A stretch of 61,058 nucleotides of DNA, filler included, from Hausera hauseri (lineage: Eukaryota), in assembly GCA_046269625.1 (NCBI GenBank). It is 9 parts of 9 records of this genome, joined end to end, with 100 filler letters (N's around TTAATTAATTAA, not from the genome) between each part and the next. Parts side by side here need not be neighbours in the genome. Positions count along the whole stretch, not along the records: positions 30,922 to 37,973 come from JBJURY010041222.1; 8 more parts are not named here. One strand, 5' to 3'. A program made the translations under genes and the position numbers. Within the stretch, counting starts at the first letter, position 1; the number at the start of each line of letters is the position of its first letter. The notes under the pieces were generated by a model. It saw only the letters and a program-made list of their open reading frames with translations, was not told the origin of the DNA and made no database searches. This document shows, piece after piece, positions 1 to 61,058 of the stretch.

Positions 1-113
1 CTAGCTGACAACCACCTAACTTTCCCAGGAAGCTGTGACAGAAGGACAAAACACTAAGAAATCATAAAAGTAAAAAACAAAATGAAATCAAAAAATTAAA
101 AAAACAAGAACCA

Positions 114-2177
114 CTAGAACATCTCAGTGTCTGAATCGTCATCCGGACACAATCTTTGGAGTCGTGGGACAGGAATGGGAGGCATCCGTGTCCCTCCTGA
201 TCGAGGGAGAGCAGTGTATTGATGAGTGTGCTGCACCCAAGTGGCTGTAAACAAGTTCGTTAAGCACCTCTTCAAAACGGGTACAAGACAGCAGGACAGC
301 AAAAGAACCGAGAGAAGAAATAATCCTAAAGGAACCAAGAATCTGCGGAGCCAGACCTGCCAACCACCATCTGCGAACCAGTCCCACCACCCCCAGGGGG
401 GAGGGCTGGCGGTGTCTTCTGCTTTCATCTCGGTCAGCAGACTATTCAGATGGTCAATGGTTGTAGAAATGTTTCCAGAAACATCAGGGAGATAAGAACA
501 ACACATCGGTCCGATGACATGACAAAGTCCTCCCTGTGAGGCCAGCAAAAGATCCAAAGCCATGTGATGCTGAAGGAGCATATTTCTTGATGCCACAATG
601 AAAGGAGACAATGCAGAAAAACCTTCCTCAACATAAGATGTTAAGTTTTCTAGGCGGGTGTGCAAAGTATCTATCTTAAAAGCGTTGTTAACTGTGCCCC
701 ACCAGGGAAATAAACCACTCCCAATCTTTTCACCTTTGGAGACCATTAGTGACCTCTTAAACCTATAATCACCATGAGGTGAGGGCACAAACTGAGGATA
801 GTGATGGGTAGAATAGATAAGCTGATCTAACACCGTGACCGCAGGGGAAAGGTCAACTAAAGTGCATGTACCTGACCATTTAGGTGGAATGACCTGATAA
901 AGGTGTCTACCACAAAGCCAAACATAATCCTGAGGACATCCTGCTCCTAAATCATCGGGCCAAGCTAAAAGGTAAGCCTGAACAGCAAAAGACGGAGAAA
1001 GTTTGTGAGACTTAATCCTAGAGGGGATGCGCCGGATAAGACAAGAAGAAATATTGAAAGGGGCAGGAGCACAAGTGCTGGAAAATATCTGAAGACAGCC
1101 CTCTGTCTCACCAAGAAAAACTCTACCAGGGCCTCGTGCTCTGTGAACACAAAAAGGATGAGACATAGAACTGTAAAAAGAGTGAATTGTTGCTACAGGC
1201 TCAAACAAGGAAGCATCATCAGTCTGTAAAAACCCACTATCAGTGGCTCTGATAGCAACATGAGACATTTGTTGACAAGGTGCTGGAAGACCTCTTCTAG
1301 CATAAATCCATCCGTCTGACCCTTTCGAAAAAGGAGGAGTCAAAACCATCAAGGCACACAAAAACTCAGTCGAGTTTAAAGGACGAGGTCTAACAGGAAG
1401 TGACATACTAGCATCATGAGGAAAAAGAGTACAGGCATAACAGGAAGTGTTCAAACCTGCAGCAGACAAAATAGATCTGACTGTGTTCCACCAGATATTA
1501 CCATCCTTAGATCTAGACGCCATTTCGGCCACAACAGGAGGATAGTAGTCAGCCCCCCGAGGAAACCCAGTGTCTAGAGACTGAAAAATGGGAGATAACT
1601 GAGAAACAATGGTTGGAACAGAGACAGTCAGCCAGAAAGGTGCACAAACATCATAGCCAGTAATATAAGCACATACTGTATAATATCCTGAGTCAGAAAA
1701 AACAGCATCTTCAACATGAAACATTATAGCTGGAGAAGTATTGTTAACCTTCCATATTTTTATCCTGCCTTTGATGTTAGAGATGTCATCATCAAGCGTG
1801 TATCCCCAGTCAGGATAACCCGTTCTCCAGAGAGCTTCTGACCAGGAGCTACAGGTGGGACAAACATCAGGAACACTGTAACACACATACATTTCGGCCC
1901 AGATCATCATTGAAATGTCTGGACAGGGAAAATAAACACACGGGTCAAGCAAAACTGTAGTTTTAGTTCCCACAGTCACAGAAATATTAGGTCCGTGTGC
2001 ACAGCCATCGACCCAGGTGGAATGGGCCTTCTGGACAGAAGAGTGAGGAGCACCTTGTTCAGTCAGTTCCAAAGGGGTGCGTTCCGAGGTGGATGGGGTG
2101 AGAGTGAGCATCAGGGCTGCACTGATTAAAACCCTGATGCCAAACAGTCTAGCAAAAATCTCAGTACACCCAGCCAT
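114..2177 (-). CDS. env: Retroviral envelope glycoprotein (gamma-type SU-TM), intact
   Basis: ATG at 2177 follows a polypyrimidine/AG acceptor near 2219-2237. Signal peptide MAGCTEIFARLFGIRVLISAALMLTL, CXXC (CYAC), furin site RFKR, ISD LQHHMALDLLLASQGGLC with CX6CC (CHVIGPMCC), C-terminal TM helix. Confidence 0.95.
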   Translation of the reverse strand: MAGCTEIFARLFGIRVLISAALMLTLTPSTSERTPLELTEQGAPHSSVQKAHSTWVDGCAHGPNISVTVGTKTTVLLDPCVYFPCPDISMMIWAEMYVCYSVPDVCPTCSSWSEALWRTGYPDWGYTLDDDISNIKGRIKIWKVNNTSPAIMFHVEDAVFSDSGYYTVCAYITGYDVCAPFWLTVSVPTIVSQLSPIFQSLDTGFPRGADYYPPVVAEMASRSKDGNIWWNTVRSILSAAGLNTSCYACTLFPHDASMSLPVRPRPLNSTEFLCALMVLTPPFSKGSDGWIYARRGLPAPCQQMSHVAIRATDSGFLQTDDASLFEPVATIHSFYSSMSHPFCVHRARGPGRVFLGETEGCLQIFSSTCAPAPFNISSCLIRRIPSRIKSHKLSPSFAVQAYLLAWPDDLGAGCPQDYVWLCGRHLYQVIPPKWSGTCTLVDLSPAVTVLDQLIYSTHHYPQFVPSPHGDYRFKRSLMVSKGEKIGSGLFPWWGTVNNAFKIDTLHTRLENLTSYVEEGFSALSPFIVASRNMLLQHHMALDLLLASQGGLCHVIGPMCCSYLPDVSGNISTTIDHLNSLLTEMKAEDTASPPPWGWWDWFADGGWQVWLRRFLVPLGLFLLSVLLLSCCLVPVLKRCLTNLFTATWVQHTHQYTALPRSGGTRMPPIPVPRLQRLCPDDDSDTEMF

Positions 2178-2322
2178 GTCCGGCTTTAGGTGCAAATAGT
2201 TCAAATAGTTTTTTCCTTCTCGGGGAGAAAAAAAAAGGTGTGTGTGTGTCAGCCGATCACACACAGAGAGGAGCCAAGGCTTAGCTGTGACCTTGTGCTC
2301 GGGTGGAGAGCAGCTGTGGCAG

Positions 2323-5300
2323 CTACTCAGATGGATGCAGAACTTTCCGGCAGTGGCTGACGTGGATCCAGGTTGCACGTTCAGCAATCTTCACCGCCGA
2401 ATGTGTTGTGAGAAGAACTTGGAACGGTCCCAGCCAATGGATCGATTTCCAGGACGCCCGTTTGAAGTTTTTTATGAGGATGAAGTCACCAGGCCTCAGG
2501 CAGTGGAGAGGCTCGGCCGCTGGACTTGGCAGCGCAGCTTTGACCTGCGGACGAACAGAGTCAAGCAGAGAAGAGAGTTTAGAACAGTATCTAAGCATTT
2601 TATCTTCACACAGATCTGTGGATGAGAGTGTTGACTGTGGTGGATGCAGGCCCACGTTTGGTGGGACCGCAAACAATATTTCAAAAGGACTCAGATTACA
2701 CCTGCTCCTCCTCCTCGCCCTCATGTAAAATAGTACCAGTGGCAAAGCTTTTGGCCAGGAAAGTCCTGTTTCAGCACAACACTTAGCCAGCTTCAGCTTT
2801 ATTGTACCATTCTCACGTTCCACTGCCCCCCCACTTGCTGGGTGGTAGGCGCAGTGTTTTCTTAGGTCAATGCCTAAATATTCACTTATCTGAGAAATGG
2901 CTTCATTAGCAAAGTGTCGGCCATTATCGCTTGAAATTTTCCCAGGGATTCCCCACCGGGGAATAATTTCTGATAACAGGATCCTGGCCACATCAGAAGC
3001 ATTCTGTGATGACGTCGGAAACGCCTCAACCCACTTTGACCACATGTCAACAAACACCAAACAGTACTTTTTCCCTTCAGCTGGGCTTAGTTCAATGAAA
3101 TCCATCATTAAATGTTCAAACGGTCTCGACGGTGCAGGGTGGGCTGCCATTGCAGGCTTTATTGGCCTGCCTGCATTTTGCTTTGCACAGACCATACAAG
3201 ACTCACAATATTTCTGTGCCACCACTGTAAAACCCTGTGTGAACCAGTGGGTGTCCATCAAAGAGATCATACCAGATTTTGATGCATGATCACGCCCGTG
3301 AGTCAATTTTGCAAAATGATTGAAAAAATGTTTAGGCAGACAGGGTTTGAAATTTGGCCCAGTCCAGGTGTCATCTTTAAATGTACAACCTGCTTTTTTC
3401 CAAGCCTTTCTTTCTGCTGGATTTGCAAAGGACTGCATGTCCTTGACTGAGCAGCTCTCTCCCGGGTTATCTTGAAAGAATGTCAACACACCAGGCCCAG
3501 CAGCTGCCTGCTTCGCAGCGTTATCAGCGAGCCTGTTCCCGACTGAAACTGGGTCAGAGCCGCTTGTATGAGCTGCACATTTACAAACGGCCACTTCAGC
3601 TGGGAGCATTATAGCTTCCAGCAGAGAAGAAACAAGTTTGTGATTTAAAATTGGTGATCCGTCTGATTTTAGAAACTTCCTATATTTCCAAATCTGAGAA
3701 AAATTGTGTACTACGTTAAATGCGTAAGCACTATCTGTGAAAATGTTAACCCTTTTATTCTCAGCCCACCTGCACGCTTGGGTCAAAGCAATCAATTCTG
3801 CGGCTTGAGCTGATAAATGACCCGGCAAAGAGGAAGAACAGATGATGTCACCACTCCCATCCACAACAGCAAACCCCACCTTGTTCTGATTAGTAAGCGG
3901 ATCTTTCCGAGCCGACCCGTCAACAAACAGCTGAGCCTCAGGTCGGCTCAGCGGCTTATCAGACAGATCAGGTCGGGGTGTGCAGCTCAAATCCAGCTCG
4001 ACCACGCAGTCATGAGGTTCGCCGTCCTCTGGCAACGGAAGTAGCGTGGCTGGATTCAAACCTGCACACCTCTTGATGTTTACATTGGGCATTTCAAGCA
4101 AGCACGTGTAGTAACGAAGGTAACGAGCCGCGCTGAGATGTGATGTTTTTTGTTCATTTAGAATGAGAGTGACCGCGTGGGGGACATACAAGGTCAAATC
4201 AGAATACCCCACTACGTCTTTGGAAGCGAGTAGCGCTTTTTCCGCAGCTGCCACGGCGCGGAGACATCTTGGCAAGCCTGCGGCCACTGGATCTAGTTTT
4301 GCACTGAAATAGGCAACAGGTCTCATTTTATCACCATGAAGCTGACTGAGCACAGACGTCATGCACCCAGATTTTTCATCAACATGCTGGTAAAATGGTT
4401 GTAATGGGTCTGCAATGCCCAGAGTTGGAGCACTCTGCAGAGCCTGTTTCAAACAAACAAAAGCTTTCTCAGCTTCAGGGGACCAGGAAACAACACCAGA
4501 GGGCACTAGGCCAGGGGCATGACAAATTTCTCTCAGAGGCAGTTCTAGTTCTGAGTAATTTGGGATGAACTGCCTGCAATAGCCACACAACCCAAGAAAT
4601 GACATAAGCTGCTTTTTTGTGACAGGACGGGGCAGGGAAGTGATCGCTGAGATTCTCTGAGGAGACAGTGTTTTACCTGCTGCAGATAAAACATGTCCCA
4701 AAAAAGTGACCTGAGTTTTAACAAACTGCAGCTTTGAGAGGCTGACCTTATGACCCTGTTCTGCAAGGTGACACAAAAGAGCAACAGAATCTGCCTCACA
4801 CTGAGATTTTGAAGGCGACGCGACAAAAAGATCATCAATATATTGCAAAAGGGCAGAACCAGGTGACAATGTGAGAGATGAAAGACTTTCGCACAGGGCC
4901 TGATGGAAAATGGTGGGTGATTCTACATAGCCCTGGCACAACCGGGTAAATGTGTAACAACCCCCTTTGAACTCAAATGCAAACCAATACTGTGAGTCTT
5001 TGTGAACTGGGATGCTAAAAAATGCATTTGCCAAATCAATTACACTAAACCACGTGGCTTCAGATGGTATTTGTGATAGAATAGTGTGAGGGTTTGGAAC
5101 AACAGGGTCTCGGGCATGAACTGCAGCGTTTACCGCTCTGAGATCCTGAACAAACCTCCACTCATCAGGTGGTTTGTCCCTGATCTTTTTCACAGGAAAA
5201 ATAGGTGTTCTGACAGGTGAGTCCTCACACTGTACAATAACACCTGCTTTCAACAATGACTCAAAAACAGGGGTAATCCCCTCAACAGCTTCAGGTTTCA

Positions 5301-5469
5301 AAGGATATTGCCGGCGCCTGGGCCTAAAATCAGATTTAGGAGTCACGACAACAGGGTCAGCATTTCTCATCAGCCCAACATCATACTTGTGTTTTGCCCA
5401 CAGGCTCTCAGGCACCTGTGAGAGACATGCTGGAACCATGCCAGGTTCACTTAAAGCTGGGGCGGTTAG
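2323..5469 (-). CDS. pol: Pol: reverse transcriptase - tether - RNase H - integrase, intact
   Basis: IDLANAFFSIP, LCQGY, YIDD, FVDGS/AELIAL/TDSAY RNase H, HxxxH..CxxC zinc site, MDF/SDNG/VEREN DDE, GPF. The frame is open from the TGA at 5472-5470. Confidence 0.97.
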   Translation of the reverse strand, partial: LTAPALSEPGMVPACLSQVPESLWAKHKYDVGLMRNADPVVVTPKSDFRPRRRQYPLKPEAVEGITPVFESLLKAGVIVQCEDSPVRTPIFPVKKIRDKPPDEWRFVQDLRAVNAAVHARDPVVPNPHTILSQIPSEATWFSVIDLANAFFSIPVHKDSQYWFAFEFKGGCYTFTRLCQGYVESPTIFHQALCESLSSLTLSPGSALLQYIDDLFVASPSKSQCEADSVALLCHLAEQGHKVSLSKLQFVKTQVTFLGHVLSAAGKTLSPQRISAITSLPRPVTKKQLMSFLGLCGYCRQFIPNYSELELPLREICHAPGLVPSGVVSWSPEAEKAFVCLKQALQSAPTLGIADPLQPFYQHVDEKSGCMTSVLSQLHGDKMRPVAYFSAKLDPVAAGLPRCLRAVAAAEKALLASKDVVGYSDLTLYVPHAVTLILNEQKTSHLSAARYLRYYTCLLEMPNVNIKRCAGLNPATLLPLPEDGEPHDCVVELDLSCTPRPDLSDKPLSRPEAQLFVDGSARKDPLTNQNKVGFAVVDGSGDIICSSSLPGHLSAQAAELIALTQACRWAENKRVNIFTDSAYAFNVVHNFSQIWKYRKFLKSDGSPILNHKLVSSLLEAIMLPAEVAVCKCAAHTSGSDPVSVGNRLADNAAKQAAAGPGVLTFFQDNPGESCSVKDMQSFANPAERKAWKKAGCTFKDDTWTGPNFKPCLPKHFFNHFAKLTHGRDHASKSGMISLMDTHWFTQGFTVVAQKYCESCMVCAKQNAGRPIKPAMAAHPAPSRPFEHLMMDFIELSPAEGKKYCLVFVDMWSKWVEAFPTSSQNASDVARILLSEIIPRWGIPGKISSDNGRHFANEAISQISEYLGIDLRKHCAYHPASGGAVERENGTIKLKLAKCCAETGLSWPKALPLVLFYMRARRRSRCNLSPFEILFAVPPNVGLHPPQSTLSSTDLCEDKMLRYCSKLSSLLDSVRPQVKAALPSPAAEPLHCLRPGDFILIKNFKRASWKSIHWLGPFQVLLTTHSAVKIAERATWIHVSHCRKVLHPSE

Positions 5470-6507
5470 TCAGCTGTGAGAGCTGCACGTTTCAGACAAC
5501 TGATACACAGAACGAAGGCAGGAAAAAGATAGCTCACACTTCGTCTGGTAGGCAGCCAGAGATGGACAAAAAGAAACATCAGCTGAGTTTGTGACTGCCC
5601 AATCACTGGCAGTCATACACTTCAGCACAAAAGGACCGAGATCACGCCATCTGTCAGATGATGTTTTTGCCAAAGCAATGTGAGGATAAGACTGAGGGAT
5701 CATGAAAAACTCTGCCTGTGATGGGTAAAGCTTCACAGATAAAGCACAACGTCCTGAACTCCAAAATAAAAACTCACTGCACAATACATCATCAGGGTCC
5801 TCAAGAAAACATTTAGCATAAGGGTCATTTTGATTAGGTGTGACCATCGCAGTGCAGTGTAGATGAGCACTCTTCATAACCACTGCAGAGGGAGTGATTA
5901 ACTCCCTCGCTTTGTGTACAAGATTGACAGCTGGGTCCAGGGGGACCCACCACTGGTAGACAAACATGTCCTGTTTACCCACCAGCGTTGGGCATGAGAG
6001 TTGAACTGGTTCTCTTATGACCTTTAGTCCTGTGGGAGTTGAAATTAGGCTTAACCCAAATTGAAGGATTAAGTCTCTAGCTAACAAATTCACAGGACAG
6101 TTAGATGAGAGAAGGAACCTATGCTGTAATGTTTTAGGCCCAAATCTGTTTTCACCAAGATCTGTACACACAACCGGTTCTGCAAAATGCTCACGCACAC
6201 ACTTTCCGGATGCTCCGGTAGAAAAAATAAAATCTTTGCTTATTTTCATCGCAGGCGCGTCTGAGGCCTTAATAACAGAATGTGTGGCCCCAGAATCAAC
6301 AAGAAAAACCAAAGGTTTTTTATCAACCAGTAAAGTGAAAGATGGATAAAGTTTAAAAGCATCAGACAAATATTTCACGTAGCTGTAAGTGTGTGTGTGT
6401 TCGTGTGTGTCTGTACTCATCTTAGCGGGTGCGTTTTCTGCCTGGACCGTCTGCTCCCCCTGCGTCCACCCCTCCTTCTGGTGTCCATCCCTAGCTCTGC
6501 TCCGATC
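5470..6507 (-). CDS. pro: Retroviral aspartic protease followed by a 2H-phosphoesterase-like domain
   Basis: FLVDSGATHS and NLLARDL, then HCT (5859-5851) and HIA (5682-5674) motifs. Frame is open from the TAG at 6510-6508 and is in frame with pol. Confidence 0.88.
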   Translation of the reverse strand, partial: DRSRARDGHQKEGWTQGEQTVQAENAPAKMSTDTHEHTHTYSYVKYLSDAFKLYPSFTLLVDKKPLVFLVDSGATHSVIKASDAPAMKISKDFIFSTGASGKCVREHFAEPVVCTDLGENRFGPKTLQHRFLLSSNCPVNLLARDLILQFGLSLISTPTGLKVIREPVQLSCPTLVGKQDMFVYQWWVPLDPAVNLVHKARELITPSAVVMKSAHLHCTAMVTPNQNDPYAKCFLEDPDDVLCSEFLFWSSGRCALSVKLYPSQAEFFMIPQSYPHIALAKTSSDRWRDLGPFVLKCMTASDWAVTNSADVSFCPSLAAYQTKCELSFSCLRSVYQLSETCSSHS

Positions 6508-6511
6508 CTAG

Positions 6512-7474
6512 TCAGCTGTGGCCGTGTTCACCATGCTGTGGCTGGCTGAACCTCTTCGGACACTCCTTAGCCCAGTGGTTCGCCGCCCCTCAGAAGAAAC
6601 AGCAATTCTGGTAGGAGGGTCTATTGTAGCGTTCCTGGTGTCTCCAGTTACCACGGCCCCTTCCTCAACCTCGAGGGAAACCACCAGCGCTGTTGTAAGA
6701 AGCTTGTCTTCCCACAGCCTGAACCATCATTAGTTGTGCCTGGCGCTGTTCTTCAGCGAGAGCTTTTTCTTCCGCTTCTTTCTCCTCCTCCAGACCCTTC
6801 TGAGGATTTTTTGCATACTTGCGAATTTTTCAAGGTGACAGTCATCGAGGTCCCCACAGGAGATCTTAATGGCTGCTACGATGTCTGGCAACAGACCATT
6901 AATGAAGTACTGACTTATGCTTGCCTCCCAAGTCCCGATCTCCTCACCCACGGATGCCGGTGGGTCGATTCCGGAGTTTTCATTATGCACAGCAAGCAGC
7001 CTTGTGAAATAGTCCTCAGTTTTCTCAGTCCTTGTTTGCAGGCTATGATCTTATGATGTTATGACTGTTTTCCTTGGAAAAGCTTTTTTAATCATGCCAC
7101 ACAGAGTAGAGAGTGCAGTCATATATAAAATATTTTGCTGGTTGTCGAAGGTGGGGGGCACGGGTCGATGGTCCCCCTCCAGGTTGGCTTTGATCTTCTC
7201 AAAGTTAGTAGGCCCCATATGAAGTTGCAACAGCCTGCGCAGCTCCGGCCACGTTGGCATGACCTCCCTGCAGATGATCTGAATGGCCTCGCTGAACTTT
7301 TCACCTACCTCGACCATGCTGGAAGGTGCTGCATGTAGGCTTTCATGTCGTCAACAGTCCAAGCACGGAAAACAAGGACTGGTCCGGTGTGGCCTGCAAC
7401 TGTGATCATGGGTGCCTGTATGCTGATGTTAGCCGTATCCTGCATTATCTTCTCCACCTCCGCCTCCAGTGCTT
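6512..7474 (-). pseudogene. gag: gag (capsid plus zinc knuckle), 5'-truncated by the contig end, frameshifted
   Basis: PVLVFRAWTVDDMK capsid start, MHR-like CKQG..EDYFTRL, knuckle CFF*GAANHWAKEC with the second Cys replaced by TGA, several frame breaks. Confidence 0.88.
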
Positions 7475-7574
7475 NNNNNNNNNNNNNNNNNNNNNNNNNN
7501 NNNNNNNNNNNNNNNNNNTTAATTAATTAANNNNNNNNNNNNNNNNNNNNNNNNNNNNNNNNNNNNNNNNNNNN
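7475..7574. other. Artificial contig linker (N44-TTAATTAATTAA-N44)
   Basis: Six-frame stop spacer flanked by Ns. The same cassette occurs eight times in the window. Confidence 0.99.
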
Positions 7575-8349
7575 TTTTGATATTGTTCTAAATTCGGTGG
7601 AATAAACAAACAAAATTATTAAAGGAGTTAATTTTTTTGCATAAACAGGCAGTGGGCATAATGAGCTTCTGTCCTCAAGCCCTGCAGATGGTACCAAACC
7701 CAGATGTGATGTGTCAGTGTTTGTCTTTCATCCCTGATGTAGACGAAAAAGAAAAAGTGGGGAGCACGTAGTACTTTATGCAAAAAAGCCTACTTCCAAT
7801 CAAAACTAATTAGGAGCTTAATTAGACCAGCAGCAACCTTAAACACATGGCTTGGCTTACTTTGGTAAAGAAACAGTACCAACCAAGGTACTTGAGTTAT
7901 AGACTCATCTTTGAGTCAATACCAATGACGTTTAGTAAAGACCCACCAATAACTACTAAAAAGTAGCTATTGAGTGATGGTCACGCAGACCCCTAAAAAT
8001 ATTTAGGTTTTGTATGGAAATGGTCAGCAAACCATTAGGTTTAGAATTGCCTGATCAGCGTGGTCACACCAACAAACAAAAGACAGGTATAAATTTTGTA
8101 TCAAACTTAACTCATTGAACTCAACTTAACCCGTAAACGTTTACTTTGAATTTATTACGCTTATGACTTTTGGGATCCTTTTCGTCACTGTACAGAAACC
8201 AATGCGATTACATACACGTTTATTAAAATTAATTTTAACAATAATTGATTCAAACATCTACGCATAGTAAAAGTACTGCATAAGGCTATATATAATTTCA
8301 AACACTTGTAAGTAAATAGCGCAGTCAACGATAATGATTGAAATATTAT

Positions 8350-10110
8350 TCCATGTTTATCTGGCAGTTAGTGAATATTTTGCTGAAATGTTCCTAGCAC
8401 ACAAATTTCTGGCACCTGTCACAATTGGTATACACCTTCTTGTCAGGACCCCGTGAACACAAGTGACAGCGAGCTATAACAAAGTTATATAACGTTCATT
8501 AATTGAAACATTTCACAAAAATAAATAATAAGTACTACTTTACCTTTTGTTGGTCCCCCATCAAATGCAGGTTGAAGTGCAGTGCCATCCTGTGGGACCT
8601 GCCACCTGTTACGGTATATCTGCAACAATTGTATGCCTAATTCAACTAGGTAAAGACGTCGTTTGTGCGTTTTAATCTTGTTCCACTCTGGATCAACAAT
8701 AGTGTGCAAAACGTAGCCATTATACAGCGATAAATCCAACAAATTGGCAAACAAAATGACATGCCACCTTCTACTAGAAAATTTTACCGAGTACGTCCTA
8801 ACTCTTCCGTCCACAGCATTTACACCTCTATTGGTAACATTGCAATAATTTACCACCACAGGCTTTTTCTTATCACCTGGCAATACAGAAACGTCGAGGT
8901 GTTGTGAGCTAAACACAAGGCCAACTTTTGCCGGCTTCGCTCTATAGGATAGCAGTTCAAAATTATCCCTTCGGAGACAGTAAATATTGTCGAAAACATC
9001 TCGCGGCCCTGGCATTGGGTAAGCTCCTTAGGCACCTCCTTTCTGTTTTCCCTCATTCTACCAACTAAAGTTAGATTTTTGTCAACAAAGCTCTAGCTAA
9101 CGAAATACTCGTAAAAAATTGTCAGTCATTATGTTGCGACCTGTGCCGTAAAGAAATCGAGTCAAATCCATAACCACTCTTCCTCCTAAGTCTATTCCTG
9201 GTTCCCGTTCTTCTTTACCGCAGTACATTTGCAAATTTACGCAGCAATAGTTTGTTGAGTCACAAAGCAGCGAGAACTTAAGGCCATATTTTGACGATTT
9301 CTTTGGAATGTATGGCATATATAGGCACCTACCTCTGTATGGGTGCAGCTGTTCGTCTACCGTAAGATATTCGTGTGGAATGAAAGCACGCTGAGAATTA
9401 TTAACAAATCCGTCGATAAGCAAACGACAGACAACTCATTTATCTCTAACCAAGTAAGCAGCCTTGGTTTCCCTATTATCAAAACGCAAATGACGTCTCA
9501 TAGTTTTGAATCCGGTTAGCGACATTGTTTTCAAAAATATTGACCGCCCTTTATCTTCTGACCAGTGTTCATCAACTGCCTTTCCATAGCCTCATACGCA
9601 CCGCGTAATATCAACAGTCCTAAGAATGCATCAAGTTCTGCATTATCCATATTTGTCCAAGGGTCTCCAGCAACACGTCTAGCCTCTCTATTAGTTTCCA
9701 CCAGGATCGTGCGCGTCATTTCTTTTTCAAATATCACTTTAAATATCTATAGTATTGGGTTACGTATAATTCTACTGGTGGCCCATGCAGTAATTCCAGG
9801 TCATGTTGTTAAAGTATTTTTGGCTGCCAGCCTACCTACAGCTGCCGGTATACGCGTGCTCCACATCACACCACTACTGGTAATGAATGAACCTACCTCC
9901 ATCGATTCCACATTCATGGCGCTTCTTTCAATATCTGTATCTGATTTATCTGATGTTTCGCTTTCTTCCGGATCTTCCATTATTCTTTCATCAACCTACA
10001 CAAAGCATACCGCATATCGTCAAACCAAACCATATCATATATCGTCCATCAAAATTTATGTTATGACTTACCGCATCAGTCGAACTTCCGTCGTCATCAG
10101 GGTCCCAGAG
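8350..10110 (-). pseudogene. piggyBac-family transposase, decayed, with two putative introns
   Basis: LTVDEQLHPYRGRC, YIPKKSSKYGLK, MTDNF, RGVNAVD, RRWHVILF, C-terminal CRD RCHLC..CDRC..VC*EH. Candidate end TTAA|CCC at 8126-8132. Confidence 0.92.
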
Positions 10111-10567
10111 ATAGGTACGTTAGAGCCGTTATGCGTGATGTAAAAGTCAGATGAACAGATGAAGGCACAGACAATGTTATAAATTTGTGTGTTGTTTATT
10201 TGCGATGTCTTGATGGTGTAAATGCGTATGCTGTTTAGAAAATGGAAAAGGGAAATTGGGTTAGTATGTAACCAGAAATGCAATGCGGGGTCTCCGCGAA
10301 CAGTGCCGTCCGGCCCAATGACCTAGGGCGGGCGACCGGGAATTCAGCGCCGCCGCGTCGAAACCGAAACTTTGGGGTGGTCGCCTTTTCCCCTTCGAGT
10401 TCCGTCATTATAACGTCATTCAGTATGACTTTCTTAACGATATATAACGTTTTCATATTCAAATAATTGGAATAATAATTCGAGTTGGTTTCCAGTTCAA
10501 AATTTGCATATCCTTTTAGTCTAATGAACTTGATAACGCTCGTTTCTTTAGCAATATAATTGTCACT

Positions 10568-11260
10568 TTATTGTATCCAAGAATTCATAATTGTAGTTTT
10601 CCCCTCATTTTTCCAAATAGATTCAATATCAATGGTTTTGAATATCATTTCCGGTAATTTGCTTTTAATCTGAAAATCTCTTGGACTGAATAAAGCATCA
10701 TGTGAATAGATCAGATTTGAGTCTTTTTCAATTGATAAACGATTTGTAAAGAACTTTTGACTAGAAACAAATTCATTCACAACTTTGATTGATGGTAGTT
10801 CCAGAATTTTGGCAAATCCATTTAGATCTTTTTTATAAAATCCCTTAATCGCCATTTGTAAAGCTTTTCGGAACTTGTAATGAACGTCAAGATTTCCCAT
10901 AACATTACTCTTTTGTTGAACTGACCATATGGTTCTAATATGTTTTACAATGAATATGGTCGATAGCGGTTCAATGTCAGTGTTAACTCGTCCGTTTGAT
11001 AAATCTTCTAGATTGATTTTTAGACCAATTTTCAATTTCCTTGGTAAATTTTTAATCACCGGTAGTTTGATCATTAAATTTGATTCGTAATTTAAATCTG
11101 ATATTTGTAATTGGACACTCTTTATTGATAGCGTGTGAAAGTTATACAAACCTTCAAGATCGTACTCGAATTTTCGCACGTCAACTTCTTTAAGATTCCA
11201 AGGCGACAGTATTTCAAATCGGAATTCCTTTTTAGCATGATCGAATTCGAAATCCAACAT
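10568..11260 (-). CDS. Hypothetical 230-aa protein or exon, AT-rich, no recognised family
   Basis: 693-nt open frame in very AT-rich DNA with globular-like composition. Confidence 0.45.
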   Translation of the reverse strand: MLDFEFDHAKKEFRFEILSPWNLKEVDVRKFEYDLEGLYNFHTLSIKSVQLQISDLNYESNLMIKLPVIKNLPRKLKIGLKINLEDLSNGRVNTDIEPLSTIFIVKHIRTIWSVQQKSNVMGNLDVHYKFRKALQMAIKGFYKKDLNGFAKILELPSIKVVNEFVSSQKFFTNRLSIEKDSNLIYSHDALFSPRDFQIKSKLPEMIFKTIDIESIWKNEGKTTIMNSWIQ

Positions 11261-11634
11261 AAATCGTCGATTTAAAAGTCTTTAATTTGGTGTATCAAAT
11301 TCTATGTCGAAAAATCTGTTATAACATATTGTATCGTCCATTACAACATGAGGCACAATTGATGAGACTCCTCTGGAAACATATCCGATTTGTGTATACT
11401 CTTTTTATATCGCTATTCCGTTGGATTCGAATTTTGTTATCAAAAGTAGGTAATTCTGCAAGTGATTGCTTTGCAATTCATATCTGACAAAAAATTTTGT
11501 GTGCGGGCAGGAACAGAAATTTGGCAAACCAAATAAAAAGGTAAAATCAACAATGTGGCAACTCACATCAACATGACACAAAAGGAGAATACGATTGTGA
11601 TTAAAACTGTTACAAAAATATTATAAAATAAATC

Positions 11635-12058
11635 CAGCCGGACTACGCACAAATACCAATATTACCTTATCATGTAGTACATCGCCCCGCTGTGAAGATT
11701 GCCCGAAAATATCTGAGGTGTCCATGTAAGAACGCCGGAAAATGTCTGAATGGATCTTCTGACACCATTTATTGATTGTTGTTATGTTAATGAGCATATT
11801 TATCGCCGACGACTGTGGAAAACAAATCTGACCCAAATTTCCCGATACTTCATCCACCATTTTGTCTGCTAAAATTTTCAAATAATAAATTTTATGGTGT
11901 TTTGAAACCACTCCCTTTCGCAATAATAATACTCGGGCATATTAACACAGTCCAGAAAACCCCATTTTTTTCACCATTTTATAAAAAATTTATTTTTAAA
12001 ACAAATTTCTTTTTTTAATAAATTTTTGCAATACGGTTAAATGTGAGCAGTCCGGCTG
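11635..12058. mobile_element. Possible MITE with imperfect ~23-bp TIRs
   Basis: CAGCCGGACTACGCACAAATACC at 11635 versus GGTTAAATGTGAGCAGTCCGGCTG ending at 12058; no clear TSD. Confidence 0.4.
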
Positions 12059-12176
12059 TTTTACACATCAGAATAAACCACACGTAAAATAAAAATACTT
12101 GCAATTTCTGTACAATATACTGCTGCATTATATTTAATTACAATAAGTATGATAAGTGCAAATTCGTATAATTAAT

Positions 12177-12276
12177 NNNNNNNNNNNNNNNNNNNNNNNN
12201 NNNNNNNNNNNNNNNNNNNNTTAATTAATTAANNNNNNNNNNNNNNNNNNNNNNNNNNNNNNNNNNNNNNNNNNNN
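12177..12276. other. Artificial contig linker
   Basis: Same N44-TTAATTAATTAA-N44 cassette. Confidence 0.99.
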
Positions 12277-12389
12277 AGGTAGTTGGAGTGAGGACAGAGG
12301 ATGCAGAGGACAGAGTGAGGTGGAGGAGGATGACTCGCTGTGGCGACCCCTGAAAAGGGAAAAGCCGAAAGAAGAAGAAGAAAGAAGAA
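12277..12389 (+). mobile_element. 3' end of a fish RTE-clade LINE (Rex3/Expander-like)
   Basis: GATGCAGAGGACAG...CGCTGTGGCGACCCC...AAGCCGAAA followed by a (GAA)n tail. Confidence 0.8.
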
Positions 12390-13076
12390 GTATTTATTTT
12401 CTGAGCTTCAACCACCCTCAGAATGCATCTAAAAGTGTTTTATTGATCAAGTTTTATGATTTTATGATTGTGCTTGCTTCTGAAAATGGCTTTTTTGTTA
12501 AATCAAAAGTGAAGCAAACCCCACTTCTCAGATAAAATCTTGGCACCTTTTTTTGCTGGTGTGACAACCCCCCTCAACCTAATTCAAATGAGAGGTATTG
12601 TCTTTCAAATTGGGTGTTTGACACAGTGAAAAACAAGGTTTCTGCAACATTCCTAACTCTTATTGCTACAAAATGTGATTATGTAATCTTTACCTGTCTG
12701 CAAGTGAGGACTGTTTTTTTCTTTTTTTTCTTGCACAGTCATGTTTTAATTGATCTCAGGATATGTCATAATTGTTTTTATTAAAATAAAATAAAATAAA
12801 ATAAAAAACCAGCACAGCACAAACCATTATTTTAATGTACTGGGTTGGGGGGGGGTGCCTCATACATGTACTATTCAAAGCGAGCGTCATTACGTCACCG
12901 CCTTCACCTTTCAGACTGGCCAATAGGAGCACTACTTCAGGTTGGGAAGTTAATCTTTGTAAAAGTTTTTAGTTGGGTTATTGAAACTGTGAAAGAAGCT
13001 GTGAATCAAGTGTACATTTGTCATAAGAAAGATTAGGTTTTGCTCAAATAAAGCTGTTTTTATGAATAACTTTGCT

Positions 13077-15311
13077 TTAACGCCCGAAAAGCTTCTGGTC
13101 CTGACAACATACCTGGTCGTGTGCTGAAGGACTGTGCAGGGGAACTTGCAGCGGCCTTCACGGACATCTTTAACATCTCGCTGAGTCAGGCCATCACCCC
13201 CACCTGTTTCAAAGCCACCACCATCATCCCTGTCCCAAAGAAGGCATCGCCCTCCTGCCTCAATGACTATCGTCGGGTAGCACTCACCCCCATCCTGATG
13301 AAGCGCTTCGAACGGCTAGTCATTAAAAGCATCAAATCTGTCCTCCCTGCCTCCCTTCCAATTTGCATATCGGCCTAATCGTTCGACTGACAATGCCATC
13401 TCCTCTGCCTTCCACACAGCTCTCACATCTGGACACGAAAGACTCTTATGTTAGAATGCTGTTCATTGACTTCAGCTCGGCATTCAACACCATCATCCCC
13501 CAACAGCTCATCCTTAAACGGGACAGTCTGGGGCTGAACACCTTACTGTGTAACTGGCTGCTAGACTTCCTGACCGGGAGACCACAGGCAGTACGGGTCG
13601 CAGTAACACATCCAGCACCATCACATTGAATACAGGGGCCCCCCAAGGATGTGTGCTGAGCCCCTTTCTATTCACTCTGCTAACACACGACTGCACACCA
13701 TCATACAGCTCCAACTACTTTATCAAGTTTGTGGACGATACAACAGTGGTGGGTCTCATCAGCAACAATGATGAGACAGACTACAGGAACGAGGTGAGCC
13801 GCCTGGCCTTGTGGTGCGGACACAACAATCTCACTCTGAACGTGGATAAGACAAAGGAGATTGCTATGGACTTCAGGAAGATGCACGCTCAGCATGCCCC
13901 TCTGACCATCAATGGCACCACAGTGGAGAGAGTGAGCAGCACCAAGTTCCTGGGAGTGCACGTCTCAGAGGACCTGTCCTGGAGCAGGAACACTGCATCA
14001 CTGGCCAAGAAGGCTCACCAGTGCCTTTACTTTCTCTGCAAGCTGAAAAGAGCTGGAGCTCCAACCCCCATCATGTGCACCTTCTACAGAGTGTTCTGAC
14101 CAGCTGCATCTCGGTGTGGTTCGATGCATGTACTGCATCCTGCCACAAGACCCTCCAGTGCATCATGAGAGCAGCCGAGAAGATCGTCGGCACTCCTTCC
14201 CCTCACTACGACTTACACAGTAACCACCTCACTCGAAAAGCCCTCTGCATGGCGGGTGACCCCACACACCCACTACACAGCTTCTTCAGCCTGCTGCCAT
14301 CAGGGAGGAGACTGCGGAGTCTCCAGGCTCGAACCAGCAGACTGAGAGACAGCTCTGTTCATCAGGCAGTCAGGATGCTAAACTCTCTGCCTGCTCTGCC
14401 TCTTCTACCCCCTTAACACAAGAAAACGTTCACACATTACCACACAACAGAAAGATTTTTAACACTGGACTCTGTGTCATCAGACGGGTATACATTCAAC
14501 ACACGCTCATGTGCTCATTCAATTTGCACTAATGTTTAGATTACATTACTGTTTATTCACAGCACTGTTAATATTTTTTTACTAGCCTTATTGCATATGT
14601 GCAGGCAGGAGGGTGGCACAACTGTTAGAGCTGCTGCCTCTCAGCGAGAAGGTTGCCGGTTCAAATCCCGGTCCGGGGGCCTTTCTGGATGGAGTTTGTA
14701 TGTTCTCTCCATGCATGTGTGGGTTTCCTCCAGGTACTCCAGTTTCCTCCCACAGACCAAAAACATGCATGTTAGGCTGATTGGTAACTCTAAATTGTCT
14801 CTAGGTGTGAGCGAGAGAGTGAATGATTGTTTGTCTCGTTTGTCTTTTTGTGGCCCTGTGATGGACTGGAGACCTGTCCAGGGTGTCCCCCGCCCCTTGC
14901 ACAGTGATTGCTGGACATGGGCACTGGCGACCCCCGTGACCCAAAATGGAAGAAGCGGGTAAAAGATGATGATGGATGGATATTGCATATGTTACTTTAC
15001 CTCTATACCAATATCAAAGACTTCATACATATACTGTGTACATTCACTTCAAACGCTGCTTTGTCACTTTACTACAAATGTCAATGTCAGAACCTTCATT
15101 TTATTATATATATACTGTATATATACTTTTTATATTTTTATACTACCATGCTACAATTCAGGACAGTATCACACTTTTATTATTTCATTTTATGTTAATG
15201 TTTATTAAATGTTTTAATGTTTAAATGGTTATTGTCTGAGAGTAATGTAATTTCAACCCTGTGTATGTCCTGTACATATTGCATTTTTGACAATAAAGTT
15301 GACTTTGACTT
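13077..15311 (+). mobile_element. Rex1/Babar LINE, 5'-truncated, frameshifted RT
   Basis: [60 protein letters not shown]; 3' end AATAAAGTTGACTTTGACTT. Confidence 0.92.
14601..14980 (+). mobile_element. tRNA-derived fish SINE (V-SINE/mermaid-like) inserted in the Rex1 3'UTR
   Basis: B box GGTTCAAATCC, core GGAGTTTGTATGTTCTC...GGGTTTCCTCCAGGTACTCCAGTTTCCTCCCACA, (TGGA)n tail, 12-bp TSD TATTGCATATGT at 14589-14600 and 14981-14992. Confidence 0.9.
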
Positions 15312-16319
15312 ATTTCCACAACCAGTTCATAATGCCTAGCATGAAATGAGACAAACATTGAGACAATAATTTACAATAACATATATAAATATATTATTAA
15401 AGACAGCACACAAGGTGCAAGTTTTAATGGCCTTGGTGGAATACTTAACAGTTTTTAGATATTTAATAGTTTAATTCTTTGACCTCATTTTCATAAACGG
15501 AGGAGAGCATATGTCAACATTTCTGACAGCCCTCTGGTGGTGGGAAAAAGTACTAAAAAACACCGATTTCAAAAAGACGTCTTTACTTGCTTAATTCAAA
15601 GGGATACTATAATTTTATTTGGTGTATTGAACTTTAAAGACACGAAAAGGATTAATGAGAATTGTACAGAATGAAAAACTGACAGTGAGTGTACATGAAA
15701 TGGGCCAAAGTGGGGAAACAAATATTTTCGTTTTAATCTGTGATGAATCTGTGATGAATTAGTGTGGTCTGTAATTGTACTTCTGCTATTGGGTGACTGC
15801 AGTTTAAACTGAGTGGATAAGAAAGTGTTGGGAGGGAACTTGCAAAATTCAATAAAACTCCGTCTTTTACGGCGTAAATTTCGGCGAAATTACGGCGTTT
15901 TATAACGCCGTCACGCGTAAAAAAGCGGCGTTCAATGTCCAAAATAAACGGCGGAAATTACGGCGTTTACAAAACAGGCGTAAAAAAAACGGCGTTTTGG
16001 GTTGTTTTATCATTTTACGAGACTATTTTTGGGTTCCCTGGCTCATCACCCCCAACGTAAAAGATGAGGAAGACTGGGCGGTGTGAGGCAGCACTGACGT
16101 CACTCTCCTGCGCCACTTGGAATTGCCAATTCAGATTGATTTTTGGAACACTTTTTGCAGGGGTGGGGCGTGAAAACGAAAAAGCAGTTTGTTCTTGTTT
16201 CCTCTGTAGTTGAGTTACACAATGAGCAGTCTTGAAGAAGAAAATGAAAATGATTTATTTTTAATTTTATTTATGAGTCAAAAAATGCAGCTTGACTTTG
16301 AGATGAAAAAGCATTTCTG

Positions 16320-16982
16320 CTAATTCATTTTTGTTTTCAAATTGCCTAACTTTCTGATGATCATTGTTGTGGACACCAAAATGAGGACGAATGGTATCAC
16401 GAAACCCAATGCAATCTCGAATTTGCCTAACAAATTTTCGTCCAATTTTGGCAACATAAAGGAGCAATTTTTTATCGTACTCAATACAAGAATGATGGAA
16501 CATATAATCATTGCCTCCTTGTACGAGAGTTGTCTTATAAATAAGTTTGTTGGTAAAAAAACAAGAGTCAGTCGTTCCAAGGATAGAGTACAGAGTTGCC
16601 AAATAGCACAGTTGTTGAACTCATAAGAAAGGAATAAATGGATACGGTGAAACCAGTAGCTAATTGATCTCACGTCATAATTGTCATGGACCAGAATTAC
16701 GTAACGTGTACCCAAGACAATCAACACCAATGTATCATAAATATTTTCAACCAGCATGAGTATCTTTGTACATTTCCTCAATCCGTTGTCATAATGCAAC
16801 ATAACCATTATGAGGATATTTCCGATATACCCCAGTATGAGAATAATTATTAATATAACTTCGATAATTCTATTGTTGATGATTACGTAATCCGGTGGCT
16901 AAATAGACAGGATAAATCTCGTAGAACAGACATAAATACAACTCACATTTTTAGTCGTCATTACACTGTACGTTGTATTCAT
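16320..16982 (-). pseudogene. Rhodopsin-class peptide-receptor-like GPCR, TM1-TM5 only; exons 16982-16947 and 16898-16320
   Basis: Exon 1 MNTTYSVMTTKN, 48-nt GTGAGT..TAG phase-0 intron, TM1 GYIGNIL, TM2 Asp, SLERL (DRY-like), TM5 FVIPF; TM6-7 absent. Confidence 0.8.
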
Positions 16983-17838
16983 ATTTTTTTAAAATTAATT
17001 CTCTTCAATTTGGCGTCTATTTATGTGATTTGTCTACTTCTTCAGGCAGCCAATCAGCTAGAAATATTTCTAAAATTTATAGATAATTTTCATGTTACGT
17101 CTTTTTGCACTTCTTCAATTTTCCCTCTAATATACAGAAGAATTTTGAAATTTCATAAAATTTTCGCTTCTTTTTTAAACAAACATTCTACTAAAGTCGA
17201 ATTTCCAGCTTGTCATTCATGTTATGTCAAAGTACAATGTATTCGTCTAATAATCAGTTACATCACTAATATTTCTTTCTTCTATATAAATATTAACTCT
17301 GCACATGAACGATAGCATATTATGAGTCAAATATTAGACGGATATTTATTAATTATACAAAACTTTAAGAAAACACAATTAGTCAAATATTAATGGTTGA
17401 AAAAATGGCAAAAATTTTGTTAATCCACAATATTCTTCTGCGTGTTAAGAAGAAATTGAAGAAATGCGAAATTCCGTAACATTTGGAAGCCCGTATTGCA
17501 TAATCTTAGCCTTGTCTGCAATTTTTTCATATTTTTAATCATCATCTTTTAGATCTGATTTCCATAAAAAGCCCTGATAATCAGGAATGCGTTATACCTT
17601 GTTAGATCGCATGTCGGTGCTAGAATCACCATCTACTGTTGACTGATGATTTTTATTGAAACTTTCAGTTGCCAACGCAACTTTTTTCTTTCAACTTGCA
17701 TTGACTGACTGTTTCCATAGATCTTTGTGAGACCCTGTAAAAAGAACTAGGCAAAGTTCTTAAATCGCATGCTTCCAATGTTTGAAGAATTTAACGGGCT
17801 AGATTTTCTTTCTTTCATAAAATTTTCATGACTTTCAA

Positions 17839-17938
17839 NNNNNNNNNNNNNNNNNNNNNNNNNNNNNNNNNNNNNNNNNNNNTTAATTAATTAANNNNNN
17901 NNNNNNNNNNNNNNNNNNNNNNNNNNNNNNNNNNNNNN
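17839..17938. other. Artificial contig linker
   Basis: Same cassette. Confidence 0.99.
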
Positions 17939-18450
17939 ATAGAAAAGGCTTCTGCGACAGTACTGCTTGTCATATTTTTCAATGGGACCAAAACGACATA
18001 TCTCGAATAATAATCCACGAATGACAGAATATTTATATCCTGAATAGGATGTTGGAAAAGGTCCCGAAATATCCATTGAACAAACTTCCATAGGTTGTCG
18101 TGCTTTAGGAAGGCTTCCGAGAAATGGTTTTGCACGAAATACTCTATCTTTTCGAGTTGCACACATTTCACAAGAGCGTACCCATCCTTCAATATGTTTG
18201 TTCATCTGAAGCCAATAATATTTTGCGGTTATACCCTTTAGTATCTTATTTAGAGATGATTGACCTGATAGATGCGAATCGTTTTCTTGTAACATCACGG
18301 ATTTAATTGTTATATTAGGTACGATTATGAGTTTTCGTTCTCCGCCATTGAGTTTTAGAATGGAATTTTCAATTTCTAATTGAAGAATTTTGTCGAACAT
18401 CTCAAATTTTGTTGAGGAGATTCCAAACAATTTACCAATATCGCGCATAT
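17939..18450 (-). pseudogene. Ty3/gypsy integrase fragment
   Basis: YYWLQM..CEMC zinc region, MDISGPFP, frameshift, then ILSFVDYYSRY..VAEAF. Confidence 0.9.
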
Positions 18451-18714
18451 ATTTCTTATAAGCATCTATTATCTATTACCAGAATAATAAATGTTTAGCA
18501 AAAGATCAATAACCTTAAAATTTTCGGGCTTTGTAGAATTTTGCAAGTATTGTTTTTCTAACAACTGCCAGGTTAGATGAATCTGGAAAATACAAAATGT
18601 AATAAAATATTAAAATTAAATTAGAATAGTAATACATTAAACATTTCTACGAATATCGAATAATTTATTTTCCAGTACGGGAACAGATCTGAAAAATCCT
18701 GCGTTCACCCTAAA

Positions 18715-18770
18715 CAGTGGTGTACGCAAGGGGGATTTAAGGGATAAATTCCCTCCCCGAAATTTGAAAA
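18715..18770 (+). mobile_element. Possible hAT-like transposon terminus
   Basis: CAGTGGTGTACGCAAGGGGG...CCCTCCCCGAAATT; no partner end found. Confidence 0.4.
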
Positions 18771-19559
18771 ATTTTCAAATTGTCTTCAGATTAATAATAT
18801 TAATTACGTAACAATACATTTATACTCACTCAGTATATTGAAAAATATCCCCTCCTAACGATACTTAAATTTCATCATGACTCAATATTCTAAGTATATA
18901 TAGAATTTTAAATTATTTTGGTGGCAATATGATATTCAACTCGTTTTTAAAATACAAAATAAAAAATCATGTCTTTCCTTCTTACGTTTATAATTTTCAA
19001 TTTATTTTTCATTTTATAAAACGTATTGGATCTTATGTTTTCTCCATATTAATATAAATACTTTACAAAGTTGACAATGGATTTAACTTGTTTAATACTC
19101 ATTGTAAAAGTATTATTTTGGTTTGTCCATAATGGACACAAATAAATCTACTTAAAAACCCCTTAAAATATATACAGATGCTGATCAAAAACATAATAAA
19201 GTCGATTATTTGATTAATACGACTATATAACAAATCAAAACTATGTAATTTACAATTACTGCATTATTTGGATATGTGATGAGTATGGGGAAAATGTACC
19301 TTTTCCCGAACCCCGGGCGGTAATCGATAAATCGATATTGCAAATGTGCTAATCGATAGTGCACCCGGTGCACTATCGATCGGCACATGTGCATAGAAAC
19401 GGTACCGTTAGGCACCGTTGCCATAACACTTTTGCATATTTCATTTATCGATCGCTGCACAGAGCGGTAATGATCGAATCGGTCGAGGTAAAATGATAGT
19501 CGATAGTGCACATCAGTGCGCATCGATCTGTTACAGATGCAGCAGTACAGCCAGTTCCC

Positions 19560-22500
19560 CACACAGGATTAAAATGTGCAGCAGCATCACGCGTATCCGT
19601 AGAAATTTGAAATACTCCATCCAAAAGTCTAAGGCAACGGGCAGATGGTACTGCAACATTGAAGAGCAAAGTCTGCAGATATAAGTTAGAAACCACATTT
19701 ACCAATGTTGATGGCGAAGTATCAAACAGGACCTTCAAGACGAAAAATAGGCCGATATTAGAAACCGCCTATATCTCAAAATGGATACATGAAGAATATG
19801 CAAAGCTAATACATGAAGCTGAGAAGTGCCAGGACAAGAAGAGCGGCTGGACTCTGGCAAACATAAAGATATTGCTTGTCTTTGTGCACAAGTACTCACC
19901 ATGCGAGGCAGTTCCTATATACAGCTTCCAGAATGGATCGCAAAGAAAGCATGCATCAATGTCCGTAATAATGATGCAATGTGCTTCNNNNNNNNNNTCA
20001 AATGTATTGCATTTCCTCCATTCTTAGATAAAGTCAAGACGTTCAGTCAAATCAACAATATTTCCATCAATATATTTGGATTAGAGGAAGAAAAATTTTA
20101 TCCGCTGCAAATATATGAAGATGAATTGGAAGATCATAGGGATTTGCTCCTGCCAGAAGATGGACAAAAGAAACATTTCATATGGATCAAGAATTTTTAA
20201 CGCCTAGTGAGATCCCAAATAACATCAAATCATGGAAGAATTGAAGTTTGTAAAAGATGTTTGTCCCATTTCAGTGGTGTTGAACCTATGGAGAAGCTTG
20301 CAGAGCACAAGATGTATTGTAACATCAAGTATTGTATTCGGACAGAATTTACAAAGGAGCACTACATCGAATTCAAAGAGTATGAAAAGAAGCTCAAAAT
20401 TCCAATAGTCATCTATTGCGACTTTGAAGTCATATTGAGTCTAGTTCTGAGTTGCAGCCCCAATCCACAACATAGCAGCACAATGGCATACCAATATCAT
20501 GAACTTTCATCATATTGTATGTATGCCAAAGGACTGAACAAGGACCCATTTCTATTCAGAGGTCCAAATACCGCAGCGCATTTTATGAAGTGATTGCAAG
20601 ATATGGCTCAGAATTGAAATTATGCTGCAGCAACTAAAGAAATAAAATACAATGACCATGTCAAAGAATGAACATGAAGAATGGCACAAGGCATCAACAT
20701 GCTACTTGTGCTCCCAATCATTCACTAAGGAGAATCATAAAGTCAGAGATCATTGTCATTTAGCAGGCAAATATGGGGCAGCAGCCTGCAACAACTGCAA
20801 TCTACGTTGCAGAACAGTAACTTTTGTTCCTGTAATATTCCACAACCTAAGTGGATATGATTCTCACTTTATTGTTCGGGAACTGGGAAACATTGAAGGA
20901 AACACTGACGTGATCCCCAACAGTAAAGAAAATAACTTTTACAAAACATGTTGGAAAAGTCCGGCTCCGCTTCGTGAACAGTTTTCAATTCATGTCGTCT
21001 TCACTTGACAGCTTAGTGAAGAATCTCCCGCAGAAAATCTTAAGGAGACGAAGCGGTTCTTTCCTAATACGTTTGATCTTGTCAAAAGGAAAGGAGTGTT
21101 TCCTTATGATTACATCATTCGATAAAACAGCTTTGCTGGCCAAGAAAGATTTTTACAATATGCTCTCAGACAGCGATATCAGTGATGCCGATTACCAACA
21201 TGCCCAAGAGTATTCAAATGTCAAACAACAGGTGAAAACCGCGATGTATACCTCAAGACGGACGTGCTACTGCTAACCAATGTATTTGAAAACTTCCGGC
21301 ATGTCACATTAGGAAGTCACAAACTGAATCAAACTCATTTCTTTACAGCTCCAGGAATGTGTAGAGCAGAAATGATAAGACATACCGGTATTAGATTGCA
21401 GATCTTGAATGATTATGATATAATTCTCATGATCGAGAGAGGCATTAGAGACTGAATATGCCAGGTTATTCACAAGTATAGTGAGGCCAATAACAAGTAC
21501 ATGGTCGAATATGATCCATCCAAGGAATCCTCATATATTATCTACCTGGATGCTAACAACTTATATGGGTGGGAAATAAGCGCCCCATTACCTTATGATG
21601 ACTTTAAATGGATGGATCATCCGAAAGATGTGGCAATACAAGATGTAGAACACAGTGGGGATACTGGCTATATACTGGACGTGGATGTTGAATATCCACA
21701 TAATATCCATATAAGACATGAATAGCTGCTTTTCCTCCATGAGAACAAGCAGCCACCTAATGGTAAACATCGAAAGTTGCTCTGTCATCTAGAGAACAGG
21801 GAAAGGTATGTAGCCCACTACATCAATCTCTGACAGGCTACCAGAAATGGATTCCGCATCATGAAGATCCATCGGGCCCTGCAGTTAAGCCAGCCAATGT
21901 GGCTAAAACCACATTTAGATCTCAATACGCAGCTGCGAGCCAATGCCAAGAACGATTTTGAGAAAGATCAGTTTAAGCTGTACAACAATAGCGTTTTTGG
22001 CAAGACAATGGAGAACATCCGGAATAGGATCAACATCGAGTTAGTATGTGAGTGAAACATGGCAAGAATCTCATTGCTAAACCGAACTTCCACAGCAGCA
22101 CCATATACACAGAGAACTTGGTCAGCATCCATATGCTCAAGACATCTCTAGAATTCAAAAAGCCAATATGTTGGTATGTCGATACTAGACCTGTCAAAGA
22201 CTTTCATGTATCATTTACACTATGACATCATGGTCCACACATTCAAGACTGCAGCTCATGTATATGGATACTGATAGCTTTATATATCATATCCATACAG
22301 AAGACATTTATGAGGACTTTACGTCTAACTATTCAAAAAGTCATAGGAATTTCTCCGTGAAGAACAAAAAGGCCCTTGGGAAATTCAAAGATGAGGTAAA
22401 TGGGGCAATCATCTAGGATTCGTAGGGTTAAGATCAAAAATGTACGCAATCGACGTATGCGGCCAAATAAAGAAGAGGGTCAAGGGTGTGCAAAGAGTCA

Positions 22501-22700
22501 CCTTGGCGAAGAAAATCATATTCATTGATTATATAGTGTTCTACCGGAGCAGACCCATATAATTTCCGAAATGAGAAGGATCTAATCTAAAGGTCATAAA
22601 ATCGAAACAGTGAGGCTTCAAAAAAGAGCCTAGATTGGATGGATCACAAAAGACGCATCCTGGACAATGGTGTATGCACACTACCTCATGGACACGTACC
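19560..22700 (+). pseudogene. Protein-primed family B DNA polymerase (Polinton/adintovirus type) with inserted endonuclease VII-like zinc domain, decayed
   Basis: ExoI VIYCDFE, CYLC..VRDHCH..CNNCN, ExoII FHNLSGYDSHF, PolA YLDANNLYG, PolB KLYNNSVFGK, PolC YMDTDSF, GKFKDE, terminal TLPHGH; many stops and frameshifts. Confidence 0.93.
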
Positions 22701-22836
22701 AATTGTGAATATGTTGTAAATATCTTTGTTATATTGTTGTGCTAATAAACCTTGTTTTAAAATATCGTGTTGCCTTCTTGATCAAGTAATGTGGGATATA
22801 GGATAAGGTCAAGTAAAACTAAGTAATTGCTATATA

Positions 22837-22936
22837 NNNNNNNNNNNNNNNNNNNNNNNNNNNNNNNNNNNNNNNNNNNNTTAATTAATTAANNNNNNNN
22901 NNNNNNNNNNNNNNNNNNNNNNNNNNNNNNNNNNNN
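22837..22936. other. Artificial contig linker
   Basis: Same cassette. Confidence 0.99.
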
Positions 22937-22937
22937 T

Positions 22938-23105
22938 AACAGAGTAGCAGTGTATGTGGACTGTCCTGCTGGCATTCTGTCCTTCTACAGAGTCTCCTCT
23001 GACTCACTGATCCACCTCCACACCTTCAACACCACATTCACTGAACCTCTGATTCCTGGATTTGGGTTCTGGTTCAATTCTGGTTCCTCAGTGTTTCTGT
23101 GCTGA
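22938..23105 (+). CDS. C-terminal end of a B30.2/PRY-SPRY domain (fish NLR-B30.2/finTRIM-like)
   Basis: Manual translation NRVAVYVDCPAGILSFYRVSSDSLIHLHTFNTTFTEPLIPGFGFWFNSGSSVFLC*. Confidence 0.93.
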   Translation, partial: NRVAVYVDCPAGILSFYRVSSDSLIHLHTFNTTFTEPLIPGFGFWFNSGSSVFLC

Positions 23106-26100
23106 GTTGAATCTAAAGAGTCTAAAGATTTTCCTCCTGTCAGAGAAACTCTCTCACTGTTGAACAGATAGTTCAGTCTCTACAATCTATTTCTTGGTGA
23201 AACTTTTCTGATTGAGTCCTTGGAAACTTTTTCTTCTTCCAGTCCTTTAAAGATGGAAGCTGGGATTATTCCAGGACTATTCCAGGATTATTCCAGGATG
23301 ATTCCAGGATCCTCATGTTTTCCTGTTTGTTTCCAGTCAAAGCTTCACACTGAATATCAAGATGTTGTTTCTCTTATTTTTCCTCTCATTCATCAGATTT
23401 CATTGAATGTTGATCAGTTTTTCTCAATCACTGAACATTTTCTGTTTCTGTGGCTCCTATTTTTCTAAACTCGTCAGATTTGAATATTAAATCTTCCTTT
23501 TGTTTATTTGCTGCAGTTTTTCTTCATGTGTTTTAGAGAAATAAAAACATTTTTCTTCTTCTGCATTTGGTTCATTTGCTGCTCATTCTGTTCTTTTCCT
23601 GTTCAAATTTAAATATTGTATTAAAAAGATTTTTTCATCAACTCTGCCTTTCAGAAAGTCCTATTTAAAGTAAAACATTCCCATCCCATGAAGGTCAGAG
23701 GTCAATGCTTTGAAGCATAAAGTGGTAAAATCTTAATATTTTCTGTTTCATTCAGAACTTCTACCTGAAACTCAGAACCTGCAGAACATTTTTCTCTTTG
23801 GAGAAAAAATCCAGGAAGTGGAAGATCAGAGCAGAATGAAAACTGGAGATCAGTGTTGGACAGAAAAGCTCTGATCGCTGCATCTCTGCAATATTTTACA
23901 TTTGATAACAAAAGTAAAGCTATTTTTAGCTGAGAATAAACCAACATGGATATGACCCGCCACAGCCCAACGTGGGCCACACCTGATTCAACCCAAAGCG
24001 GAAAATAAAGGATTTCATTGGAAATCCCAAAACTCAGTAAAATCAGCAGCTAGTTGTGATTAAAATGCAGTTTGTTGCAGAGGTTCAAACTTCCTGATGG
24101 TGACCTCTCCTCCGTCCCTCACCTTGTCTGGCCGCTTTTAATCCTCACTGCAGTGTTAGACTGGAGCTCATCTCTCAGATTAACCAGATTAACACTGAGC
24201 TGCAACAGGAACCAAACGTCTCTCCTCCAACTTATTTCACTGATTAATAACAAGGTTGGATAAAAACATTGAGCTGAGCTTCTCATTCCTTAAAGAGTCA
24301 TGAAGAAAGACTCACCCTGTAACTGCAGAAAACAAGTTAGAAAGTTTAAAAATAGATACATTTTGCATTTAAGATGGAACAAATATATAATCTACAACAT
24401 TGGGTCATTTAAATACAGGTTTGTCTCACCAAATTAGTTTCCAGCAGTTAATTGGGGTTTACTCATTATTCTGCCAGCTTGAATGTTTCTCTGCAGTTTG
24501 TTTTGTTCCTGTTGCCTCCAAGCTGAACGTTGATCCCCATGAATGTTTCCCCTCATGCAGAACCTGAGCAGAGACATTTATGACCTTTATACCGAGTACG
24601 AGAGCCAAGAGGTGGAGGACCGGCTGCTGGTGTCGCCGTCTCACCTTCTGATGTCTCCGACCAAACACTCCACCCTCAACATCAACATTTAAAAATGATA
24701 CAGGAATGCAGTTTTCCTACTTTCCCACTGGAAACAATCTAGTGTAAATATTAAATACAGGGAAGCATCGATATGAACATTTGGGCCAAAATATTAATTT
24801 ATTGACTGATTACGGATATTTACACTTTCAAATTTGGTCTAAAATCATCAGGAATTTGGTCCATTAAACAGTTTCAAAAGTTAATATACATGTAGGCAAC
24901 CAGCTTCTCCATATGGAATGCCTGAAATGTCGAAAATAGGACATGTGGACCAAGAATTAAACAGTTATTTGAATGCAAAGTCCATTAAATCCACTCCACA
25001 CTTAATACATTGCAGTCTTTATTTGTGAACGTGTTGCTGTTCGGTTTGAAAGCTTAAACAATCAGAAAACACAAAATGCAGTGAAGAAAGTATTAATGAT
25101 GTCAATGTTTTTTCCAGCACCTCATAGAAAAGGAAAAGTTAATCTGCTAAGAACTGATTGTGTATTAAGTGTATTAACTTCACTAAATGGTAACAATAAC
25201 CTTAATAGCAGCAACAGCAGAAATTATTTTTCATATTGTTATGCAGTGATGACCATCTTCTTGAATCACGTTTCAAACTGTTTGATGTTTGGACTTTCCT
25301 TGATTTCCATGCTTAACTCATCCCACAGCTTCACCCACATTCTGATATACAAAAGCTTTTTCTTGTGGTTCTTGATTTATTTTTTTAATATTCACATTTT
25401 CTCTTTTTAATGTTTCCTGCTAATTATTTATTTGTGGCTTTAAACAAGATACTAATGGTTTATAATGACACTATGTCAGCAAATTTTAACAATGTAGATT
25501 TTATGAATAGTGTGTTTGTATGATTTAAATAACCAGCCTTATTGATTAGACAAAACCAGCAAATAAAACATTTTATACATGAACAATAAAAGCAAAGTTT
25601 TAACAGTAAGAGAATCCCAACTATTATTAAGTTGTAGTGCTCAACTAGACCTTTGTCTACTTGTTTTGTTGATTCTTTTGTGTGATTGAGAATCATATTT
25701 AGTGCTTCACAGGCAAGAGATTCAATGAATTGACCATGTTTAGAAAGCTGCATGTTAACAGTAGTTTTCAGTGTGTTATGTGTGAGGTGCTCCCCACATC
25801 TCCCTTCTTCTGGATTCCTATGGAGGAGATGATAACCCACTCCCCCTCTGGAGTATTCAACCTACCCAAACTTACTTCTCTATAAGAGTATGATTACCTA
25901 ACCAGCAAGTTCTTTAGTACTAGATTTATAAATGTGCAGAATGTAACCCAACTCAGAAATCATATAAAATCTATTTTCCTGATCTATTGGAGAAGACTCA
26001 ATTGGATTCTTACAGCTACACCTGAATGTCCCATTCCACTTCCTTCCATGGATTAACCAGCTGGTACTGGGTCAGCTGGTTTCCAGTAACATATGAACTG

Positions 26101-29100
26101 GCTGCTCTTCTCATCTCTCAACTGCCTCAAGAAACGGATCCAGGTTTGGATTAGTGATTCCTTTAAGTCCCCAGGATTCTGTTTTAATAACTTATGGTAG
26201 ACTTATGCTAAGAAAACCTGGAAATACTTCCCATCATTTTTGCATACCATGGAATAAGATGATTTTAATGTTGTTGAATGACCTTTGAACTACAGAGACA
26301 CACTGTAAAGGTGCTTAGAGTTGTCTTGTTCAGGGAATGATTTGAACCAGTCAGTCATTAAACCATCAGGGAGAAAAATAACCTGGGATCTTTCTGAGTA
26401 TCTAGTAAACATAAGAAAACTTACAATGATAATAACATACAGTAAACTATTTCATTTCATAAAAGTCTTTCACTGATATATTGTTTCATTGTTAACTAAT
26501 AGATTAACTAATAGAGAACTAATAGATAAAGCATTTGTGTTTATATAGAAATATAGTCCTAAACTAGATGCAAAATGAGAAATGTCCTGGTAAATGAATC
26601 TGCTGAAAGCCTCTTAAACTGTGGAAAACTTTTCTGCTGAGATCCACAATATTTTATGTCCATAAAATAGAATTACATTTGTGCGTAATCACTCTGTCTG
26701 CTAAGGCTCCAGTGAACCCTAACCAGAAATTTAAAGGATTTCATGTTTGTAACTCGTGAAAAATGTACATCACATAAACTGATGTGATTGATGTAAGTCA
26801 ACACCTAATATTCCCAGCAGAACTTTAACTCTCAGAGTTTCTTTTAGGATCACATTTATTTTCAGAAGACCAGTTTTTTCTTCTAATTGTGTGAAAAAAC
26901 AGGAGCAGATTTTAATGTTCAGTCAGAAGCATTTTCAATTGTTTGGATCAGTCAGTTTTTGATGTGTGTAATCTTAACATTTGCACATTATTGTAGAAGA
27001 GAGCTGAGCTTCTCTTTCTACCTGTTTTTTTGTTTTTGTTTTTTGCTGGGAGGACATGGCGCAGAGTTTAACAGTATGAATTCATAACAAAGATGAAATT
27101 GAAAGTTCATACATTTTAGTAGAGACAGAAAAAACTTTGTTAGCATAATGCATGTTTTTCTGACTTTACTGCAATCACATATTAACAACAACAAAAGAGA
27201 CTGTCAGCTATTTTTTAAAATAACTTGTTACTTGCAAAGGAGAAAAGGTAACAGAGATGAAAGCTTGTGTCCTGTATGGCTGTAAGTAAATCCTTGACTG
27301 TAAACTAAACATGTTCTTATTTCACCGATGCAACAACTTATGTTAGATGAAGCAGAAGGAAGTTTGCTGTGTGGTCATTAACAGGTTGGACTCAGCAAAG
27401 TCCTGCCTCTGAGGTAATAAAACAAAAATCTACTGGATTAACATTTCAGCTAAACTTCCCAATCACCTTTTCATCCTAATGCAGGAAACAACTGACAGAC
27501 GTAAACTGTTGGTGATGCCATATTCACTAAAGGATTTATTTTAAAGAATGGATCACTTGTTAGTTTACAAGAAAACAATATGAAAATGATAAATGTTCCT
27601 TTTTTATTCTTGTGAATCTTTGTACTGATTTCAGTAACAAGAGAATTCAAAGTGGTAAAACATTCAGACACAACTTGAGGAAAAAAAAGTGCAGCAGCAA
27701 AATAAATGTAAGAAAGTAAATAGCCACACGTTTGAATATTTTCCATTTTTCCAATAGATTGACAATTACATGGGGTTCATGGTTTATAAAGTTATGGAGC
27801 AGAAGGAAAACAGTAAAAAACATCTGAAAAGTGTGGTGGGCTTGTGGATCTACTGATGCAGTTTTGCTTCAGAATGATTTGGAGACCAGGTCTGAGTGGA
27901 TTTGCTTCTGTGGTGATGTTTTCCTGTTGTCTTTTGGTTTTTTCAACTTTACTCCTTTCAGGGAGGTTTATTTCCTACAACACTTGATGCTAATACATAA
28001 CTGCTGCATGTTCTTGTGTTTTGAAGATGCAACCAGTAATTGAACCATAGATTGTGCTAAATGGATTTTAGGAAAGGTATTGAGAAAAATAAGGTGGAAC
28101 GAATGAATAGAATCACTTACAGCATGGGCAATGCATTTTTTATTTCATTTTATGGTTTTGCTGTGTCTGCCTCTCGGTACATAATCAGACAGGATGATAA
28201 AAATGTTCCTCATAAGTCTTGTGCAGGTGTTGGTAGTTGTAGCATAAATGTAGAGGTCAGGCATACAGCTTGTTTCAGTCAAAACATTTCAATAGTTTTC
28301 CATAAAACTAACATTAAATAACAGACTCTTATCTGCTGTTTAAGCCTGACACACATGAACAAGAAGATTTTTAAAGCTGCTTCATTTTGGCTTACAATGA
28401 AATACACAAAGCTATTCTTTAATGATGCATTTATTTTTATATGGGGTCATGTTTAACTAGAGGCCAAGCTATCAATCCTGTCACTCTTGTGCTCTTTCCT
28501 CAATTATGTGAAAAAGTTTGTTCTTTAATCGTTTGCTAGTGCTGTGGTGTTTTTCTCTTTCCTTTTTCTTGTTTCTCTAGATAGGAGAGGAGTTTGAAAT
28601 GAGAAAGAGAAAATTAAGAAAACCTTAAAAAATATAGACATGGTAAGCAATTCTAACTTAATTTAAAATGATTAACATTTACTAATATTAATAATGTTGT
28701 ACATGTTTGATGGCTTAGTAAATACTTGTTGAGTTAGGGAACAGTAGAACCAGATTTCCTTGACTTTTATTGTTTAATAAGCAACGGCTGTTGGAGACAA
28801 GCTGCTGAGTTACTGATACAAGCTGAGCGCAGCACAGAGAAACAAACAGCAAACATTTGTTCATAAGATTAAACTATTGTAATAATTATAATAGTATGCT
28901 CCTTTTATTATTATTCTAACATGTATTGATGGTTGACAGTTTACTGGTTCCACATATCCTTGACTTTTATTATTTGCAATCTCTAGCTGGGTTAAAGTGG
29001 CCGTTGCAGAGGGGCTGTTGGTTTATCTGATACAGGCTGAGCACAGCAGCTGCTGCAGCACAGAGAAACAAAAGCTCTCAAAGTTAAAAAATATACATCA

Positions 29101-29424
29101 ATTGTCTACAAAATTAAACCGTTCTCTTTTTATTTAAATTGTAACTTTTTAAAATTTACTATAAAACAAAATATTAGTTAATAAATACTGGACGATTTAG
29201 TAGATAAGGCTGCTAAATCTAAAGTTAGATTATAAATAGATCATTAAGACTAGCATTTCTTTAAATATATTACTTTAAAGTTACATCTAAAATTACTATT
29301 AAAAAAATCCTCAGATAAGATTAAAATAACTGCAGATAAAACCACTCTATTTCAATTGGCTAATTCATGAACACCTATTCTATTCATATTCATGAACCCC
29401 CTCTCCCCACCCCCTCCTCCCCCA

Positions 29425-29505
29425 ACTCACCCCTCCCCCACACCGGAAGTATGCCCCTCCCCCACACCGGATGTCACCCCTCCCCCAAACCGGAAGTCCC
29501 GCCCA
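29425..29505. repeat. Three ~23-24-bp C-rich tandem units containing CCGGAWGT
   Basis: CCCCTCCCCCA(C/A)ACCGGA(A/T)GT repeated three times. Confidence 0.7.
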
Positions 29506-29747
29506 CCTGTCAAGTTTGACGAGAAGTATGACCTATTGTTTTTTTCACAGACACTGTTTTCATTCCAGGGCCACCAGGCACAATACTAAACATTTAGTCC
29601 TTCATTTCAGTGTGCTGCTGTTTGTGGTGATAAATCATGTCTCTATCTTCTCATAGAAGCCCTGGACACTTTAATCATCCCATACTCTTGTGTGTTTAGC
29701 CATAATAATTTGGCTCTATCATGCACGTACAGCAGTGTATGTGATTT

Positions 29748-29966
29748 ATGTGTGAATGTGAGGGAACGCAGAGGAAGCTGAGGCAGAGCGCAGCCACGCT
29801 GCTGCTGCTGTTTGGCTTCCAGCTGCTTTCTGAAACTTCCGCTCAGGCAACCCAATCACCTGACAAGCAGGACGACAACGCGGCACCAGAAGAGGAGAAG
29901 GGGGGCGCTCAAGAAGACACTGCACAGAGTATACTCACCATGCTTTCAGAGTTCCTGGACAGCGAG
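29748..29966 (+). CDS. Probable first coding exon of a secreted fish protein, unidentified
   Basis: GC-rich island, signal-peptide-like AATLLLLFGFQLLSETSA, acidic segment, GAG|GTGAGG donor. Confidence 0.45.
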
Positions 29967-30416
29967 GTGAGGCTGATCACAAACCACACCTTGCCTCTTG
30001 ATGTTTAAAGACATTCAGCTTTAAATTATCTTTGTGTCAAACATCATCAGCGTTACCCCCTATATGTCACAGAGTGAGGTTTATGCAAATCTCAGCCTAA
30101 AAAATAGAAATATGTATGAACCAATTATTTGAAGAGTTCCTATGGAGTAAAGAAAGTGTCTGCTAGCAGAAGCTAAAAGAACACAGGTTTGGTCATGGGG
30201 CAATAACTGGTTTTAAACATATACCACAGTGTCAAATTTTTCTATTATTCCACCAAACAATATTACTCTTATGATTTAAATGACTAAAGAGATAACAAAG
30301 ATAGCTAAAACTTTAATGATTATTAGGAAAATGAAGAGAAAAAAAAAGTTTAATAACCTTGATGTTTTTTTCTGTTTAATAAGTGTGTATTTGAATATTC
30401 TTATTATCTTTATTAG

Positions 30417-30706
30417 GTGAGCCACTTTGCCACCTGTGCCTGCTTGTCAGATAAGCAGCAGTACCCAACTTTTTTCAGAACAATTCCCAGTGATCAGTTC
30501 CAAGCTGATGCTCTGGTCAAGTTGGTGAAACACTTTGGCTGGACTTGGATTGGTGCTGTCCACTCAGACTCAGAATATGGAAATTATGGGATGGGATCTT
30601 TTCTTGACGCAGCACAGAGAGAGGGGATTTGTGTGGAGTACTTTGAATCTTTCCTGTGGAGCGACCCACACAGTAAGATCCAGAAGTTAGCTGATGTTAT
30701 ATGCAG
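30417..30706 (+). CDS. Internal exon of an OlfC/V2R (CaSR-like class C GPCR) receptor
   Basis: VSHFATCACLSDKQQYPTFFRTIPSDQFQADALVKLVKHFGWTWIG; flanked by TAG acceptor and GT donor. Confidence 0.95.
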
Positions 30707-30821
30707 GTTTGCAGTTCACTGATTTAACCATTTCTTTGTAATAATGTGGAACCACTTGACAAAAACAAAAAGGGCTAGTTTTAACAAAAATTAATAAAAT
30801 ATATTGTATTGTGCTGAAAAA

Positions 30822-30921
30822 NNNNNNNNNNNNNNNNNNNNNNNNNNNNNNNNNNNNNNNNNNNNTTAATTAATTAANNNNNNNNNNNNNNNNNNNNNNN
30901 NNNNNNNNNNNNNNNNNNNNN
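30822..30921. other. Artificial contig linker
   Basis: Same cassette. Confidence 0.99.
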
Positions 30922-30984
30922 TTAGCGTTTCTTTCGACTCGAAATATACTGGTTAGTCGTCGCCTTGACAGATTTATGCAAATA

Positions 30985-31665
30985 TTAACATTTCCGCTCT
31001 ACGTGGAATATTTTCATCAACTGGGATCTTTCATTATTAAGTTTTGTTCCTTTTATCGGTCCAAGTTCAATTAGCTTCGAAGTGTTAAAGTCGACCGCTA
31101 TATTTGGTAGACGTCTTAATACATTGCATCCTAATACTATATTATCCGTCAAGTGTTCCATTGTAGAAAATTCATGTTGGAATGTCTGTCCCATTATCTC
31201 GATACTAACATTCCATTTGAATTTCCGTCTCGTTTCTTGTCCGAAAGCACCTATGCTTCGGGAATCGGTTGCTAGAGGTGGTCTCAACTGAGTTCGTAAA
31301 GCTTTTGGTATTGATCCGTCTTTTATAAATGATTTTTCCGATCCGGTGTCTACTAACGCATATACTTCCCAATCGTCAGTACTAATTTTGGCGAAGGGCC
31401 TTCCTTCTTTTATTGTGGGGTGTTTAACGGCGGATATCTTGTGCGCATTAATACTCATTTGTGATATACTGCTGAAGTCTTCGGCTACTTGTCTCAATTC
31501 AGTTGTGGGGTATAGTCCATTATTTATGCAGTTTTCGTCATCCTTTTCCTGTGTACTAATTAATGGTTTTCGGTTATTTGGATTACGGAAAGATTGCATT
31601 TGTGGCTTATCCCAAATTGCGGATTTAGTTTCTATACCTCGTGGGATCCTTGGGGAGTATATCAC
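30985..31665 (-). pseudogene. Retropepsin (gypsy-type aspartic protease) region
   Basis: YALVDTGSEKSFI (DTG at 31350-31342), IVLGCNVL; followed after a frameshift by IPRRAEMLI..PVYFES, resembling the gypsy PR-RT spacer. Confidence 0.88.
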
Positions 31666-32049
31666 CCTGTGGTCATCAATTGATCAATGACATAACTCCG
31701 ACCTTTCTCTAATTCCATAAATTTTCCGTAACGCACCGTATTGCTTAGTCCCTTCATAAGGGTCTTCATAACTGAAAGGTTTCCAGTAGATTTACCTACT
31801 TTAAGTATTACCTGATCTTTTATCGCAGTCCTCATATAATGGTTCCGAAGGGGGCAGCATAGGAAAAGGCGGTTTTATGGCCGAGTGCGCCTTATGTTTA
31901 CCGATTTTGGAGACCATGTCTCCTCCTTTAGGCTCGTCGGCATCCAATTTGTTTTTCCGTTATTTTGCATCCCTTTGTCCTATGAAGAATATGGGTTTTC
32001 TCTTTCTTTTTCGATTATAATAGCCGACATGTCTTTTGACATCGCTTTT

Positions 32050-33842
32050 TCATTTGCTTTCTTCATAAGCCTTCAAGAATTTTTCGAAATGCCTTATGAA
32101 TGCTGTCAAACTTTTACACAAAAATCCAGTTAAGGTAAATATTTCATAGCCGTTAATAACGGATTGAATTACTGCTTTGATTAGTTGTACCAAGAAATAG
32201 ATGGCTAGGAATCCAGATTTTGCTTGTACGAAAATTAAAAATCTTCCAATATTTTTAAAAATATTTCTTTGGTAACTCTTTGATAATGATTGTAACCAAA
32301 TTATGATTCCCATTTCACCTGATGGCGAGTATCATCTATTACTGTCGACATAGCCCTATTCAATTCATGCGTATGCTGACGAGGAAAAGCTATAAATTGT
32401 CTAAAGCCTTGATTTCCTTTGGTCTGTAAATTCCCTAACTCGCGGTATCCTCGAATTTATCATCCGTTATACCTTTTAGCAAGTTTGTTCCTGTTAATTT
32501 ACTTGGCGTGGCTGTTATTCCTCCGTTTGGCAAATTTACCCAATCTGTCTCACTTCTCCTAAACATATTCACATTCCTTCAAAACCGTCGGTTATGTTGA
32601 ATTTTCCAGTAAGACTCTTGTAAGCGGCATCACTGATCGAGGTATGTTCTTGTATAGAACTGGCGATTTTTGTATGCAGCGTTTTTCTTCTACGTTTATT
32701 GATACATCCCGTTTTTTACATTTGTATATTAACAGAACTTCTCCGGTGACCCGCCCGAAAACACGTTCTTTCATAGGAATTATGTGTGAAACTACTTCTG
32801 GGTTGGCATATATTAAAGCCAGTTTGGTCCTCGTAACTTTTGTGTTCAACTTGCAATTATTTGTGATCATTTTGTGGTATAGTTCCGCTATTCGGTTTGT
32901 CCCTTATAATAGAAGTAGTCATCTCTATTTTTCAAGTAGTCATGTATCCTCACATATTGCATTTCCAACATAAAGGTAGTTATTGCAGCTTCTGCTACAA
33001 AGAATGCTCCGTAATATGTGGCATACATAACTAACGTTACATCGAGAGAGCATTTGCTTATTGATAAACTTTAATCCATGGTCATATGAAATTAATATTG
33101 TCGGTGTGGAATGTTCCGCCACGTCATTTCTTGGCCTGATATTTGTATCTAATGTACCTACATATCTTTTTCCCCTGGTTTCATTAAAGTTTCTCTTTTA
33201 TTTTAATACAATTGCAATCGTTCGCAGGAGGCGCAGTCCAAACAATTATCGAGTTGCGGAAAGTTCAAGCACCATCTTGAATGTGACACTTCTGATTTTC
33301 AGTATACGCTTTCACAACGCTGTGAAACATTACTTTTTGATTCCTCATTTCTGTCTCATAAAAATCTACTACTATCACACCTCCTTCTTTTCCCTTTCCA
33401 ATATCGTATTCTGCTCCGTTACAGTATTCTGTGTGCACATCTAGCTTCCCAGCTGCGACCTTGCATGCATGAATTATTTTCTCTTGCTGCGCTTCTAACT
33501 CCATACCGTCCCATTTCAATCTTCTACTTTTTTTGTCTTGTTTATATTGTTGTCGGTCTAAATCCATGGGAATTAGTGGAGTCATTGGTTTTATTATATA
33601 TGAGTGTCCATGCATATTCCCACAATGAAAAATGCTTCAAGATCGGCGTAACATGCATTCTGTTCCATCCAACGCAATTAACTCACGTTGCTGATATAAA
33701 AAATATTTCATCTCGATTGTTACTAATTTGTGGAGTCTGGCATCCTCGCACATTTCTAAGTCCATTAGGGAGTATCGCAATCATATACGGTGATTGCTGT
33801 CAATTGCCTTATTAACATCATGAGCGTTAATAATTTGATCAT
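32050..33842 (-). pseudogene. Chuvirus-like (herpes gB-related, class III) fusion glycoprotein
   Basis: Signal MIKLLTLMMLIRQLTA then ITVYDC, HCGNMHGHS, YCNG, LALIYANP..GRVTGEVLLIYKC..CIQKSPVLYKN..VMPLTRVL, GIY, IAFPRQ, TM segment GFLAIYFLVQLIKAVIQSVINGY. Confidence 0.85.
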
Positions 33843-34544
33843 CCAATTCGATTCGTTATCTCGTACTGAGCTGGGCGGCATTAAATTTCTTACAACATTT
33901 TCAATTTTAGTAGACGGCCTGCTTTCACCTTTGTCGTCAAATAGTTTGGACCAATTTATTTCACTAGGAATTTTCCTGCCATCCTTCCTCGCTAAGCCAC
34001 TGGTCTTATTAAATTCATTTTTTCGCAATAGATTCGTTCTTATTGCCAAATACAATACTCCTTTCATAAGTTCTTTCTTAGTGTTCTCCGTCATAATTTT
34101 GTTGACTACAGCCTCCTCAGGTAATGTACTCTTAGTCATTTTGAATCGAGGTGTTCTCATTAGTCTCGCAGCATCATATATAGCTCTTTCCTTGTCATCT
34201 TATATGTCGCTTCTTGGTCCTATATGATTCACTATTCTTAAAAGATTCTTCACTAGCTCGATTAATTCTTCATTGTCTGAACTGATCGCTGGCATTGACA
34301 ATTGTCTCAGTTCTCGGATTATATCTGTACTTGATCAGCTTTGTCTCTTACTTTCCTTGACCTTCCAACTGGCGGCGTTGCTTCACTAAGCGGCACTAAA
34401 TTCTTATCATACTGCTCCTTATCTTTCTCATTTTGGAGGAATTCAAAGTACATGGTAGAATCTTGAATTCCCATGATGCGTCTTGCACAATGTTCATCTC
34501 TTGCTTTTCTTATAGCTTTATATTTTGTCTGTTCATTGGTAGTT

Positions 34545-34765
34545 ATTGACACTACTATGTTAGTTTATTCTGGAATAATTGCCACGTCTATTGGTAGTTC
34601 GGTTTCATCTAATATCCTACCTCGGAAATATAATCGACTATTTCCTTCATCTTTACCGCCGTTTTGTATCATCCATTGTTTTACTTCTCTTAGCGATATT
34701 GCCGTTGTACACTCAATTTCTCTCTCGTCCATCCATTTGGTTGATCCTTTTACTTTAATTATCGT
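34545..34765 (-). pseudogene. Ubiquitin-like domain within the polyprotein
   Basis: IIKVK...SLREVKQWM..GGKDEGNSRLYFRGRILDETELPIDVAIIPE*TNIVVSI follows the ubiquitin pattern VK..TIENVK..RLIFAGKQL..DYNI..TLHLV. Confidence 0.7.
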
Positions 34766-34959
34766 TACAGGTTTAACCCAGAAGATTTTAGTATACTTTC
34801 TTATTAAAAGTTTTGGCGCATCAGCATAAACAGTGTTTTCACTCGATAGTTTAGTTAATGTAGGTATTAGTCGTCTTAGCTTACTTTCAGTTACATTTAC
34901 ATTAATTTGTTCAATTAAGTCTCTTTTAGCCAGCGCAGGGTCTAGGAGCATCTCCACAC

Positions 34960-37900
34960 GAAATCACCGATTCGCCGGAAGCGTATCCGTCTCTTAAAGT
35001 TGAATAAGAGTTTTAGGGTTTTGGTTGTATATAACCTGCAAATAAGCGTCTTATCCTGGATCATCTGTAAAGTCTGGAAGTCCATAGTCTAATAATGTCG
35101 GGCTCGCGTTTCTTGCCTTTTCATGATTCTCGCTTAATCTTGGTTGGAGTTCTTTCATTAGGGTGGTTTGGAACTTTTCTCCATTTACACACGCAACTTG
35201 TATCATTTTTAATGTCGGCCCTAATTCGTCTGCGTGTAGGAGTCCTTTTCTTTCATAATCCGTTAATTTGGTAGCTATGTTTCTTAACCATCTTTGTGCA
35301 AATTCATTTTTGTTCATTATTTCCGATCGAGTAAACTTATTTATTTAGATATATTTCTAATTCTCTATCTAACTCATCTAGCTTTGTTGCTCTTTGCTTC
35401 GTGCGGATTCGCAGTTCTTCTACGTGTTTAGTTTGAGTTGTCAATTGTCGTACCTTGTCGTCATTAATTTCTGCCATTGCCGTTAGAAGCGACATTAGTT
35501 CGTACATTTCGTTTAGGGCCTTGAATCTGGATATGTTTCGTCTATCAGTTTCTTTACGAATTTAGCTTTCTCCGGTGTGAGATGACAGTCATTTTTTATT
35601 TCCAACAATTCAGCATGGCAATTTTGGTCTGTGTCTAATGACCATTCATGTAGACGGTGTAAAAATTTTAATACTACTTCTAACGCGATCCGATGTTTTG
35701 GACAAATATCTAACGTTGTTAAATGGTCAAGCGATATTTTGTTTGTAGGCTTTGTTGTCAAATGTCCAATTCCTGCTAAGCGATTGTGTTTTAGTGCTGT
35801 ACAGATATGGGAGATCATCTCTTGTTCCGTTGGCAATTCCATTTCTTCGATAATTTTGTGTATTTCTCCCATGAATTTTACCTCCTGATTGTTGCTCATA
35901 AAATTTAGCCTCATCAATGAGTTGAATTCAACCCGAAGGTCTGCATCTGTCTTCATAACATCTATGTTGCGGAGTATTACTTTTAACTGTTGTTCGGATA
36001 TCGGGTCTTGTGTCGAAAATTACCTTAAGCGATACTTTGTTTGGTCCGCTAATCGGCTTAACAATTCTATCCACTCTTTGAGTTGGTTGTCTATCATTGG
36101 TTTTGCATATATTACATTTTTCTAACCTTTCATAAGCATCGTTTAGTTTGTTGTCTGGACCTTTGATTTAGTCCATTATCTGTTTGGCGTAATAAACTTC
36201 CTCCTTATATTCATCCTGTTCCAAAAGACACGTTTTATTATGTTTTGCCTTTCCTGATTGTCTATTTTCTTTATTTTAGCCTTGCATCAATAGATTTTAG
36301 AGCGCCTTTTACCTTGTGAATCGATGCGAATTCCTATACCCGTATATTCCTTATGTACACTAAACGCGATTTTACACATTTCTATTAAAAGAGCAATGTC
36401 TACTGGATCTATTCCCAGTATTTGGAATTCTTTTTCATCCAGTTCATTCACTGGATTATTTTTAAGATGATATATCATCGCGCTCTCGATCTCTTCCATT
36501 AATTTTTCTAAGTTGCACTTTGTTCGCTTCTGGTTCGGTTCCGCTTCTAGTGTCTTTAGTAGTTCCTGAGCAGTTGCCACTTTACTTTCGATTTTTTTCT
36601 CTTGATTTTCCCATATTTCGGTGAAGTCTGTTCCACTTTTTATCCATGAGTTCAGTTTTGATCTCCATCCTTTAATCGATTCGTCGATGACTTCCTCTGA
36701 TTCTTTTAGTTCCTTTTCTCTTCTAACTCCTTCCTGAAGGTATTTCTTTAATTCTTTATACATTTTCACAGCAAACTGTTGCTCTTTTACGGAGACATCT
36801 ATTTGGGTTTTTATACGTTTTAGTTCCTCTAAGTTATAACGTAGTGTCTCAGGGTAGGTTGATGCTGTCCTAATCTATTTTAATTTATCTGCATTTTTCC
36901 ATGATTTCCTGATCTTACAAAATTTTCCATTGAATCTCTCGATACGATCGCTGTCGTCTTCACATACAGTTAGCGGGCATATCTCGTTTATTCCATTTTA
37001 CGGATCCTCTGCGTCCGTGGTTGTGCCTGGAATATCCAATACTTCCTTAAGCTCCACATCTGGAGTGTTCAAACTTGAATCACTTTCCATGCCAATGTTC
37101 TATGGATTCGTCTTTTTCGGATTTTCTCTTTTTATAGGAGATCTTGATCGACCATTTTGTTTTCTTTTAATTGATGGGCTTCGACCTCTATTCTTTGTTA
37201 TTTTAAGCACTAACGGAGCTATATATTCACTCTCAATTTTTTCGGTAACGTCGGTTTCTTTTTCAATTAGATTTTCAGGCTCGGCGTCCAGATCTACATC
37301 GGGAGATATTGTTGGTACTTATACACCACTTACTTCTTTTGTCCCTTTAGGGTTAACCGGCACCTTATTCTCGCGAACCATGTTACTACAGTCTAGTGTT
37401 ATTGAATATTTGTATTCCGTACGAGGTTGCGCCCATCCGTGGTATACCTATAATATTCGTATGTTACTCTCATATTCCTTTCCAGCCTTTAATATTTGTG
37501 GGTTGTTAGTTTCATTTTGGCTTTTCAAATATCTTCATGAATCTTGTATGTCCAAAATCGCGTCTATGTCGCCTCGTGGACCATATTTTGCCTCTAAATC
37601 TTCTTGCGTTTTAATCATGGTCGCTTTGGTAGGTTCGGTAAATGAGATGCTTCTTGGATTCTGGCATGATCTTGCTATGACCTTCCATTCCTACCAACCC
37701 TTTATCGAAATCCTCATTTACAGGCGACTTTGATCGACTACTGTTTCTAGTAAAATTTTCATTCGGCGACTCTGGCTGATTGCTCCAATTACATTTATTT
37801 TCATTTCTTCTAGGATCATTGTGACGATTTCCATCCTTGTATCTGATCCCGTTATTACTGTTTCTATAACCATTTTGATTGTAATTCAAATTATTATTTG

Positions 37901-37973
37901 GCTTCATGTTCGCATTATTTGAGTTCCGATTATTGCTAAAACTTTTGCCCTCGTAGCGCGGGTTCTTATTATT
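34960..37973 (-). pseudogene. Unknown N-terminal part of the polyprotein (Asn/Arg-rich, then charged helical/coiled-coil)
   Basis: ORF fragments 37611-37973, 36287-36769, 35513-35956 and 35051-35317, bridged by frames containing isolated stops. Confidence 0.6.
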
Positions 37974-38073
37974 NNNNNNNNNNNNNNNNNNNNNNNNNNN
38001 NNNNNNNNNNNNNNNNNTTAATTAATTAANNNNNNNNNNNNNNNNNNNNNNNNNNNNNNNNNNNNNNNNNNNN
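37974..38073. other. Artificial contig linker
   Basis: Same cassette. Confidence 0.99.
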
Positions 38074-38104
38074 AGATAGAGAGAGAGAAAGGGAGGGAGA
38101 GAGA

Positions 38105-38260
38105 GAATTATCGCACACGGACCTCCGATCTCCAGAAGTGGAGATCGGAGGAATTAATTTTTAGAGAATCCTGTAGGAAAAATCCCCTGCCGCTTTCAGT
38201 GGAATTAGAACCCTGGACTTCCAGTACACAAAGCGAACATCGTACCTCGAGACCACTGAG
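38105..38260 (-). mobile_element. tRNA-derived SINE fragment related to family A in the last contig
   Basis: CACGGACCTCCGATCT..GAATCCTGTAGGAAAAATCC..GAACATCGTACCTCGAGACCA resembles the copy at ~53155-53291. Confidence 0.65.
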
Positions 38261-39266
38261 CAGTGTAGTTTATGTTAACAAAACCAAATCAAGGGCGGCT
38301 TGACGGTATTGACCAGTTTCCCGTGGTCAGATCATCCATCAACATTTCTGGCCTACTCAGTCGCCAACCAAATCATGAATCACTAAACGGTTCTCTGGTT
38401 GAAATCTACGCCATTCTCGGTGGGCCAAGATCGATGAAAACGGGATCAACTTTGACCCTTCACACATTTAATTGTTTGTCTGTCCTGTTTAACATTTACG
38501 TTACTCTTTAGGGGTCCAGCCTGGTTGAGTGTCTGCGAGGACCACTTACGGAGACAGGTCGTTAAAATCCTTTGTATTTCGTGGAAACCATCGAGAAAGG
38601 TGAATGTTACAATGGGATATTTACATTTAAAAGAGTTTGCACAGTGAAACAGAGACGGATAGTAGAAGAGAGAGAAATAAAGAGATGGATACAACAGGTC
38701 GTATGAGAATTAGGTCTGAATCATCATGATGTACCAGGAAGAACGATCAATTGAATCAAAAGCCAATATCTAAATCTTTTTTATTACCTTAATGAATACT
38801 GTGGGTTTTGGATTAAATCTGAAAATGTACTTAACCTTATCATTGAAGAAAGCACAAAAGACATATTAGATATAAATTACAATTTTTAATTTCAAATAAA
38901 AAAATCCATATCTCTATATACACAGTTTATTGACATAGTTTAATCACATTGGCAATTGCTGTTTTGTACAACAAGGGTTCGAATAAATCGTGTACTGTTT
39001 AGAAAATGTAGATTGTCTGTAGTTCCATGAATAAGGAGATAATTTTGTTGAGAAAAAAGGGCAACCAGTCATGAGATATCTATTTGAGGCTATAGGCTGA
39101 ATATTTGATGAATATTTTTATTTTTGGCAGAACAACAAGAAAACACTTGGTCAAAACTTTAGTTGACGTATTGGTTAACCTGTCTTTGAACTTTGTTTCA
39201 GTTATCCATTGTCGTTATATTGTCAGAAGATCTCTCAATATCAAACAGAGATCCACAAATTCGAAT

Positions 39267-39398
39267 TGTTGTGGTCTTGATGAGACATTACAGAACGACG
39301 AGACAAAATGACAAAAGTGCATCAATTCGTCGGCAAAACAATTAAGAAGAAATAAAAAAACAAAATAGAATATTTAAAATTCCTTGTTGGGCACAACA
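39267..39398 (-). repeat. Putative short 3' LTR (132 bp), preceded by a G10 polypurine tract at 39402-39411
   Basis: Minus strand GGGGGGGGGGTAA|TGTTGTG...CACAACA, 7-bp terminal inverted repeats. Confidence 0.6.
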
Positions 39399-40072
39399 TT
39401 ACCCCCCCCCCGTGGCAAAAGAAAGACTAGAGATAAGAAAGTAGAAAATGGGTAGAAACGGTGCAGGCAGTCTAGGTGGTCTTAGCATGGGTAAGACGTT
39501 GTACTCCTGCAGTGTTAATCTCCTTACTGTAGGTACTAAATGTAACTGATTTGTGAATTTTCAATGTCTTTGGACCTGCTTGTAGAGGTGATTGAGATAC
39601 AGTAAAATCGGATTTGGTCGTGTTAGGTGTTGAGTTGTACAAAGATGGGGAAGGAGATGGAAGATAAGATGTAGGAGAAGAGGGAGTAAAAGTTGCTAGG
39701 GTAGTAGAATCGGAGATGGTAGGAGGTTCTGGTGGAGAAGTAGAAATAGGGGTCGGCATGGAAATGGGTGCAGGTGGTGGAGGAACTGAAGGAGGAAAAG
39801 GCAGAAGAGTCAAAAAGGGAGGTAGAAGGTTCAATTTGGGGGGTATCATCTACGAAAAAAGCATGCTTTACGTTGTTGACATGCACCGCTAGTTCCTTAC
39901 CGTCTTTTGAAATAATGGCATTGTGAAAATGCAATTGAACGATTTTATACGGCCCCAAATACCGTGGTTGAAAACCGCACGGCGTCTGGTTTTTAACCAG
40001 ACGTACTTTCCCGAGTATAAATCCTCCTGCTGGTACGCTTTATTGTTATTTATTATCCTGCAGAATGAATCT

Positions 40073-41551
40073 TTACTGACTGAGACGAAATGGTCCTGTG
40101 CCATTCAGATAGCTTCGTTCGTAGGTGTCTTCCAAGGCAATTAACTCAAATAATGAACGTACAGGTGTTCCGAAGAGGGCTTCCGTAGATGAACAAACAG
40201 TGGAAGTAGAAGGGGTGTTGCGCCAACCCAGAAGAACAAGCGGAAGAAGAGTAATCCAACTGCTATTGGATTCGGCGAGGATTCTCATTGACCTTTTTAG
40301 TATTCTGTGGAATCTCTCTAGAAGATCATTCGATTGGGGTTGATACGGTGATGTGTGTACATGGCTGATTCCTAATCGGTTAACGAGAGATTTAAATAAA
40401 TTGGACTCAAACTGAGTACCCTGATCCTTAATAATGAATCTAAGGGATCCGAATCTGCTGATCCACGTGCGTATGAAAACGTCGGCTATTGTGTCCGTGT
40501 TATTGCTCCGTAGGGAGACAGCTTCTGGCCAACGTGAGGAACGATCCATCATGGTCAAGATGAACTGATGACCGTTGTCAGGAGGGAGAGGGCCAAAGAG
40601 ATCAACATGAAAAGACTCTAAACGTGATGTGCAAGGGAAATAATATAGTGTTGGCTTCAAATCTTTGGTGGTTTTTAATTTCTGGCAGGCCACGCACTCC
40701 GTAACCCACGCTTGCACATCGGAAAGCATAGTTGGCCATATTACTTCACGGTGGGGTAATTGAAAAGTTGTCTTTGCACTAGAATGGTGCGGTGAATGTA
40801 CACTGTTAAACTCTTGCCGTTGTAAAGATGGTGCGAGAATTATTGCGGAATCACTTGGTTTTGAAGTGTCTAAAGCCACACCGTCAACAATTGTGCAAGA
40901 CTTAAAAGAACTAAACATGTCCTGAGGTGGCTGGTTCTGTTGGAGTTGTGCTTGAGAGAAGATTGGTGAAAAATTAATCGAACCAACCGTCCTAGATAGG
41001 AAATCGGCAACCAAATTTTTAACCCCGTTAATATGTTTAATGTCAAAATTAAATGTCGACAGATATGACATCTGTCGTTCTTGGCGTGAGGAAGTACGTT
41101 TCATAGCCATGATGTTTAGCAAGGGCTTTTGATCGGTCTGTGTGGTAAAACGGCGAGCGACAGGTAGGTTTGAGAAATGCTTTAAAGCGAGTACGATGGC
41201 CAATAATTCTCGATTGAAGGTTGAATACCTGGTTTCAGGAGATGTTAGCTTACGAGAAAAAAATTCCAGCGGTTGATTATCTCCTTTGTGTATTTGATGA
41301 AGCACAGCACCTACCGCGGTGGTTGAAGCGTTTGTAATAAGGATCAGTTCCGCATCAGGCCTGGGGAAAGCGAAAATATCGACGGTCTTAATTCCTTCGC
41401 GTAGCTTATCAAACTTATCAAACAAGTCAGGTGTCCACTGGATTGGCTGATGTTTTCTGCCGCCGCTTAAGTGAACAAATGGTGCTGTAAGTTCGGAGCA
41501 GTACGGCACATACTTGTGAACAAAGTGTAAAGTTCCCAAAAAGCTCCTCAT
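40073..41551 (-). pseudogene. Gypsy pol RNase H - integrase ORF
   Basis: TNAS..AVGAVL, RELLAI, TDQKPL, VADFLSR, CVAC, VDLFGPLP, KDQGTQFES, LERFHR; several conserved residues substituted. Confidence 0.93.
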
Positions 41552-42109
41552 TTCTGTTGTTGTTCGAAGAAGTTGTATACTTTTGAAAGCCTCAAGACGT
41601 TCTAATTGAGGAGAATGACCATTTGCTTAAATTGTATGTCCGAGAAAGTTAATACGCTTTTGGAAGAAGTGATATTTCGTAAAATTAATTTATAAATTTT
41701 GGTTGTTAAGTCGTTGGAAAATAGAATGAAGGTATTTGTTGCTGAAATTGTTGCAGTTACGATGGGATAAATATCCATAGACAATAAATAATTCCGATAG
41801 AGCATAAATAGACAGAAAATAATAACTGAATAGGCTGAATACTTGTTTTATTTTTATCAATAATCTCTAATAAATTAATAATAATAATTTAACTAGATAC
41901 AACGCAGCAATACATATAACAGATAATATATTGAGACAAATGAAACGTATCAAAAGACCAGAGAATCGAGAAAAACTGTTAAATTTAAATTCTCCAATTG
42001 CATTATCTGGGTGGCTTCTGACTAAAATTTCGGGGTTTTTGACATTTTCTTCATATTTTTTATTTCTTGAGAATGAATGAACACAAGGCCTTTCTAAAAT
42101 AATCTTTGT

Positions 42110-42209
42110 NNNNNNNNNNNNNNNNNNNNNNNNNNNNNNNNNNNNNNNNNNNNTTAATTAATTAANNNNNNNNNNNNNNNNNNNNNNNNNNNNNNNNNNN
42201 NNNNNNNNN
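42110..42209. other. Artificial contig linker
   Basis: Same cassette. Confidence 0.99.
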
Positions 42210-42260
42210 ATACATTAATTATTGCTAACGTTTCTTCCACGAACAAGTTCCTTGAAATAA

Positions 42261-45200
42261 GTGAATGAAGGCCTCATTGCGAGCATTATTAAACTTACTT
42301 GGTGTTGGTCTATGGCTGAATCCTCAAGTCCGCAGTTCTACGATTATGAAGATGCTCGTGATTTGCACAGTCCGCTGGGCTGTGCGGTTTGTCATGCTTT
42401 TTCTTATCTGTGTTATTGTTTTTTAGGTCTCTCTCAAGGATACTCCGGACATGAGCAGTGTGTTGAATTTCTTGCTGGGCTAGCCGACGATGATGTCGAG
42501 TACAACTTTGGATTGATGAATGATGCTGCGTGCTTGACCAGTGTCAGCCTGAGATGCCTTGAAACTTCGGTTTCACATGTTCCTGCTATCCAGTCCGGAG
42601 TGTCCCTGAATCGAGACCTAACCACTGTAAACTACGATTCCTCCGTTCAGAATGGCCGCGACACTGGTGCTGCGCCTGTTCCAGATCATGGTGCGGCCGG
42701 TCATGAGGAATCAGAGAAGGTGGAAATCCTGTCACATGACCTGCTTGATGACAACTGTCTCGGACGTCGAAAAGTTCAGGTGGAGTGCCGGTGGTCTGCA
42801 AAAATGCTGCGGATAGACGGCAACGCTCCGAAGAAGGAGGCTGTAAATGATGATGACAAGGAAGTTATGCACTGTGAGGCTAGATTAAATTCGCCCACAA
42901 TGCCTGGTAAATTTTATTATTATACAAATAATTTTTCGTTTCCTGGCGAATTCGATGAATTCGAGCTGGTTTGTAATTTTCCTGGCGAGTCTCGGCCCAC
43001 AGTAGTTGTCTCCTGTGATCCCGGTAAACGGCTCGAGCTGGACCAACTTTTATATTTATGTTTTCCTGGCGGTCTTGAGACCGAGCTGGATTTTATTAAA
43101 CCTGTAGGTAGAAATGTAAGCATAGGAAATGCTAATAAAAAAGTAGAGAATAGGCCACTCTATGGCGGAGGATATCTCCCAGTACCCCCTAATCCCGGCT
43201 ACACCCTGTATGATGCGCGTCTACTTCCTCCTCCTTATCTCTGGCCACTCCTTCCACAATGTCAAACTTTTACTCCTCCTTCCCTGCTCCCTCCACATCC
43301 CCACAACAATAGACTTCAGACTTTGCCACAACCGCCTCCTATTCCACCAAAGGAAAGTTTCCGAAAGCCATATAAACCGACCCCTTCATCCACTTCCTCC
43401 CAAAAAAGACACCAACAAACTCAAACACCCCGAATTAAACTCTTGCACACGGCAGCTCAGACTGACCTTGCAACGTCTACCGTGGCTCACAGTAGGTCGG
43501 ACACAGCTGCGAACATCCAGACAAATATGGTGCCTCCTGCCTCTGCTCATAAAATAAATTTTATAAAATTCACCCCTGCCTCGAACATTTCTAGTCCAGA
43601 CAAAAATAGCGACCTACATAAAAGCAACACCTCTGCCTCTCCGATGTCTGTAAACCCCAAAAAATACCTCGCTATTCTTATAAGCATGGCAACAGACCTT
43701 CTTCTCTTCCTTAAAAATAACTCTTGCAACTGGATACTTTTTCCTTTAGATAGCCTTACCAAGGACGAAAGGACAACACTCTCACTCTATGCCAACCAAA
43801 TTCTTAACCATCTACGATCCCTCACCACTCACTCAACAGCCAAACCTGCACCAATTGGAAACATCCTTATCCTAAAAACCTTTTTTATTCTCGCGTGCGA
43901 CTCCCTACCAATTACTCCAACACATGATGTCGCACGATTTGTATCCACTTTCTGCCAAAATCCAACTATACAAACTCTTAGTGAATTCTACAACCAAACA
44001 TTTCTGCCTTCTAAAATCCTAAACAGTCTCACCTCTATCCAATCATACCATAAACACACAAACTGCGACTCTCAGATCTCTGCACAACAATTGCAACTCC
44101 CAAAAGCATGCGCCCCTTTCCAAGAGTCGAACCCTCCGGTGGAGGAACAACCAACAAATTATATAGTGGATGAAGATATTGACGAATACTCCTACGACTT
44201 AAAACACCAATTACCTCATTATGCTTCCATCCTGCTTGCCGACCTCCAACGACTGCTATTCAAAAAACCTACCCACTATATTGCATTTGCCACCAGTGAA
44301 CTTCCACAAACCTTCTGGAAAAAGCTTACATCCCGTATCTTCACAATTCAAACGAAACTTCCTTCCTTTAGTAATGATACACCCAACCTAAACTTCCGCT
44401 TTGACTCTCAACACACCATTTTTAATTTCCTTAAAGCCACTCAAGAATACATTGTTCAACGGAACCCTACCAACTTCACCCACTTATGGAATCGGATGAA
44501 TGTCTCTGAGATTTTATCTGAGAACCCTCCAATCCAAAATATCACCGACACCACAACAAAACGTAACACCTCTAAACCAAACAACAATGCAAAGGAACTC
44601 AACATTGAGAAATCTCAGCCTGTATTCTTTACTTGGCCTCTGCCAAATGCTCTTACTACCCACGACACAATCCTTGAACAGTTCATCCCTACTGTAAGAT
44701 CTCTTAAGCTCTTTTTCGCCAAAAATCGGAACCCCAATGTCAGTCCCTCAGTAACCTTTAAAGATAACAGGCTCAAAACCCAGGCTACTTCCTTCCTCAA
44801 CGATTTCCTACGAAGATACAACTCAACTCCACCTTATGCACCGATTTACTTCACTTCTAGGGCCAAAATATTACTATTCCTAGAAAAACTGTCTCGTGCT
44901 TCCCTCCCCTCCCCCACTCCAGATATGGATTTTCTACTACATAACTACAAGCCTAAACCCACAAAAATTCCCACTAAAAAGATACCAACATACCCCATAC
45001 CTGAAGAATCTAACCAACCAACCCCACATAACATCATTACAACCACGATCCCCACACTAGACCAGAACCAAATAAAACCTGTGAATAGTCTTCTTTTCAC
45101 CTGGCCCCTCAAAAATGCCCTCTCAACTCGCGATACACGACTCGAACAATATGGCCCCACCGCCCGAGCCTTAAGACACTTCTTCTACAAGGGCCATAGC

Positions 45201-46433
45201 GCACGAGTCAATTCTAATGTCAACTTCGATAACACCAAACTTAAAAACCGTGCTTTAGGTTTTCTACGCAAATTTCTACAGACTTACAGCTCTCCTCCTT
45301 CAATGTTCTCAACTCTTAGATTCTCCTCTAGACATGAAATGTTAATATTCTTAACTAACCTCTCAAGAGCAACCTTGCCCTCAGCAGAACAAGAAATTAT
45401 AAACCTGATGAATAATTATAAAATCATTGCCTATGGGAACTCGGCGATTCCTCCCGAACTACCAATACAAAATATAAACACACCTAGTACTCTAGCCTGT
45501 GACCACCCGTTGATCGTGCCTTCAACTCCTGCTATAACTCAGCAGTCCATGTCTGCTCAACCCGCATCAGCACAGTCTATTTCAGACGTGCTTGGCACAT
45601 GTGCTGGGGAATTGGCCGATAGTGCTGCCCAGACGTCCATAGAATGCTTCCTGCAATCCCCACCTAATACAAAATTTGATGCACCACTAATAGAAACTGA
45701 AAACTCTGAAATCACAAGCAAACAAGCAGACTTTTCCTTGACTGAGACCGTCTTTACAAGTCAAATTCACACTTCACCCAATACTAATTCTCCTTCTCAT
45801 GCAGACCAACTCAGTTTAGCTACAGAACTTGTTTCCCTTATCTCTTCCTCTTCTACTTCTTCCTCCAACAAATCTTACTCTGACATCCTTAAAACTCCTA
45901 CACCTACAAAAACAACAGCTACTTGCAACCATCCGGACACTCCTCTTAACAATATGGGTAAAAATTTTAACAACTCAATAAAACGCAAACTCAGGAAATG
46001 CAAACCTGAGACATGGTTCTCGACCGATGAAATTGATTACTGGGGCTACCAAACCTTCCTCAGACATAAAGCCTTATATATCTCATGGGATCTATTCCAA
46101 ATTGCTTTCCCAAATACAACTGATGTCTCCGCACACCTTCACCTATCACCAGAAGACGCTAAACTAATACACTCCGCTACTCACACATTCATCTCACTCT
46201 GGCACAACCACCACTGGTTACTGGCTTATATAAACAGAAATACCAGCTCTTTATATCTAATTGATCCCTTCAAATCCTCCGAATATACCAAAATCCCCAG
46301 CCAACTATTATATTCACGTCTTGATGTCTTCAAAGCTGTATTCAACATCCCCGAGCTAACCTTCAGAGGTCAATATGAACATAAAGACCACCAACCTCTT
46401 TCAAACTCTAATGACTGTGGTCCCTATGTCTGT
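42261..46433 (+). CDS. Large ORF, open at the contig end, with a C-terminal Ulp1/C48 cysteine protease; probably the N-terminal part of a NeSL-like non-LTR retrotransposon ORF
   Basis: WFSTDEID, HHWLLAYI, YLIDPF, QPLSNSNDCGPYVC give His-Asp-Cys plus oxyanion Gln; C/A-rich coding strand; true start uncertain. Confidence 0.8.
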
Positions 46434-46533
46434 NNNNNNNNNNNNNNNNNNNNNNNNNNNNNNNNNNNNNNNNNNNNTTAATTAATTAANNNNNNNNNNN
46501 NNNNNNNNNNNNNNNNNNNNNNNNNNNNNNNNN
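46434..46533. other. Artificial contig linker
   Basis: Same cassette. Confidence 0.99.
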
Positions 46534-47988
46534 GATCTCCACACAGAATTAATGTGATGTTCTCACCGATTTGTGCAAGAATCTGAAGACTGGCCCGCGA
46601 TGCTATTGTGACAAACAGCAGAGCTAAGAGCCCAGCGATTTCTTCAATGCCCTAAGTTAGGTGGGCTGTACAGGACAGTGAGCTGAGATCCACCATGATG
46701 TAGCTGCACTGAACTTTTATGGGTATATATCAGCGTGCAAAGATGCTGACCCTTCGACTAAACTAAACTCTGTAACTCTGTAGGTGTGTGCGCGCGTGTG
46801 TGTGTATGTGTTTGCTTGGTAACCATCTGTCTTTCTCTTCATTGTAGCGTTTTCCTACTTTCTTGTTTATATTCGCACACAAATAAATGACAGTAACCTG
46901 AGAAAAATGTTAAAAAACGAAAGAAACAAAGACCCGTGAGACTGAACGAAGTTAGTAAGAAAAAAAAAAAAAAAAACACACATTGGATAAAAGACAAATA
47001 ATTATCGACGATGGACAGGCGCCATTGCCTGGGCACTGTAACGAACCAAGCAGTCTAGCAACTACACCAACGATGCACAAAGTATGCATCGAAATAATCA
47101 TCCGTATACCATTTTCTGCAAGTACACGACAGTAATATAATCAGTTGTTAGCGCTAATCTTATTAGTGTTGAGCCGCGACATGTTTTTTTAACGCTATGT
47201 TTAGTATGCCGCGTTAAGAACGCTCGCCTCGAAAACGACTGTAGTGGGTTCAAAAACACGTAGGATCCCACCGTATAGTCGTTGAATTGAACATGTTTAT
47301 GACAGAACAGGCAAATGCGAGAGTATCAGACAGCAACTATTACTCCTCAACCCAGTCAGTCCCTCACATGCGCCCTCATTTTACTGTACTAACGCTCACT
47401 TTTGTATTTATTCTTTTTTTTTCACAAGTCGTTGAATTGAACATGTTAATCGCTAACCACGGATATATCAGTCGTTTTGTGACAAAAGTGTTATATATGA
47501 AATGATTGTATTGGGTCTATATATAACTTAGCAGGGGCACAGTGTCAGGGCTGACCAATCATAGTCAGTCACGATCGTCTGCCCACGTCGTCGTCCCAGG
47601 TAACGCTAGGGAAACCTAACGTATAATGGTTGGAGGATCGAGATTTTCCCCAGTTTGGGTACAGGGTTACTTATAGGAAGCCAAGCAGTGCACTCAAGCC
47701 TGGAGGATATTGTCCACCTCCTAAACACAACCGGGACGGCAGGAAAGCTCAGGCACACTCCTCCAACAGCCCTTATCAACAGTCTTTCAGGACCCCAACA
47801 GCCCTTCTCAGGAGTAGTATAGGATGCTAAAAAACGATAACCATTTCAGACGCTAATAGGTAGGTGATAAGTAAATATTCAGGTGCTAATATAGAGGCGA
47901 TAAGAAATGTTTAGGTGCAAGATTGTACATGATGGGCAGACAACTCTTGCATATTTTTTATTTATTTTATTGTAAGGAAGAGACAATG

Positions 47989-48457
47989 CAAAAGTAAGCA
48001 CAACTGGTCCTCCAGGTTGGGGGTTGGTGCACAGGGCCGACGACCCGGTCACTGTAAAAGATTAACTCCTACGGAAACAGCAACAGATGATCAAAATACA
48101 AAACTGCAGGATGGACCTCCGGAGTGTGACACTCGCATGACTGCCAGTGGTGAAAGCCCTAAGGAAGCCACTGACACGAAAATGGAAGCCCTGATAGCAA
48201 AACCAGAAATGAGAATAGGCTTCTGGAACATTCGGACAATGAACGAAGCCGGAAAACTAAAACAAATAACCAAGGAAATGAATAATTATAAACTACACAT
48301 TTTGGGAATAGGCGAAAGCAGGTGGATAGGAACTGGGAGGATAAGAACAGCTACAGGAGGAACTGTGTTCTACTCAGGAAGAGAGGACCAGCAACACAGC
48401 GAAGGCGTAGCCATTATTCTAAAAAAAGGATTAGAAAGATTACACGTGGAATACTAA
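47989..48457 (+). mobile_element. RTE-clade LINE 5' fragment (part of the 5'UTR plus APE N-terminus)
   Basis: MRIGFWNIRTM..LHILGIGESRWIG..FYSG..HSEGVAIIL. Confidence 0.9.
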
Positions 48458-48632
48458 ACAGAATCAAAACTTAACCTTATGTTAGTCGGTTATTGCAGAC
48501 TAATAGGAATAACATACCTCCTAGTGGAAGTCTTTTGGTTGAGAACTAGAGAGCTGAGCAGAAGTCGTTGTTGAGCACATCAACTGGTAGAGTCATGTGC
48601 ACAATGCAACATTTATATACCAGGTACCATGG

Positions 48633-48895
48633 CAAGATAAGATAAGGTAAGATCTTTATTTAACCAGGGTTGAAAAATAGGCAGTATTGCCTGATTACAC
48701 TTCTGCCCTGGGGGTAGATTTTTCCTAGAATTTTGCCCGGACAGTGGCCATTAGGCCTACTCTTTTTTGATTTTCAACTGCCAAGGGATTTTTAAAGTGC
48801 ACGATAATGTACACGGACGTCCAATCTCACTACCCAGAGATCAGGGGAATTTTTAACTAGGAGATCCAGGAGAAAAAATCAGAGTTGCTAGAAAC
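48633..48895 (-). mobile_element. SINE family A copy (head truncated); duplicated at 56598-56860
   Basis: (ATAAG)n tail on the plus strand, shared core CTGCCCTGGGGGTAGATTTTTCCTAGAA..CAACTGCCAAGGGATTTTTAA. Confidence 0.8.
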
Positions 48896-49227
48896 ATCCA
48901 TGAGCAATTAGTAATAGATTGTCTCGCAGCACACCGTTTACTAGAAAATTCTGAGAAATTTCATTAGATAGCATACTGAAACAAGCCTTCGTGCTGTGAT
49001 ACTGATGATTCAGCTACCATTAAAATTCAATCAGTCACGCTCTTTTTAATGAACCCTTCTTTTAGACGTCAATAAAACAAATTTTTCAGTTTTGAGTTAT
49101 ACGTCTTATTCTTCCTATTTTTTTTTTTTTTTTTTTAAGGATTCGAATTTCAGAAAAAGCGAAGGTTCAAAACTTACTACTGTCGAATCTTTATCAACAT
49201 TCGAATGTCCTATCTCAATTTTTTATT

Positions 49228-49515
49228 TAAGTAAGTAAAGTCCATTTCACGCCTCAAGATAGGCGCATAGGGAAATGTGGAGTTAGTGTCCACATTTTAC
49301 CTTGACACCGGCACATGATTGGGTTATGCTGTCAGGATAACGTCAGACCGCCTTTACTTTCCTGGAGAATTTCTCCGGTACCCACTTTTGAGGTTGGGTG
49401 GACCCTTGGAGCCGTTTCGATCGAAAAAAATCCAGTGGTCCAGTGTCCACAGCTAGGATTGAACCCACGATCATACGACCGGCAGACGAGCGCACTAACC
49501 ACTATGCTACCCTGG
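49228..49515 (-). mobile_element. tRNA-derived SINE family B; duplicated at 57193-57480
   Basis: Minus-strand head GGTAGCATAGTGGTTAGTGCGCTCG..GGGTTCAATCC, (TTAC)n tail. Confidence 0.75.
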
Positions 49516-51055
49516 CTCCTTATTTTTTTTTATTTACATACCGGTAAAGCAAAATTTAAACTACGGACAGATCGCATGATTTTAAAAGCTCTGGTGAAAG
49601 CGGACACATAAAATAGAAGGAATCAATCATTGAATCTACATGGACCACTGCTGCGGGTTGCCTACTGGTAGGGAGTGCCTTTTGGTGCCCCATCTTCACT
49701 AATAGGAACATAATATTAACATACAGAGGACCCACAAGAGCCAAAGGCGATGAAAGCAAAGTTGAAGGGATGGGCGTGATAAGCTTGCTCATATGAACGA
49801 CATATGGTTTATTTCTGGTGAGGGGATAGGACAAATCACTGCAACCATTCCCTATATATATATATTATGCCTTCAGTACAATAGAAGATATGCGGTCGGG
49901 TGTTGCTTCGCAAAATGCCCATACTGTTCAGCTAATACCTGGGCTGACAGCGAAAAGCATGGTATCGGTGATACCGGTAGGTCACAAATGTCCATAAACA
50001 TCTCCCAACTACATATCTGGAGACTTAAAGAGCAAGCAGAAAGAACTCTGAGTGAATAAAACAAAACAACATACATGTTGAACTATTATTAGAAATAAAC
50101 AGCAATCAATAGAATGTCTCAACCACAGGTTTCACTATGTACAATTGTTCATGTCAGACAAGTAGAGGATCTGAAGTGATGCAACAGCAGAGGTTACTAA
50201 CACTGTGGCTGATGATGAAACAGACATACCGTGCAACATATAGCGTTTTTGATCGAATACAGCAAATACACGATATGCAACATCTGCAGTCCAACCCATA
50301 CACTGACATTTGATCTAAACCACAACAGCTACAAAATATACATGATATAATTTCAGGGGATTCTCCATGTTGGTGTTATAGAGACCAAAATCCCATAGGA
50401 GATCACAGAAGAGATAGTCAACTCACCAAACCTATCTAATAATGCTACAGATAAAAACTTCACTTCATGCACTATTTCACAGATCCCAAGGTACTCTGCA
50501 GACATACTATGTCGATTGCATCAGCTGCTAAACATACTTCAAGCAGGAAGAAATCATGGAAGATATTGGAAGTGGCCATTCACCAAATTTTGTAATGTGG
50601 AAACAAGCACAACACCAGTGTTTCACGTCATCCATTCTGATTTCTTTACTAAGAGTGCTAAAGGGATTGTTGTGCAGTCTTGCTATCTCAGGCTGGTGGG
50701 AAACCACAGGTACATTCATAGGGGTTCATAATAAGAGAAATAGTGAATGAAACAAGCATTCATTGACCTTGAAGAACTCACTTATGCTTTTCAGACACCT
50801 TACAGCCCCCAGTAATGATGATGCTACCACCTGAACAAAAGTACCAAACATAAATCTTCAGGTTGAAAACTAGCCATTCTGCACTAAATGTTCACATAAA
50901 CAGACTAAACCCACAGACTACAACAAGCTTTCCAGTCTCTCTATCTCAGTGGTGGAGTGTGGAATTTTTCAAAGTGTTAGCACATTATATTATTTGTCCA
51001 ATGTCACTAACACTACTGTTTACCCATAGATTAAGGCATTAAGGAAAGTTTATAC

Positions 51056-51355
51056 TAGATAAGATAGGATAAGGTAGATAAGATTTTTATTTAACCATTG
51101 TTGAGAAATGAGCAGTATTGCATTTTTACATTTCTGCCCTGGGGGTAGATTTTTCCTAGAATTTTTCCCGGCAGCAGCCTACTCTTTTTTGATTTCCAAC
51201 TGCCAAGGGATTTTTAACATACAAGACAATGAACATGAACGTCCGATCTCACCATCCAGAGATCAGGCGAATTTATTACTAGAAGATCCAGGAGAAAAAA
51301 TCCCAAATGCTTCCACCAGGATTTGAGCTCCGTACCTTCTAGCACTCGAGGTAAA
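51056..51355 (-). mobile_element. SINE family A copy; duplicated at 59021-59320
   Basis: Same core and tail; partial tRNA-like head. Confidence 0.8.
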
Positions 51356-52996
51356 CGGAAGAACAGATTTCCAATGTTTTCACCAGGATTTGAAATTATT
51401 TAATTATATTACTTAAATTAAGAAATAGTTTGCCTCTGTACTCGTCTGGTCTAAAATTCTTGAGGAAATAGTGACTACGTAACTCCTGTGGACTATGGAG
51501 CCATATTGAAACAATACTTTCCCCTCAAAATAATTTTAAAGCGCGGCAAGAATGCTAAGCACACATCCGTTCGTCTGAACTTGGTGACGTGTCAGCATTT
51601 CTCCAGTTGCTAACATTAGAATGGACCATCGGCGGTAAACTGCAAAAGAAATACATCACGAATGTAACCAATCTTCACAATAATACCAAGCTGTTTCCCT
51701 AGGGCCATGTTAGCGTGCTAACTTTGGGTTTGGGGGCGATACGGAAAGTGGTAACAACATTGCTTTTTTCCCTTTTGCAATGAAGAGCTACTGGCTGTAA
51801 GATTCTCGTTGCTTACAAGATTTTTAAATTTCGTTTTTTAAATTTTCCATTATATATTACATTCCATTTTTTTCAATTTGTAAGCATTGGTAACACTGTG
51901 AACATGGGAGCTCCGCCACTGCTCTATAAGCATCTGGCTCATTGTTAGAAATGGGAGGGAATATTCAATTACAGTGATGATGACTACGCCATGGTAAAGA
52001 AGAAAAAGAAGGCGCTGTTCGACACGCACTGCGGCCGTCACTCTCTGTGCTGTCAGATCTTTTCTAGCTTTCGTTATGGTTTGTCTATTTGCTCTTTGAA
52101 GGCCAAACTTCAGTCAAACCACATGCCAAGATATTTCATAGAGTTAGTTCTTGCCACAGCCATTCCACACACACTAATACAATTATTCACCGATGATTTA
52201 GTCGGATTGACAAGTGCCCCTGATGGCTCACCAATACAGTATAACTCCAACTGTAGTTAAATAGCAACATGAGGCCCATTTGTTCCCTGACAGCAGGCTT
52301 AGCCTTCCAAACAACTGGTGAAGTGACAAGATGCAATAAATGGTCAGTGTGTGCTACGAGTCTTACAGTGCCATTTGCATTTCACGACACTTTGCTGCTA
52401 ATCGCCTTTCCATTAGTTAACAACGATTCCAAAGAGAGTAAAGGTAGTCTGCCATTATGCTGGCAACATAACCCAGTTATGTATCAGTTGTCAATAAAAT
52501 ATGTGGATACAAACTCAACATTCCCTTAGATGGCTTTGTATGTGAATTGGTGACATTAATTAACTCATGATTTAATTTGATCCATAAATGTATGCACATT
52601 AAAAATGTCTGCTAATCTGTCATGCTGACCTGCCTTCCGCTGATTTGTACCGGTACATCATGAAATAAGCTGAGAACAGACAAGTGACATTTTGTTTTTA
52701 TTAATGAGGATCCTAACTCAGTGCATGGACTGTTGCACGAATGAGGACCCCTTGGGTTTGTTATGTTGCACGAATGAGGACCCCTTGGATTTGGTAAATT
52801 TTCAGTGTTATGTCTACACCACTTTGATATTCAACTGCCAAGGGATTTTTTTAAAAATGTGCATAAGAATGTACATGTCCAGTACCTCGAGGCCATTGGG
52901 CCCCCACAGGCCCTAATATGACCATGTCTATAAAATATTGATTTGTAAATGTTACTTGTGTTGATTAAAGTTGAACATTTATTGTTTGAATGAATG

Positions 52997-53291
52997 AAAT
53001 CTTTATTTAACCAGGGTTGAAAAATAGTATTGCCTTTTTACATTCCTGCCCTGAGGGTAGATTTCTCCTAGAATTTTTCCCGAACAGCGGCTGTTAGGCC
53101 TCCTCTTCTCCGATTTTCAACTGCCAATGGATTTTTAATGTTCACGACCTTGTACATGGACGTCCGATCACTACCCAGAGATAGAGGAATTATTACTAGA
53201 AGATCCAGGAGAAAAAATCCAAAGTGCTTCTACCTGGATGTGAACCCCCATGCCTCTAGCACTTGAAGCGGACATCCTACCTTGAGACCAT
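52997..53291 (-). mobile_element. SINE family A copy with tRNA-derived head
   Basis: Minus strand A box TGGTCTCAAGG and B box GGTTCACATCC plus shared core. Confidence 0.8.
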
Positions 53292-55824
53292 GTTGCTTTT
53301 TATAACTGAAAGAGATTAGCTCATAAGAGAATCTTAATGACAATTCTGAAACAGCATTTATTACATTTGTGGTGAAATTAAGTTATAGTAGAAAGGTCTT
53401 GTTCTGGGTATTGGAAGGCTTGTGAATGAATTTGGAATGGGAGTGATTGGATAGTTTGGGAGGAGGGTGGAGATGTGATACAATGATCACCATTTTCAGA
53501 GTACATTGATTTTTTTTGGTCATTGTTACATGGATTATCATTATTGCAAAGTGAATAAAGTCTGGATTTTCAGTTTTCCTGTCAATTACTTGGGATCTCA
53601 GCTGGATTCATTAATTCCATAAGGCTGACAAGAGTTTGCTAGTGGAATTTTTCCTGAACAAGGATTTAAATGGGAGCTTGGTAGTGTAGTTGTTAGTGCA
53701 CTTGCTAACCAATGACAGTGTGTTGGGTTTTGCTCCCATCAGTGGCAGGTTGAACAATACTATTTTTCACCTAAATTGCTCCAGTGTCCAAAAAGCCAGG
53801 TAACATTCTTTGGGAAAGTAAGTGTCTGTGGCATTATACGAACTCCACATTCTTTTATCCACCTTCAGGTGTGAATTTGTTTTACCGTTACAAGTTCTTA
53901 AAATCTTTCTCCATTTCTTTTTCCCCAATGCCAAGGAATCATCATTGTGTGGAGCCCCAAGTTTGTATATCTGCCACTAATAGAACTTTGTTCATGATCA
54001 TACACAGTCTAGGTTCAGGGTTCTGTAATTTTTATTGGACTTTGTGAAAACTGGATACTGGGAGCCATGTTCTATCTCATGCCTCAAGCACTCATTAGTG
54101 TTCTCCATGCTTGAATGTTACCAGTAAACTTGTACATAGCAGTCTACAGTAATGACTCAGGCCCTGTCACCACATAGCAACCTAGTACTAGGTATTAGAA
54201 GTTGACCAATGCTTCAAGGATGGGCACATTCTTTGTAGTCTTGGTGCAAAGTTTGCGAACAGAGCATGAACTAGTACATAACACAGGCCTGAGATGGAAA
54301 AGGTGTCAGATTACTAATAGCTAATTCTTAGATTTTGAGGTGTTGAGATGAGGGGGGGGGGGAGAAAAATTATGAAAATACAAATTACAGCACTCATAAT
54401 TTTCCCAAAGATTCCGTTGTTTTACTAATTTCAAAGACTATTAATTTCACTACTAATTAATTTAATTAATTATTGTTATCTTATGTTTGAAGTGTTGCCA
54501 GGAGTTATCTGGTTTCAATGATACTGCATCTGTGGAGAATATGTAGTGAATTATCCCTTTGACTGAACAAATTAATGCTCATAAATAGCTGCCAAAGATG
54601 GCAATATCCAGCAAGCAGGGGTTATCAGGCGACAGGGACTGCATAACAATGAGCCCCACTGAATCTGTGGATGCTGGAATGTGGGATACCTAATAGTGGG
54701 ATACCTAACAGTGCGAAGGGGAGAAATCATTGACACACCAAAAGAAGCAATTTGGAGCTAGCAAGGGAAAATAAAATACTCTCCAGTGATCAGTGGTACA
54801 GTGCCCATGCCTTGCACAACCCACATGGGATAGGGAATAACTACAAGGAAGAAAAGAAGCTAATTACAATCTCCACTCTATTGATGACATGGACTGGATT
54901 AAAGACAGACTCCCTGTGTTATCTTACAAAAGTTATTGAAAACACCCCTATAGGTTGTTTCCAGTTTAAGTTTCCCACATAAAAACATTATTTTTACTCT
55001 AATTCAAACAAATAAAATGACATAACAGTTGTCAAAATTCATATTCTGAACAAAAATTGTATTTAAGTCATGGAACTAGGTCTACTAAATATATATTTGT
55101 GTTGATTTTCTTTGAATTTTATCAACCTGATTTTAAAACTCAAAACAACCGTTGCCGGTGAAGTTGATGTATATTATTTATTAAGAACTTTGTTTGAATG
55201 TACAACAATCATGACATTTCATTGTAAGAACAGTAGCCATCGTTAATTTGTACATTCAAAATTATTAATTAATAACTACCGTCTCAACCTACAACAGTTT
55301 TTTCCCATTTTTAAATAAGTCTGAACACAAATAAAGAAACAAAGTTGCAGACATGTTCTGCACATCTAGTTATATGATTTATATATAATGTTTTCTCTAA
55401 ATAAACTGACATAACATGTCAAAAATTTTGATATATGTCAGATTATTTCTCTGGATCGGAGTGAAATTACCAGATGGCAGTTCCCTGCTTCCTGCTCTCA
55501 AATAAAAATCGTGACATAAGGCAGTTAAATTATAACTGAAGATCTATGATATAATTGGCACTGTCAAACTCCTTAGGCTGTGAAAGATGATGTAGAGATA
55601 AGACTACCCAAGGATCTGTAAGAATTATAGTATGATGGTCCAAATTTGAGAGTATGTCTGCTACCAAAACTTTCATAAGAAACGTGTCCCATCTCCAACA
55701 AATATTTTCCCACATATAGCATATTATTGTCTTAATACATGAATCCCTGGCAACACATAGGTCACAATGGTGGTGCTTCTGTCCCATGTGTATTTGCTCA
55801 TGGCCATAAAGTTCAATTCTGCCA

Positions 55825-56422
55825 TCTGTGCTTATACCTTGATGTGGTTTGGCAGCTTGAGTACCCTGACGACCCCCAGAGCTATGCAAGCGGGAGTTTT
55901 ACTCCTGGCAGGTTCAACCAAGCTGGACAGGTCTGCATGGGGTAGGGGTCTGACAAAAGTAAACACAACTGGTCCTCCAGGTTGGGGGTTGGTGCATAGG
56001 GCTGATGACCCGGTCACTGTAAAAGATTAACTGTTACGGAAACAACAACAGATGATCAAAATACAAAACTGCAGGATGGACCTCCGGAGTGTGACACTCG
56101 CATGACTGCCAGTGGTGAAAGCCCTAAGGAAGCCACTGACACGAAAATGGAAGCCCTGATAGCAAAACCAGAAATGAGAATAGGCTTCTGGAACATTCGG
56201 ACAATGAACGAAGCCGGAAAACTAAAACAAATAACCAAGGAAATGAATAATTATAAACTACACATTTTGGGAATAGGCGAAAGCAGGTGGATAGGAACTG
56301 GGAGGATAAGAACAGCTACAGGAGGAACTGTGTTCTACTCAGGAAGAGAGGACCAGCAACACAGCGAAGGCGTAGCCATTATTCTAAAAAAAGGATTAGA
56401 AAGATTACACGTGGAATACTAA
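55825..56422 (+). mobile_element. RTE-clade LINE 5' fragment with longer 5'UTR plus APE N-terminus
   Basis: RTE-type 5'UTR (..GACAGGTC..CTGACAAAA..TGGTCCTCCAGGTTGGGGGTTG) followed by the same APE ORF. Confidence 0.9.
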
Positions 56423-59400
56423 ACAGAATCAAAACTTAACCTTATGTTAGTCGGTTATTGCAGACTAATAGGAATAACATACCTCCTAGTGGAAGTCTTT
56501 TGGTTGAGAACTAGAGAGCTGAGCAGAAGTCGTTGTTGAGCACATCAACTGGTAGAGTCATGTGCACAATGCAACATTTATATACCAGGTACCATGGCAA
56601 GATAAGATAAGGTAAGATCTTTATTTAACCAGGGTTGAAAAATAGGCAGTATTGCCTGATTACACTTCTGCCCTGGGGGTAGATTTTTCCTAGAATTTTG
56701 CCCGGACAGTGGCCATTAGGCCTACTCTTTTTTGATTTTCAACTGCCAAGGGATTTTTAAAGTGCACGATAATGTACACGGACGTCCAATCTCACTACCC
56801 AGAGATCAGGGGAATTTTTAACTAGGAGATCCAGGAGAAAAAATCAGAGTTGCTAGAAACATCCATGAGCAATTAGTAATAGATTGTCTCGCAGCACACC
56901 GTTTACTAGAAAATTCTGAGAAATTTCATTAGATAGCATACTGAAACAAGCCTTCGTGCTGTGATACTGATGATTCAGCTACCATTAAAATTCAATCAGT
57001 CACGCTCTTTTTAATGAACCCTTCTTTTAGACGTCAATAAAACAAATTTTTCAGTTTTGAGTTATACGTCTTATTCTTCCTATTTTTTTTTTTTTTTTTT
57101 TAAGGATTCGAATTTCAGAAAAAGCGAAGGTTCAAAACTTACTACTGTCGAATCTTTATCAACATTCGAATGTCCTATCTCAATTTTTTATTTAAGTAAG
57201 TAAAGTCCATTTCACGCCTCAAGATAGGCGCATAGGGAAATGTGGAGTTAGTGTCCACATTTTACCTTGACACCGGCACATGATTGGGTTATGCTGTCAG
57301 GATAACGTCAGACCGCCTTTACTTTCCTGGAGAATTTCTCCGGTACCCACTTTTGAGGTTGGGTGGACCCTTGGAGCCGTTTCGATCGAAAAAAATCCAG
57401 TGGTCCAGTGTCCACAGCTAGGATTGAACCCACGATCATACGACCGGCAGACGAGCGCACTAACCACTATGCTACCCTGGCTCCTTATTTTTTTTTATTT
57501 ACATACCGGTAAAGCAAAATTTAAACTACGGACAGATCGCATGATTTTAAAAGCTCTGGTGAAAGCGGACACATAAAATAGAAGGAATCAATCATTGAAT
57601 CTACATGGACCACTGCTGCGGGTTGCCTACTGGTAGGGAGTGCCTTTTGGTGCCCCATCTTCACTAATAGGAACATAATATTAACATACAGAGGACCCAC
57701 AAGAGCCAAAGGCGATGAAAGCAAAGTTGAAGGGATGGGCGTGATAAGCTTGCTCATATGAACGACATATGGTTTATTTCTGGTGAGGGGATAGGACAAA
57801 TCACTGCAACCATTCCCTATATATATATATTATGCCTTCAGTACAATAGAAGATATGCGGTCGGGTGTTGCTTCGCAAAATGCCCATACTGTTCAGCTAA
57901 TACCTGGGCTGACAGCGAAAAGCATGGTATCGGTGATACCGGTAGGTCACAAATGTCCATAAACATCTCCCAACTACATATCTGGAGACTTAAAGAGCAA
58001 GCAGAAAGAACTCTGAGTGAATAAAACAAAACAACATACATGTTGAACTATTATTAGAAATAAACAGCAATCAATAGAATGTCTCAACCACAGGTTTCAC
58101 TATGTACAATTGTTCATGTCAGACAAGTAGAGGATCTGAAGTGATGCAACAGCAGAGGTTACTAACACTGTGGCTGATGATGAAACAGACATACCGTGCA
58201 ACATATAGCGTTTTTGATCGAATACAGCAAATACACGATATGCAACATCTGCAGTCCAACCCATACACTGACATTTGATCTAAACCACAACAGCTACAAA
58301 ATATACATGATATAATTTCAGGGGATTCTCCATGTTGGTGTTATAGAGACCAAAATCCCATAGGAGATCACAGAAGAGATAGTCAACTCACCAAACCTAT
58401 CTAATAATGCTACAGATAAAAACTTCACTTCATGCACTATTTCACAGATCCCAAGGTACTCTGCAGACATACTATGTCGATTGCATCAGCTGCTAAACAT
58501 ACTTCAAGCAGGAAGAAATCATGGAAGATATTGGAAGTGGCCATTCACCAAATTTTGTAATGTGGAAACAAGCACAACACCAGTGTTTCACGTCATCCAT
58601 TCTGATTTCTTTACTAAGAGTGCTAAAGGGATTGTTGTGCAGTCTTGCTATCTCAGGCTGGTGGGAAACCACAGGTACATTCATAGGGGTTCATAATAAG
58701 AGAAATAGTGAATGAAACAAGCATTCATTGACCTTGAAGAACTCACTTATGCTTTTCAGACACCTTACAGCCCCCAGTAATGATGATGCTACCACCTGAA
58801 CAAAAGTACCAAACATAAATCTTCAGGTTGAAAACTAGCCATTCTGCACTAAATGTTCACATAAACAGACTAAACCCACAGACTACAACAAGCTTTCCAG
58901 TCTCTCTATCTCAGTGGTGGAGTGTGGAATTTTTCAAAGTGTTAGCACATTATATTATTTGTCCAATGTCACTAACACTACTGTTTACCCATAGATTAAG
59001 GCATTAAGGAAAGTTTATACTAGATAAGATAGGATAAGGTAGATAAGATTTTTATTTAACCATTGTTGAGAAATGAGCAGTATTGCATTTTTACATTTCT
59101 GCCCTGGGGGTAGATTTTTCCTAGAATTTTTCCCGGCAGCAGCCTACTCTTTTTTGATTTCCAACTGCCAAGGGATTTTTAACATACAAGACAATGAACA
59201 TGAACGTCCGATCTCACCATCCAGAGATCAGGCGAATTTATTACTAGAAGATCCAGGAGAAAAAATCCCAAATGCTTCCACCAGGATTTGAGCTCCGTAC
59301 CTTCTAGCACTCGAGGTAAACGGAAGAACAGATTTCCAATGTTTTCACCAGGATTTGAAATTATTTAATTATATTACTTAAATTAAGAAATAGTTTGCCT

Positions 59401-59852
59401 CTGTACTCGTCTGGTCTAAAATTCTTGAGGAAATAGTGACTACGTAACTCCTGTGGACTATGGAGCCATATTGAAACAATACTTTCCCCTCAAAATAATT
59501 TTAAAGCGCGGCAAGAATGCTAAGCACACATCCGTTCGTCTGAACTTGGTGACGTGTCAGCATTTCTCCAGTTGCTAACATTAGAATGGACCATCGGCGG
59601 TAAACTGCAAAAGAAATACATCACGAATGTAACCAATCTTCACAATAATACCAAGCTGTTTCCCTAGGGCCATGTTAGCGTGCTAACTTTGGGTTTGGGG
59701 GCGATACGGAAAGTGGTAACAACATTGCTTTTTTCCCTTTTGCAATGAAGAGCTACTGGCTGTAAGATTCTCGTTGCTTACAAGATTTTTAAATTTCGTT
59801 TTTTAAATTTTCCATTATATATTATATTCCATTTTGTTTTCATTTTGTAAGC
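55954..59852 (+). repeat. 3.9-kb direct duplication, copy 2
   Basis: Matches 47989-51885. Confidence 0.97.
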
Positions 59853-59869
59853 TCCGCCAATGGAGAGTA

Positions 59870-60335
59870 CTTACACTTACTTATCCCTGCGACCTCTTTG
59901 TGGAGCATAGGTCGTCTGCAAGAGCTCTCCAACCTTTCATGTCATGAGCCTTTCTTTCTGTCGGGTTCCATGTGTAGACATACTTTTTTTTATATCTGCC
60001 TCTAAGTTTCTGCGCTAGGTATTTCATGGTCTTCCTACATTTCTGCTTCGCTGGGGATTCCAGGTTAGTGCTTGTCTAGTACAATTTGTAAAGGGTTTCC
60101 GCAGTGTATGTTCAATCCATCTCCAGCGTCTTCTTGCAATATCTTCATCAACTGGGTGTTGGTTTGTTTTTTGCCAGAGATCAGGGTTGCTGATAGTGTC
60201 AGGCCAGTAAATGTTTAGTATCCTTCTTAGTCAGATATTTATAAGGTCTGCAGTTTCTTTGTGATCTTCGATGCTATTTTCCACGCGTTTCTGCTCCATA
60301 CAGCAGGACTGCTTGACGTTGCTGTTGAATATAAG
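59870..60335 (-). mobile_element. RTE LINE 3' fragment
   Basis: [40 protein letters not shown], (GTAA)n-like tail. Confidence 0.88.
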
Positions 60336-60394
60336 TATTTTAATTTGAACTGCATAAACGTGGAAGATTTCATCGAAGATCGCAAACAAACAGT

Positions 60395-60586
60395 TGACCT
60401 TCATCCCCAAGGAAACAGAAATGTAGGAAAACCACCTAATACCTGGCGTAGAAACGTAGAGGCAGATAGAAAAAAAAGTTTTGGCTACACCTAGAACCAG
60501 AAAAAAAGAAAGGCCCAGGACAGGAAAGGTTTGAGAGCTCTTGTAGACGACCTATGCTTCACAAAGGGATCGCAGGGATAAGTAAA
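60395..60586 (+). mobile_element. RTE LINE 3' fragment, inverted relative to the previous one
   Basis: PQGNRNVGKPPNTWRRNVEAD..AQDRKG..ALVDDLC, ending GGGATAAGTAA. Confidence 0.85.
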
Positions 60587-60692
60587 TAGTGAAACAAACA
60601 AACAAATATGTGTATGAACATGGCACTCGATAGTCCGAAAGAAGTAGATCAGAAGGAGAAGAACATACTAGACAACAGAAAAAACAACAGGA

Positions 60693-60768
60693 AATTGCTC
60701 ACTCCGGGATTCGAACCCGCAACACTGAAACGACGCAATCGCCTTGCCACGACAGCAAGCCACCGATG
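60693..60768 (-). mobile_element. tRNA-like SINE head
   Basis: B box GGGTTCGAATCCCG; no complete cloverleaf. Confidence 0.5.
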
Positions 60769-60769
60769 A

Positions 60770-61058
60770 TGTAGAATGACTGAGCCGTCTGTATAAATTA
60801 CAGAATCTTCTTCAGTGGAATATTCGCTGACAAGTGCTTGAACTTCATACTGCACGGCGACAGGGACTTTGCTCTTTGGACTGCCTGCCAAGAGTGATGA
60901 TGGCTGAAAAGGCATCTCGAAATATGCGAGGGATCAATACCTATTCCTCTCCTGGTTCTATGACGGTACCTCTGCACAATCCCAGGTCTTGCCTCTCTTC
61001 AGTCTGCCACTCTTGTTCTTAATGAGCTCTGGGTGTAGCGGGTGTTCCACATCTATCA
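60770..61058 (-). pseudogene. Fragment of an RNase H-bearing LINE (I/Ingi-like)
   Basis: VIYTDGSV RNase H first motif, decayed upstream frame. Confidence 0.6.

Follow-up and report, generated by a model that had tools for sequence, protein, structure and literature searches.

The question raised by this locus is whether a viral-type fusion glycoprotein (Env) that stands directly ahead of a retroviral protease is in its native place, and whether the two were once made as a single chain. The window is the whole 61,058-nt stretch of DNA analysed here, taken from the Hausera hauseri assembly GCA_046269625.1. It chains nine contigs by N linkers, and the locus is the 7,052-nt contig at 30922-37973. 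In our very probable reading, this contig is a piece of a decayed retroelement that holds a ubiquitin-like (Ubl) domain, a gB-type fusogen and a retroviral protease in that order. The element is likely a Burro-like member of Ty3/gypsy, with an intact form that would be one Gag-Ubl-Env-Pol polyprotein. The features, in coding order, are as follows.

30922..37973, minus strand: whole contig, an internal piece of one decayed retroelement with both ends cut (N linkers at 30822-30921 and 37974-38073)
37614..37973, minus strand: Asn/Arg-rich open stretch of 120 open codons, which likely corresponds to the low-complexity segment that follows the zinc knuckles of Gag
35516..37611, minus strand: coding-like region 'X', partly charged and helical-looking, mostly in a single frame with few stops
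34541..34918, minus strand: small helical domain plus ubiquitin/SUMO-like domain, common to intact relatives (profile, model and Foldseek)
34035..34313, minus strand: perhaps what is left of a Bcl-2-like domain (a weak match, located where one is expected)
33795..33845, minus strand: signal-peptide-like hydrophobic stretch at the end of a 144-codon upstream open frame, aligning with the pre-Env stretch of relatives
32050..33794, minus strand: broken gB/Monjiviricetes-type fusion glycoprotein gene (PF24664 in three pieces)
32155..32211, minus strand: predicted Env transmembrane (TM) anchor, the best 19-mer of the piece 32331-32053, aligning with the TM region of relatives
31495..31515, minus strand: LYPTTEL motif, 52 residues ahead of the protease motif, with YP at the family spacing
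31069..31407, minus strand: retropepsin (LVDTG) of the RT-proximal type (PF00077 and profile)
30929..31048, minus strand: stretch in another frame where the spacer between protease and RT likely begins (spacer profile, weak)

The contig has a GC content of 0.37 and a CpG observed/expected ratio of 1.07. Its coding strand is rich in A (A 0.40, T 0.23), and the DNA of one relative, L002, is alike. Stops and frame changes are scattered across the entire contig, Env interior included, and this copy is itself dead. When the three whole minus frames were searched against protein families, no match was obtained to RT, RNase H, integrase or capsid families, nor to nucleoprotein or L-protein families. 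No direct repeat family of at least 30 nt occurs inside the contig. An earlier note on this DNA had seen no RT, RNase H or integrase motif in the 4 kb upstream and neither an LTR nor a capsid between the glycoprotein and the protease, and the family and repeat searches bear this out.

The stretch was found in a single sequencing run, perhaps the source sample, with a share of 0.73 (contigs only), and no RNA dataset is listed as carrying it. The family is multi-copy. As many as 1702 contigs of that run align with a likeness of at least 85%, and all 30 bins have depth; 957 of the 1702 are less than 90% alike, and most are less than 95% alike. Such high copy number and divergence invite mosaic assembly. 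Among the run contigs listed, none spans the whole stretch, and of the 8 pieces shown, out of 1742 from that run, not one bridges the interval 31686-32050.

The glycoprotein was identified by family profile. PF24664 (Monjiviricetes_fusion) matches in three pieces above the cut-off and in profile order (profile positions 38-226, E 3e-8; 325-423, E 3.8e-12; 528-601, E 8.9e-9), and these pieces sit in different minus-strand frames. The earlier note had described a glycoprotein of about 600 codons on the minus strand at 33842-32050. Its landmarks are all in place, namely the hydrophobic stretch from M33842, VYDC, CGNMHGH, GEV..KC..C..PV..P.TR, GIY, FP, the TM and INGY, but they do not lie in an ORF. 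With tblastn, the fusogen could be followed as a coding sequence, but only across about seven frame changes plus stops, spread over three frames. In tblastn against relatives, the match is collinear along the full Env ectodomain, with 19-47% identity per piece, and nine of the ten conserved Cys columns covered hold Cys in the window Env. Domains I-II share 19-28% identity with 19 intact relatives. In a tree of these 19 relatives and the window, built without an outgroup, the window Env sits on a long branch with 48% support. Searched as a profile against solved structures, Env had no relative by sequence (best E 0.65), and a metagenome contig scan with a window Env piece gave 42 pattern matches and zero confirmed relatives.

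Downstream of Env, the last ORF matches PF00077 (RVP) with E 1.1e-6, and the LVDTG that the earlier note had placed after the glycoprotein is there, with L at 31356 and D at 31350. The RT-proximal proteases found in 12 relatives, combined in a profile, match the window protease with iE 2.6e-14; from a word-indexed set of proteins 407-2000 residues long, the protease ORF retrieved nothing. The note's further statement that the glycoprotein tail runs straight into LVDTG fails, since five stops, located between 32052 and 31684, interrupt the frame that the TM and the protease share. The distance from TM to protease is about 266 codons in the window, and relatives span 118-361. Beyond the protease, 30929..31048 is the best of 54 frames for the spacer profile and lies at the expected place, as a weak match (iE 0.35, next 19). 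In relatives, the YxDD of RT stands 403-412 residues past the protease motif (12 of 12). From this spacing of about 405 residues, RT is expected beyond the contig end, about 0.8 kb past 30922.

Upstream of Env, a profile of the pre-Env domain from five relatives picks out 34918-34541 with iE 6.4e-7, with the runner-up at 1.2 among 54 frames. The same profile matches 11 of 27 relatives, five of which are its own members. An eight-row alignment profile of the Ubl region retrieved ubiquitin, ISG15 and ubiquilin from the PDB. The window Ubl piece was modelled by AlphaFold with a pLDDT of 67, and Foldseek placed SUMO and ubiquitin-like folds on top (E 4.8e-5; 155 matches at E <=0.001). With the window Ubl alone, phmmer found no PDB chain, and Pfam gave ubiquitin at E 0.14 only, so that an alignment was required for recognition. 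The alignment profiles and the predicted fold show the Ubl domain upstream of Env to be real. Between it and Env, the Bcl-2-like profile scores a weak 3.8 bits, which is equalled by 11 of 600 random windows. The peptide QWLSEEGW near 34000 resembles BH2; it is one residue short and too near the preceding helix, and it stays outside the profile match even when a frame break is permitted. A Bcl-2-like domain stands directly before Env in 5 of 27 relatives, by Pfam match in four of the five and by PDB profile matches, and it is therefore not universal in the group. For the model of one of them (P0003), all top Foldseek rows are of the Bcl-2 family (best E 5.5e-3).

Further upstream, region X (35516-37611) has no Pfam match above the cut-off and no match to a profile of the mid regions of relatives, and its part at 35516-36019 gave no usable match in an Atlas search. 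The Asn/Arg-rich stretch that follows toward the contig end resembles, by eye, the composition found after the CCHC knuckle in P0011, P0026 and P0027.

Intact relatives show how these parts are arranged in a complete element. An unrestricted HMMER search with 33771-30988 against 1.84 billion representatives gave 15 matches. PF24664 is present in 14 of them, a protease lies behind it in six, and three carry a full Env-PR-RT-RH-IN chain. Cluster look-up added two more relatives, one of 4844 residues. A search with the Env of P0005, limited to proteins of 1262-4018 residues, gave 15 matches, ten of them new; such a length limit biases the set towards polyproteins. Of the 27 relatives in total, the 18 with an Env TM and a later protease motif were analysed and nine fragments were left out. 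At least four near-duplicate pairs occur among the 18, so the counts overstate independence. Env, protease and RT are on one chain in 12 of the 27 (all 12 among the 18 analysed), and Env comes first in every one.

The layout on one chain is Gag, a variable region, Ubl, in some a Bcl-2-like domain, signal, Env, one TM, protease, RT, RNase H and integrase. Uninterrupted ORFs from Gag to integrase are seen in L001/P0022, P0012, P0019 and P0026. The DNA of L001 is open in one frame over 3703 codons, which take in two zinc knuckles, Env, proteases and RT; in L002 the open frame runs for 3426 codons. Both are single collapsed or cut contigs in which no self repeat was found. Gag capsid families match in P0021 and P0026. 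Ubl and a Bcl-2-like domain both precede Env in P0003, P0021 and P0022, as in Burro. The Pol of relatives has the order PR-RT-RH-IN and is of gypsy type by Pfam (RVP, RT_RNaseH, Integrase_H2C2), and Peptidase_A17 has no match either there or in the window protease. Extra copies of the aspartic-protease motif, giving three to seven along the chain, occur before and after RT (P0002, P0004, P0005, P0016, P0018-P0020, P0023, P0025), and 7 of 12 relatives have additional copies between Env and the RT-proximal protease. When viral contigs were scanned with P0006 as query, no relative was found.

Several relatives carry more beyond Pol. In P0006, P0022, P0023, P0025, P0026 and P0027, integrase is followed by one more hydrophobic stretch, then by an unknown domain and by a TM at the C terminus. 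This segment may be a further membrane protein made as part of the polyprotein, and a candidate partner of the fusogen; the example at L001:9901-11205 has no Pfam match. Accessory ORFs downstream of the polyprotein match the RNase_T exonuclease family (L001:12085-13470, E 1e-3; L002:10617-12104, E 1.4e-5). NCBI assigns P0006, although it is the polyprotein of a eukaryotic retroelement, to a genome bin of Flavobacteriaceae, likely through bin contamination.

The order of Env before protease is taken as native because 12 intact relatives share it, and because the window has the Ubl domain upstream of Env and the YP motif downstream. This also answers the concern in the earlier note that the order might come from a nested insertion. 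It is highly improbable that the junction arose by accident, whether because a chuvirus-like glycoprotein was inserted into a standard gypsy element, because sequence was deleted, or because repeats were misassembled. The divergent high-copy family, with more than half of its aligned contigs below 90% likeness, and the lack of a bridging piece among the few shown would allow such an accident. However, both flanks of Env match one polyprotein family (Ubl upstream; YP and an RT-proximal protease downstream), the A-rich strand bias is uniform, and no nucleoprotein or L-protein family matches. A mosaic of copies from one family would also leave the order unchanged. A plain endogenous chuvirus was ruled out on similar grounds, with no viral N or L match and with flanks that belong to a retroelement polyprotein.

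The polyprotein itself is a separate matter. Since the window copy lacks a continuous frame, we infer the single ORF from the relatives. The same gene order could have been expressed with Env as its own ORF, or with Pol reached by frameshift or read-through. The stops in the shared frame between the TM region and the protease fit this, as does the ATG at 33842, which begins the signal-like stretch. The description 'ORFs arranged as GAG-ENV-POL' in the available text of PMC13524379 allows it too. However, stops and frame changes run through the whole contig and through Env itself, the nearest intact relatives are fused, and the TM-protease distance falls within the range of these relatives. We therefore regard a separate ORF as improbable, and the (gag)-X-Ubl-Env-Pol polyprotein proposed in the earlier note as likely right, since relatives are single chains in that order and the window Ubl matches theirs.

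A single polyprotein of this kind would have to be threaded through a membrane. The topology proposed in the earlier note, with Pol returned to the cytosol while tethered to the fusogen, agrees with the hydropathy of the relatives. On a simple hydrophobicity scale, all 18 relatives have a hydrophobic stretch directly before the Env start, and all 18 have one hydrophobic 19-mer between the Env start and the first protease motif. The chain would be synthesized on ER-bound ribosomes, and the internal signal would, by standard ER targeting, send the Env ectodomain into the lumen. Signal peptidase would then separate Env from the cytosolic Gag-Ubl-(Bcl-2) part. Once cut, the signal could remain on this upstream part as a tail anchor, an arrangement in keeping with a Bcl-2-like domain. 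The one TM would stop transfer, so that protease, RT, RNase H and integrase would be back in the cytosol, tethered to the Env tail. Tethering would deliver Env and Pol together to one membrane, at a constant ratio. Pol would finally be released by the protease, with the conserved YP motif or its vicinity as the likely place of the cut.

In 17 of 18 relatives, this motif precedes the first protease motif by 27-61 residues, and shuffled sequences give a mean of 2.3 and a maximum of 8. Y-P is a classic retropepsin type 1 site, and from the sequence we see about an even chance that the conserved YP is an aromatic-proline site cut by the element's own protease. Less probably, and again judged by motif pattern, it may be a late domain of the ALIX-binding type (YPxnL) that recruits ESCRT for budding. 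The window LYPTTEL fits what we take to be the LYPx3L consensus. YPx(1-3)L/I is present in 11 of 18 relatives, where shuffled sequences give 1.1, and four of the 18 have PSAP or PPxY in this linker. The spacing of 27-61 residues is also loose for a protease N terminus. However, the strict LYPx(1-3)L is present in 6 of 18 relatives only, the invariant part is Y-P itself, and the near-duplicate pairs inflate these counts. The probability that is left falls to a motif that is neither cut site nor late domain. A limited search of the literature on late domains, ESCRT and ALIX in LTR retrotransposons found no paper on Burro-like elements. As a rather unlikely extension, the element may represent a deep-branching Burro-like lineage outside free-living planarians, in a fish-associated invertebrate such as a parasite. 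In such a lineage, the YP of the Env tail would be a group-wide late domain, and Env rather than Gag would drive budding and hold Pol at the membrane.

The earlier note knew of no described element with this order. The order is in fact already in print. According to the available text of PMC6431247, Burro/GYPSM1 are giant gypsy-like LTR retrotransposons of dugesiid planarians, known from earlier work by Grohme 2018 and Jurka 2007 that is cited there. Their single ORF encodes Gag, a SUMO/Ubi2-like domain, a BCL-2-like domain, an Env related to mononegavirus fusion proteins, protease and RT, and decaying Burro fragments are reported for Dugesia japonica. Burro and the window share Env before protease and Ubl before Env. 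They differ in that the 7-kb contig has no MATH, BIR or ankyrin match, its Bcl-2-like domain is uncertain, and its Env is distant from every intact relative that the searches retrieved; Burro was compared by description.

GAG-ENV-POL Ty3/gypsy errantiviruses with an HSV/gB-type ENV are described from Nematoda, Bryozoa and Platyhelminthes in the available parts of PMC13524379, which cites Sacco 2022 for the nematode elements and gives Macrostomum, Prostheceraeus and Schmidtea as flatworm hosts. They have the same order and the same Env class as the window. The Schmidtea rows seen in its supplementary file 2 show, by eye, the domain I-II pattern of relatives and window (YQE..., EC...K, CG..S, G.C.G). 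Ubl, Bcl-2 and polyprotein fusion are features of our relatives and are not mentioned for these elements in the parts available. Anakin elements of BEL/Pao carry a chuvirus glycoprotein (Dezordi 2020, in its available text) of the same family, PF24664, likewise captured by an LTR element. In contrast to Anakin, the window protease matches RVP and the gypsy-type profile, and Env is ahead of it, which speaks against membership in Anakin/BEL-Pao. Troyka (PMC12440569), also considered for comparison, has no bearing on env order in the portion available. Judged by its sequence, the window element would work like Burro, and it fits the wider GAG-ENV-POL group on two features, Env before protease and Ubl before Env. 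Since gene order and single polyprotein are already published, it is not a new class.

The host of the element can be approached through the other contigs of the window. The CpG observed/expected ratio is 0.21 and 0.45 on two fish-like contigs (1-7474 and 22937-30821), and CpG is undepleted (1.0-1.07) on contigs 7575-12176 and 30922-37973. What we take to be a fish-type pheromone-receptor-like exon lies at 30417-30722, on a CpG-depleted contig. A heavily decayed copy that keeps its CpG suggests a host that likely does not methylate its repeats, and thus, likely, an invertebrate in a mixed assembly. The assembly would then likely mix fish with an invertebrate, and the latter would be the host of the retroelement.

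Other observations concern these contigs in their own right. In the N-free contig 12277-17838, a GC-rich LINE RT piece at 13554-14096 (RVT_1, ALKBH8_N) is joined to an AT-rich stretch, which holds a divergent GPCR exon at 16323-16898 with a 7tm_1 match only and an empty search for relatives. Either this contig is chimeric or the LINE is shared between host and associate. On the minus strand, 117-6507 holds a retrovirus-like element whose long open frames encode a protease, a Pol of 1048 codons and, further downstream, an Env-like product of 758 codons, all labelled by eye. The stretch 46534-61058 contains a near-identical duplication at 7965-nt spacing, possibly an assembly duplicate. A 1391-codon open frame fills 42261-46433, with a weak Ulp1 protease match at its cut end (E 0.04).

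What is new here is a distant member of a known layout, together with the conserved YP motif. The layout is common in metagenome assemblies, as the full Env-protease-RT chains make up 12 of the 27 proteins retrieved. The conserved YP motif offers a concrete handle on how such a polyprotein would be threaded through the ER, cut and packaged.
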